Origin: an uncultured Oscillospiraceae bacterium
Lineage (GTDB): Bacteria; Bacillota; Clostridia; Oscillospirales; Ruminococcaceae
Length of the DNA stretch: 24,000 nucleotides
Reading direction: 5' to 3'
Assembly: GCA_964370465.1 (NCBI GenBank)
Contig: CAYJJJ010000004.1
Coordinates: 12,643 to 36,642, forward strand
In this document: piece after piece, positions 1 through 24,000 of the stretch
Layout of the letters: every line of letters begins with the position of its first letter
Numbering within the stretch: position 1 is the stretch's first letter
Program-made: the position numbers and the translations under genes
Notes under the pieces: generated by a model
The model's database searches: none
The model's input: the letters and a program-made list of their open reading frames with translations, nothing else
Told to the model about the DNA's origin: nothing

Positions 1-973
1 CACCAGTGAAGCTTATATTTTGCTTTGTAAAAGCTTCCATGATAATCTGCGCATTCTCGAGATAGTATTTGATGTTTTCAGATATCTGCGCACGTCCTAT
101 CTCTGAGAAAATAGCCTGCGCTCCACGCTGTATTATATACGGCACACCGTTGAATTTCGTTGTCTGGCGACGAAGCCAGAAGCTGTTTAAACTATCTCCA
201 TCGGACTCGATAGCTTTTGGAACAACTGTATATCCGCATCGGGTGCCTGTGAAACCGGCCGTCTTTGAAAGTGAACAAAATTCAATTGCGCATTTGTTTG
301 CACCGCATATTTCATAAATTGTTGTTGGAAGGCTTTTATCGGTGATAAAAGCTTCATATGCACTGTCAAAGAGGATTATAGCTTTTTCTTTTAGCGCGTA
401 GTCAACCCATACTTTAAGTTGCTCTTTGCTGTATACAGCACCTGTTGGGTTGTTTGGTGAGCATAGATAGATAATATCTGCGTGAATATCGGGGTTTGGC
501 ATCGGAAGGAAGTTGTTTTCGCTATTTCCCTCTATCAAAATAATCTCTCTGCCAGCCATAATATTTGTATCGATATAAACAGGGTAGACAGGATTTGGAA
601 TCATAACAACATTATCTTTATCAAAGATATCGAGGATATTTCCAATATCACTTTTTGCGCCGTCGCTTATGAATATCTCATCAATTCCAACATTTACGCC
701 TTTTTCACTGTAATACCGCGAGATTGCTTCACGAAGGAAGCCGTATCCTTGTTCTTCGCCGTACCCTTTAAAGGTGCTGCTATCGCTCATCTCTAAAACT
801 GCCTTTTGCATAGCTTCAATTGATGCTTTCGGCAACGGAAGGGTAACATCACCTATTCCAAGTCTTATTATATCACTTTTTGGGTTGTTTTCCTTAAAAT
901 CTGCAACTTTCTTTGCAATATTTGAAAAAAGATAGCTTTGTTCTAAGTTTTTATAGTTTTTATTAAGTTTCAT
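1..973 (-). CDS. dapL: LL-diaminopimelate aminotransferase (DapL-type class I PLP aminotransferase). N-terminal ~324 codons only; the gene continues past the left edge.
   Basis: Absent from the ORF track because it is open at the window edge. Manual minus-strand translation from the ATG at 973-971 gives [48 protein letters not shown]...[19 protein letters not shown]...[17 protein letters not shown]...[17 protein letters not shown]...[10 protein letters not shown]...[16 protein letters not shown]. These blocks match DapL hallmarks as I remember them, including the SxSK PLP-lysine motif. The ATG overlaps the pyrG stop (ATGA at 970-973). The neighbouring dapF fits the lysine/DAP pathway. Confidence 0.8.
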
Positions 974-2577
974 ATATCACCTCTTTTTCCCAGTGCCGCC
1001 TGCACAAGTCCTAAGAAAAGCGGATGGGCTTTATTTGGTCTGCTCTTAAACTCAGGGTGGAACTGCACTGCAACAAAATATCTGCAACTGCTGTTTTCAA
1101 CCGCCTCAACAAGAGTTTCATCGGGGGAGTAACCGCTGATTTTGAGTCCTCTCATCTCCATTATCTCACGATAATAGTTGTTAAACTCAAATCGGTGACG
1201 ATGCCTCTCATCAATCAGCTTGCTATTGTATAGCGTTTGTAGTTTTGTGCTATAAACTGTCTTGCAAGGGTATGAGCCAAGACGCATTGTGCCCCCCTTA
1301 TCAGTTACATTTATCTGACTATCCATAATATGGACAACAGGGTGGGGCGTATTTTCATCAAACTCTTTTGAGTTTGCACTCTCGAGTTTGCAAACATTTC
1401 TTGCAAATTCTATTACAGCAATCTGCATACCAAGACAAATTCCAAGGAAAGGTATATCGTTCTCTCTTGCGTACTTGCAGGCGTTTATTTTCCCTTCGAT
1501 GCCTCTGTCGCCAAATCCACCTGGAATTATCATTCCATCGATATTTGCAAAGAGTTTCGGCGCGCTTTCTTCGGTCACAAGTTCGCTGTCTATCCATTCG
1601 ATTGCTATCTCAGAGCCTTCGTTGTAACCAGCATGTTGAAGCGCTTCTGAAACTGAAAGATATGCATCATGAAGCTGGACATATTTGCCGACAATAGCGA
1701 TAGTAATCTTTTTATCCCTATCATCGATTTTTTTAAGCATTAGTTTCCATTCAGTTAAATCGCAAGGTTTAGCTTCGAGTTTAAGTTCTCGACAAACTAT
1801 CTCATCAAGACCTCTTTCATGAAGCATCAAAGGCGCTTGATAGAGGTGTGGCATCGTTGCATTTTCTATAACGCAATCCCGCTTGACATTACAAAACATC
1901 GATAGCTTTTCAAGGGTGTCTTCATCTATCGCCTCATCAGCCCTTGTTATAATTATATTGGGGGAGATACCTATTGAACGTAGCTCTTTAACTGAGTGTT
2001 GAGTTGGTTTCGATTTATGCTCGCCGCTCCATTTTAGGTAGGGGACAAATGTAACATGTATGAACAGACAATTATCACTGCCAACTTCGAGTGAGAGCTG
2101 TCTTATCGCTTCTAAAAATGGTTGGCACTCAATATCTCCCGAAGTGCCTCCGATTTCGGTTATCACTACATCTGCGCCGCTATATTTTGCATTGTCATAG
2201 ATAAACTGCTTGATTTCATTTGTTATGTGTGGGATTACCTGAACTGTTTTTCCAAGGTATCCGCCCTGTCGCTCTCTTGTTATAACATTGTGGTAAACTC
2301 TGCCAGAGGTTAGATTTGAGTGTTTTGTCAGATTTTCATCAATAAACCGCTCGTAGTGACCGAGGTCGAGGTCTGTTTCAGCGCCATCATCGGTAACATA
2401 AACTTCACCATGTTGGTATGGACTCATGGTACCAGGGTCAACGTTCATATACGGATCAAGTTTTTGCGCCGCTATTTTAAAGCCACGTTGTTTTAAAAGT
2501 CTGCCAAGGCTTGCCGCTGTTATGCCCTTGCCAAGCCCTGAAACAACTCCACCTGTTACAAAAATAAATTTTGTCAT
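970..2577 (-). CDS. pyrG: CTP synthase (glutamine-hydrolysing)
   Basis: 535-aa ORF. The N-terminus [23 protein letters not shown] is the classic CTP synthase P-loop-like motif. The C-terminal class I glutamine amidotransferase domain contains GICLGMQ and HRHRFEFN. The ATG overlaps the dapF stop (ATGA at 2574-2577). Confidence 0.97.
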
Positions 2578-3443
2578 ATAATAACCTCTCCATCGAAAAC
2601 TTTTTCACATTCACCGGTCATAAATACTGCTTTATCTGTGCATTTAATCGTGAGCTCACCACCTAAAAGTGAAACGGTGATATCGGTATCTTTTTCGCAA
2701 AACCCGAGTTTCACAGCCGCGCATACAGCTGCACAAGCACCAGTACCGCATGCCATAGTCTCGCCGCTACCTCTCTCCCAAACTCTCATTAGTAACTTTG
2801 TTTTAGAAACAATTTGAATAAACTCTACGTTTGTTTTTTCGGGAAATATATCGGCATTCTCAATAGGCTTTCCTAAACCCTCGACATCGATAGTTGAAAA
2901 ATCCTTTATTTCCTCAAAACCAAAAATCACAGCATGTGGGTTTCCCATAGAAACACAGGTGATTTTGTGAGTAGTGCCATCTATAGTAACCTCTCTGTCT
3001 AATATTTCATCGCCATCTAATTTTACCGGTATTAATGCAGGGTCGAAAATTGCGGCCCCCATATCGACACATACAGACTTAACAATATCGTTTTCTATAA
3101 AAAGCTTAAGAGTTTTTATACCACTTAGCGTTTCGATTTTTAGGATATCTTTTTTAGCTATATCATTTTCATATAGATACTTTGCAACGCAACGTATAGC
3201 GTTTCCGCACATCTTACCCTCGCTACCATCGATATTAAACATTCGCATTTTAGCGTCTGCTATATCAGATGGAGCAATAAGCACTATCCCATCGCCACCT
3301 ATACCGCTATTTCTATCTGATAGCTTAATTGCAATATCCTGTGGGGTTGGGAAGGGGAGAGATTCGGTTGCAAAGTTATTAAAGAGGTTGAAATATATAT
3401 AATCGTTTTTACATCCGTGCATCTTTGTGAATTTTAATTTCAT
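2574..3443 (-). CDS. dapF: Diaminopimelate epimerase
   Basis: The ORF track gives 2574-3455. The protein has DapF motifs: [36 protein letters not shown] (first catalytic Cys), GNPH, NVEF and [19 protein letters not shown] (second catalytic Cys). I prefer the ATG at 3443 ([10 protein letters not shown]) because AGGTGA lies about 9 nt upstream. GTG 3455 and ATG 3452 are alternative starts that overlap the upstream stop. Confidence 0.92.
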
Positions 3444-3451
3444 TGCAATCA

Positions 3452-4033
3452 TCACCTATCTTCATAAATTTTTAGTATTCCCTCAGCAACTGCCCGACGT
3501 GTAATTCTGCCGTCCATTGCTTGTTTTTCAATATGTCTGTGAGCGTCTTCTTCGCTCATACTCAAATATGAAATAAGCAGATGTTTCGCCCTATCGATAA
3601 TTTTTATATCTTCAATTGTAGAAATAAGTTTTGCGTTTTCTTTTTCCATAATTGATAGCCTATTAAATGAAGCTTTTGCGAGTTTTAGTGAAAACCAAAA
3701 TATATTTCTGTTAAGTGGTTTTGAAACAGTTATGACACCAAAATCCTCGACTTTGCGTGATACTTCGTCGTAGTAATCATTATTTACAAGTAAAATAACT
3801 TGGCTTTTGTGTTTTGATGTGATGTCTATAGAGAGCCGCTCACCAGTTTCATCTTTTAGTGGAAAGTTAATTATTACTATATCAAATTCCTGTTCATTTA
3901 GTTTTCGCCGAGCCTCTGAAACAGAGGTAGCAATTACTATTCGTTCCAAAGAAAATTCGCTCAGTTGTTGTTTTATAAAATCAGTTGCTTTTGATACACT
4001 TGATACAATTAGTCCCGTTTCGATATATGCCAC
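3452..4033 (-). CDS. ANTAR-domain RNA-binding antiterminator with an atypical (pseudo-)receiver N-terminal domain
   Basis: 193 aa, GTG start preceded by GGAGGAGG. The C-terminal segment IIDRAKHLLISYLSMSEEDAHRHIEKQAMDGRITRRAVAEGIL fits the ANTAR helical pattern. The N-terminal ~120 aa has a receiver-like beta-alpha layout and keeps the conserved K-P (VSKPL). It has SS where the acidic pair is expected and N56 in FDIVIIN where the phospho-acceptor Asp is expected. Confidence 0.85.
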   Translation of the reverse strand: MAYIETGLIVSSVSKATDFIKQQLSEFSLERIVIATSVSEARRKLNEQEFDIVIINFPLKDETGERLSIDITSKHKSQVILLVNNDYYDEVSRKVEDFGVITVSKPLNRNIFWFSLKLAKASFNRLSIMEKENAKLISTIEDIKIIDRAKHLLISYLSMSEEDAHRHIEKQAMDGRITRRAVAEGILKIYEDR

Positions 4034-4056
4034 CTCCTCCGTAAATTATTTTAAAT

Positions 4057-5349
4057 TTAAAACTGACGGAAATAGTTGAGTTCTGAAAATTCGCAGTTAT
4101 CAAGATTGCTTTCAAAACGAACAATCTCATTGCGCTTCTTATCGAGATAATCAGCAAGGAAACTCTCACCCACTACCGATGAAACAAATTCTGATTTTGA
4201 AGCTACTTCGAGTGCTGTCTTCAAGTCGCTTGGAAGCTTTTTGAAATTATTCTCAATTGGTGAATCATAGTTTGTCTTTTCATCTAAGGTGAGGTTATTT
4301 TCAATTCCGTAAAGCCCTGATGCAATTATAAGTGCATACGCTATATATGGATTTACTGTAGGGTCCGGGGAGCGAAGTGTTACCCGTGTGCGTTTGTTGT
4401 CGATTTTTGGCGTTGTTAAAAGCTGAAGTGTGTTATTCTCAGACCAACAGATGTCTGACGGTGCAAACATCTCGCCAAAGCGATCATATGAGTTTATATT
4501 TGGATTTAAAAAAGCTGTAATCTCTTCAATTTTTGACATAATGCCAGCTATAAAGCTCTCTGCAACTGCCGAGTTTTCTGAGAATATATTTTCTCCGCCT
4601 TTATTAAGTGAAAGATTAATATGCATACCACTTCCGTCTTTATCGGGTAATGGTTTGGGCATAAATGAAGCAAAAAGGCCGTTTCTCGCTGCAATAGCTT
4701 TTACTACCGACTTGAAAGTCAAGAAATTGTCAGCAGACTGCAAAGCATCTCTGTATTTGAAATCTATTTCATTTTGACCAGGACCTTTTTCGTGATATGA
4801 TGTTTCGGGGTGAAGTCCCATCTCCTCAAGTGTTAAGCAGATTTCTCTTCTGATATTTTCACCCTTATCGAGTGGTGCGATATCGAGATATCCGCCGTTA
4901 TCAAGCGTTTCATAAGTGGGCTCGCCGTTTTCATCTGTTTTGAAAAGATAAAACTCACAGTCAGCGCCAATTTTGCATCTGTAACCCATATCTGCCGCCT
5001 GTGCAAGCACCTTTTCTAAAATATATCTGCTATCTCTATCATATCGCTTTCCATCAGGTGTTTTAATATCACAGTAAAAGCGAATAACTCTGCCGGGATC
5101 TGGTCGCCAAGGTAGAACAGTCAGAGTTGTGGCGATAGGGAATAGTCTTAGTTCGCATTGCTTTGTTCCTTCGAATCCCTCTATTGCAAATCCATCGAAT
5201 GAAACCCCTTTTTCAAATGCATCTTCAAGCTCTTCACTTAGTATAGAGATGTTTTTATGAAAGCCAAATGGGCAACAAAAGCTAAGCCTTATAAATTTAA
5301 CATCGTTATCTGCTGCGAAGTTTAGTATCTCTTTATTAGTAGTGTTCAT
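4057..5349 (-). CDS. glnA: Glutamine synthetase, type I family (short, 430 aa)
   Basis: GS beta-grasp N-domain (VKFIRLSFCCPFG...) and catalytic domain with EFYLF, HHEKGPGQNEIDF-like (YHEKGPGQNEIDF), GSGMHINLSL and NPYIAYALIIASGLYGI. A consensus promoter and a leader lie upstream. Confidence 0.9.
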   Translation of the reverse strand: MNTTNKEILNFAADNDVKFIRLSFCCPFGFHKNISILSEELEDAFEKGVSFDGFAIEGFEGTKQCELRLFPIATTLTVLPWRPDPGRVIRFYCDIKTPDGKRYDRDSRYILEKVLAQAADMGYRCKIGADCEFYLFKTDENGEPTYETLDNGGYLDIAPLDKGENIRREICLTLEEMGLHPETSYHEKGPGQNEIDFKYRDALQSADNFLTFKSVVKAIAARNGLFASFMPKPLPDKDGSGMHINLSLNKGGENIFSENSAVAESFIAGIMSKIEEITAFLNPNINSYDRFGEMFAPSDICWSENNTLQLLTTPKIDNKRTRVTLRSPDPTVNPYIAYALIIASGLYGIENNLTLDEKTNYDSPIENNFKKLPSDLKTALEVASKSEFVSSVVGESFLADYLDKKRNEIVRFESNLDNCEFSELNYFRQF

Positions 5350-5423
5350 ATCAATTGACCTTTCTTTATAATGTAGATATAAATATAGTATTATTATTTT
5401 TTGTCTTTTTCAATATAAAAAAT

Positions 5424-5492
5424 AAAAAAGCGGTCATCAATCAGAGGTTAGGTGTCTGCTGACACGTTATCTGATGATGAACGCCGTTGTTC
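5424..5492 (-). promoter_or_regulatory. glnA 5' leader element: hexaloop hairpin overlapping an intrinsic terminator (attenuator)
   Basis: Minus-strand RNA. Hairpin GAAC (5492-5489), loop AACGGC (5488-5483), GUUC (5482-5479). Long hairpin: 5' arm 5484-5471 pairs with 3' arm 5444-5430 (13 bp, one mismatch, one bulge). Apical hairpin GUGUC-AGCA-GACAC. U6 follows directly at 5429-5424. The small hairpin and the terminator base share nucleotides, so they are mutually exclusive. Confidence 0.6.
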
Positions 5493-5501
5493 TCGGTATT
5501 T

Positions 5502-5530
5502 ATTATAAACCTCTGAAATGTAAATGTCAA
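5502..5530 (-). promoter_or_regulatory. Sigma-A type promoter for the glnA operon
   Basis: On the minus strand: TTGACA (5530-5525), 17-nt spacer, TATAAT (5507-5502). This is a perfect consensus. The predicted TSS near 5495 lies 2-3 nt before the leader hairpin. Confidence 0.7.
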
Positions 5531-5552
5531 CAAAAAAATATTAAAAAAAATG

Positions 5553-5581
5553 TTGACAATGAAATGAGGCTGTGATATACT
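5553..5581 (+). promoter_or_regulatory. Sigma-A type promoter for asnA-glnN
   Basis: TTGACA (5553-5558), 17-nt spacer, TATACT (5576-5581). The predicted TSS near 5588 lies about 5 nt before the leader hairpin. Confidence 0.7.
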
Positions 5582-5593
5582 GCAAAGCATAGA

Positions 5594-5638
5594 CAGCAAA
5601 GGCGCTGTGAGCTTTATTAGCTTGCAGTGTCTTTTTTT
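5594..5638 (+). promoter_or_regulatory. asnA 5' leader element: hexaloop hairpin overlapping an intrinsic terminator (attenuator)
   Basis: Hairpin CAGC (5594-5597), loop AAAGGC (5598-5603), GCUG (5604-5607). Terminator: 5' arm 5601-5613 pairs with 3' arm 5619-5631 (13 bp including 4 G-U pairs), loop UUAUU, followed directly by U7 (5632-5638). The hexaloop 3' half and the 3' stem form the base of the terminator. Confidence 0.6.
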
Positions 5639-5685
5639 GTTTTTAACAAGCAAGTTGTTTTCAAAATTGAGAGGAGAAAAAAGTT

Positions 5686-6693
5686 ATGAGTATTACAAAA
5701 ACAGTTGAAGGTTATAAATCGGCACTGTCGGTTTATGAAACGCAAAAAGCTATTGGCATGTTGAAGAGGAGCTTTGAAGATAATCTTTCGACAAAACTCA
5801 ATTTAGCAAGAGTATCGGCACCACTTTTTGTTTTACCGACAACTGGTCTTAACGATGATCTCAACGGAGTGGAACGTGCAGTTGCATTTGATGTTTTGGA
5901 AACAGGGGAGGAACTGCAGATAGTTCACTCACTTGCAAAATGGAAAAGAATGGCACTTCACAAATATGACTTTAAAGTCGGGGAAGGACTCTACACCGAC
6001 ATGAACGCCATAAGACGTGATGAGGAGATGGATAATCTCCATTCTATATATGTTGATCAGTGGGACTGGGAGAAGGTTATTAGCCGCGAGATTAGAACAG
6101 TAGAGGAGCTCAAAGCAACTGTAGTAAAGATAGTAGATGCTATCTGTGATACACAAGATGTTGTAAAAGCAGCTCATCCAGAACTCAAAACAACACTTTC
6201 AAGAGATGTTAAGTTTGTAACCACTGGGGAGCTTTTGGATATCTATCCAACGCTTACACCTAAAGAGAGGGAAGATGCATACCTCAAAGAGCATAAAACA
6301 GCATTCATTATGCAGATTGGCGATAAGCTAAAAGACGGCATTAAGCACGACGGAAGAGCCCCGGACTACGACGACTGGGCGTTAAACGGAGATATTGTTT
6401 TCTGGAGCGATGTGCTAGGATGTGCATTTGAAATTTCGTCTATGGGAATTCGTGTTGATGAAGTGTCGCTTGCGCAGCAGCTGAAAAAAGCTGGATGCGA
6501 AGAGCGCCGCGATTTACCATTCCACAAAGCTCTGCTCGCAGGGGAGCTACCACTCACAATGGGTGGCGGTATCGGTCAATCGAGATGTTGTATGTTGTTG
6601 CTTGAAAAAGCGCACATAGGTGAAGTTCAAGTTTCATACTGGGATAAAGCGACTGTTTCGAGTTGTGAGTCCAGCGGTATAACACTACTATAA
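5686..6693 (+). CDS. asnA: Aspartate--ammonia ligase (asparagine synthetase A)
   Basis: 335 aa. Blocks match AsnA as I remember it: [64 protein letters not shown] lies upstream. Confidence 0.93.
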
Positions 6694-6715
6694 TATAATG
6701 CAAGGAGTTAGTATT

Positions 6716-8803
6716 ATGAAAGATGTTCCAAATTTATTCGGAAGTTTAGTATTCAACGATAAGGTGATGAGGGCAAGACTTCCAAAAGATGTATATAAGA
6801 CGCTCAAAAGAACTATGGCAATGGGCAAGCATTTAGATGCTGACATTGCAAACGTAGTTGCTAATGCTATGAAAAACTGGGCGCTTGAAAAAGGTGCCAC
6901 ACACTTTACCCACTGGTTCCAGCCGATGACCGGTATAACAGCTGAAAAGCACGATAGCTTTATATCTCCAACTGATGATGGTAGTATTATAATGGAGCTT
7001 ACAGGTAAAGAGCTTATCAAAGGTGAGCCAGACGCTTCGAGTTTTCCATCAGGTGGTCTTCGTGTAACATTTGAGGCGAGAGGTTATACAGTTTGGGATA
7101 CAACATCTTATGCATTTATAAAGGATGAAACACTCTGCATACCAACTGCATTCTGCTCATATAGTGGTGAGGCGCTCGATAAAAAGACTCCTCTATTGCG
7201 CTCGATGGAAGCTATCGACAAGCAGGCTATGCGAGTGCTCCGTCTGTTTGGCAATGACAAGGCAAAAAGAGTTAATACAACAGTAGGACCAGAGCAAGAG
7301 TATTTCCTTGTTGATAAAGAGATGTATAAAAAGCGCCCCGACCTTATAAGTTGTGGCAGAACACTTTTCGGAGCAAGACCTGCTAAAGGTCAGGAGATGG
7401 ATGACCACTATTTTGGTAGTTTAAAGTCGAGGGTTTCAGCTTATATGAAAGAGCTCGATGAGGAGCTCTGGAAGCTTGGTATTTTTGCAAAGACAAAGCA
7501 CAATGAAGTGGCTCCTGCTCAGCACGAATTTGCACCTATCTTTACAACAACAAATATAGCGACTGACCACAATCAGCTAACAATGGAGCTTATGAAGAGC
7601 ATTGCAAATAAGCATGATCTTGTTTGTTTACTCCATGAAAAACCTTTTGCAGGTGTTAATGGAAGCGGTAAACACAACAACTGGTCCATTTCAACCGACA
7701 CAGGAACAAACCTGTTAGAGCCAGGAGAAACTCCACACGAAAATGCACAGTTTTTGCTATTCCTATCAGCTGTTGTGAAAGCTGTTGATATCTATCAAGA
7801 TATGCTTCGTATTTCGGTAGCTTCTGCTGGGAATGATCATCGCCTTGGTGCAAATGAAGCACCTCCGGCAATAGTTTCAATCTTCCTTGGTGATGAGCTC
7901 ACCGATATACTCGACGCTCTAAAAGGCGGTAATGACTACGAGGATAAAGGTAAAGTTGAAATGCAGATAGGTGCGAGCGTACTACCGCACTTTAGAAGAG
8001 ATACAACAGATAGAAACCGTACATCTCCTTTTGCATTTACAGGGAATAAGTTTGAGTTTAGAATGCTCGGCTCGGCTTTCTCGATATCTGGACCAAATAT
8101 TGTACTAAATGCAGCTGTTGCAGATGTGTTAGAAGGATTTGCAAACACTCTTGAAGGGGCGAAAGACTTTAACACAGCACTAAAAGAGCTAATTGCAAAA
8201 ACTATTAATGAACACGATAGAATAATATTTAACGGCAACAACTACTCTGATGAGTGGGTTGAAGAAGCAAAACGCAGAGGTCTATCAAATCTTATGACAA
8301 CTGTAGATGCGCTTCCAAGATTTATTGATAAAAAGAATATAGATATGTTTGTCCGCCAGGGAGTATTTACCGAAACAGAAATAATTTCGAGATACGAAAT
8401 TCTTCTTGAAAACTACTGTAAAACTGTCCATATAGAAGCGCTTACAATGGTTGACTTAGTAAATAAATATATCACACATTCTTCTTATGCATATCAAAAT
8501 GATCTTATGAAGCTCTATACAAGCAAAGAGAGTGCTGGATTTGATGTAACAGCAGAAAAAGCTCTTATAAATAAAATCTCACGCATAACTGCTTCATTAG
8601 TAGACAGCACAGACAGACTTTCAAGCAATCTTCTCAAAGTTAAATCAATTGAAGATTCTCTAGAGCATGCAAAGTTCTATCGCAGTAAGGTAGCACACTG
8701 TATGAATGAGATAAGACTTTCGGTTGACGAACTTGAGACAGTGATAGCTAAAAAACACTGGTATTTCCCATACTACTCAGAGCTGTTATACAGTGTTGAT
8801 TAA
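6716..8803 (+). CDS. glnN: Glutamine synthetase type III
   Basis: The ORF track starts at 6698. I prefer the ATG at 6716 ([15 protein letters not shown]...) because AAGGAG lies at about 6702-6707. The ~695 aa length and the blocks [23 protein letters not shown] and [16 protein letters not shown] are characteristic of GSIII. Confidence 0.92.
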
Positions 8804-8928
8804 TTTTTGTTATAATTAGTAAAAATATTCCGTTTTCGGTTGCCGCTGTAGTGGTGAGAGCAAGTAATAAAAGCGAAGCGGAGTTTAATTAAAAAAATAA
8901 TGAAATAATGTTCTTTTCATTTATTTTT

Positions 8929-8987
8929 ACACAATGGCGTGTATGGTTTTGAATTTATTCAAAGTCCATACGCGCCAACATTTTTTT
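8929..8987 (+). promoter_or_regulatory. amtB-glnK 5' leader element: hexaloop hairpin overlapping a terminator-like hairpin just upstream of the RBS
   Basis: Hairpin ACAC (8929-8932), loop AAUGGC (8933-8938), GUGU (8939-8942). Large hairpin: 5' arm 8936-8946 pairs with 3' arm 8966-8976 (11 bp, one G-U pair), with an inner stem UUUGAA/UUCAAA. It is followed by AACA and then U7 (8981-8987). AGGAGG sits at 8988-8993 and the ATG at 9002. The 4-nt gap before the U-run makes this a weaker terminator than the other two. Confidence 0.5.
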
Positions 8988-9001
8988 AGGAGGTATTTAA
9001 T

Positions 9002-10678
9002 ATGTTTTCAGCAGTAGACACAATTTGGACGTTACTCGGGGCGGCGCTCGTCTTCTTTATGCAGGCGGGGTTTGCAATGGTAGAGACAGGATTTACAAGG
9101 GCGAAGAATGCCGGTAACATCATCATGAAAAACCTTATGGACTTCTCACTTGGTAGCGTTATGTTCTGGTTTATAGGTTTTGGGCTTATGTTTGGAGGCG
9201 ATGGCGCTTTTATTGGCGGTCTTGATTTTTTCATACAAGGTGATTATGGCTCGTCTATTCCATCGGCGGCATTTATTATATTCCAAACTGTATTCTGTGC
9301 CACAGCGGCAACTATTGTTTCAGGTGCGATGGCTGAAAGAACAAAATTCTCGACCTACTGTATCTACAGTATTATAATAAGTGCGGTTGTTTACCCAATT
9401 TCAGGTCACTGGATATGGGGAGGCGGCTGGCTATCACAGATGGGCTTCCACGATTTTGCAGGATCAACAGCAGTTCATATGGTAGGTGGTGTTGCGGCAC
9501 TTGTAGGAGCTAAGATAATTGGCCCTCGTATTGGAAAATTCAGCAAAAGCGGAAAGGTGCGAGCAATACCTGGTCACAGTTTAACACTTGGTGCTCTTGG
9601 CGTATTTATTCTTTGGTTCTGCTGGTTTGGATTCAACGGTGGTTCAACTGTTTCAATGACAGATGGCGCTATAGAGTCAGCGGCTAACATATTTATGACA
9701 ACAAACATAGCGGCGGCGGCAGCTGCAGCAGCTGTTATGATAATAACATGGATAAGATACAAAAAACCAGACGTATCGATGACACTCAATGGCGCGCTCG
9801 CAGGACTTGTTGGAATAACTGCTGGTTGTGATGTGGTTTCACCTACAGGTGCATTCTTTATAGGTTTAATCTCTGCATTTGTAGTAGTATTTGGAATTGA
9901 GTTTGTTGAGAAGATACTAAAAATTGATGACCCAGTTGGTGCTGTTGGCGTACATGGAATGTGCGGTGCTGTTGGTACAATACTCGTCGGTGTGTTTGCG
10001 CTCGAAGGCGGTCTTGCTTACGGCGGTGGATTTGACTATCTGATAGTTCAGCTTATAGGTGTTGGAGCGGTTATTGCTTGGGTTGCTGTTACCATGACAA
10101 TTGTATTTACAGTTCTTAAAAAGACAATCGGTATAAGAGTAACAAGGGCGGAAGAGCAAGCTGGACTCGATATAGAAGAGCATGGACTTGTAAGCAGTTA
10201 TGCAGACTTTGTGCCTGTAACTCACGGTGCAAACTTTGTTGCAAAACCAGAAGTAGAAGAGGCGCTCGAAGTGGCGGCTGTAGATGTTGCTATACCAGTA
10301 GTTGATAACTCAAAAGCAGGTGCTAAAATGACTAAAGTAGTTATCATAACAAAACGCAACAGGTTTGAACTTCTAAAATCAGCGCTTGACAGCATAGAGA
10401 TAACAGGTATGACTGTAACAGAAGTTCTCGGTTGTGGAATACAAAAAGGTGTTACAGAGCTATACCGTGGTACACCGCTTGAAACAACACTTCTACCAAA
10501 AATCAAAGTTGAGGTTGTTGTCTGCAAAGTGCCAGTACAAACTGTTGTAGATACAGTTAAAAAAGCGTTATACACAGGAAACATCGGCGATGGTAAAATA
10601 TTTATCTATGATGTTGAGAACGTTATAAAAGTTAGAACTGGCGAGCAGGGTTATGATGCTCTTCAGGATGTTGAATAA
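9002..10678 (+). CDS. amtB: Ammonium transporter (Amt family) fused in-frame to a C-terminal PII (GlnK/GlnB) nitrogen-signalling domain
   Basis: One uninterrupted 558-aa ORF. Residues 1 to ~400 are a multi-TM Amt domain (FFMQAGFAMVETG, DFAGSTAVHMVGG, FGFNGGS, DPVGAVGVHGMCG). An acidic linker of about 45 aa follows. The last ~115 aa, MTKVVIITKRNRFELLKSALDSIEITGMTVTEVLGCGIQKGVTELYRGT...GDGKIFIYDVENVIKVRTGEQG, are an unmistakable PII fold sequence with the T-loop Tyr. Confidence 0.9.
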   Translation: MFSAVDTIWTLLGAALVFFMQAGFAMVETGFTRAKNAGNIIMKNLMDFSLGSVMFWFIGFGLMFGGDGAFIGGLDFFIQGDYGSSIPSAAFIIFQTVFCATAATIVSGAMAERTKFSTYCIYSIIISAVVYPISGHWIWGGGWLSQMGFHDFAGSTAVHMVGGVAALVGAKIIGPRIGKFSKSGKVRAIPGHSLTLGALGVFILWFCWFGFNGGSTVSMTDGAIESAANIFMTTNIAAAAAAAAVMIITWIRYKKPDVSMTLNGALAGLVGITAGCDVVSPTGAFFIGLISAFVVVFGIEFVEKILKIDDPVGAVGVHGMCGAVGTILVGVFALEGGLAYGGGFDYLIVQLIGVGAVIAWVAVTMTIVFTVLKKTIGIRVTRAEEQAGLDIEEHGLVSSYADFVPVTHGANFVAKPEVEEALEVAAVDVAIPVVDNSKAGAKMTKVVIITKRNRFELLKSALDSIEITGMTVTEVLGCGIQKGVTELYRGTPLETTLLPKIKVEVVVCKVPVQTVVDTVKKALYTGNIGDGKIFIYDVENVIKVRTGEQGYDALQDVE

Positions 10679-10701
10679 ATAAAATTTAACAGTATACAAT
10701 T

Positions 10702-10753
10702 AAAAAAGACCTCCCATCTGTCGGATTAAATCTAACAGATGGGAGGTCGTTTT
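10702..10753. terminator. Bidirectional intrinsic terminator
   Basis: 14-bp perfect stem GACCTCCCATCTGT (10708-10721) / ACAGATGGGAGGTC (10735-10748). It is flanked by A6 on the left, which reads as a U-run for minus-strand transcripts. GTTTTA lies on the right. It sits after amtB-glnK and after the orphan repeat copy and XRE gene. Confidence 0.8.
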
Positions 10754-10792
10754 AATGTGAGTATAAAATAATTGAGGTTTTAAAATTCAAAC

Positions 10793-10855
10793 CTAAACCA
10801 TTCGCACTTTGCGCTCTTTTAGCTTGTTTGCTCGGTAGTTAGCACTGCCGAGGTG
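10793..10855 (-). repeat. 63-bp direct repeat, copy A: orphan duplicate of the last 20 codons plus stop of the glycyl-radical enzyme gene at 13358-14860
   Basis: It is base-for-base identical to 13358-13420 by manual alignment (CTAAACCATTCGCACTTTGCGCTCTTTTAGCTTGTTTGCTCGGTAGTTAGCACTGCCGAGGTG). On the minus strand it encodes HLGSANYRANKLKERKVRMV* with no upstream ORF. It lies 4 nt downstream of the XRE gene stop. Confidence 0.9.
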
Positions 10856-10859
10856 AAAG

Positions 10860-11096
10860 TTAAAATCCAGCGAAAAATTCATCATAACTACAACCATAGA
10901 TTTTGCGTAATTCTACAACAATGCTTATTGGAATATTTAGCTCACCATATTCATATTTAGCATAAGTGCTTCTGCCAATATCGCATCCAGCACGTTGCAA
11001 TTTAGCACAAAGCTTCTCTTGAGAAAGTTTATTAACAATTCTTAATCGTTTTAAGTTTATACCCATATTTAAATCACGTCTTAACTTTTGTTCCAT
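10860..11096 (-). CDS. XRE-family helix-turn-helix transcriptional regulator (78 aa)
   Basis: The pattern LKRLRIVNKLSQEKLCAKLQRAGCDIGRSTYAKYEYGELNIPISIVVELRKIYGCSYDEFF is typical of HTH_3/Cro-C1 proteins. RBS GGGAGAA lies 4 nt upstream of the ATG. Confidence 0.85.
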   Translation of the reverse strand: MEQKLRRDLNMGINLKRLRIVNKLSQEKLCAKLQRAGCDIGRSTYAKYEYGELNIPISIVVELRKIYGCSYDEFFAGF

Positions 11097-11157
11097 TAAA
11101 TTCTCCCAAAAATAAAATAATTGTAATAATAATTATTTTATGATATTATGAAGTAAG

Positions 11158-11183
11158 TAATTGACCGTTATATTGGTCAATTA
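11158..11183. promoter_or_regulatory. 9-bp perfect inverted repeat, candidate operator in the divergent XRE/membrane-protein intergenic region
   Basis: TAATTGACC (11158-11166), 8-nt spacer GTTATATT, GGTCAATTA (11175-11183). It is centred between the two divergent genes. Each arm contains a TTGACC -35-like hexamer. Confidence 0.5.
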
Positions 11184-11241
11184 GGTTTTGGGCAAAAGGT
11201 TATATAAGTAAAGGGTTTCAAATAATATTGTGGGAGGATTT

Positions 11242-13266
11242 ATGAATTGTAAAAAATGTAACACACTGATTCCATTGCATGGTGCATATTGTCCTAATTG
11301 TAAAGAGCCGGTTACGGATTTTGTGATTTTACAGAACGGTATACAAAATAGCTATGCAGATGAACAGAATTTTGATTATTATCAAAATGATACTTCTCAG
11401 CCAGAAAGTGAAACAGAAATTATTATACAACCACAGCAGGTAACAAATGATAACTCAAATAAATTTTTAGACAAACTCGAGCGAAAGATAAAAAAAATAA
11501 TTGATATTCTCATAAAATTCTTTAAAAGCTTAACTCCTATAAAAATATGCATACTGATAACATTTGCGATTGTAATAATTATAGGTTTTTCTTTCATTTT
11601 TAATAGTATTATAAGTTTTATTGATGAAATGAATGGTATTATAAGCATTGACAGTGAGTATAACGATTACATAGACTTAGAATATTCAGCAGCTTATAGA
11701 GATATAGAAAAAGAGGGATTTACTAATATAGAATTATTAGAATTAAATGACTTAGAAAGCAGTATTGATGACAAGCTAGTAACTGAGATAACTATTGATG
11801 GTGAATCAGAGTTTTACAGTGGCGATAAGTTTAGTTTAGATTCAAAAGTAGTTATAACATATCATACAGTTTTACAACTAACTTCACCACTAGATGCATC
11901 TCAAACAATAGGGAAAAACTTTGAGGAAATAAAAAATGAATTTGAATTAGCTGGTTTTAGCGATGTGCGAACAGTTGGACTTGAAGATTTGAAATCGGAT
12001 GACATAAATCTTTATAATGTTGAAGAGGTGACAATCGACAGTTCGCAAAATTTCAATTCAGAAGAAATGTTTCCAAAAGATTCTGTAATAAAAATTTACT
12101 ACCATTCACCAATGCAAATAGAGATTCCGGTCAGTTCTGAAGATATGGAATTTGAAAACTATGAATTATATTTGGATATGTTTGAGAGGGCAGGGTTTAC
12201 AAATATATCAACCGAAAAAATTGAAGATCTCATAATAGGTTTTCTTGTATCAGACGGAGAAATTGAAAAAGTAACTGTTGATGGTAATGATAATTTTCAG
12301 AAAGGTGAAAGCTATCCTCCTGATGTTGAAATAGTATTTTATTACCATACTTTCCCTGGCGACGATGAAGAAGAGAATACTGATGAAAACACTGAAGAAG
12401 CAGAATTGCTTGAAGAATATTTTCCGCAAGAGATGGCGAAACGAGCAATTATAGTTGCAATGACTAATCACAACGCTATAGATGTTTTCTCGGAAGACGG
12501 AAACACAAGAGACCCATCTAAGTTTCACAGCTATTCAGATAAATCAGATTATTATATAACCATATATGAAGATGGTGTTTGGGAAGCAGTCAATGATTAT
12601 ACTTGGTATGTCGAAGATTTGGTTCTTGAACTTCACGGCTATACATTCTTAAAGGTTTCACTTGAAATCGCTTATGATGAGATTTTTTATTATATTGAGA
12701 ATGGAACTCTCACAATAGCTAATCTTGAAAATATAAATTCGTCAGACCCTAATAAAATTTCAGTTGAAGAGCTGATAAACAATGCAAACAATCCTCAACT
12801 GACGGTTTCTCCGGATTTAATTGTTGAAGACAGAATAGAGGAATTTGATGATATTGAAGATGAATCTATTGATGAAGTTCCCGAAAGCATTCCTGATGAT
12901 TCAACATCTTCCGGAAGTGAATCAGGATTTTCGCACTATGAATGGAACAGCTGGGTTAATTCACAGTTTAGTATTTGGGATGGTTCGCACAATGATTTTG
13001 AGGAGTTAATCAAGGATAATTTAAATGATGAACGCTCATATAGTCACATAGAAACAACTTTTATAGCGATAAGTGATGAAAATGTAAAAAACGATGTTTT
13101 ATCAATTTTACAGGGAGCTGGCGTCAATACTACATTAGAAATATATGATGTATTTATTATGTGTGAATTTTCAGCAAAAAATGCTTTTGATGCTACAATT
13201 AAAAATACAGCACTTGGTGTTGTGAGCTATGAAAACAATACAATTACACTAATAACAGTTTTATAA
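11242..13266 (+). CDS. Zinc-ribbon, single-pass membrane protein with three tandem ~65-aa extracytoplasmic repeats, an acidic linker and two uncharacterised C-terminal domains (674 aa)
   Basis: The ORF track starts at GTG 11230. I prefer the ATG at 11242, preceded by GGGAGGA. N-terminal CKKCN...CPNCKEP is a zinc ribbon. The TM helix is ICILITFAIVIIIGFSFIFNSIISFI. Three repeats lie at 11680-11868, 11911-12108 and 12151-12351. They share the pattern (E/D)xxGFxx(I/V)...(V/I)xx(I/V)T(I/V)DG/S..F.....(F/Y)......V.I.YH. Acidic runs follow (DDEEENTDENTEEAE; EEFDDIEDESIDE). No homolog was recognised for the C-terminal part. Confidence 0.75.
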   Translation: MNCKKCNTLIPLHGAYCPNCKEPVTDFVILQNGIQNSYADEQNFDYYQNDTSQPESETEIIIQPQQVTNDNSNKFLDKLERKIKKIIDILIKFFKSLTPIKICILITFAIVIIIGFSFIFNSIISFIDEMNGIISIDSEYNDYIDLEYSAAYRDIEKEGFTNIELLELNDLESSIDDKLVTEITIDGESEFYSGDKFSLDSKVVITYHTVLQLTSPLDASQTIGKNFEEIKNEFELAGFSDVRTVGLEDLKSDDINLYNVEEVTIDSSQNFNSEEMFPKDSVIKIYYHSPMQIEIPVSSEDMEFENYELYLDMFERAGFTNISTEKIEDLIIGFLVSDGEIEKVTVDGNDNFQKGESYPPDVEIVFYYHTFPGDDEEENTDENTEEAELLEEYFPQEMAKRAIIVAMTNHNAIDVFSEDGNTRDPSKFHSYSDKSDYYITIYEDGVWEAVNDYTWYVEDLVLELHGYTFLKVSLEIAYDEIFYYIENGTLTIANLENINSSDPNKISVEELINNANNPQLTVSPDLIVEDRIEEFDDIEDESIDEVPESIPDDSTSSGSESGFSHYEWNSWVNSQFSIWDGSHNDFEELIKDNLNDERSYSHIETTFIAISDENVKNDVLSILQGAGVNTTLEIYDVFIMCEFSAKNAFDATIKNTALGVVSYENNTITLITVL

Positions 13267-13297
13267 AATAGGCTAATAATATTAGTAACTAATCTGA

Positions 13298-13339
13298 AAA
13301 ACACCCATCGTTTTGAATTTTCAAAACGATGGGTGTTTT
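13298..13339. terminator. Bidirectional intrinsic terminator
   Basis: Near-perfect long hairpin ACACCCATCGTTTTGAA / TTCAAAACGATGGGTGT (13301-13336). A-run on the left and T-run on the right. It lies between the convergent 674-aa gene and the glycyl-radical enzyme gene. Confidence 0.8.
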
Positions 13340-13357
13340 AAACCTACAAATATAATG

Positions 13358-13420
13358 CTAAACCATTCGCACTTTGCGCTCTTTTAGCTTGTTTGCTCGG
13401 TAGTTAGCACTGCCGAGGTG
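13358..13420 (-). repeat. 63-bp direct repeat, copy B: the functional 3' end (codons 481-500 plus stop) of the glycyl-radical enzyme gene
   Basis: Identical to 10793-10855. It starts exactly at the stop codon and ends exactly on a codon boundary (21 codons). Confidence 0.9.
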
Positions 13421-14860
13421 GATGGTGTTTTGAAGCACCGTTTCACCGCTCTCATGCTTTGCCATCTCACTGCGTTTAACAAGGTATCCAGTTATACGAA
13501 CAAGATCGGAGTCCGCTGCATAGAAGCTCATATAGTGAACACCCTCGCTAAATGCACCTTTGACAACGTCAGCAAGCGCCGCTGGGTTTTGTTCTATATT
13601 TGTAGCTATTGGGAATATATCGCCAACGCCCGCTGGGAAATATTTATGATATCTCGCAGAGTGGCGGAGATGATCGATAAAGTTATCTGGCTCATCACCG
13701 ACAGGGATGCGCACACCAGATGTAACTCCGATATCAGAATCAAGCCCTACCTGTGCATGAAGCACAAACTTGTTGTCAGTGAGAGGGGAGTATACTGCAT
13801 CAAAACTATCGACTGTCGCTTTAATCTTATCCATTATACGAACTGCCAAAATATTTGCCTCTTCATCTCTGCCATACTGCAAATCTTTATCTTTGAGCAG
13901 GCCATTAACAGCCTCCGCAAGACCAGTTACACCAAACATTGTAACAAACCTATCTTTATCCATAAGTCCTTCTTTTATCAGAAAATTTGACTCGAAGAAA
14001 CCGCTTTTTTCGACAAAGAATGAAACCCTCTCGTTTAAATAATCTGCCATTAGTTGCAAAACTTCAGGTAGCAGTTCTTCAACAAAATGCTCGACGCTAT
14101 TTGCATCTTCTATAAGTTTTGTGAGGGTTATTCTCGATAGGGTGTATGAGCCACCTGAAATCGGTAGGATATTATAACAGCTTGAAATGCCATACCCACC
14201 GTTATAGTAGTTAATATTTGCGGTGTCGTTGCAGATAGCGGGGTTTGAGCATTTTAATGAGGTTTTAACTGCAAGTGATAAAAAGTCATCAGTTGTCTTC
14301 TCGGGATTGTATTTAAGAGTTAAGTTTGGAACGGCATTCGAAAGCTCGCCGATAACTTTAATTATAAGCTCACCCGCCCTTGAAGGGGTAGCGGAGATAT
14401 TCGCATGGCAAAATGAGTCGGTAATAGTTCTGTCGAGGTAGGTGAAGAATAGTTTTAGTTTTCTCTCGACCTCCTCGTCGCTTATATCCTCGATAAAAGG
14501 CGCTATCATCGTATCTAAATCTCCGAGGTAAACAGGGAAGTTTGTAACAGATGGAACATGCCTATAAAGGGTCATGAGCGAGAAAATAAGTTCATCAAAA
14601 TCAGCTGGGGGAGTGAGTCCTAAAAATGCACTGCCGTTTTCTATGAATTTCTGATAATCTGGCATTGTGTATCTTGGGCAATATGGCGCTGAAAATCCCG
14701 ATAGGTCGTTTATAGCACCTGTTTCAAAAAAGTGCATCGCTCTCTCAGGGACATTTAAGACCTTCACCGAGCATGCTGCCGCATTCGCAAGTCCCATAAC
14801 CTTTTGTTCGTGGGTGAGCGTCTGCGAAGTTAATATGTTATATGCAAAATTGCTGTCCAT
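13358..14860 (-). CDS. yjjI: Putative glycyl-radical enzyme, YjjI-like family (DUF3029-type, ~500 aa), paralog 1
   Basis: 500 aa. The C-terminal glycyl-radical-type motif DLVRITGYLVKR has its Gly codon at 13487-13489. The gene lies immediately downstream of a radical-SAM activase. The ~500 aa size is much shorter than PFL-class enzymes and matches the YjjI family as I remember it. The protein aligns along its whole length with the ORF at 15730-17235. Confidence 0.65.
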   Translation of the reverse strand: MDSNFAYNILTSQTLTHEQKVMGLANAAACSVKVLNVPERAMHFFETGAINDLSGFSAPYCPRYTMPDYQKFIENGSAFLGLTPPADFDELIFSLMTLYRHVPSVTNFPVYLGDLDTMIAPFIEDISDEEVERKLKLFFTYLDRTITDSFCHANISATPSRAGELIIKVIGELSNAVPNLTLKYNPEKTTDDFLSLAVKTSLKCSNPAICNDTANINYYNGGYGISSCYNILPISGGSYTLSRITLTKLIEDANSVEHFVEELLPEVLQLMADYLNERVSFFVEKSGFFESNFLIKEGLMDKDRFVTMFGVTGLAEAVNGLLKDKDLQYGRDEEANILAVRIMDKIKATVDSFDAVYSPLTDNKFVLHAQVGLDSDIGVTSGVRIPVGDEPDNFIDHLRHSARYHKYFPAGVGDIFPIATNIEQNPAALADVVKGAFSEGVHYMSFYAADSDLVRITGYLVKRSEMAKHESGETVLQNTIHLGSANYRANKLKERKVRMV

Positions 14861-14878
14861 CGTATCTTCCTTTCAATA

Positions 14879-15733
14879 TTAAACGGTTAAAATATCTTTA
14901 AATCCTACCGACTGCGCAAGGGCTTTAAGCCTTTGCAACTCATCGTCACTTGTTGCAGGTAAACTACTATATTCGCCACGCACACCAATAGGGCGGAAGG
15001 CGATTAACTTTAGTTTTGTTGAAAGTCCTTTTTCACCGATAAGCTTTGCGGACTGGGTTATAATCCTATCTGCATCAACTTTTCCCGGTATTACAACTAT
15101 TCGAAGTTCGGTGAGTTTTCCCTCATCTGCGAAAAATTTCAGGTTTTTCCGAACTATATCATCGTTTCTATCAAGTGTTACATCATAATATACATCGCTA
15201 TCCCAAGACTTTACATCGAGCATAACGCCGTCGGTAACTGCCATAAGCTCATCTTCTTCTGTGAGGTCGATAGTGCCATTAGTGTCAATAAGGCAAGTTA
15301 GATTTTTTTGGCGCACGAGGCGGAAAAGCTCTGTTAGATATCCGATATTCAGGCAACATTCACCGCCCGAAACTGATATGCCTCGAATAAATGCACCGCT
15401 ATCCTCAATGATTTTAAGCGTGTCTGCCGGTGTCTGTCGCTCGACTTTAGGGGATGCGAAGTGCGGACATACTCGAATACATTCATCGCACTTCACGCAT
15501 TTATTCTTATCCCACAAAACTGCATCACCGCTTTGGGTGAGCGCCTTTGTAGGACATAATAAAACGCACTCTCCACACCCGATACAAAAGTTTTGAGTTT
15601 CGGGGTTGTGGCAGTATTTGCATTTTATATTGCAGTTTTGAAGAAATATCGATGTGCGAGCACCGGGACCATCGACTGTGCTTATAGGGATAATGTTATT
15701 TACATATGCAAAAGAGCTTTGCCCGTTTATCAT
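14879..15733 (-). CDS. yjjW: Glycyl-radical enzyme activating protein (radical SAM, YjjW-like)
   Basis: 284 aa. The radical-SAM cluster motif is CNIKCKYCHNPET (CX3CX2C), preceded by VDGPGARTSIFLQNC. Two ferredoxin-like motifs follow: CIGCGECVLLCP and CVKCDECIRVCP. The ATG overlaps the upstream gene stop (ATGA at 15730-15733). Confidence 0.85.
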   Translation of the reverse strand: MINGQSSFAYVNNIIPISTVDGPGARTSIFLQNCNIKCKYCHNPETQNFCIGCGECVLLCPTKALTQSGDAVLWDKNKCVKCDECIRVCPHFASPKVERQTPADTLKIIEDSGAFIRGISVSGGECCLNIGYLTELFRLVRQKNLTCLIDTNGTIDLTEEDELMAVTDGVMLDVKSWDSDVYYDVTLDRNDDIVRKNLKFFADEGKLTELRIVVIPGKVDADRIITQSAKLIGEKGLSTKLKLIAFRPIGVRGEYSSLPATSDDELQRLKALAQSVGFKDILTV

Positions 15734-17235
15734 AGCATTCGCACCTTGCGCTCGCCAAGGCTTGCAACTTCATAAAACTCAGCGCCGCCACCTGTTATAT
15801 CGTTAATAACAGCTTCGCCGTTTTTGAATTTCTCCATCTCACTGCGCTTTACAAGGTAGCCCGATATACGGACAACATCGGTATCAGCTGAGTAGAAACT
15901 CATATAGTGAACTCCAGCGGAGAATGCGCCTTTTACAACGTCTACAAGGGATTCTGGGTTATTCACAACGTTTGGAGCTATCGGGAAGATATCGCCAACA
16001 CCAGTTGGGAAGTATTTGTGGAATCTGCCTGAATGGCGAAGATGTGCCGAGAAATCCTCTGGCTCATCGCCTATAGGGATACGAACACCAGCTGAAACAT
16101 TTGTATCAACGCGGCCTAGTCCCACCTGCGCGTGCAGTAGGAATTTTCCGCCTGTAAGAGGAGAGTAGACAGCGTCAAAGCTATTTACAACTTCTTCCAT
16201 CTTATCCATTATGCGAACAGCTAAATCGTCCGCCTCTTTATCAATACCATATTTAAGCCCTTTGTCTTGTAACAGAATATTAACGCACTCAGCAAGCCCT
16301 GTTACACCAAACATAGCAAGAAATCTATCCTTATCCATAAGTCCTTCTTTTATAAGGAAGCTCGACTCAAAAAATCCGCTCTTCTCTACTAAAAAGGTTA
16401 TTCTTTGGTTCATATAGTCGGCAATTATCTCAAGAACTTCAGGCATAAGCTCATTGATGAAATGCTCGACAGAAGTGGCTTCTAATGCAAGTTTTGCAGG
16501 AGTTATTCTTGTGAGGGTATAAGCGCCGCCGCAGTTTGGCAGAATGTTGTAACAACTTGCAACACCGTAGTCGCCGTCGTAGTAGTTTGAATTTGCAACG
16601 TCGTTGCAGATTGCAGGGTTTGAGCTCTTAAGCGACGCTCTAATAGCTTCTGCAAGGAAACTGTCAGGTGTTTTTTCGCTGTTGTATTTTATAGTCCAGT
16701 TTGGAACTGTGCTCTGCATATCGCCGGCAACTTTAAGTAGAAGTCTGCCAGCTCTTGTCTCAACTGGCTCAATTGTTGCGTGACAGAATGAGTCGTTTAT
16801 TGTTTTATCGAGGTAGCTTAAAAACAACTTTAATTTTTTCATAACTTCCTCATCACTCATATCGGTGATAAATGGGTCAATGAGTTTATCAAGTTCACCT
16901 AAAAAAACAGGGAAGTTTGTAATTGAAGGGATATGGCGATACAAAATCATAAGAGAAAAGATAAGCTCGTCAAGGTCAGCTGGTGGTTTTAATCCTAAGA
17001 ACTCACTGCCATTTTTGACAAACTTATGGTAATCAGGCATAGTGTATCTTGGTCGATAGGGAGCAGCGCCCTCCCACAAATCATTAATAGCGCCTGTGTC
17101 GAAAAAGTGCTGAGCTCTCTCTGAGATATTTAAAACAGAGATTGAGTTTTCGGCAATTTTTGCAAGCCCCATAACCTTTTGTTCGTGAGTAAGAGATTTA
17201 CTCGTTACTTTTTCATAAGCTAAATTTGTGTCCAT
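15730..17235 (-). CDS. yjjI: Putative glycyl-radical enzyme, YjjI-like family, paralog 2
   Basis: The ORF track extends to a TTG at 17256. I prefer the ATG at 17235 (MDTNLAYEKVTSKSLTHEQKVMGLA), which aligns with the paralog 1 N-terminus (MDSNFAYNILTSQTLTHEQKVMGLA) and has AAAGGAA upstream. The C-terminal motif is DVVRISGYLVKR. Blocks shared with paralog 1 are NPAICND, SCYNILP and DIFPIA. Confidence 0.65.
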   Translation of the reverse strand: MDTNLAYEKVTSKSLTHEQKVMGLAKIAENSISVLNISERAQHFFDTGAINDLWEGAAPYRPRYTMPDYHKFVKNGSEFLGLKPPADLDELIFSLMILYRHIPSITNFPVFLGELDKLIDPFITDMSDEEVMKKLKLFLSYLDKTINDSFCHATIEPVETRAGRLLLKVAGDMQSTVPNWTIKYNSEKTPDSFLAEAIRASLKSSNPAICNDVANSNYYDGDYGVASCYNILPNCGGAYTLTRITPAKLALEATSVEHFINELMPEVLEIIADYMNQRITFLVEKSGFFESSFLIKEGLMDKDRFLAMFGVTGLAECVNILLQDKGLKYGIDKEADDLAVRIMDKMEEVVNSFDAVYSPLTGGKFLLHAQVGLGRVDTNVSAGVRIPIGDEPEDFSAHLRHSGRFHKYFPTGVGDIFPIAPNVVNNPESLVDVVKGAFSAGVHYMSFYSADTDVVRISGYLVKRSEMEKFKNGEAVINDITGGGAEFYEVASLGERKVRML

Positions 17236-17236
17236 A

Positions 17237-17929
17237 CTAGTTTCCTTTCTTTTCAATAAGCCTTATAAGTTTATTATATTCATCTTCACTGAGATGTATT
17301 TTACCACGTTTTAGTCGAATTGTCTTTTCATCACTCAACTTTTTTATTGCTCTGTTTGTGCTTCGGGTTGAAATTCCAAGTTTTTCAGCTATTTCGTTTC
17401 GATTTTGGTTGACATAAACATCTGCAGTTTCTTCATCTTCATAGTAGGAGATGAGAAATCGAATGAGTCGCTCTGTTGCCGATAAGAATATTGTCTGTTG
17501 AGTTACAGCTCCCTGCCAAAGCAAGACATTTAGAATTCGCCTTGTCCGATGAAGCATTATCTCGGTGTCACTGGTTAACCAGCTCATATAATCCTCGAGA
17601 TTTATCCGAAGGAAGTCGCAGTCGCTCTTTGCAATAACATCGACGATAATTTTATCAGTGCCTATTAAAAGCTCATACTCACAGAACAGCTCAGGGTCTG
17701 TAAAGTCGTGTGATGCAAAACTTCCAAATCCCTCTTGATTTGTAATAGTTGCGACTCTGCCAGAAAGCATAAACCATATATACCGAACATCATCGTCAAA
17801 GCGGAGAATATAGTCGCCTTTTTTAAATTGAACAAGTTTGATGCTCACATCAGAGAGGAAATCCCCTAAAACACTTTTGGCTGCTTTTGTTAAATTGTTG
17901 TTGCTGTTTAGAAATTCACAATACTTCAT
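17237..17929 (-). CDS. Crp/Fnr-family transcriptional regulator
   Basis: 230 aa. The N-terminal cNMP-binding-like barrel contains FKKGDYILRFDDDVRYIWFMLSGRV. The C-terminal HTH is RNEIAEKLGISTRSTNRAIKKLSDEKTI. No FNR-type N-terminal Cys cluster is present. The stop lies 1 nt before the ATG of the downstream glycyl-radical enzyme gene. Confidence 0.8.
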   Translation of the reverse strand: MKYCEFLNSNNNLTKAAKSVLGDFLSDVSIKLVQFKKGDYILRFDDDVRYIWFMLSGRVATITNQEGFGSFASHDFTDPELFCEYELLIGTDKIIVDVIAKSDCDFLRINLEDYMSWLTSDTEIMLHRTRRILNVLLWQGAVTQQTIFLSATERLIRFLISYYEDEETADVYVNQNRNEIAEKLGISTRSTNRAIKKLSDEKTIRLKRGKIHLSEDEYNKLIRLIEKKGN

Positions 17930-18070
17930 AAATTAATTCTTTCAAGATTATCTATATTACAAATACAGTATATCACTAACATTTTAATAAAAATAGGACA
18001 TGTGGCATAAAATATATTTTTCTATTATTGTGACAAAACAGGGAAGGGTAGATTGGGCATTTTGACATAT

Positions 18071-18099
18071 AAAAAACCCTGTGTAATACAGGGTTTTTT
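18071..18099. terminator. Bidirectional intrinsic terminator after pyrE
   Basis: AAAAAACCCTGT-GTAAT-ACAGGGTTTTTT: 8-bp stem AACCCTGT/ACAGGGTT, with an A-run on one side and a T-run on the other. Confidence 0.8.
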
Positions 18100-18190
18100 C
18101 CATAGTCTGGCAATTGTTGGATTTAATGTTTTAGGTTGCAATTCAAAACTTATTTAGTTATGAAAATATATGCATTTCATGAAACATTAA

Positions 18191-18853
18191 TTAAACAACA
18201 CAGTATTTCTCCATATAGCTATCCATTAGTGGGAGATATTTTGAAAACTCAGCGCTATCTTTGAGGTACTCACGGATATCGCGAACATCAACAATTGAAT
18301 GAACTTTAATACCAAATTCGCAGAAAACCTCGTCAACTGCTGTTTTATCGCTGTTTTGTCCTATCTCACATCTGTTAACTGTGATAAACATGTGGGGGAT
18401 AGTGACATTTCCGCAGTTTTGAAGTATCGGCACTACCTCACGAATAGCGGTGCCTGCTGTGATAACATCTTCGATAATGATTATTCTGTCGCCATCTTTT
18501 GGAGTGTACCCAACTAAAACGCCGCCCTCGCCGTGGTCTTTAACCTCTTTTCTGTTAAAGAAAAATGGCTTATCTATCCCGTGGTTTCTTGCGAGCGCAC
18601 CTGAAGTTGTGGTGGCAAGGGGGATGCCTTTATATGCGGGGCCGAAGAGTGCGCTATAATTATCAGTACATTTTTCAACAATAAGGTCAGCATAAAACTC
18701 ACCGAGTTTTGAAATTTGTTGTCCTGTTTTATAGTTTCCGCTGTTTATAAAGTATGGTGTGTTGCGTCCGCTTTTTGTGACGAAGTCGCCAAAGCGCAGA
18801 ACATCTGCCGATAGCATAAAGTTTATAAATTCAATTTTCTTTTCTGAGAGCAT
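18191..18853 (-). CDS. pyrE: Orotate phosphoribosyltransferase
   Basis: The ORF track starts at 18865. I prefer the ATG at 18853 (MLSEKKIEFI...), preceded by GGAGG plus 5 nt. Motifs: RFGDFVTKSGRNTPYF, LFGPAYKGIPLATTT, NRKEVKDHGEGG, and the PRPP loop IIIIEDVITAGTAIRE. Confidence 0.93.
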   Translation of the reverse strand: MLSEKKIEFINFMLSADVLRFGDFVTKSGRNTPYFINSGNYKTGQQISKLGEFYADLIVEKCTDNYSALFGPAYKGIPLATTTSGALARNHGIDKPFFFNRKEVKDHGEGGVLVGYTPKDGDRIIIIEDVITAGTAIREVVPILQNCGNVTIPHMFITVNRCEIGQNSDKTAVDEVFCEFGIKVHSIVDVRDIREYLKDSAEFSKYLPLMDSYMEKYCVV

Positions 18854-18894
18854 AAAAACCTCCATTTATTTTTTGTAGCCTTTTTTAACACAAC

Positions 18895-18922
18895 AAAAAC
18901 CCCACACAAAAAAGTGTGGGGG
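18895..18922 (-). terminator. Intrinsic terminator after rpsR
   Basis: Minus-strand RNA CCCCCACAC-UUUUUU-GUGUGGGG followed by UUUUU. Plus-strand coordinates: CCCCACAC 18900-18907 and GTGTGGGG 18914-18921. Confidence 0.8.
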
Positions 18923-18929
18923 ATTTTAA

Positions 18930-19184
18930 TTAGTCAGCTGAGAATGGTAGTAGTGCAACGTGACGAGCACGCTTAACAGCAATAGTTAAAATTCTCTGAT
19001 GTTTAGCACATGTTCCTGTTACACGGCGAGGTATTATTTTACCACGCTCTGAAACGTATCTGCGAAACTTTGCTACATCCTTATAATCGAGTGATTCAAT
19101 TTTTTCTGCGCAAAATCCGCAGACTTTTTTACGAGGGCGTCTGTTTTGACGTCCGCCTCTTTCATTTCTATCCTGTCTGTCCAA
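18930..19184 (-). CDS. rpsR: 30S ribosomal protein S18
   Basis: 84 aa. [60 protein letters not shown] is canonical S18. Confidence 0.97.
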
Positions 19185-19206
19185 GATATTTCCTCCTTAA
19201 ACTCTT

Positions 19207-19656
19207 TTAAAAGGGAAGATCGTCTTGCGAATCGTCAACATCTATAAAATCTTCGCTGTTGCCAACCGAAAACGATGGGGCTTGATACCCTTCTTCCACA
19301 CTTGGAGCGGGAGCTCTATACTCCGAGCCACCCTGCGGCTTACTGTCTACAAAATGAACGTTGTTTGCAACTACTTCGGTAGCGGTTCGCTTATTACCTT
19401 CTTTATCCTGATAACTTCTCGATTGAATATTTCCCTCAAGACCTATCATTCGTCCCTTTTCAAAGTACTTTGCAACAAACTCTGCTGTATTTCTCCAAGC
19501 GACACAGTTGATAAAATCAGCCTGACGCTCAGTACCAGCTTTTTGGTATCCTCTGTCAACAGCTACTGTAAAAGAAGCGACAGATACACCGTTTGGAGTG
19601 GTGCGCAGTTCGGGATCTCTTGTTAGTCTACCTGTTAGTACAACTACATTAAGCAT
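19207..19656 (-). CDS. ssb: Single-stranded DNA-binding protein
   Basis: 149 aa. OB-fold N-terminus MLNVVVLTGRLTRDPELRTTPNGVSVASFTVAV. Gly/Pro/acidic tail ending in DDLPF. It lies in the conserved rpsF-ssb-rpsR context. Confidence 0.96.
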   Translation of the reverse strand: MLNVVVLTGRLTRDPELRTTPNGVSVASFTVAVDRGYQKAGTERQADFINCVAWRNTAEFVAKYFEKGRMIGLEGNIQSRSYQDKEGNKRTATEVVANNVHFVDSKPQGGSEYRAPAPSVEEGYQAPSFSVGNSEDFIDVDDSQDDLPF

Positions 19657-19670
19657 AGTATATCCTCCAA

Positions 19671-19955
19671 TTACACTTCTTTTCTGATAACTAAATGACG
19701 TAGTATGCCGTCGGTTATTTTGATAACTCGGTTGAACTCTGCAGGGAAACCACTGTCAGCTTCAAAGTTAACAATAACATAATAACCTTCGCCCTCGTCG
19801 TTAATCTCATAAGCGAGTTTTCTTTTACCCCACTCGTCAACAGATTCAACAGCACCGTGTTTTGAGATTAGTTTTGTAACTTTCTCAAGAGTAGCTGCGA
19901 TACCGTCTTCGGGTAAAGTCGCGCTTATGACAACAACAGCTTCGTATTTTGTCAT
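19671..19955 (-). CDS. rpsF: 30S ribosomal protein S6
   Basis: 94 aa. MTKYEAVVVI...WGKRKLAYEINDEGEGYYVIVNFEA is canonical S6. RBS AAAGGAGGTG lies upstream. Confidence 0.96.
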   Translation of the reverse strand: MTKYEAVVVISATLPEDGIAATLEKVTKLISKHGAVESVDEWGKRKLAYEINDEGEGYYVIVNFEADSGFPAEFNRVIKITDGILRHLVIRKEV

Positions 19956-20029
19956 ATTTACACCTCCTTTTGGACTTTGGCTCCTTTAATAAGGAGCAAG
20001 GATTTATACATTTTTTAACGTACTAAAAA

Positions 20030-20058
20030 ATTATAGCACAATTTGTATATTTTGTCAA
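20030..20058 (-). promoter_or_regulatory. Sigma-A type promoter of the rpsF-ssb-rpsR operon
   Basis: On the minus strand: TTGACA (20058-20053), 17-nt spacer, TATAAT (20035-20030). This is a perfect consensus. The -35 overlaps the galU stop codon. Confidence 0.7.
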
Positions 20059-20924
20059 AGAGTTTTCGCAATATCCTTTAGATACTCTCTAAAGCTCTCC
20101 CCAATTTCGGGGTGGGAGAGCGCTGTTTCAACAGAAGCTTGCATAATGCCAAGCTTATTTCCCATATCATATCTTGTTGACTTGTAATTAACGCCAATCA
20201 TTCCATCTCTGTTTGCTAAAACTTTCATAGCGTCGGTGAGCTGAATTTCGCCGCCGGCACCAGGAGGGGTTGTTTTTAAAATCTCGAATATTTCAGGAGA
20301 GAGAACAACTCGTCCGAGAATTGAAAAGAGGCTTTTCTCTTCGCCGGGAGCAGGTTTTTCAATCATGTCGCTAATTTCATATAGACCATCTGGCAGGGGA
20401 GCTGTATCGAGGGAGCTGTATTTAGAAATGTCCGCTTTTGGCACCTCTTTAATTCCAGCCACAGATTTGTTGTACTTAATATATCCATCGATTAGCTCTT
20501 TTGTTGCGGGTGTCTCACCGATAACAACATCATCGCCATAGAGGATAGCAAAAGGCTCGCCACCGACAAAATTTTCAGCGCAGAGGATAGCGTGGCCAAG
20601 GCCTTTCATCTCTTTTTGGCGAACAAAGGTGATGTTTGCAAGGTTTGCAGGGTCAACTATGCTCTTTAAAAGTGCATGTTTCTCAGGGGTCTGAAGTCGG
20701 CGCTCAAGCTCTTCATGTCTATCAAAATGATCTTCAATGGCGCTCTTTCCCTTTGAAATAATAATTAGAATATCTGTTATACCGCTTGCCACAGCCTCTT
20801 CAACAATATATTGAATAGCTGGTTTATCGACAATTGGAAACATCTCTTTTGGTATTGCTTTTGTCGCGGGCAGAACCCTTGTTCCAAATCCCGCCGCTGG
20901 AATAACTGCTTTTGTTATCTTCAT
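20055..20924 (-). CDS. galU: UTP--glucose-1-phosphate uridylyltransferase
   Basis: 289 aa. KAVIPAAGFGTRVLPATKAIPKEMFPIVDKPAIQYIVEEA is the GalU signature. The ATG overlaps the upstream stop by 4 nt. Confidence 0.93.
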   Translation of the reverse strand: MKITKAVIPAAGFGTRVLPATKAIPKEMFPIVDKPAIQYIVEEAVASGITDILIIISKGKSAIEDHFDRHEELERRLQTPEKHALLKSIVDPANLANITFVRQKEMKGLGHAILCAENFVGGEPFAILYGDDVVIGETPATKELIDGYIKYNKSVAGIKEVPKADISKYSSLDTAPLPDGLYEISDMIEKPAPGEEKSLFSILGRVVLSPEIFEILKTTPPGAGGEIQLTDAMKVLANRDGMIGVNYKSTRYDMGNKLGIMQASVETALSHPEIGESFREYLKDIAKTL

Positions 20925-21871
20925 GCTACAACTCCTCCTGATAAACTCATATATATTGCCGGTATCATTCCGCTGAAAAAAGCGATGTAAATAATAGCTA
21001 AACCTACTAAACAGGCAATCGCCGCAAAGGTACTGACGCCACCTTTTTTATAAATAGCTGTTTTTCTTGCATTTTCATCGGGGTAGCCTGCAGCGTTTAT
21101 AGCTTTTATATCCGAAATGACCCTTTTCTTATAGAGCTTGTTTGCGAGAAACAGAGGGGCGAAATTCGCGGCGATACCAATAATCCAAATTATCAGCGAT
21201 ACCACACCTATACTGCTCACTTCCATTATAATTTGATAGAATTCCGGCAGAAAAGATAGGTTTATGTTTGGGTATATAGTTGATGGATTTTGTAAAAAGT
21301 AGGTGAGAGATGTCACTGTTCCCAATATTGCAAGGATAATACCATATAGGTACTCTTTTCTATAAAATAGATAAATCGGACCTAAAAAAAACGCTGCAAA
21401 GTTGAACATTGGTCGGTTATGCTCAAACGAACTTATGAAATAGTGGCTATTTTTCTGGGTGTATGCTTCGATGTCCGCAGCAGAAACACCATCGATTTTT
21501 CTCTCAGGGTCACGGTAAACAGGCTGATAACCAAACGGAGTGAATGGTGGTTGCTGTTGTTGTCCGCCAAACTGGTTTGGTTGTTGATTGTTTGCGAAAA
21601 CAGGTGTTGCGCAGTTTGGGCAGAATAGCGCGGTATCGGAAAGTGAATGGTTGCAGTTTTTGCAGGTAAGTGATTTACCCTCCGCCTCATATGTAACAGA
21701 AGGTTCACGCTCATAAATAAAGCCCTCAGCATGGAATTCGTCGTTTGCGCATCTACCATTTTCAGAGTAACAGTTTCTGTGGTGAGGGGTACCGCAAGTT
21801 GGGCAAACTACCTTTGTGGGGTTATCTATTTCATTTTGACATATAGGGCAGGTATCTTTTTTATTTATCAT
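20921..21871 (-). CDS. Membrane protein with N-terminal prokaryotic RING-like zinc finger, second zinc ribbon, Q/P-rich linker and DUF2628-like multi-TM C-terminus
   Basis: 316 aa. CPICQNEI...VCPTCGTPHHRNCYSENGRCAN is RING-like. CKNCNHSL...FCPNCATP is a zinc ribbon. The linker is NNQQPNQFGGQQQQPPF. FNFAAFFLGPIYLFYRKEYLYG plus further hydrophobic helices resemble DUF2628. The domain names come from memory, not from a search. Confidence 0.7.
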   Translation of the reverse strand: MINKKDTCPICQNEIDNPTKVVCPTCGTPHHRNCYSENGRCANDEFHAEGFIYEREPSVTYEAEGKSLTCKNCNHSLSDTALFCPNCATPVFANNQQPNQFGGQQQQPPFTPFGYQPVYRDPERKIDGVSAADIEAYTQKNSHYFISSFEHNRPMFNFAAFFLGPIYLFYRKEYLYGIILAILGTVTSLTYFLQNPSTIYPNINLSFLPEFYQIIMEVSSIGVVSLIIWIIGIAANFAPLFLANKLYKKRVISDIKAINAAGYPDENARKTAIYKKGGVSTFAAIACLVGLAIIYIAFFSGMIPAIYMSLSGGVVA

Positions 21872-21944
21872 AAATGTCCTCTTTAAAATAATTTCTTTAA
21901 ATATAAAGACTATTATACAACATTTATCTGCAAAAATAAACTAC

Positions 21945-21973
21945 TTTACATTGCATAATTTAAATAATATAAT
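21945..21973 (+). promoter_or_regulatory. Candidate sigma-A promoter of prfB
   Basis: TTTACA (21945-21950), 17-nt spacer, TATAAT (21968-21973), about 30 nt upstream of the GTG start. Confidence 0.5.
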
Positions 21974-22004
21974 ATAGTACAGAACTTAGAAACGGAGAAA
22001 ATAC

Positions 22005-23111
22005 GTGATAGAGCTTATTGAACTAAAACAAAAACTGCAAAATACAGCAGGAGAGCTTCAAAATATTGAAGAAGCGCTCGATATTAAAGGGGCGAGGAAT
22101 CAGGTTGTACAGCTTGAGGAGCAAACCGCCGATCCGAACTTCTATTCGGATATTGAAAATTCGGGTAAAATTTTAAAGCAGATATCAGACCTTAAAAATA
22201 AAATAGCAAACTTTGAGTCGCTCGCATCTCTTTTTGAAGATACTATAACTCTTATAGAAATAGCTGTTGAAGAGGACGATGCGGAGTATATCGACGAGTG
22301 CAAAAGCAGTGCTGACAGCTTTTTTAGTAGGCTTGAGCAGTTAAATTTAGAAACACTTCTAAACGGTGAATATGATAAAAACAACGCTATCATGGCGTTT
22401 CACAGTGGCGCTGGCGGAACTGAGGCGCAGGACTGGGTCGAGATGCTTTATCGAATGTATTCAAAATACTCATCAAAAAAGGACTTCAAATTCAAAGTGC
22501 TCGATTACCTCGACGGTGACGAGGCGGGGATTAAGAGTGCAACTGTTTTGGTTGAGGGGTATAATGCTTATGGGTTTTTAAAAAGCGAGGCTGGAGTTCA
22601 TCGCCTTGTCCGCATTTCACCTTTTGACTCATCTGGAAGACGACATACATCTTTTGCATCAGTTGAAGTACTGCCTGAAATATCAGACGATACCGTCATC
22701 GAGATAAATCCAGAGGACTTGAGAATTGACACCTACCGAGCAGGTGGTGCAGGCGGTCAGCACGTTAACAAAACAGAGTCGGCAGTGCGTATAACCCATC
22801 TGCCAACGGGGATAGTTGTTGCCTGCCAAAACGAGCGAAGCCAGCATCAGAACAGAGATGTTGCGATGAAAATGCTAAAATCAAAGCTTATTGAGATTAA
22901 AGAGCGCGAGCACCTTGATAAAATTGAGGATATAAAAGGTGAGCAGCAGCAGATAGCTTGGGGAAGTCAGATTAGAAGCTATGTATTTATGCCTTATACA
23001 CTTGCAAAAGATCATCGCACAAGCTTTGAGAGCGGTAACATAAATGCAGTAATGGACGGCGAAATAGACGGCTTTATCAATGAGTATCTAAAACAGCAGA
23101 GCCTTAAGTAA
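22005..23111 (+). CDS. prfB: Peptide chain release factor 2 (contiguous ORF, no programmed frameshift)
   Basis: 368 aa. SPF tripeptide in VRISPFDSSGRRHTSF, which is RF2-specific. GGQ motif in YRAGGAGGQHVNKTESAVRITHLPTG. GTG start with GGAG 7 nt upstream. Confidence 0.95.
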   Translation: MIELIELKQKLQNTAGELQNIEEALDIKGARNQVVQLEEQTADPNFYSDIENSGKILKQISDLKNKIANFESLASLFEDTITLIEIAVEEDDAEYIDECKSSADSFFSRLEQLNLETLLNGEYDKNNAIMAFHSGAGGTEAQDWVEMLYRMYSKYSSKKDFKFKVLDYLDGDEAGIKSATVLVEGYNAYGFLKSEAGVHRLVRISPFDSSGRRHTSFASVEVLPEISDDTVIEINPEDLRIDTYRAGGAGGQHVNKTESAVRITHLPTGIVVACQNERSQHQNRDVAMKMLKSKLIEIKEREHLDKIEDIKGEQQQIAWGSQIRSYVFMPYTLAKDHRTSFESGNINAVMDGEIDGFINEYLKQQSLK

Positions 23112-23222
23112 TGGTTTGTGCCCTGTTTGTAAGAAAATAAGAGTTTAAAAGGTTTGTGATTTACTTGATTATAAAACACCGAAACAGCCTTGTAAAAAAC
23201 AAAATGAAAAGGAAAATTATTT

Positions 23223-24000
23223 ATGAAAAAATTTTTACTTAAATTTCTCGGTGTGGTAGTAATCATTTTAGCCATATGGGTAATGTTTATAGGGTTTGAT
23301 ACAAGCTATGAAACGCTTAGCATTGTTATAGGAACTATTGTTTTGATATTTGGTTGCGTAGCTTTCATGTTTTCTAGCGACAAAGCGTATAACGATTCGG
23401 TGAGTTCTGTAAAGAAGATGACGAACGTACGAGGGATAAAAGTTGCGGATTTCTACAACGCTTTTAAAAATTGCAACTCGATACTCGGAGCACCTTGGCT
23501 TGGCAAGATAAAGCTTGTCAAAGGGAATTCCTTGATTTTTGGGCCCACTCAAAACGGCGATTTTCTCTATCTACATAAGATGTGGGGGAGCTTTTTTCTC
23601 GCTTATAACCCGATTCCCTCATGGATTGTAGGACCGAAGAATGAGCTTTGGCGACTTAACGGAATAAATAATAACTTTGATTTATTCACTGATGAGGATT
23701 TAGTTTGCTACTCGATGATATCTCAGAGTGCAATTGATGATGTTTTTGCTTCTCTTCAAAAGTTTTGCGAAACAGGGGAGATAATACCGTTTCCAAACGA
23801 AGAAAACTTGGGGAAAGTTTATAGATTTGATGAGAGCTTTAAACTCACAGGACAGAAATTTTACCTCACTGATTTCGACGGTAATCCGTTATATGAAATC
23901 AATAGTACCTATCCGCTAAAAAACTTTTATATGACCGACCTTAAAACCAACACAGAAGTTTTTAAGATAACAAAGAGGCTATTGCACCTTTTAGATCACT
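23223..24000 (+). CDS. Membrane-anchored protein of unknown function, possibly with a LURP-one-related/tubby-like C-terminal domain. 5' part only; the gene continues past the right edge.
   Basis: Absent from the ORF track because it is open at the right edge. Manual translation from the ATG at 23223 gives MKKFLLKFLGVVVIILAIWVMFIGFDTSYETLSIVIGTIVLIFGCVAFMF (two TM helices), then a soluble part ending FKLTGQKFYLTDFDGNPLYEINSTYPLKNFYMTDLKTNTEVFKITKRLLHLLDH. The frame has no stop for 259 codons. The domain guess is weak. Confidence 0.6.
   Translation, partial: MKKFLLKFLGVVVIILAIWVMFIGFDTSYETLSIVIGTIVLIFGCVAFMFSSDKAYNDSVSSVKKMTNVRGIKVADFYNAFKNCNSILGAPWLGKIKLVKGNSLIFGPTQNGDFLYLHKMWGSFFLAYNPIPSWIVGPKNELWRLNGINNNFDLFTDEDLVCYSMISQSAIDDVFASLQKFCETGEIIPFPNEENLGKVYRFDESFKLTGQKFYLTDFDGNPLYEINSTYPLKNFYMTDLKTNTEVFKITKRLLHLLDH

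Follow-up and report, generated by a model that had tools for sequence, protein, structure and literature searches.

The window – the whole 24-kb stretch of DNA that was analysed – carries three sets of genes that serve nitrogen assimilation, two of which diverge from a common intergenic region, together with the gene for an ANTAR-domain regulator:

970–5349, minus strand: operon glnA-ANTAR-dapF-pyrG (glnA 4057–5349, ANTAR gene 3452–4033, dapF 2574–3455, pyrG 970–2577)
3452–4033, minus strand: the ANTAR regulator, 193 amino acids, NitR-like (Pfam PF03861, E = 7.5e-14)
5686–8803, plus strand: operon of asnA (5686–6693) and a type III glutamine synthetase, GS-III (6698–8803)
9002–10678, plus strand: an ammonium transporter fused to a P-II domain (amt-PII), downstream of the third hairpin described below

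The ANTAR gene lies 23 nt past glnA, no terminator was called in the gap between the two, and the downstream genes overlap by 4 nt. This is the arrangement of the clostridial glnA-nitR locus, and it recurs among relatives: the ANTAR gene adjoins glnA in 59 of 74 loci. An earlier note on this DNA had placed an ANTAR protein in the glnA operon, which the Pfam match bears out, and had suggested that the operon is autoregulated by its own attenuator; the linkage of the two genes, here and in related loci, makes that suggestion plausible.

A hairpin follows close behind each of the two divergent promoters, and a further copy precedes amt-PII:

5502–5530, minus strand: glnA promoter, TTGACA-17-TATAAT, 12 of 12 consensus positions matched
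5553–5581, plus strand: asnA promoter, TTGACA-17-TGnTATACT, 11 of 12 positions matched, with an extended −10 TG
5479–5492, minus strand: glnA-leader hairpin GAAC-AACGGC-GUUC, P1-like, with a C-G closing pair (23.8 bits with covariance model R1)
5594–5607, plus strand: asnA-leader hairpin CAGC-AAAGGC-GCUG, P2-like (AGC...GCU; R1 31.2 bits)
8929–8942, plus strand: amt-PII leader hairpin ACAC-AAUGGC-GUGU, the third copy (R1 24.5 bits)

The two divergent hairpins lie exactly where the earlier note had found them, and its description of consensus promoters with a hairpin close behind each predicted transcription start holds. With the end of the −10 element 9 nt ahead of the hairpin in the glnA leader and 12 nt ahead of it in the asnA leader, transcription should start at about 5494–5496 and about 5587–5589, respectively; these positions are predicted from promoter consensus, and that for asnA falls on the A of a conserved CAUAGA. 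The spacing from promoter to hairpin is kept in orthologous leaders, across distant lineages. In 58 of the 69 copies from the comparative survey described below there is a sigma-70 promoter matching at least 9 of 12 positions, with the end of its −10 element 6–13 nt before the stem, so that the hairpin would begin at about +3 to +6. The amt-PII copy lacks an adjoining consensus promoter; the nearest candidate, at 8787–8816, would allow an upstream leader of about 105 nt.

The stems of the glnA and asnA hairpins differ and yet remain complementary while the loop is kept as AANGGC, a feature that extends from these two leaders, where it was initially noticed, to the third copy. All three loops (AACGGC, AAAGGC and AAUGGC) begin with A and have G as their fourth nucleotide, and they sit on stems of 4–5 bp; the asnA hairpin has 5 bp when extended to A-CAGC-AAAGGC-GCUG-U (5593–5608, plus strand). 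Folded in isolation, the glnA-leader hairpin has a free energy of −3.1 kcal/mol. A covariance model (R1) was built, as the earlier note had proposed, and the three window hairpins are seed sequences of it. Scanned over the 24 kb it recovers exactly the three leader sites, at 24–31 bits, the next-best match scoring 12.6 bits (E = 0.39), and it finds further copies in related loci. Since the window sites are themselves the seeds, it is the comparative data that provide the real test.

Each hairpin overlaps a terminator:

5417–5484, minus strand: glnA-leader intrinsic terminator, stem 5484–5430, U6 at 5429–5424 and a second U6 at 5422–5417
5598–5640, plus strand: asnA-leader intrinsic terminator, 16-bp stem 5598–5634 and then a U-run
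8935–8988, plus strand: amt-PII leader terminator, stem 8935–8977, AACA spacer and U7 at 8982–8988

All three combine a stable, G+C-containing stem-loop with a U-run, as expected of an intrinsic terminator, although the amt-PII terminator is less canonical because 4 nt separate its stem from the U7. Minimum free energies are −23.6 kcal/mol for glnA (z = −4.5 against shuffles), −25.4 kcal/mol for asnA (z = −4.4) and −26.4 kcal/mol for amt-PII (z = −8.0). The 5′ strand of the glnA terminator begins within the hexaloop (G5, C6) and takes in the 3′ stem strand of the hairpin; the asnA terminator draws on the entire hexaloop as well as that strand. At its apex the glnA terminator forms GUGUC-AGCA-GACAC; such terminator tops vary among copies and are not hexaloops. 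The earlier note had described 13-bp terminators overlapping the hairpins: their presence, their U-runs and their overlap with the 3′ half of the loop and the 3′ stem strand stand, whereas the stems prove to have some 15–16 pairs. That hairpin and terminator are mutually exclusive, as the note had also argued, is upheld by constrained folding of the leaders, in which forcing the hairpin costs 8–16 kcal/mol (ddG −7.9 for glnA, −14.1 for asnA and −15.7 kcal/mol for amt-PII) and the base of the stem beside the U-run is lost. Across the 69 copies the hairpin has a median free energy of −3.2 kcal/mol and the terminator one of −23.7 kcal/mol; in the minimum-energy fold of the terminator the fourth, fifth and sixth loop nucleotides find a partner in 52, 68 and 97% of copies, and the 3′ stem strand is paired within the terminator in 93–100%. 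In some relatives the putative terminator ends with only UUU. Control by a riboswitch or by leader-peptide attenuation was also considered and set aside, the leader being too short and having no evident leader ORF.

The comparative set comprised 80 related loci picked by the presence of homologues of the ANTAR gene; that is, the search followed this protein. After an RNAfold filter there remained 69 copies in 44 of the 80 loci (plus the window), while R1 alone gave 82 matches at E ≤ 0.05, 80 of them at E ≤ 0.01. Some 70–80 further copies, in Clostridia and a few other lineages, carry compensatory stem changes together with an overlapping terminator. Cultured organisms with such leaders include Clostridium disporicum, C. 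cuniculi, Christensenella sp. MSJ-20, Roseburia lenta and Pygmaiobacter massiliensis. Stem variants include GAAC/GUUC, CAGC/GCUG, ACAC/GUGU, AAAC/GUUU, CAAC/GUUG and UAGC/GCUA. The loop is most often AAAGGC (41 copies), followed by AATGGC and AAAGAC (7 each), AAAGGT (6) and AACGGC (4), and the C-G closing pair is invariant in all 68 distinct copies. The covariation score of 0.681, against 0.200 in shuffles and reached by none of 500, is partly built in, the sites having been chosen by requiring the 4-bp stem to which those pairs belong. Only two tests are unbiased by that selection. In the first, a fifth pair, on which no selection was made, is formed in 59 of the 68 distinct copies (U-A in 30, A-U in 22). 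In the second, anchored on the core CAANGRYG, all three outer pairs are present at 117 sites against 43 expected, the sequence covered being 882 kb (related loci and the window). Orthologous leaders therefore keep a loop of the AANGGC type on stems that change by compensation, and the reading offered in the earlier note survives the comparison that could have overturned it.

The genes that lie behind the copies are of a piece: glnA, asnA, GS-III, amt-PII, gdhA, a gltB-like GATase_2 gene, asnB and carA, along with three purine genes, purA, purB and purC. In many loci that lack the motif its absence is uninformative because glnA does not head its operon; there it follows a purA-like or a glmS-like gene, the latter judged from upstream sequence alone.

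The location of a perfect inverted repeat over the start site of nitrogen genes, where repressors often bind, raises the question of whether the element is DNA rather than RNA: an operator that spans +1 to +20 and binds a dimeric repressor (GlnR/TnrA-like, for example), next to terminators that are unregulated or unrelated. We reject this reading because the half-sites covary (GAAC, CAGC, ACAC, AAAC, CAAC) while the asymmetric 6-nt spacer between them, AANGGC, stays conserved. Moreover, the element is always oriented with transcription, always overlaps a terminator and equals validated RNA targets, and it is unlike the GlnR/TnrA box, TGTNAN7TNACA. An operator is, in our judgement, extremely unlikely.

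A second concern is that the leaders are constitutive terminators or mRNA-stabilising 5′ stem-loops whose likeness to the ANTAR loop is incidental. Small hexaloop hairpins of the A..G.. kind are by themselves frequent, numbering about 85 across the window, and CAANGGCG is over-represented there, occurring 10 times where 1.9 occurrences are expected, for the most part within coding sequence. Yet only the three leader copies have stems and score with R1, and chance cannot explain why this loop and closing pair should go together with an overlapping terminator and with genes of this function, and be conserved in about 80 copies. We consider an incidental resemblance very improbable, and return to the leaders as targets of an ANTAR protein.

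Evidence of this kind comes from comparison with substrates that are already characterised. The seed published by Ramesh 2012 (Fig. S1; PMC3369931) contains nasF P1 (C-AAUGGC-G), nasF P2 (GGAU-AAAGGC-GUCC), eutP P1 (ACAC-AAUGGC-GUGU) and eutS P1 (GCAC-AACGGC-GUGC), and its eut P2 hairpins have the form AGC-AAAGNN-GCU. The closing pair and loop of the window hairpins, C-AANGGC-G, are those of nasF P1 and of the eutP, eutS and eutG P1 hairpins; indeed, 8929–8942 is identical over 14 nt to the core of the E. faecalis eutP P1. The earlier note had recognised the A1/G4 hexaloop as the mark of an ANTAR target, and the match turns out to be closer, since AANGGC together with the C-G closing pair agrees with substrates of NasR, EutV and GnfR. 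Of the features by which Ramesh 2012 defines such targets, these are found: an A1/G4 hexaloop on a stem of at least 3 bp, a conserved closing pair and loop like those of validated substrates, exclusion of the terminator and an encoded ANTAR protein, typically nearby; the tandem pair of hairpins is not. The note had also proposed a comparison with Rfam. Rfam 15 returned no match at gathering score in the window, and a permissive scan of 5350–5700 (E ≤ 10) returned chance-level matches only, among them no ANTAR-target family.

A critical issue is the number of hairpins, given that the characterised ANTAR systems all follow a dual-hairpin rule and that a target of this kind is how ANTAR antitermination is now defined. 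The leaders could conceivably conform to that rule, their single-hairpin appearance being an artefact of promoter prediction that conceals a longer transcript or a degenerate second hairpin. The amt-PII copy, with its potential upstream leader, leaves room for one, and a second A..G.. hairpin occurs sporadically within the terminator of a few relatives (in locus L004, for example, GGU-AAGGAG-GCU lies 10 nt downstream). The promoters argue otherwise: a near-consensus TTGACA-17-TATAAT stands at fixed distance in most copies, from distant lineages, and in the window two of them fill the intergenic core of 100 nt between glnA and asnA back to back. A tandem of P1 and P2 joined by a linker of 5–12 nt is not found in the glnA and asnA leaders, where the promoter leaves only 2–6 nt upstream. 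When 45 nt upstream and 40 nt downstream of the 69 copies were scanned for A..G.. hexaloop hairpins with 3-bp stems, a second hairpin appeared upstream in 13 copies (7.7 expected), none conserved, and downstream in 4 (5.6 expected), and second hairpins are thus neither conserved nor in excess of shuffles. Finally, a dual-hairpin model (R2), built from the six eut seed sequences, aligned one half only in the window leaders (E = 0.06–1.3), its P1 half with the glnA hairpin and only its P2 half with the asnA hairpin, and had no match with E < 0.01 in 858 kb. Two other R2 matches in the window, at 10821–10848 and 13386–13413, belong to an unrelated 73-nt direct repeat. A concealed dual target is therefore decidedly unlikely, and one hairpin per leader, as the earlier note had proposed, is what the data support.

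Published work on EutV bears on this architecture in two ways. The EutV dimer touches only a single hexaloop at once, and it binds P1 or P2 in isolation as well as it binds the pair (PMC8934654). In vivo both hairpins were needed and the length of the linker mattered (PMC3369931, PMC8934654), so that poor antitermination by a lone hairpin is what the published model leads one to expect. The same structural work of 2022 (PMC8934654) asked whether functional single-hexaloop sites exist in nature and expected them only where there is no race against the transcribing polymerase. Table S2 of Ramesh 2012 includes hits from Clostridia, among them Alkaliphilus Amet_3386 and Caldicellulosiruptor glnA. 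A literature search made without most subscription journals found no described single-hairpin ANTAR target in Clostridia.

The regulator itself consists of an N-terminal pseudo-receiver and a C-terminal ANTAR domain, and by sequence comparison is related to Rv1626, EutV and NasR. In a Pfam search its receiver domain scores 25.3, below the cut-off of 30.2. Alignment with Rv1626 (1s8n) sets Asn56 opposite the phospho-acceptor Asp, located via the DLVIMD motif, and 35 homologues all keep N56. In the window the regulator has no kinase gene beside it, and the combination of phospho-acceptor Asp, acidic pocket and cognate kinase that characterises a two-component response regulator is not found. The degeneracy of the receiver is one reason to ask whether the hairpin might be bound by some other RNA-binding regulator, or by an ANTAR protein encoded elsewhere, rather than by the product of 3452–4033; our view is confined to 24 kb of the genome, and a genome may encode several ANTAR proteins. 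Nevertheless, the motif was found by way of homologues of this very protein and lies within 6 kb of the ANTAR gene in 44 of 80 loci, the gene is the habitual neighbour of glnA, and the loop is the ANTAR consensus. A different binding protein is accordingly unlikely.

Taken together, we think it probable that the leaders are transcription attenuators of a nitrogen-assimilation regulon under the control of the NitR-type ANTAR protein from the glnA operon. Each leader would be transcribed from a strong sigma-70 promoter, and the first RNA made, from about +3 to +6, would fold into a weak hairpin of 4–5 bp with an AANGGC loop and a C-G closing pair. Left to itself (about −3 kcal/mol) this hairpin would be outcompeted by the terminator (about −24 kcal/mol), and because the 5′ strand of the terminator is made of the 3′ half of the loop and the 3′ stem strand of the hairpin, transcription would stop at the U-run. 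Under nitrogen limitation, we infer, the ANTAR protein keeps the hairpin in place by binding its hexaloop and closing pair; the held hairpin would strip away the base pairs beside the U-run and RNA polymerase would read through, releasing the operons glnA-ANTAR-dapF-pyrG, asnA-GSIII and amt-PII. The lone hairpin would then be recruitment site and antiterminator in one, unlike the paradigm of EutV, NasR and AmiR. A single hairpin could do both jobs since it emerges from the polymerase before any other RNA, 20–90 nt ahead of the competing terminator strand. And with the regulator gene downstream of its own attenuator, the circuit would be a positive feedback loop. The activity of a pseudo-receiver ANTAR protein is presumably set by a protein partner or a ligand, candidate partners being glutamine synthetase, whose gene is a nearly constant neighbour, or P-II.

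Among the closest described systems is that of NitR (formerly GlnR), the ANTAR antiterminator of the glnA-nitR locus of C. saccharobutylicum NCP262, which, according to PMC6316151 and PMC4676874 (citing Stutz et al. 2007), induces GS/GOGAT genes under nitrogen limitation. As described there, the two systems share an ANTAR gene directly downstream of glnA in one operon, and both are from Clostridia; homologues of the window protein in Clostridium species are 53–56% identical to it. The accounts consulted describe neither an RNA target nor a single-hairpin architecture, nor any regulon as broad as that proposed here. As NitR antitermination of glnA in Clostridium has already been published, only the single-hairpin architecture would be new.

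With the EutV/eut system of E. faecalis and Listeria (Ramesh et al. 2012, PMC3369931; Walshe et al. 2022, PMC8934654) the window leaders share the A1/G4 hexaloop with its C-G closing pair, the overlap of the hairpin with the 5′ base of an intrinsic terminator, the P2 form AGC-AAAGNN-GCU (in the asnA hairpin) and a regulator with receiver-like domain, coiled coil and ANTAR domain. They differ in having one hairpin, with neither recruitment hairpin nor linker, placed at a predicted +3 to +6, and in that the P1-type sequence itself overlaps the terminator. In addition, the window regulator has Asn in place of the phospho-acceptor Asp and no kinase gene nearby, and its predicted targets serve nitrogen assimilation rather than ethanolamine utilisation. 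GnfR of Geobacter sulfurreducens (Ueki and Lovley 2010, PMC2995071) offers a further parallel: its site, CAGGCAANGGCGCC (GGC-AANGGC-GCC), has the AANGGC loop and is a single conserved element overlapping leader terminators of the nitrogen genes nifH, glnK and amtB. That site was presented as a conserved sequence, the number of hairpins not being analysed; GnfR is a response regulator phosphorylated by the kinase GnfK, and its promoters are sigma-54 dependent with longer leaders (PMC2995071). NasR of Klebsiella oxytoca and AmiR of Pseudomonas aeruginosa also control nitrogen-related genes. The nasF hairpins have the loops AAUGGC and AAAGGC, and AmiR, like the window protein, has a pseudo-receiver that is not phosphorylated, whereas dual hairpins feature in the descriptions of nasF and amiE alike, NasR detects nitrate with a NIT domain, and AmiC holds AmiR.

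We judge as likely as not the wider proposal that these leaders represent a large natural class of ANTAR attenuators, found in Clostridia and in a few lineages besides, each with a single 5′-terminal hexaloop hairpin and driven by a non-phosphorylatable, NitR-type pseudo-receiver protein. Were it true, the recruitment hairpin (P1) of the EutV model would be dispensable where the antiterminator hairpin is the first to leave the polymerase, and the regulon would extend from nitrogen assimilation into purine synthesis (glnA, glnN, asnA/B, amt-glnK, gdhA, gltB-like, carA and purA/B/C). The leaders of the window and their approximately 80 relatives, as candidate co-transcriptional single-hairpin antiterminators, offer a natural test of the recruitment-hairpin model. 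They also furnish a concrete candidate RNA target and a predicted regulon – one spanning gut and rumen Oscillospiraceae, Lachnospiraceae, Christensenella and Clostridium species – for the long-known and poorly defined clostridial NitR system, while the degenerate receiver domain points to a novel sensing mechanism and is reason to seek the nitrogen signal. For finding further members we suggest the search pattern promoter, xAxC-AANGGC-GxUx, terminator, in that order, as covariance models of dual hairpins would under-score such sites.

Each of the three leaders – those of glnA, asnA and the ammonium transporter-P-II fusion gene (amt-PII) – carries one AANGGC hexaloop hairpin that overlaps an intrinsic terminator. 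The anatomy described in the earlier note for the glnA and asnA leaders is present in full, and the third leader to which it alluded proves to be the amt-PII copy.

Promoters, hairpins and terminators of the three leaders
5530..5502, minus strand: glnA promoter, TTGACA-17-TATAAT, 12/12 consensus match
5492-5479, minus strand: glnA hairpin, GAAC-AACGGC-GUUC
5484-5430, minus strand: stem of the glnA terminator, with U6 at 5429-5424; -23.6 kcal/mol, z = -4.5
5553..5581, plus strand: asnA promoter, TTGACA-17-TGnTATACT, 11/12
5593-5608, plus strand: asnA hairpin, (A)CAGC-AAAGGC-GCUG(U)
5598-5634, plus strand: 16-bp stem of the asnA terminator, followed by a U-run; -25.4 kcal/mol, z = -4.4
8929-8942, plus strand: amt-PII hairpin, ACAC-AAUGGC-GUGU
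8935-8977, plus strand: stem of the amt-PII terminator, with U7 at 8982-8988; -26.4 kcal/mol, z = -8.0

In all three leaders the terminator draws its 5' strand from two pieces, the hexaloop's 3' part and the 3' stem strand of the hairpin. Mutual exclusion of the two structures, as the earlier note had proposed, was borne out by folding the leaders with and without constraint: enforcing the small hairpin costs 7.9 (glnA), 14.1 (asnA) and 15.7 (amt-PII) kcal/mol and removes the base of the terminator stem, the remaining upper stem stopping 6-12 nt before the U-run, so that no terminator is left. The isolated hairpins are worth merely -2.9 to -4.8 kcal/mol; termination is therefore the default state, and the hairpin needs stabilising by something. 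No promoter adjoins the amt-PII hairpin, nor was a partner hairpin found there; the nearest candidate promoter, of the extended -10 type, lies at 8787-8816, and the leader may be reached from this site or by read-through from asnA and the type III glutamine synthetase gene.

The comparative set comprised 80 loci from species-representative genomes, fetched by homology to the ANTAR protein of the glnA operon. A structural scan (4-bp stem, A..G.. hexaloop, and a minimum-free-energy terminator beginning within the loop and ending at a U-run) gave 69 clean copies, from 44 of the 80 loci and the window. AAAGGC dominates among the loops (41 copies), followed by AAUGGC and AAAGAC (7 each), AAAGGU (6) and AACGGC (4), with other loops occurring once or twice each. 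The covariance-model scan of relatives envisaged in the earlier note, here with a model built from these copies, returned 82 sites at E <= 0.05 (80 at E <= 0.01) over 858 kb of loci, some 17 of the 82 not having been recovered by the structural scan; in the window it matches exactly the three leader sites, themselves seed members, the next match having E = 0.39. Seven stem types occur – GAAC/GUUC, CAGC/GCUG, ACAC/GUGU, AAAC/GUUU, CAAC/GUUG, UAGC/GCUA and GUAC/GUGC – with complementarity kept and the closing C-G pair invariant. Since four stem pairs had been required for selection, pairing was checked in two unbiased ways. Of 68 distinct copies, 59 form the fifth outer pair, which was not a selection criterion, as U-A in the glnA-like GAAC class and A-U in the asnA-like CAGC class; and at sites anchored solely on the core CAANGRYG all three outer pairs form in 117 cases, against 43 expected from shuffled partners. 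The claim that the stems vary yet pair around a conserved loop thus extends to the related leaders. A DNA operator, which an inverted repeat might suggest, fits poorly with half-sites that covary while an asymmetric spacer is conserved, and with strict orientation and terminator overlap.

Window-like back-to-back leaders occur in 17 loci, about 120 nt apart, with a CAGC-type hairpin on one side and a GAAC-type hairpin opposite in 16 of them. In several relatives (L050 663-760, L054 2680-2760, L033 158-260) the long GAAC-class 'terminator' is followed by three U residues only (GCCUUU, then non-U), with which the AAA of the loop pairs; termination efficiency, or even mechanism, may differ in such leaders. 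The hexaloop hairpin is absent from the glnA leaders of L014 (~4390-4620) and L015 (~4420-4650); in its place stand tandem repeats of an element in which GGAAACAUAACC...CACAGCAA-like blocks recur, perhaps a leader RNA of another kind.

Published ANTAR targets, those of EutV and NasR, contain a first (P1) and a second (P2) hexaloop hairpin. The seed alignment of Ramesh et al. 2012 (Fig. S1, PMC3369931) gives nasF P1 as CGCGCC-AAUGGC-GGCGCG and P2 as GGAU-AAAGGC-GUCC, eutP P1 as AAACAC-AAUGGC-GUGUUU, eutS P1 as GCAC-AACGGC-GUGC, and the eut P2 hairpins as AGC-AAAGNN-GCU. The core of eutP P1 is identical to the amt-PII hairpin; the glnA hairpin shares the eut P1 type and the asnA hairpin the eut P2 type. 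For EutV the closing pairs of the hairpin matter (Ramesh et al. 2012, PMC3369931), which fits the invariant C-G pair. In Geobacter, the ANTAR regulator GnfR bound in vitro a nifH-leader RNA fragment bearing the conserved element CAGGCAANGGCGCC, and this element lies across the terminators in the nifH, glnK and amtB leaders (PMC2995071). Its loop is likewise AANGGC, carried on a GGC/GCC stem. Judged by its identity with the seed substrates and by the loop of the GnfR element, the hairpin type is an ANTAR target, as the earlier note had suggested; the comparative data exclude coincidence.

The regulator gene itself lies in the following setting, in a window of 39% G+C whose closest relatives are uncultured Oscillospiraceae MAGs.

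Genes around the three leaders
970-2577, minus strand: pyrG
2574-3455, minus strand: dapF
3452-4033, minus strand: ANTAR-domain protein, 193 aa
4057-5349, minus strand: glnA, type I glutamine synthetase
5686-6693, plus strand: asnA, divergent from glnA
6698-8803, plus strand: type III glutamine synthetase
9002-10678, plus strand: ammonium transporter-P-II fusion (amt-PII)

With a gap of 23 nt between glnA and the ANTAR gene and 4-nt overlaps thereafter, glnA-ANTAR-dapF-pyrG looks like a single operon; the ANTAR gene has the same place, immediately behind glnA, in 59 of 74 related loci. According to two reports, NitR of Clostridium saccharobutylicum is an ANTAR protein likewise encoded downstream of glnA, and is said to be an antiterminator inducing GS/GOGAT genes under nitrogen limitation (PMC6316151, PMC4676874). 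A view of 24 kb leaves room for another regulator that binds the hairpin, but linkage of the hairpin to the ANTAR gene at 3452-4033 disfavours this. The receiver-like domain of the ANTAR regulator scores under the Pfam cut-off, Asn56 – invariant in 35 homologues – occupies the phospho-acceptor Asp position (alignment to Rv1626), the N-terminal acidic pair is missing, as is an acidic pocket, and no kinase gene adjoins. These features place it with AmiR among pseudo-receiver proteins and set it apart from two-component regulators such as EutV and GnfR. Gene linkage invites the speculation that nitrogen is sensed through a protein partner, for example GS or P-II.

The leaders depart from known ANTAR targets in having one hairpin and not two. 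A promoter matching at least 9 of 12 positions precedes 58 of the 69 copies, its -10 end 6-13 nt ahead of the first stem base (mode 9-12), which implies a predicted transcription start 2-6 nt before the hairpin; the ~100 nt separating the glnA and asnA hairpins is filled by both promoters. That the promoters have been mis-called and a P1 lies hidden is unlikely, their geometry being conserved. A second A..G.. hexaloop hairpin (stem of at least 3 bp) occurs in the 45 nt upstream of 13 of 69 copies versus 7.7 expected, none conserved and several overlapping promoter hexamers, and in the 40 nt downstream of 4 of 69 versus 5.6 expected. A dual-hairpin model, built from six eut seed sequences only, aligns each window leader via one half: P1 at 8929 (14.5 bits, E = 0.06), P1 plus a spurious tetraloop at 5492 (13.5 bits) and P2 only at 5590-5606 (9.1 bits). 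On the related loci it gave nothing below E = 0.01, all top matches being anchored on a single hairpin. The earlier reading of a single-hairpin variant is thereby strengthened.

A single hexaloop may be a complete binding site, because the EutV dimer contacts only one, and P1 or P2 in isolation is bound no less well than the two together (Walshe et al. 2022, PMC8934654). There are, then, two mutually exclusive folds with a strong energy bias towards the terminator, the weak one conserved, covarying and identical to ANTAR-binding hairpins. Under nitrogen limitation, we infer, the ANTAR protein would bind the hexaloop and closing pair once the hairpin exits the polymerase, and would block invasion by the terminator 3' strand, which follows in transcription at a median distance of 23 nt in the CAGC class and 51 nt in the GAAC class; the polymerase would then read through into the operon. 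Structural work on EutV and eutP genetics argue for a requirement in vivo for P1, as the site of recruitment (PMC8934654, PMC3369931). Our proposal, and the weakest step, is that 5'-terminal placement would let the antiterminator hairpin serve as its own recruitment site. Because the regulator gene sits behind the glnA attenuator, its autoregulation would be positive and would require some basal read-through.

By sequence and arrangement the leaders belong functionally with ANTAR antitermination, and probably to the clostridial NitR system, so that their kind is already known. The novelty appears to lie in the single promoter-proximal architecture, in how widely it occurs (dozens of genomes) and in the putative regulon that it marks out; the glnA leader hairpin may already figure in older NitR papers from subscription journals. 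The first ORF behind a copy encodes GlnA, AsnA, type III GS, amt-PII, glutamate dehydrogenase, a gltB-like class-II amidotransferase, AsnB, CarA, PurA, PurB, PurC or an unannotated 369-aa protein: the genes are those of enzymes taking up or spending ammonium, glutamine or aspartate nitrogen. In many relatives (L003, L008, L026, L038, L046, L052, L054, L072, L080) glnA is not first in its operon, a purA-like or glmS-like gene lying directly upstream; such genes add more enzymes that consume glutamine or aspartate to the putative regulon.

Several minor observations concern the window. The octamer CAANGGCG has 10 sites (e.g. 1828, 9096, 9787, 10143, 14375, 15542, 20735) versus 1.9 expected from shuffles; seven lie outside the three leaders and lack stems on either side, those at 9096, 9787 and 10143, the three that were checked, falling within the amt-PII gene, and the excess probably reflects codon usage or composition. 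Antisense inside glnA lies a promoter-like site (TTGACC-16-TGxTATGAT, 10/12, 4774-4801, plus strand), in a region where promoter-like matches are at chance level overall; it is reminiscent of the glnA antisense RNA reported in C. saccharobutylicum. Further downstream, a 73-nt direct repeat, 95% identical, flanks an orphan ORF.

Features of the region downstream of amt-PII
10703-10753 and 13298-13339: near-perfect inverted repeats, bidirectional-terminator-like
10783-10855 and 13348-13420: the 73-nt repeat, each copy just 3' of an inverted repeat
11230-13266: orphan 678-aa ORF, no Pfam match
13358-14860 and 15730-17256, minus strand: two paralogous YjjI-like glycyl-radical enzymes
14879-15733, minus strand: radical-SAM/4Fe-4S activase, between the YjjI-like genes
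17237-17929, minus strand: Crp-like regulator

The second repeat copy runs into the 3' end of a YjjI-like gene, and the arrangement might reflect an insertion whose junction was duplicated.

Follow-up and report, generated by a model that had tools for sequence, protein, structure and literature searches.

A foreign 2.5-kb insert between perfect 63-bp direct repeats at the 3' end of yjjI in an uncultured Oscillospiraceae bacterium

Introduction

CIMEs are recombinase-less elements flanked by att sites and are defined as decayed (PMC5704250), and the psi-SCC elements are likewise att-flanked and devoid of a recombinase (PMC10581047). The CIMEs of the streptococcal ICESt1/ICESt3-type islands follow the 3' end of a protein-coding gene, which they leave intact, and have attL/attR direct repeats as their borders; they contain no integration or transfer genes and are expected to move only with the recombinase of another element (PMC5704250). 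In staphylococci, psi-SCC elements lie at the 3' end of rlmH, leave this housekeeping gene undisrupted, and are also bordered by direct repeats and free of recombinase genes (PMC10581047). Among the tyrosine-recombinase elements of Firmicutes, ICEBs1 is flanked by 60-bp direct repeats with a 17-bp core, made up of 5-bp inverted repeats and a 7-bp spacer (PMC3715440).

Here, we analyzed a stretch of 24,000 nucleotides (the window; contig CAYJJJ010000004.1 of assembly GCA_964370465.1) from an uncultured Oscillospiraceae bacterium, in which a segment of foreign composition lies between perfect 63-bp direct repeats at the 3' end of yjjI. The locus shares with the CIMEs and the psi-SCC elements its direct-repeat borders, its intact target gene, and the lack of recombinase genes, and with the ICEBs1-type elements junction repeats of about 60 bp and a target at the 3' end of a gene. 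On balance, we think that positions 10856 to 13357 are a recently acquired, integrase-less, att-flanked islet, similar to a CIME or a psi-SCC element, that probably entered by a crossover within the 63 bp.

The differences from the described systems are also clear. CIMEs are recognized because a known ICE has the same att sites, and decay is regarded as their origin, whereas the islet has no known cognate element or att site, contains no decay debris, and is only 2.5 kb long. The repeats of the ICESt elements at fda are of about 27 bp, compared with 63 bp in the islet. The psi-SCC elements are tens of kilobases long, target rlmH, and have imperfect repeats of 18 to 21 bp that are recognized by the Ccr large serine recombinases, while ICEBs1 spans 20 kb, supplies Int and Xis itself, and has a tRNA gene as its target. 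A Campbell-type single crossover of a circle by homologous recombination gives the same topology, with the shared segment duplicated as perfect direct repeats, but leaves unexplained both the edge of the repeat at a stop codon and the circle's acquisition of the segment.

Results

Positions 10793 to 10855 (copy A, minus strand) and 13358 to 13420 (copy B, minus strand) are identical at 63 of 63 positions, and these are the only matches to the 63-mer in the window when up to three mismatches are allowed (0.00 expected from 100 shuffles). Copy B is the functional 3' end of yjjI (13358 to 14860, minus strand), comprising codons 481 to 500 plus the stop codon. Copy A holds the same codons and stop as an orphan without the gene body, resembling an att-like junction. 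Both the identity and the codon assignment of copy B had been put forward in an earlier sequence-only reading of this DNA and proved correct. The yjjI gene encodes an intact glycyl-radical enzyme of the YjjI family, of 500 amino acids, which covers positions 1 to 485 of the 485 of the Pfam YjjI-like family (PF11230; E value of 2.6e-194) and scores 614 bits against TIGR04040, for which the cut-off is 498. The residues encoded by the repeat agree with the YjjI consensus, including the invariant G483, Y487, L492, R495, K496, and R498. The locus therefore displays the feature typical of targeting to a gene's 3' end, that is, a repeat that begins at the stop codon of a gene that is full length against both models.

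One edge of the block of identity coincides exactly with the yjjI stop codon. We roughly estimate that an arbitrary breakpoint would fall there about 1 time in 60, and such an edge is expected of elements that target and restore the 3' end of a gene. Beyond the stop-codon end of the repeat, ungapped similarity runs on for 10 nt (6 of 10 positions), giving a 73-nt family with 95% identity, and the similarity breaks off sharply at 10855|10856 and 13420|13421. Near its gene-internal end, the 63-mer has CTCGGTAGT-TAGC-ACTGCCGAG, an imperfect inverted repeat of 9 bp that is complementary at 8 of 9 positions. Its location weakly suggests a crossover core, as it is placed where one would be expected; we estimate that a chance match would occur in about 1 of 6 cases, and the predicted fold is weak (z = -2.4, with 4 of 200 shuffles folding equally well).

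On the far side of copy A lies a bidirectional intrinsic terminator (10708 to 10748) with a 14-bp stem (-19.7 kcal/mol when folded as DNA; z = -8.6), followed by six T residues on the minus strand and by a G and four T residues on the plus strand. The stop-codon end of copy A (10793) is 39 nt from this hairpin, confirming that the orphan copy sits beside a strong terminator. The sequence-only reading had taken this hairpin for the ancestral terminator of yjjI, and our results agree: it is probably the original terminator common to amtB-glnK (plus strand) and yjjI (minus strand), which the orphan copy still adjoins.

The insert between the repeats (10856 to 13357) has 2,502 bp and forms a 2,565-bp unit with one repeat copy. 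It is compositionally foreign. Its G+C content is 30.8%, compared with 40.0% in the rest of the window (z = -5.7), and none of 327 other 2.5-kb segments falls below 36.1%. The tetranucleotide L1 distance of the insert is 0.40, against 0.18 ± 0.02 elsewhere, and thus 1.6 times the largest value found outside it (0.25). The GC3 values of its two genes are 0.19 and 0.23, and those of the host genes range from 0.24 to 0.41. Computed G+C and k-mer profiles are thus in line with the AT-rich insert described previously. The repeats show no mismatch and the base composition has not yet shifted to that of the host, so that the event appears to be recent, as the earlier reading had also suggested.

The insert is 90% coding and carries two genes, both intact, with no gene debris. 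Its outermost features reach close to the repeats, the stop codon of a helix-turn-helix (HTH) gene being 4 nt from copy A and a terminator hairpin 18 nt from copy B. This second terminator (13298 to 13339), also bidirectional, is a perfect 20-bp palindrome (-21.2 kcal/mol; z = -8.7) that ends the gene of a 674-amino-acid (aa) protein on the plus strand and now ends yjjI on the minus strand too. When the insert is circularized, two divergent genes converge on a single terminator, and the 63-mer lies between the HTH stop codon and that terminator. The circle is thus a coherent 2,565-bp unit, which favors integration into the gene end.

Searches with Pfam, NCBIfam, PHROGs, and PADLOC identified no recombinase, relaxase, or transfer domains in the insert, and a repeat search revealed no terminal inverted repeats; the sequence-only reading had likewise seen no integrase and no terminal inverted repeats. 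Rfam and tRNA scans returned only chance hairpin matches and no tRNA.

The integrase gene that a site-specific element would carry beside one att site is missing, the nearest features to the repeats being the HTH stop codon (4 nt) and the terminator (18 nt). Several classes of element were rejected. A transposon or insertion sequence does not fit a segment with neither transposase nor terminal inverted repeats; moreover, target-site duplications are usually of 2 to 15 bp, and the 63-bp duplication is, as argued earlier, too long for one. An integron gene cassette was rejected, as the repeat is coding sequence with small hairpins only and the window has no integrase, and so was a diversity-generating retroelement, given that the repeats are identical and that no reverse transcriptase occurs among the open reading frames of the window. 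The repeat was judged unlike a dif site, and a dif/Xer-dependent element was rejected as well.

The HTH gene (10860 to 11096, minus strand) encodes a full-length XRE-family regulator of 78 aa, which matches Pfam HTH_3 (E value of 4.6e-8) and the phrog_3 repressor family (E value of 1.3e-9) and whose C-terminal end coincides with that of the family members. The divergent promoter region (11112 to 11183) contains two perfect palindromes, at 11112 to 11141 and 11158 to 11183, with arms of 11 nt and 9 nt that are 100% complementary and with an identical 8-nt spacer, suggesting that they are probable operators for the HTH protein. The 674-aa cargo protein (11242 to 13266, plus strand) carries a CxxC...CxxC zinc ribbon at its N terminus, together with a hydrophobic helix, a repeat domain in three copies, and a middle and a C-terminal domain. 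It matches phrog_29396 in three stretches (E value of 1.4e-34) and phrog_3403 (E value of 6e-10), and 2,598 representative clusters match it at an E value of 1e-3 or below. Its C-terminal domain resembles small open reading frames of P2-like phages and its repeat domain resembles those of Lactococcus plasmids. It is a divergent zinc-ribbon membrane protein, with domains that recur on phages and plasmids, and not a recombinase. The AlphaFold model was unusable (pLDDT of 41), and our search for a related solved structure returned none.

This gene content bears on the possibility that a larger prophage or ICE with its own integrase, after site-specific integration, was reduced by deletions to these two genes, which would make the insert a CIME formed strictly by decay. 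Att-like repeats at a gene 3' end, a repressor-like HTH protein (phrog_3), and a moron-like cargo whose C-terminal domain is found near the end of P2-like phage genomes would all fit such an origin, as would the definition of CIMEs as decayed elements (PMC5704250). Nevertheless, we consider it improbable. With both genes intact and 90% of the insert coding, there is no pseudogene debris, nor room for any, and, since the outermost features lie 4 nt and 18 nt from the repeats, decay would have required two or more very clean deletions. Perfect repeats and an un-ameliorated composition also imply a young insertion, which would have had little time for decay. In addition, the insert DNA had no match in 50,697 phage records, and the HTH family, which is mostly chromosomal, is almost missing from viral contigs, with a member on 1 of 2.9 million. 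The compactness of the insert thus weakens the earlier description of a decayed element.

The repeat itself speaks against the reading that we favor. The 63-mer has a host-like G+C content of 49%, compared with 31% in the rest of the element, which implies either that the element is species-specific or that the duplication was made in place. In the latter case, the segment would not be mobile, and illegitimate or homology-facilitated recombination would have produced the duplication. A linear fragment of conspecific DNA, with the HTH gene, the 674-aa gene, and the second terminator beside its yjjI, would have been anchored by yjjI homology, while an illegitimate junction would have formed at its other end, 63 bp before the stop codon of the recipient, whose last 63 bp were in this way kept as the orphan. 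Such an event would explain, without an integrase, why the repeat is perfect and host-like in composition and why identity ceases about where coding conservation ceases, and it agrees with our finding no recombinase, other copy of the 63-mer, or hotspot behavior. The flanks of the two terminators are also weakly alike (local score of 40 versus 22.6 ± 4.3, with 3 of 500 shuffles reaching 40), as would fit allelic regions downstream of yjjI, but the palindromic nature of both sequences inflates this similarity. However, an origin in place needs an illegitimate breakpoint 4 nt beyond the natural stop codon of an intact HTH gene and an unusual outcome, a duplication instead of a deletion. Microhomology is absent when 10855|10856 is compared with 13420|13421, and the circularized islet is suspiciously coherent. 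We regard this origin as unlikely but not negligible.

Next, databases were searched for relatives of the locus. The collection contained no protein at least 90% identical to this YjjI and no exact records of the 500-aa YjjI, the 674-aa protein, or the HTH protein. A scan of the genome collection with the 500-aa YjjI recovered relatives of only 63 to 68% identity, without synteny, and no empty site. Searches of 2.9 million viral contigs with either half of the 63-mer, and of metagenome contigs with 28 nt of it, gave no match. In the viral contigs, no relatives of YjjI or of the 674-aa protein were detected. No integrase is encoded in the 24-kb window, and no cognate integrase for the 63-mer was found. 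Near distant homologues of the 674-aa protein (five loci) or homologues of the HTH protein (11 loci), no integrase was encountered; none of these loci encodes YjjI, and the two HTH loci tested for long flanking repeats have none. Integration at a gene end, the simplest reading proposed earlier, is thus supported by the structure on all testable points, but not by an empty site, a third copy of the 63-mer, or a cognate integrase; the absence of YjjI genes from viral contigs and the mostly chromosomal occurrence of the HTH family also speak against it. That no empty site, no 63-mer elsewhere, and no such integrase were found is explained by the lack of a close relative in the databases.

An orphan 3' end was found near none of 81 other yjjI genes (0/81; flanking DNA as available, up to 10 kb), indicating that yjjI is not a recognized hotspot, which likewise weighs against the favored reading. 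Among 80 metagenome yjjI loci, one showed a likeness confined to its yjjI-yjjW-yjjI layout. In a sister species (identical S18 protein, 82 to 88% nucleotide identity), the contig stops 318 bp after rpsR, short of the site.

The source appears to be a contig of 49.5 kb that is a singleton in the collection, and some metagenome assemblers use no k-mer as long as an exact repeat of 63 bp, in which case read pairs alone would resolve the path. It is conceivable, then, that the integrated arrangement is an assembly product: the sampled population would have had an empty yjjI site and a separate 2,565-bp circle, or would have been a strain mixture, and the assembler would have routed the chromosome through the loop. 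We judge this very improbable, as the sequence bears no sign of a chimera. Moreover, both junctions must occur in the reads for such a graph to form, and the element bearing the 63-mer would be real either way.

Discussion

In the integration that we favor, the islet would have existed as a 2,565-bp circle with one 63-mer, flanked on one side by the HTH stop codon and on the other by the only terminator, which is bidirectional. The circle would have been inserted in Campbell fashion by a crossover of this 63-mer with its identical counterpart in the chromosomal yjjI, the final 20 codons and the stop, leaving two perfect direct repeats as attL/attR-like junctions. The yjjI gene would have been kept intact, now terminated by the islet's terminator, while transcription of the islet's HTH gene would continue across the orphan copy to the old yjjI/amtB-glnK terminator. 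For an islet without a recombinase, the crossover would have needed either an integrase acting in trans, as for the CIMEs and psi-SCC elements, or RecA-type recombination over the 63 bp. For RecA to recombine efficiently, 63 bp is close to the minimum. By either route, the islet could also be excised precisely, and we infer that the insertion may be reversible and that the repeats may function as att sites.

A more far-reaching proposal is that the islet is a minimal, cassette-like hitchhiker of about 2.6 kb, and not debris; its sole mobility determinant would be the 63-bp att site, set between its convergent gene ends and a lone bidirectional terminator, and a recombinase encoded elsewhere in the genome would insert and excise it at the end of yjjI. 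We find this quite doubtful. If true, the islet would be a counterpart, for tyrosine or serine recombinases, of what integron cassettes are, or of what MITEs are for transposases, in uncultured Clostridia.

Overall, we regard the islet as a small and fairly ordinary variation on a known theme, the scar of an integrating mobile element, and the finding leaves knowledge of glycyl-radical enzymes and of integration mechanisms unchanged. If mobile, it would be an unusually small and clean recombinase-less integrative element, and the 3' end of yjjI would be an attachment site not noted before. Recombinase-less elements show how accessory genes ride on the recombinases of other elements. Because of the 63-bp repeats, the locus is liable to precise deletion, and metagenome assemblers may take a wrong path there. 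Short repeats also lie close to the junctions, for example, GGTGTTTTAAA / GGTGTTTTGAA, but are no more than expected by chance.

Identical 63-bp repeats flank an AT-rich insert at the 3' end of yjjI

The segments at 10793-10855 and 13358-13420 agree at all 63 bp and are the only two copies of this 63-mer in the 24-kb window, with up to 3 mismatches allowed (0 in 100 shuffles), which bears out the identity claimed in the sequence-only reading. As also proposed there, the right-hand copy (copy B, 13358-13420) corresponds to the final 20 codons and the stop codon of a minus-strand ORF (13358-14860). This ORF encodes a full-length YjjI-family glycyl-radical enzyme of 500 aa (YjjI-500; Pfam YjjI-like, 1-485/485, E 2.6e-194; TIGR04040, 614 bits against a cut-off of 498), and its C-terminal residues agree with an alignment of 25 family members. 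The left-hand copy (copy A, 10793-10855) is indeed an orphan near a terminator, as it has no gene body attached and lies 39 nt from a hairpin at 10708-10748. An error in the assembly path is a very improbable source of this arrangement; it would still require a real molecule in which each end of the insert is joined to the 63-mer.

The 2,502 bp between the repeats (10856-13357) differ in composition from their surroundings. The G+C content, which hand counts had suggested to be low, was computed as 30.8% versus 40.0% in the rest of the window (z = -5.7), where the lowest value of any other 2.5-kb window was 36.1%. The deviation extends to the tetranucleotide distance to the window (0.40, against a maximum of 0.25 elsewhere) and to GC3, which is 0.19 and 0.23 in the two insert genes and 0.24 to 0.41 in host genes. 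The 63-mer itself is host-like, with 49% G+C.

To the left of the insert lies a nitrogen-assimilation cluster comprising the genes for a type I glutamine synthetase, an ANTAR-domain response regulator, asnA, a type III glutamine synthetase, and amtB-glnK. The last is a single plus-strand ORF of 558 aa (9002-10678) that fuses an ammonium transporter (residues 9 to 396) to a PII/GlnK domain (residues 443 to 548). To the right, yjjI is followed by a YjjW activase gene, a second yjjI paralogue, a Crp/Fnr regulator gene, and then rpsR-ssb-rpsF and prfB. The two YjjI paralogues (67% identical) thus surround a single activase gene on the minus strand (13358-17929), downstream of the regulator gene. 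This layout recurs in 1 of 80 metagenome loci (L039, 7869-11928). The closest database relative of YjjI-500 (75% identical) is encoded on a 3.3-kb contig (L003), in the position adjoining crp. No integrase or tRNA genes were found in the 24-kb window.

The insert carries two intact genes and its own terminator

Coding sequence makes up 90% of the insert. A minus-strand gene for a 78-aa XRE-family HTH protein (10860-11096; HTH_3, E 4.6e-8; phage-repressor family phrog_3) lies only 4 nt from copy A, and the protein stops at the same point as its relatives. The 145-bp divergent promoter region between this gene and the second one contains two perfect palindromes (11112-11141 and 11158-11183) with 11-nt and 9-nt arms and the same 8-nt spacer, which are probably operator sites. 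The second gene (11242-13266, plus strand) encodes a 674-aa cargo protein with an N-terminal zinc ribbon followed by a hydrophobic helix, a repeat domain in three copies (phrog_29396, E 1.4e-34), and a C-terminal domain (phrog_3403). Matches to the repeat domain come from hypothetical proteins of Lactococcus plasmids, and those to the C-terminal ~100 aa from small ORFs close to the right end of P2-like phages (Peduovirus Orf97, VHML ORF47). The cargo protein is a mosaic of domains that are widespread in shuffled architectures, with 2,598 representative clusters reached at E <= 1e-3. No related solved structure was found, and the AlphaFold prediction was too poor to use (pLDDT 41).

No recombinase, transposase, relaxase, or defence protein is recognisable in the insert, and no terminal inverted repeats were detected on it; both absences noted by eye held. 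A transposon was rejected on the features tested (no transposase, no terminal inverted repeats), as were an integron cassette and a DGR. A decayed prophage or ICE is an unlikely origin, as there is no debris and both genes are intact right up to the repeats. Of the decayed or CIME-like element suggested earlier, the lack of a recombinase stands and the decay is made less likely.

The hairpin at 10708-10748 (14-bp stem, -19.7 kcal/mol, z = -8.6) is followed by 6 T on the minus strand and by G and 4 T on the plus strand and so can act as terminator for the convergent amtB-glnK gene as well as for a gene that comes in from the right. The insert has a terminator of its own, a perfect 20-bp palindrome (13298-13339, -21.2 kcal/mol) located 18 nt from copy B. 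The terminator regions outside the stop-codon end of each copy (10690-10792 and 13270-13357) align weakly, as TTAAAAC..CCCATC / GATGGG..TTTTAA (local score 40 versus 22.6 +/- 4.3 in shuffles). This likeness could be residual homology or merely the common shape of two palindromic terminators.

The anatomy suggests a probable integration by a crossover inside the repeat

Two features add to the sequence-only reading. The first is that one boundary of the identity block coincides exactly with the stop codon of yjjI. Elements integrating at the 3' ends of genes bring a replacement gene end, and the block of identity therefore extends to the end of the gene; by our estimate, an arbitrary breakpoint would hit the stop codon in about 1 of 60 tries. 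An imperfect 9-bp inverted repeat inside the 63-mer, near the gene-internal end where a core is expected (z = -2.4), is weak evidence of a recombination core.

The best-supported reading, which we hold to be somewhat probable, is that of a recombinase-less, att-flanked islet that entered through a crossover inside the 63-bp sequence, driven either by a recombinase acting in trans or by homologous recombination. The second added feature is that the insert, together with one repeat, would close into a 2,565-bp circle forming a coherent unit, in which the two divergent genes would converge on a single bidirectional terminator, with the 63-mer lying between this terminator and the stop codon of the HTH gene. 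Integration would then swap terminators, yjjI using that of the islet and the HTH gene using the old yjjI terminator. Duplication in place by homology-facilitated illegitimate recombination would account for a perfect, host-like repeat without a recombinase, but it needs a breakpoint 4 nt past an intact gene, and the weak similarity of the terminator flanks is inflated by palindromy; we regard it as rather unlikely.

Junctions made by tyrosine recombinases in Firmicutes are known to have repeats as long as those of the islet; at ICEBs1, direct repeats of 60 bp surround a core of 17 bp (PMC3715440). Judged from its sequence anatomy, the islet would work like a CIME (PMC5704250) and like a psi-SCC element (PMC10581047). 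Membership among CIMEs cannot be claimed: there is no known cognate att/integrase system, and the decay tested for was not found. It fits best among recombinase-less islets integrated at gene ends, a kind already known, and has an unusually long and perfect repeat and a very small size; yjjI has not been noted before as a target site. The islet would be more notable if it were shown to excise actively or to belong to a family of similar cassettes.

Related sequences in genomes, metagenomes, and viral contigs

No protein within 90% identity of YjjI-500 was found among ~15 billion sequences, a collection in which the proteins of the window are singletons. A scan of the genome collection for an empty site returned only YjjI relatives of 63 to 68% identity, without synteny. 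Both halves of the 63-mer were absent from 2.9 million viral contigs, in which no YjjI genes were found, and a 28-nt piece of it was absent from metagenome contigs. The insert had no DNA-level match in phage records. An orphan 3'-end copy accompanied 0 of 81 yjjI genes in the 80 metagenome loci, in flanks of up to 10 kb as available. Since no empty site, further copy, or cognate recombinase emerged, we infer the mobility of the islet from its anatomy alone.

A sister species (GCA_964369635.1, contig CAYJGN010000049.1; 82 to 88% nucleotide identity, identical S18 protein) retains the gene order prfB, Prok-RING gene, nucleotidyltransferase gene, rpsF, ssb, and rpsR. Its contig stops 318 bp past rpsR, short of the yjjI site.

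The HTH family gave 3,862 hits in Clostridia, the best 120 all being 73 to 81% identical over their full length, and was found in only 1 viral contig. Its other loci are mostly chromosomal and carry no integrase, and no long repeats were found in the two tested. In other genomes (loci L009 to L018 and L100), the genes facing the HTH gene in divergent orientation vary, and most are uncharacterised; the divergent arrangement itself is constant. An alignment of 17 members shows 44 invariant columns out of 78, a conservation unusually strong for a small XRE regulator.

Follow-up and report, generated by a model that had tools for sequence, protein, structure and literature searches.

The oxygen-sensitive glycyl radical enzymes of the YjjI family and their YjjW activases are already known, and what is new here is the architecture of the locus. 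In E. coli, yjjI and yjjW (b4380/b4379) lie divergent to deoCABD and are listed as FNR-activated; in Yersinia, their expression is induced under anaerobic conditions. Labelling of Gly465 of E. coli YjjI in vivo by a radical-trapping probe is reported in a 2026 preprint, and as of August 2026 YjjI is still described in preprint form as an uncharacterized putative GRE. No reaction is assigned to YjjI in the literature searched, and neither a PDB sequence relative nor a solved structure of the family was found in the libraries searched. The statement in the initial annotation that the family has no assigned substrate, product or structure still holds for these sources.

The window, i.e., the whole 24-kb stretch of DNA that was analysed, contains proteins matching the same TIGR04040, TIGR04041 and PF11230 models as the E. 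coli pair, in the same enzyme-then-activase order. Identity to the E. coli counterparts is 39% for both YjjI-A and the activase; the enzymes agree in the glycine motif and the SCYN cysteine, and the activases in their three-cluster architecture. Unlike the E. coli locus, the window carries a further copy of the enzyme downstream of its activase, lacks an adjacent deo operon and has a translationally coupled upstream regulator, whereas the E. coli genes have no adjacent regulator and are controlled by FNR/CRP. The Firmicute enzymes also have the extra conserved cysteines C151 and C210, where E. coli YjjI has Met and Ala. On the whole, we lean towards a self-contained YjjI/YjjW glycyl-radical operon with a shared activase, a nucleoside-derived substrate and a ligand-responsive activator.

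Operon layout and transcriptional control

According to the sequence and the list of open reading frames, four tightly coupled genes on the minus strand (17929-13358) make up a single operon with one promoter region and one terminator. The order is regulator, YjjI-B, activase, YjjI-A, and the features are as follows:

18071..18099, minus strand: terminator-like hairpin (AAAAAACCCTG...CAGGGTTTTTT), read from the sequence by eye
17996..18007, minus strand: candidate operator TGCCACATGTCC, an imperfect palindrome 23 nt upstream of the -10 hexamer
17967..17972, minus strand: probable -10 hexamer TATACT, preceded by TGA (extended -10-like)
17237..17929, minus strand: regulator of the Crp/Fnr family, 230 aa, combining a cNMP-binding-like sensor domain with a Crp-type HTH
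15730..17235 (from ATG), minus strand: YjjI-B, 501 aa, the more diverged paralog
14879..15733, minus strand: YjjW-family glycyl-radical activase, 284 aa
13358..14860, minus strand: YjjI-A, 500 aa, the more conservative paralog
13291..13344, minus strand: intrinsic terminator closing the operon, a hairpin with a U run

The coupling described in the initial annotation was found at all junctions when these were read directly. The regulator stop TAG (17239-17237) is followed after 1 nt by the YjjI-B ATG at 17235, the YjjI-B stop overlaps the YjjW start in the ATGA at 15733-15730, and the YjjI-A ATG at 14860 is preceded by an 18-nt spacer with GAAAGGAAG. The mechanical open reading frame of YjjI-B is longer and runs to a TTG at 17256. 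In folding calculations the hairpin of the operon terminator reached -28.6 kcal/mol (z = -8.6 vs shuffles), with the U run after it; this terminator is possibly bidirectional and shared with a convergent plus-strand gene ending at 13266. At the other end, the hairpin at 18071..18099 follows the upstream phosphoribosyltransferase gene and parts that gene from the operon promoter.

The regulator matches PF00027 and PF13545 (HTH_Crp_2), both above the gathering thresholds, and thus has the same cNMP-binding-type sensor and HTH_Crp_2 domains as CRP, FNR and YeiL. Its best NCBIfam match is YeiL, but with 35.8 bits against a cut-off of 180, and the CRP model gives 33.1 bits against 266. In E. coli, the YeiL gene sits among nucleoside and pseudouridine genes. 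As already read in the initial annotation, the 230-aa protein has no FNR-type cysteine cluster, its only cysteines being at positions 4, 83 and 104; judged by its sequence, it is not an FNR-type Fe-S oxygen sensor.

The assignment of TATACT as the probable -10 hexamer is based on its sequence and its spacing to the palindrome. Related palindromes, GGAC-N4-GTCC followed by TTTT, are found upstream of orthologous regulator genes, 22-23 nt before the -10, and a scan of 1.35 Mb gave 19 matches to GGAC-N4-GTCC, 15 of them upstream of the regulator gene. Within the 24-kb window the motif is not enriched, the number of matches being at chance level. Recognition helix and half-site vary together, RTVNR going with GGACA and RSTNR with TGCCA. 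The candidate operator reads GGACA-N2-TGTCC (in the window TGCCA-N2-TGTCC) and is distinct from CRP and FNR sites. Like the sites of class II CRP/FNR promoters, it is palindromic and centred approximately 41 bp upstream of the inferred transcription start. Bound in this class II activator position, the regulator would activate the operon on sensing some ligand, and the operon is probably positively autoregulated.

The enzymes, the activase and the proposed radical chemistry

Both enzymes match the family models end to end, YjjI-A with 614 bits for TIGR04040 and 646 bits for PF11230 (formerly DUF3029), and YjjI-B with 616.9 and 647 bits; the curated cut-off of TIGR04040 is 498 bits. YjjW reaches 351 bits with TIGR04041 against a cut-off of 250. 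Since the E-values for the family models are 1e-185 and 1e-105, chance is excluded, and the earlier assignment to the YjjI/YjjW family stands. No Gly_radical (PF01228) domain match was obtained for YjjI, while a local PF02901 match around the Cys loop and weak NRDD Pfam matches were seen.

The glycyl-radical-type fingerprint that had been read near both C-termini was verified as VRITG458YLVK in YjjI-A and VRISG459YLVK in YjjI-B, 42 residues from the C-terminus. The conservation of Gly458 among homologs had been named as a test of the radical assignment, and in an alignment spanning 39-75% identity, E. coli included, both G458 and S227-C228-Y229-N230 are invariant. Two cysteine blocks present in both copies, NPAICND and SCYNILP, had been proposed to supply the thiyl radical. 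Of these, only the SCYN cysteine C228 is family-invariant; the NPAICN cysteine is replaced by Ala in E. coli YjjI. Every family-invariant residue is kept in both YjjI-A and YjjI-B. The predicted radical sites, each checked at the residue level, are:

14177-14179, minus strand: predicted thiyl Cys228 of YjjI-A
13487-13489, minus strand: predicted radical Gly458 of YjjI-A
16552-16554, minus strand: predicted thiyl Cys228 of YjjI-B
15859-15861, minus strand: predicted radical Gly459 of YjjI-B

In the AF2 model of YjjI-A (pLDDT 86, pTM 0.88), C228 and G458 are located at hairpin tips. The Cys loop of YjjI reads C-x-N, in contrast to C-x-E in glycyl radical eliminases and CC in PFL.

The activase carries Radical_SAM and Fer4 Pfam domains. 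Its radical-SAM cysteines C34-X3-C38-X2-C41 (CX3CX2C, at 15611-15634) and the two extra ferredoxin-type CX2CX2CX3C motifs (C50/53/56/60 and C79/82/85/89, within 15467-15586) were verified by position, and it is indeed the single activase at the locus for the two paralogs, both as first annotated. Its closest resemblance is to the ferredoxin-domain activases of PFL-like enzymes; TIGR02494 (134 bits) and the HypD and HpsH activase models match as well. By analogy with glycyl-radical enzymology, YjjW, with one radical-SAM and two auxiliary [4Fe-4S] clusters, would cleave S-adenosylmethionine and abstract a hydrogen from Gly458 of YjjI-A and Gly459 of YjjI-B. The glycyl radical would oxidise Cys228, predicted to be at the tip of the opposing beta-hairpin, and the Cys228 thiyl radical could take a hydrogen from the substrate.

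Nucleoside genes near YjjI-YjjW

In most other genomes, YjjI-YjjW lies directly beside or inside operons with nucleoside transporters, cdd, deoA/B/C/D and psuK/psuG, as identified by Pfam. A nucleoside transport or catabolic gene is located at most 10 kb from YjjI-YjjW in 54 out of 80 species-level loci, and in 43 out of 51 loci of at least 15 kb, both being raw frequencies. The closest such gene is at a median distance of 140 bp, and at most 350 bp away in 41 of 53 loci. Gene orders vary by lineage: four loci have YjjI-YjjW inside the transporter operon, with the binding-protein gene on one side and the ATPase gene on the other, and in H. influenzae yjjI/yjjW adjoin a NupC-type nucleoside transporter. 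This neighbourhood, found in many genomes, offers a testable idea of the role of YjjI, and comparative genomics suggests a nucleoside or a nucleoside-derived pentose phosphate as the best-supported candidate substrate. As the 24-kb window itself contains no nucleoside transporter or deo/cdd/psu gene, the suggestion applies at the family level only.

It is unlikely that the substrate is unrelated to nucleosides, e.g., an organic acid, amine or sugar derivative, and that the adjacency reflects shared regulation only, as in anaerobic starvation or scavenging regulons. Such a reading would accommodate the window and the approximately one third of other YjjI loci without nucleoside neighbours, as well as the other ABC ATPases or agmatine deiminase genes found instead at some loci. 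In addition, the BMP-family binding proteins are not all nucleoside-specific. However, three kinds of nucleoside locus occur near YjjI (the BMP-type ABC transporter, the Haemophilus NupC/CNT and the enteric deoCABD), their gene orders differ between lineages with YjjI-YjjW sometimes inside the transporter operon, and the NrdD-like predicted fold fits a ribosyl substrate. With a nucleoside-derived substrate, the most speculative step would be an RNR-like attack on the ribose ring, in which hydrogen abstraction is followed by loss of the neighbouring hydroxyl.

The second copy, the predicted NrdD-like fold and the nitrogen cluster

The two enzymes are 67% identical (336/501), in line with the two-thirds estimated by eye, and YjjI-B has no ortholog above 68% among 5.8 billion proteins. 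The two copies share the activase and may either differ in substrate preference or form a heterodimer. We regard it as quite improbable that the second copy is a redundant or dosage duplicate, or one heading for loss, with neither heteromer formation nor new specificity. The enzyme-activase-enzyme layout is rare but has an independent origin in a second lineage, where the copies are still 87% identical and one MAG of the species shows a single YjjI copy, which favours such a reading. On the other hand, the window copies have diverged to the extent given above, yet have kept all family-invariant positions and tight translational coupling, and they changed non-conservatively at different strongly conserved sites (positions 54-61 in YjjI-A, 154-156 and 374-381 in YjjI-B). 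YjjI-B has also persisted for long, as its split predates that between YjjI-A and P0002 in 188/200 neighbour-joining bootstraps.

In a structural comparison, as proposed in the initial annotation, the top 20 Foldseek matches in the PDB were all NrdD (query-normalised TM-score 0.65-0.76), and the predicted fold of YjjI is closest to this class III ribonucleotide reductase. The PFL-like enzymes (PflB, PflD, HypD, CutC and diol dehydratases) share the ten-stranded barrel but ranked lower, and have 750-850 aa compared with approximately 500 in YjjI. YjjI and NrdD have in common the R-x-x-G-Y-L motif of the glycyl radical loop, a radical-SAM activase, and nucleoside or nucleotide metabolism as a genomic theme. 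A weak profile alignment (hhalign probability 6.8%, E = 0.005) places SCYN, with the finger-loop thiyl cysteine, on GC290RS, and R63-Y64 on N78-C79. Cys79, the second, reducing cysteine of NrdD, thus apparently has an invariant Tyr as its counterpart in YjjI, and Asn311 does not seem to be conserved, both assignments being tentative because of the weakness of the alignment.

These likenesses, with the weak NRDD matches, would suit a stripped-down alternative anaerobic NTP reductase making deoxyribonucleotides, which we nevertheless find very unlikely. With 22.9 bits against a cut-off of 326, YjjI fails the NrdD models and is not a member of that family; it is approximately 100-200 residues shorter and lacks the ATP cone. 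The C-terminal Cys4 zinc site (C543, C546, C561 and C564, invariant across NrdD) is also absent, with no cysteine in the last 100 residues of YjjI. Its activase belongs to the PFL-AE/YjjW type, not to NrdG, and has two additional ferredoxin clusters. E. coli has NrdDG besides YjjI. Since the zinc site is missing and Cys79 is apparently Tyr, a redox-neutral elimination or a different reductant would be likelier than canonical NTP reduction.

The nitrogen-assimilation cluster of the window (glnA, asnA, GS-III, amtB-PII) does adjoin the operon, a prediction made from co-expression in 2011 points to nitrogen metabolism for E. coli yjjI, and yjjI of E. coli and Salmonella falls into one cluster with nar genes and has FNR/NarL-like motifs, but a role of the YjjI system in nitrogen metabolism is highly improbable: the adjacency, whose meaning had been left open, is not conserved in 81 other loci examined by ORF clustering, except that one of them has an ammonium-transporter-like ORF; the operon and the cluster are parted by a terminator and a convergent 678-aa gene; and joint activation by FNR in anaerobic conditions accounts for the co-expression with nar genes.

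Operon layout and family membership

The operon under study lies on the minus strand at 17929-13358 and has clear boundaries on both sides. Its features are listed below.

Features of the YjjI/YjjW operon
18099-18071: terminator-like hairpin after the upstream phosphoribosyltransferase gene, from sequence reading
After 18099-18071: operon promoter region, from sequence reading
18007-17996, minus strand: candidate operator, TGCCACATGTCC, 23 nt before TATACT
17929-17237, minus strand: Crp/Fnr-type regulator
17235-15730, minus strand: YjjI-B, glycyl-radical enzyme paralog
15733-14879, minus strand: YjjW, activase
14860-13358, minus strand: YjjI-A, glycyl-radical enzyme paralog
After YjjI-A: terminator, consisting of a hairpin (about 24 bp; -28.6 kcal/mol, z = -8.6 versus shuffles) and a U run behind it

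The four ORFs appeared in the ORF list at the positions proposed in the initial annotation, and the tight coupling described there was found at each junction. After the regulator stop TAG (17239-17237) there is a single base before YjjI-B begins with its ATG at 17235, YjjI-B in turn overlaps YjjW, stop on start, in ATGA at 15733-15730, and an 18-nt spacer containing GAAAGGAAG precedes the YjjI-A ATG at 14860. The activase gene is thereby placed between both enzyme genes. In the mechanical ORF list YjjI-B reaches a TTG at 17256; the identical public protein P0018 (501 aa) begins at the ATG. The terminator after YjjI-A was recognised in the sequence by eye and then folded; a generic terminator scan gave no match there. 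Rfam and tRNA scans of the window gave no match.

Both enzymes were assigned to the YjjI family by HMM search, as had been proposed from their length and pairing. YjjI-A and YjjI-B scored 614.4 and 616.9 bits, respectively, against TIGR04040 (cut-off 498.3), with matches spanning profile positions 4-497 of 497, and 646 and 647 bits against PF11230, 'Glycyl radical enzyme YjjI-like', over positions 1-485 of 485. The activase scored 351.2 bits against the YjjW model TIGR04041 (cut-off 250.2) and contains Radical_SAM and Fer4 domains. The predicted CX3CX2C cluster was located at C34/38/41 and the two ferredoxin-type motifs at C50/53/56/60 and C79/82/85/89. The paralogs are 67% identical to each other, matching the two-thirds estimated by eye, and the E. 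coli proteins are more distant, with 39% identity between E. coli YjjI and YjjI-A and 39% between E. coli YjjW and the YjjW of the window. We conclude with high confidence that the three proteins belong to a known, automatically annotatable family; the initial interpretation was essentially right and the finding is real.

A scan of species-representative genomes yielded 80 YjjI loci, in which YjjW directly follows YjjI wherever the contig allows. Among 160 loci outside the window, metagenome loci included, 132 had a YjjW match, again in the order enzyme then activase wherever the contig allows. At 90% identity the YjjI family forms over 2,400 clusters; at 50% identity its full-length clusters number only about 20 in a set of 1.84 billion representatives. 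It is therefore widespread yet compact in sequence. The novelty of the locus is its architecture, two paralogs with one activase and a coupled regulator, the family itself being already known; the window thus contributes an unusual gene arrangement and not a new kind of system.

YjjI/YjjW is present in E. coli, Haemophilus and many gut anaerobes and is, to our knowledge, among the few glycyl-radical enzyme families without an assigned reaction. A literature search found no paper assigning one, and a PDB sequence search with YjjI-A alone and with the family profile found no related chain. In a 2026 preprint, a radical-trapping probe is reported to label Gly465 of E. coli YjjI in vivo, which lends indirect support to glycyl-radical formation in the family. 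The E. coli yjjI/yjjW genes are listed as FNR-activated, and anaerobic induction has been reported for yjjI/yjjW of Yersinia intermedia.

Predicted fold and catalytic residues

The fold comparison with the NrdD and PFL barrels, suggested in the initial annotation, was carried out with an AlphaFold2 model of YjjI-A built from a 74-sequence alignment (mean pLDDT 86, pTM 0.88). The best 20 Foldseek matches in the PDB were all NrdD, the class III ribonucleotide reductase, with E-values of 1e-17 to 1e-14 and query-normalised TM-scores of 0.65-0.76, and PFL-like enzymes ranked below them.

Translation gave the expected glycine motifs, VRITG458YLVK in YjjI-A and VRISG459YLVK in YjjI-B, and likewise the SCYN cysteines. 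In alignments spanning the enteric, Lachnospiraceae-like and main Firmicute branches this glycine is invariant, E. coli YjjI included. Two cysteine blocks had been put forward as possible sources of the thiyl radical. Here the proposal held for C228 of S-C-Y-N, which is invariant, but not for the NPAICN cysteine (C210), which was rejected as a universal thiyl site as it is not conserved in enterics. Only C228 and the radical glycine thus remained as invariant Cys/Gly candidates. In the YjjI-A model G458 and C228 are each placed at the tip of a beta-hairpin, which is the predicted counterpart of the arrangement expected for Cys and Gly finger loops. A radical relay between Cys228 and Gly458/459 is predicted and considered probable.

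C151 and C210 (window 14408-14410 and 14231-14233 in YjjI-A) are invariant in 74 Firmicute-type YjjI proteins and limited to the Firmicute branch, E. coli YjjI having Met and Ala at these positions. They could be a branch-specific redox or reductant-coupling feature.

The relationship to NrdD was also examined at the profile level. As hhalign against the single E. coli NrdD was too weak, a six-sequence NrdD profile was used, with NrdD residue numbering verified against known T4 positions. The resulting profile-profile alignment is statistically weak and only suggestive (probability 6.8%, E = 0.005); it sets SC228YN opposite GC290RS of NrdD, the invariant R63-Y64 opposite N78-C79 and Y239 opposite N311. 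In NrdD, reduction requires the second active-site cysteine (T4 Cys79) as well as Asn311. The motif R-x-x-G-Y-L is common to both families. In the NrdD alignment C543, C546, C561 and C564, which form the Cys4 zinc site before the glycine loop, are invariant; YjjI-A and YjjI-B contain no cysteine within their last 100 residues, so the zinc site is absent. Against the NrdD model TIGR02487 the two proteins scored 22.9 (A) and 14.6 bits (B), with a cut-off of 326. The fold is NrdD-like but defining NrdD features are missing, and membership of YjjI in NrdD was therefore rejected.

The paralog pair and the regulator

A second YjjI within 10 kb was found at none of the 80 genome loci and at one of 80 metagenome loci, L104, which has the same enzyme-activase-enzyme order with copies 87% identical. 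This layout was seen again on at least eight contigs from different samples. Judging from this single metagenome lineage beyond the window, the layout is rare and arose at least twice, and the idea that the duplication is unique to the window genome was rejected.

The YjjI-YjjW-YjjI block of this second, unrelated lineage (L104 5983-10042 and contigs L164-L171) belongs to an Erysipelotrichaceae-like species carrying protein P0067. It has no Crp-type regulator, and a UDG-superfamily gene precedes it. A metagenome-assembled genome of the same species, L009, holds copy 1 only (100% identical), reflecting either strain polymorphism or assembly collapse.

Among 5.8 billion proteins YjjI-B had no ortholog closer than 68%, and scanning metagenomes with YjjI-B alone gave no relatives; a B-type subfamily was rejected on the ortholog result. 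In neighbour-joining trees YjjI-A, YjjI-B and the relative P0002 formed a clade in 197 of 200 bootstraps, within which YjjI-A grouped with P0002 in 188 of 200. From the trees and the ortholog search, the duplication in the window is lineage-specific and fairly old, with YjjI-B evolving faster.

Decay of one copy would be one explanation for this divergence. Both paralogs keep all family-invariant residues, and they carry non-conservative changes at different strongly conserved sites, 54-61 in YjjI-A and 154-156 and 374-381 in YjjI-B. Sites 54-61 align next to the active-site Cys79 region of NrdD in the weak profile alignment (probability 6.8%). Divergence in a substrate pocket, or a heteromer, would fit these sequences better than decay. 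The diverged pair offers a natural contrast for mapping specificity determinants.

The regulator (230 aa) combines a cNMP-binding-type domain (PF00027) with a Crp-type HTH (PF13545), and only such generic domains pass thresholds. It is not a YeiL or CRP equivalog (35.8 bits versus a cut-off of 180 and 33.1 versus 266, respectively). The absence of an FNR-type Cys cluster, remarked on in the initial annotation, was evident from its only three cysteines, at positions 4, 83 and 104, of which C104 alone is kept among orthologous regulators. An orthologous regulator lies directly upstream of YjjI at 20/80 genome loci and 40/80 metagenome loci.

A palindrome, GGAC-N4-GTCC, with a T tract after it is conserved upstream of the orthologous regulator genes. 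It has 19 matches in 1.35 Mb, 15 of them upstream of the regulator gene; within the window alone the match count is at chance level. Eleven promoters were aligned by eye, and in these a TATAAT-like hexamer follows the end of the palindrome after 22-23 nt, which would place the palindrome centre near -41, as in class II Crp/Fnr activation. The closest relative of the window locus, L001, has a perfect palindrome, TGCCAAGTGGCA, and in the regulators of these two loci alone the recognition helix RTVNR is changed to RSTNR, which suggests covariation between protein and site. At many loci divergent psuK-psuG or cdd-transporter operons share the intergenic region that holds the palindrome. We infer that the operon is positively autoregulated through a ligand.

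Gene neighbourhoods and the proposed substrate

The neighbouring ORFs of the loci were clustered and representatives annotated with Pfam. A BMP/PnrA-type ABC transporter (binding protein, double ATPase and two permeases) recurred beside YjjI, as did cytidine deaminase, DeoC, a DeoD-type phosphorylase, phosphopentomutase, thymidine phosphorylase and a pseudouridine kinase and glycosidase pair. At least one nucleoside transport or catabolic gene was present in 54/80 loci (43/51 among loci of at least 15 kb). The one closest to the YjjI block lay at a median distance of 140 bp, and in 41/53 loci it was no more than 350 bp away.

Gene order varies by lineage. The transporter may precede YjjI-YjjW, or YjjI-YjjW may be followed by cdd and the transporter; elsewhere psuG-psuK diverges from a regulator-YjjI-YjjW unit, after which come lacI-deoB-deoD and the transporter, and in enterics deoCABD is divergent from yjjI. 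At four loci (L058, L059, L060 and L063, at about 8.7-14 kb in each) YjjI-YjjW interrupts a BMP-type ABC transporter operon, standing between its substrate-binding protein and ATPase genes, and is presumably co-transcribed with the transporter. A Haemophilus influenzae genome note lists the YjjI enzyme, a radical-SAM protein and a NupC-type nucleoside transporter together.

At five loci (L012, L020, L022, L030 and L070) a conserved opposite-strand block lies downstream of YjjW and includes a 456-aa uridine-kinase/PRK and CYTH-domain protein, after which come agmatine deiminase-like and carbamoylputrescine amidase-like genes, both named by eye.

Linkage that persists through changed arrangements and different transporter families is a classical sign of functional coupling. 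Because YjjI shows such linkage, a nucleoside-derived substrate is proposed, with moderate confidence and from the gene neighbourhoods of other loci, the 24-kb window containing none of these nucleoside transport or catabolic genes. In our working model YjjI would be an anaerobic thiyl-radical enzyme of NrdD-like fold acting on a nucleoside-derived ribosyl substrate, and a dedicated class II activator would control its operon; in any specific YjjI chemistry our confidence is low. In one tentative reading, which we consider possible though rather unlikely as a whole, YjjI would have branched off from the class III ribonucleotide reductase fold as a compact form, with an undescribed radical reaction on the ribose of imported nucleosides or of their pentose phosphates. 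A 2'-dehydration or elimination would be one candidate reaction; another would be a reduction, non-canonical in type, that feeds DeoC. The pair sharing one activase might then have two specificities (e.g. one for purine and one for pyrimidine nucleosides, or one for ribonucleosides and one for modified nucleosides), or the two might form an obligate heterodimer, and the dedicated Crp-type activator would turn on the system in response to its ligand. If this reading is true, a step would be added to what is known of the anaerobic catabolism or salvage of nucleosides.

Glycyl-radical enzymes have repeatedly proved to catalyse key anaerobic reactions, and assigning the YjjI/YjjW reaction could reveal a missing step in the use of nucleosides by anaerobes. 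The comparative results narrow the candidate substrates to a short list and predict a catalytic Cys-Gly pair as well as an operator with its regulator.

A link to nitrogen assimilation was also considered, as the initial annotation had pointed out the adjacent cluster, and a 2011 study had placed yjjI in a nar-gene bicluster and guessed at a role in nitrogen metabolism. In the window this cluster comprises glnA, an ANTAR regulator, asnA, a type III glutamine synthetase and an AmtB-PII fusion, at distances of 2.7 kb and above from the operon, with a convergent 678-aa gene and the terminator in between. In the ORF clustering, the cluster genes recur at none of 81 other loci, except for one ammonium-transporter-like ORF. 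As the adjacency is not conserved, the link was rejected and the adjacency is regarded as coincidental.

The intervening 678-aa ORF (11230-13266, plus strand), convergent on the YjjI operon terminator, has no Pfam match; GC content is here at its lowest in the window (28-34%). In its N-terminal part the encoded protein carries a CxxC...CxxC motif resembling a zinc ribbon. It also contains a hydrophobic segment, and a module of about 70 residues is repeated several times, with linkers that are very acidic. On the other side of the operon, a 316-aa protein (20921-21871, minus strand) with a Prok-RING_1 finger and a zinc-ribbon domain is encoded by a gene overlapping the start of a nucleotidyl-transferase-like gene (20055-20924). 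Within the nitrogen cluster, a single 558-aa ORF (9002-10678, plus strand) is a fusion in which residues 9-396 form an ammonium transporter domain and residues 443-548 a P-II nitrogen regulatory domain. At 3452-8803 the ANTAR-domain regulator lies directly downstream of a type I glutamine synthetase on the minus strand, and asnA and the type III glutamine synthetase are divergent from these genes, so that the window holds two glutamine synthetase types side by side.
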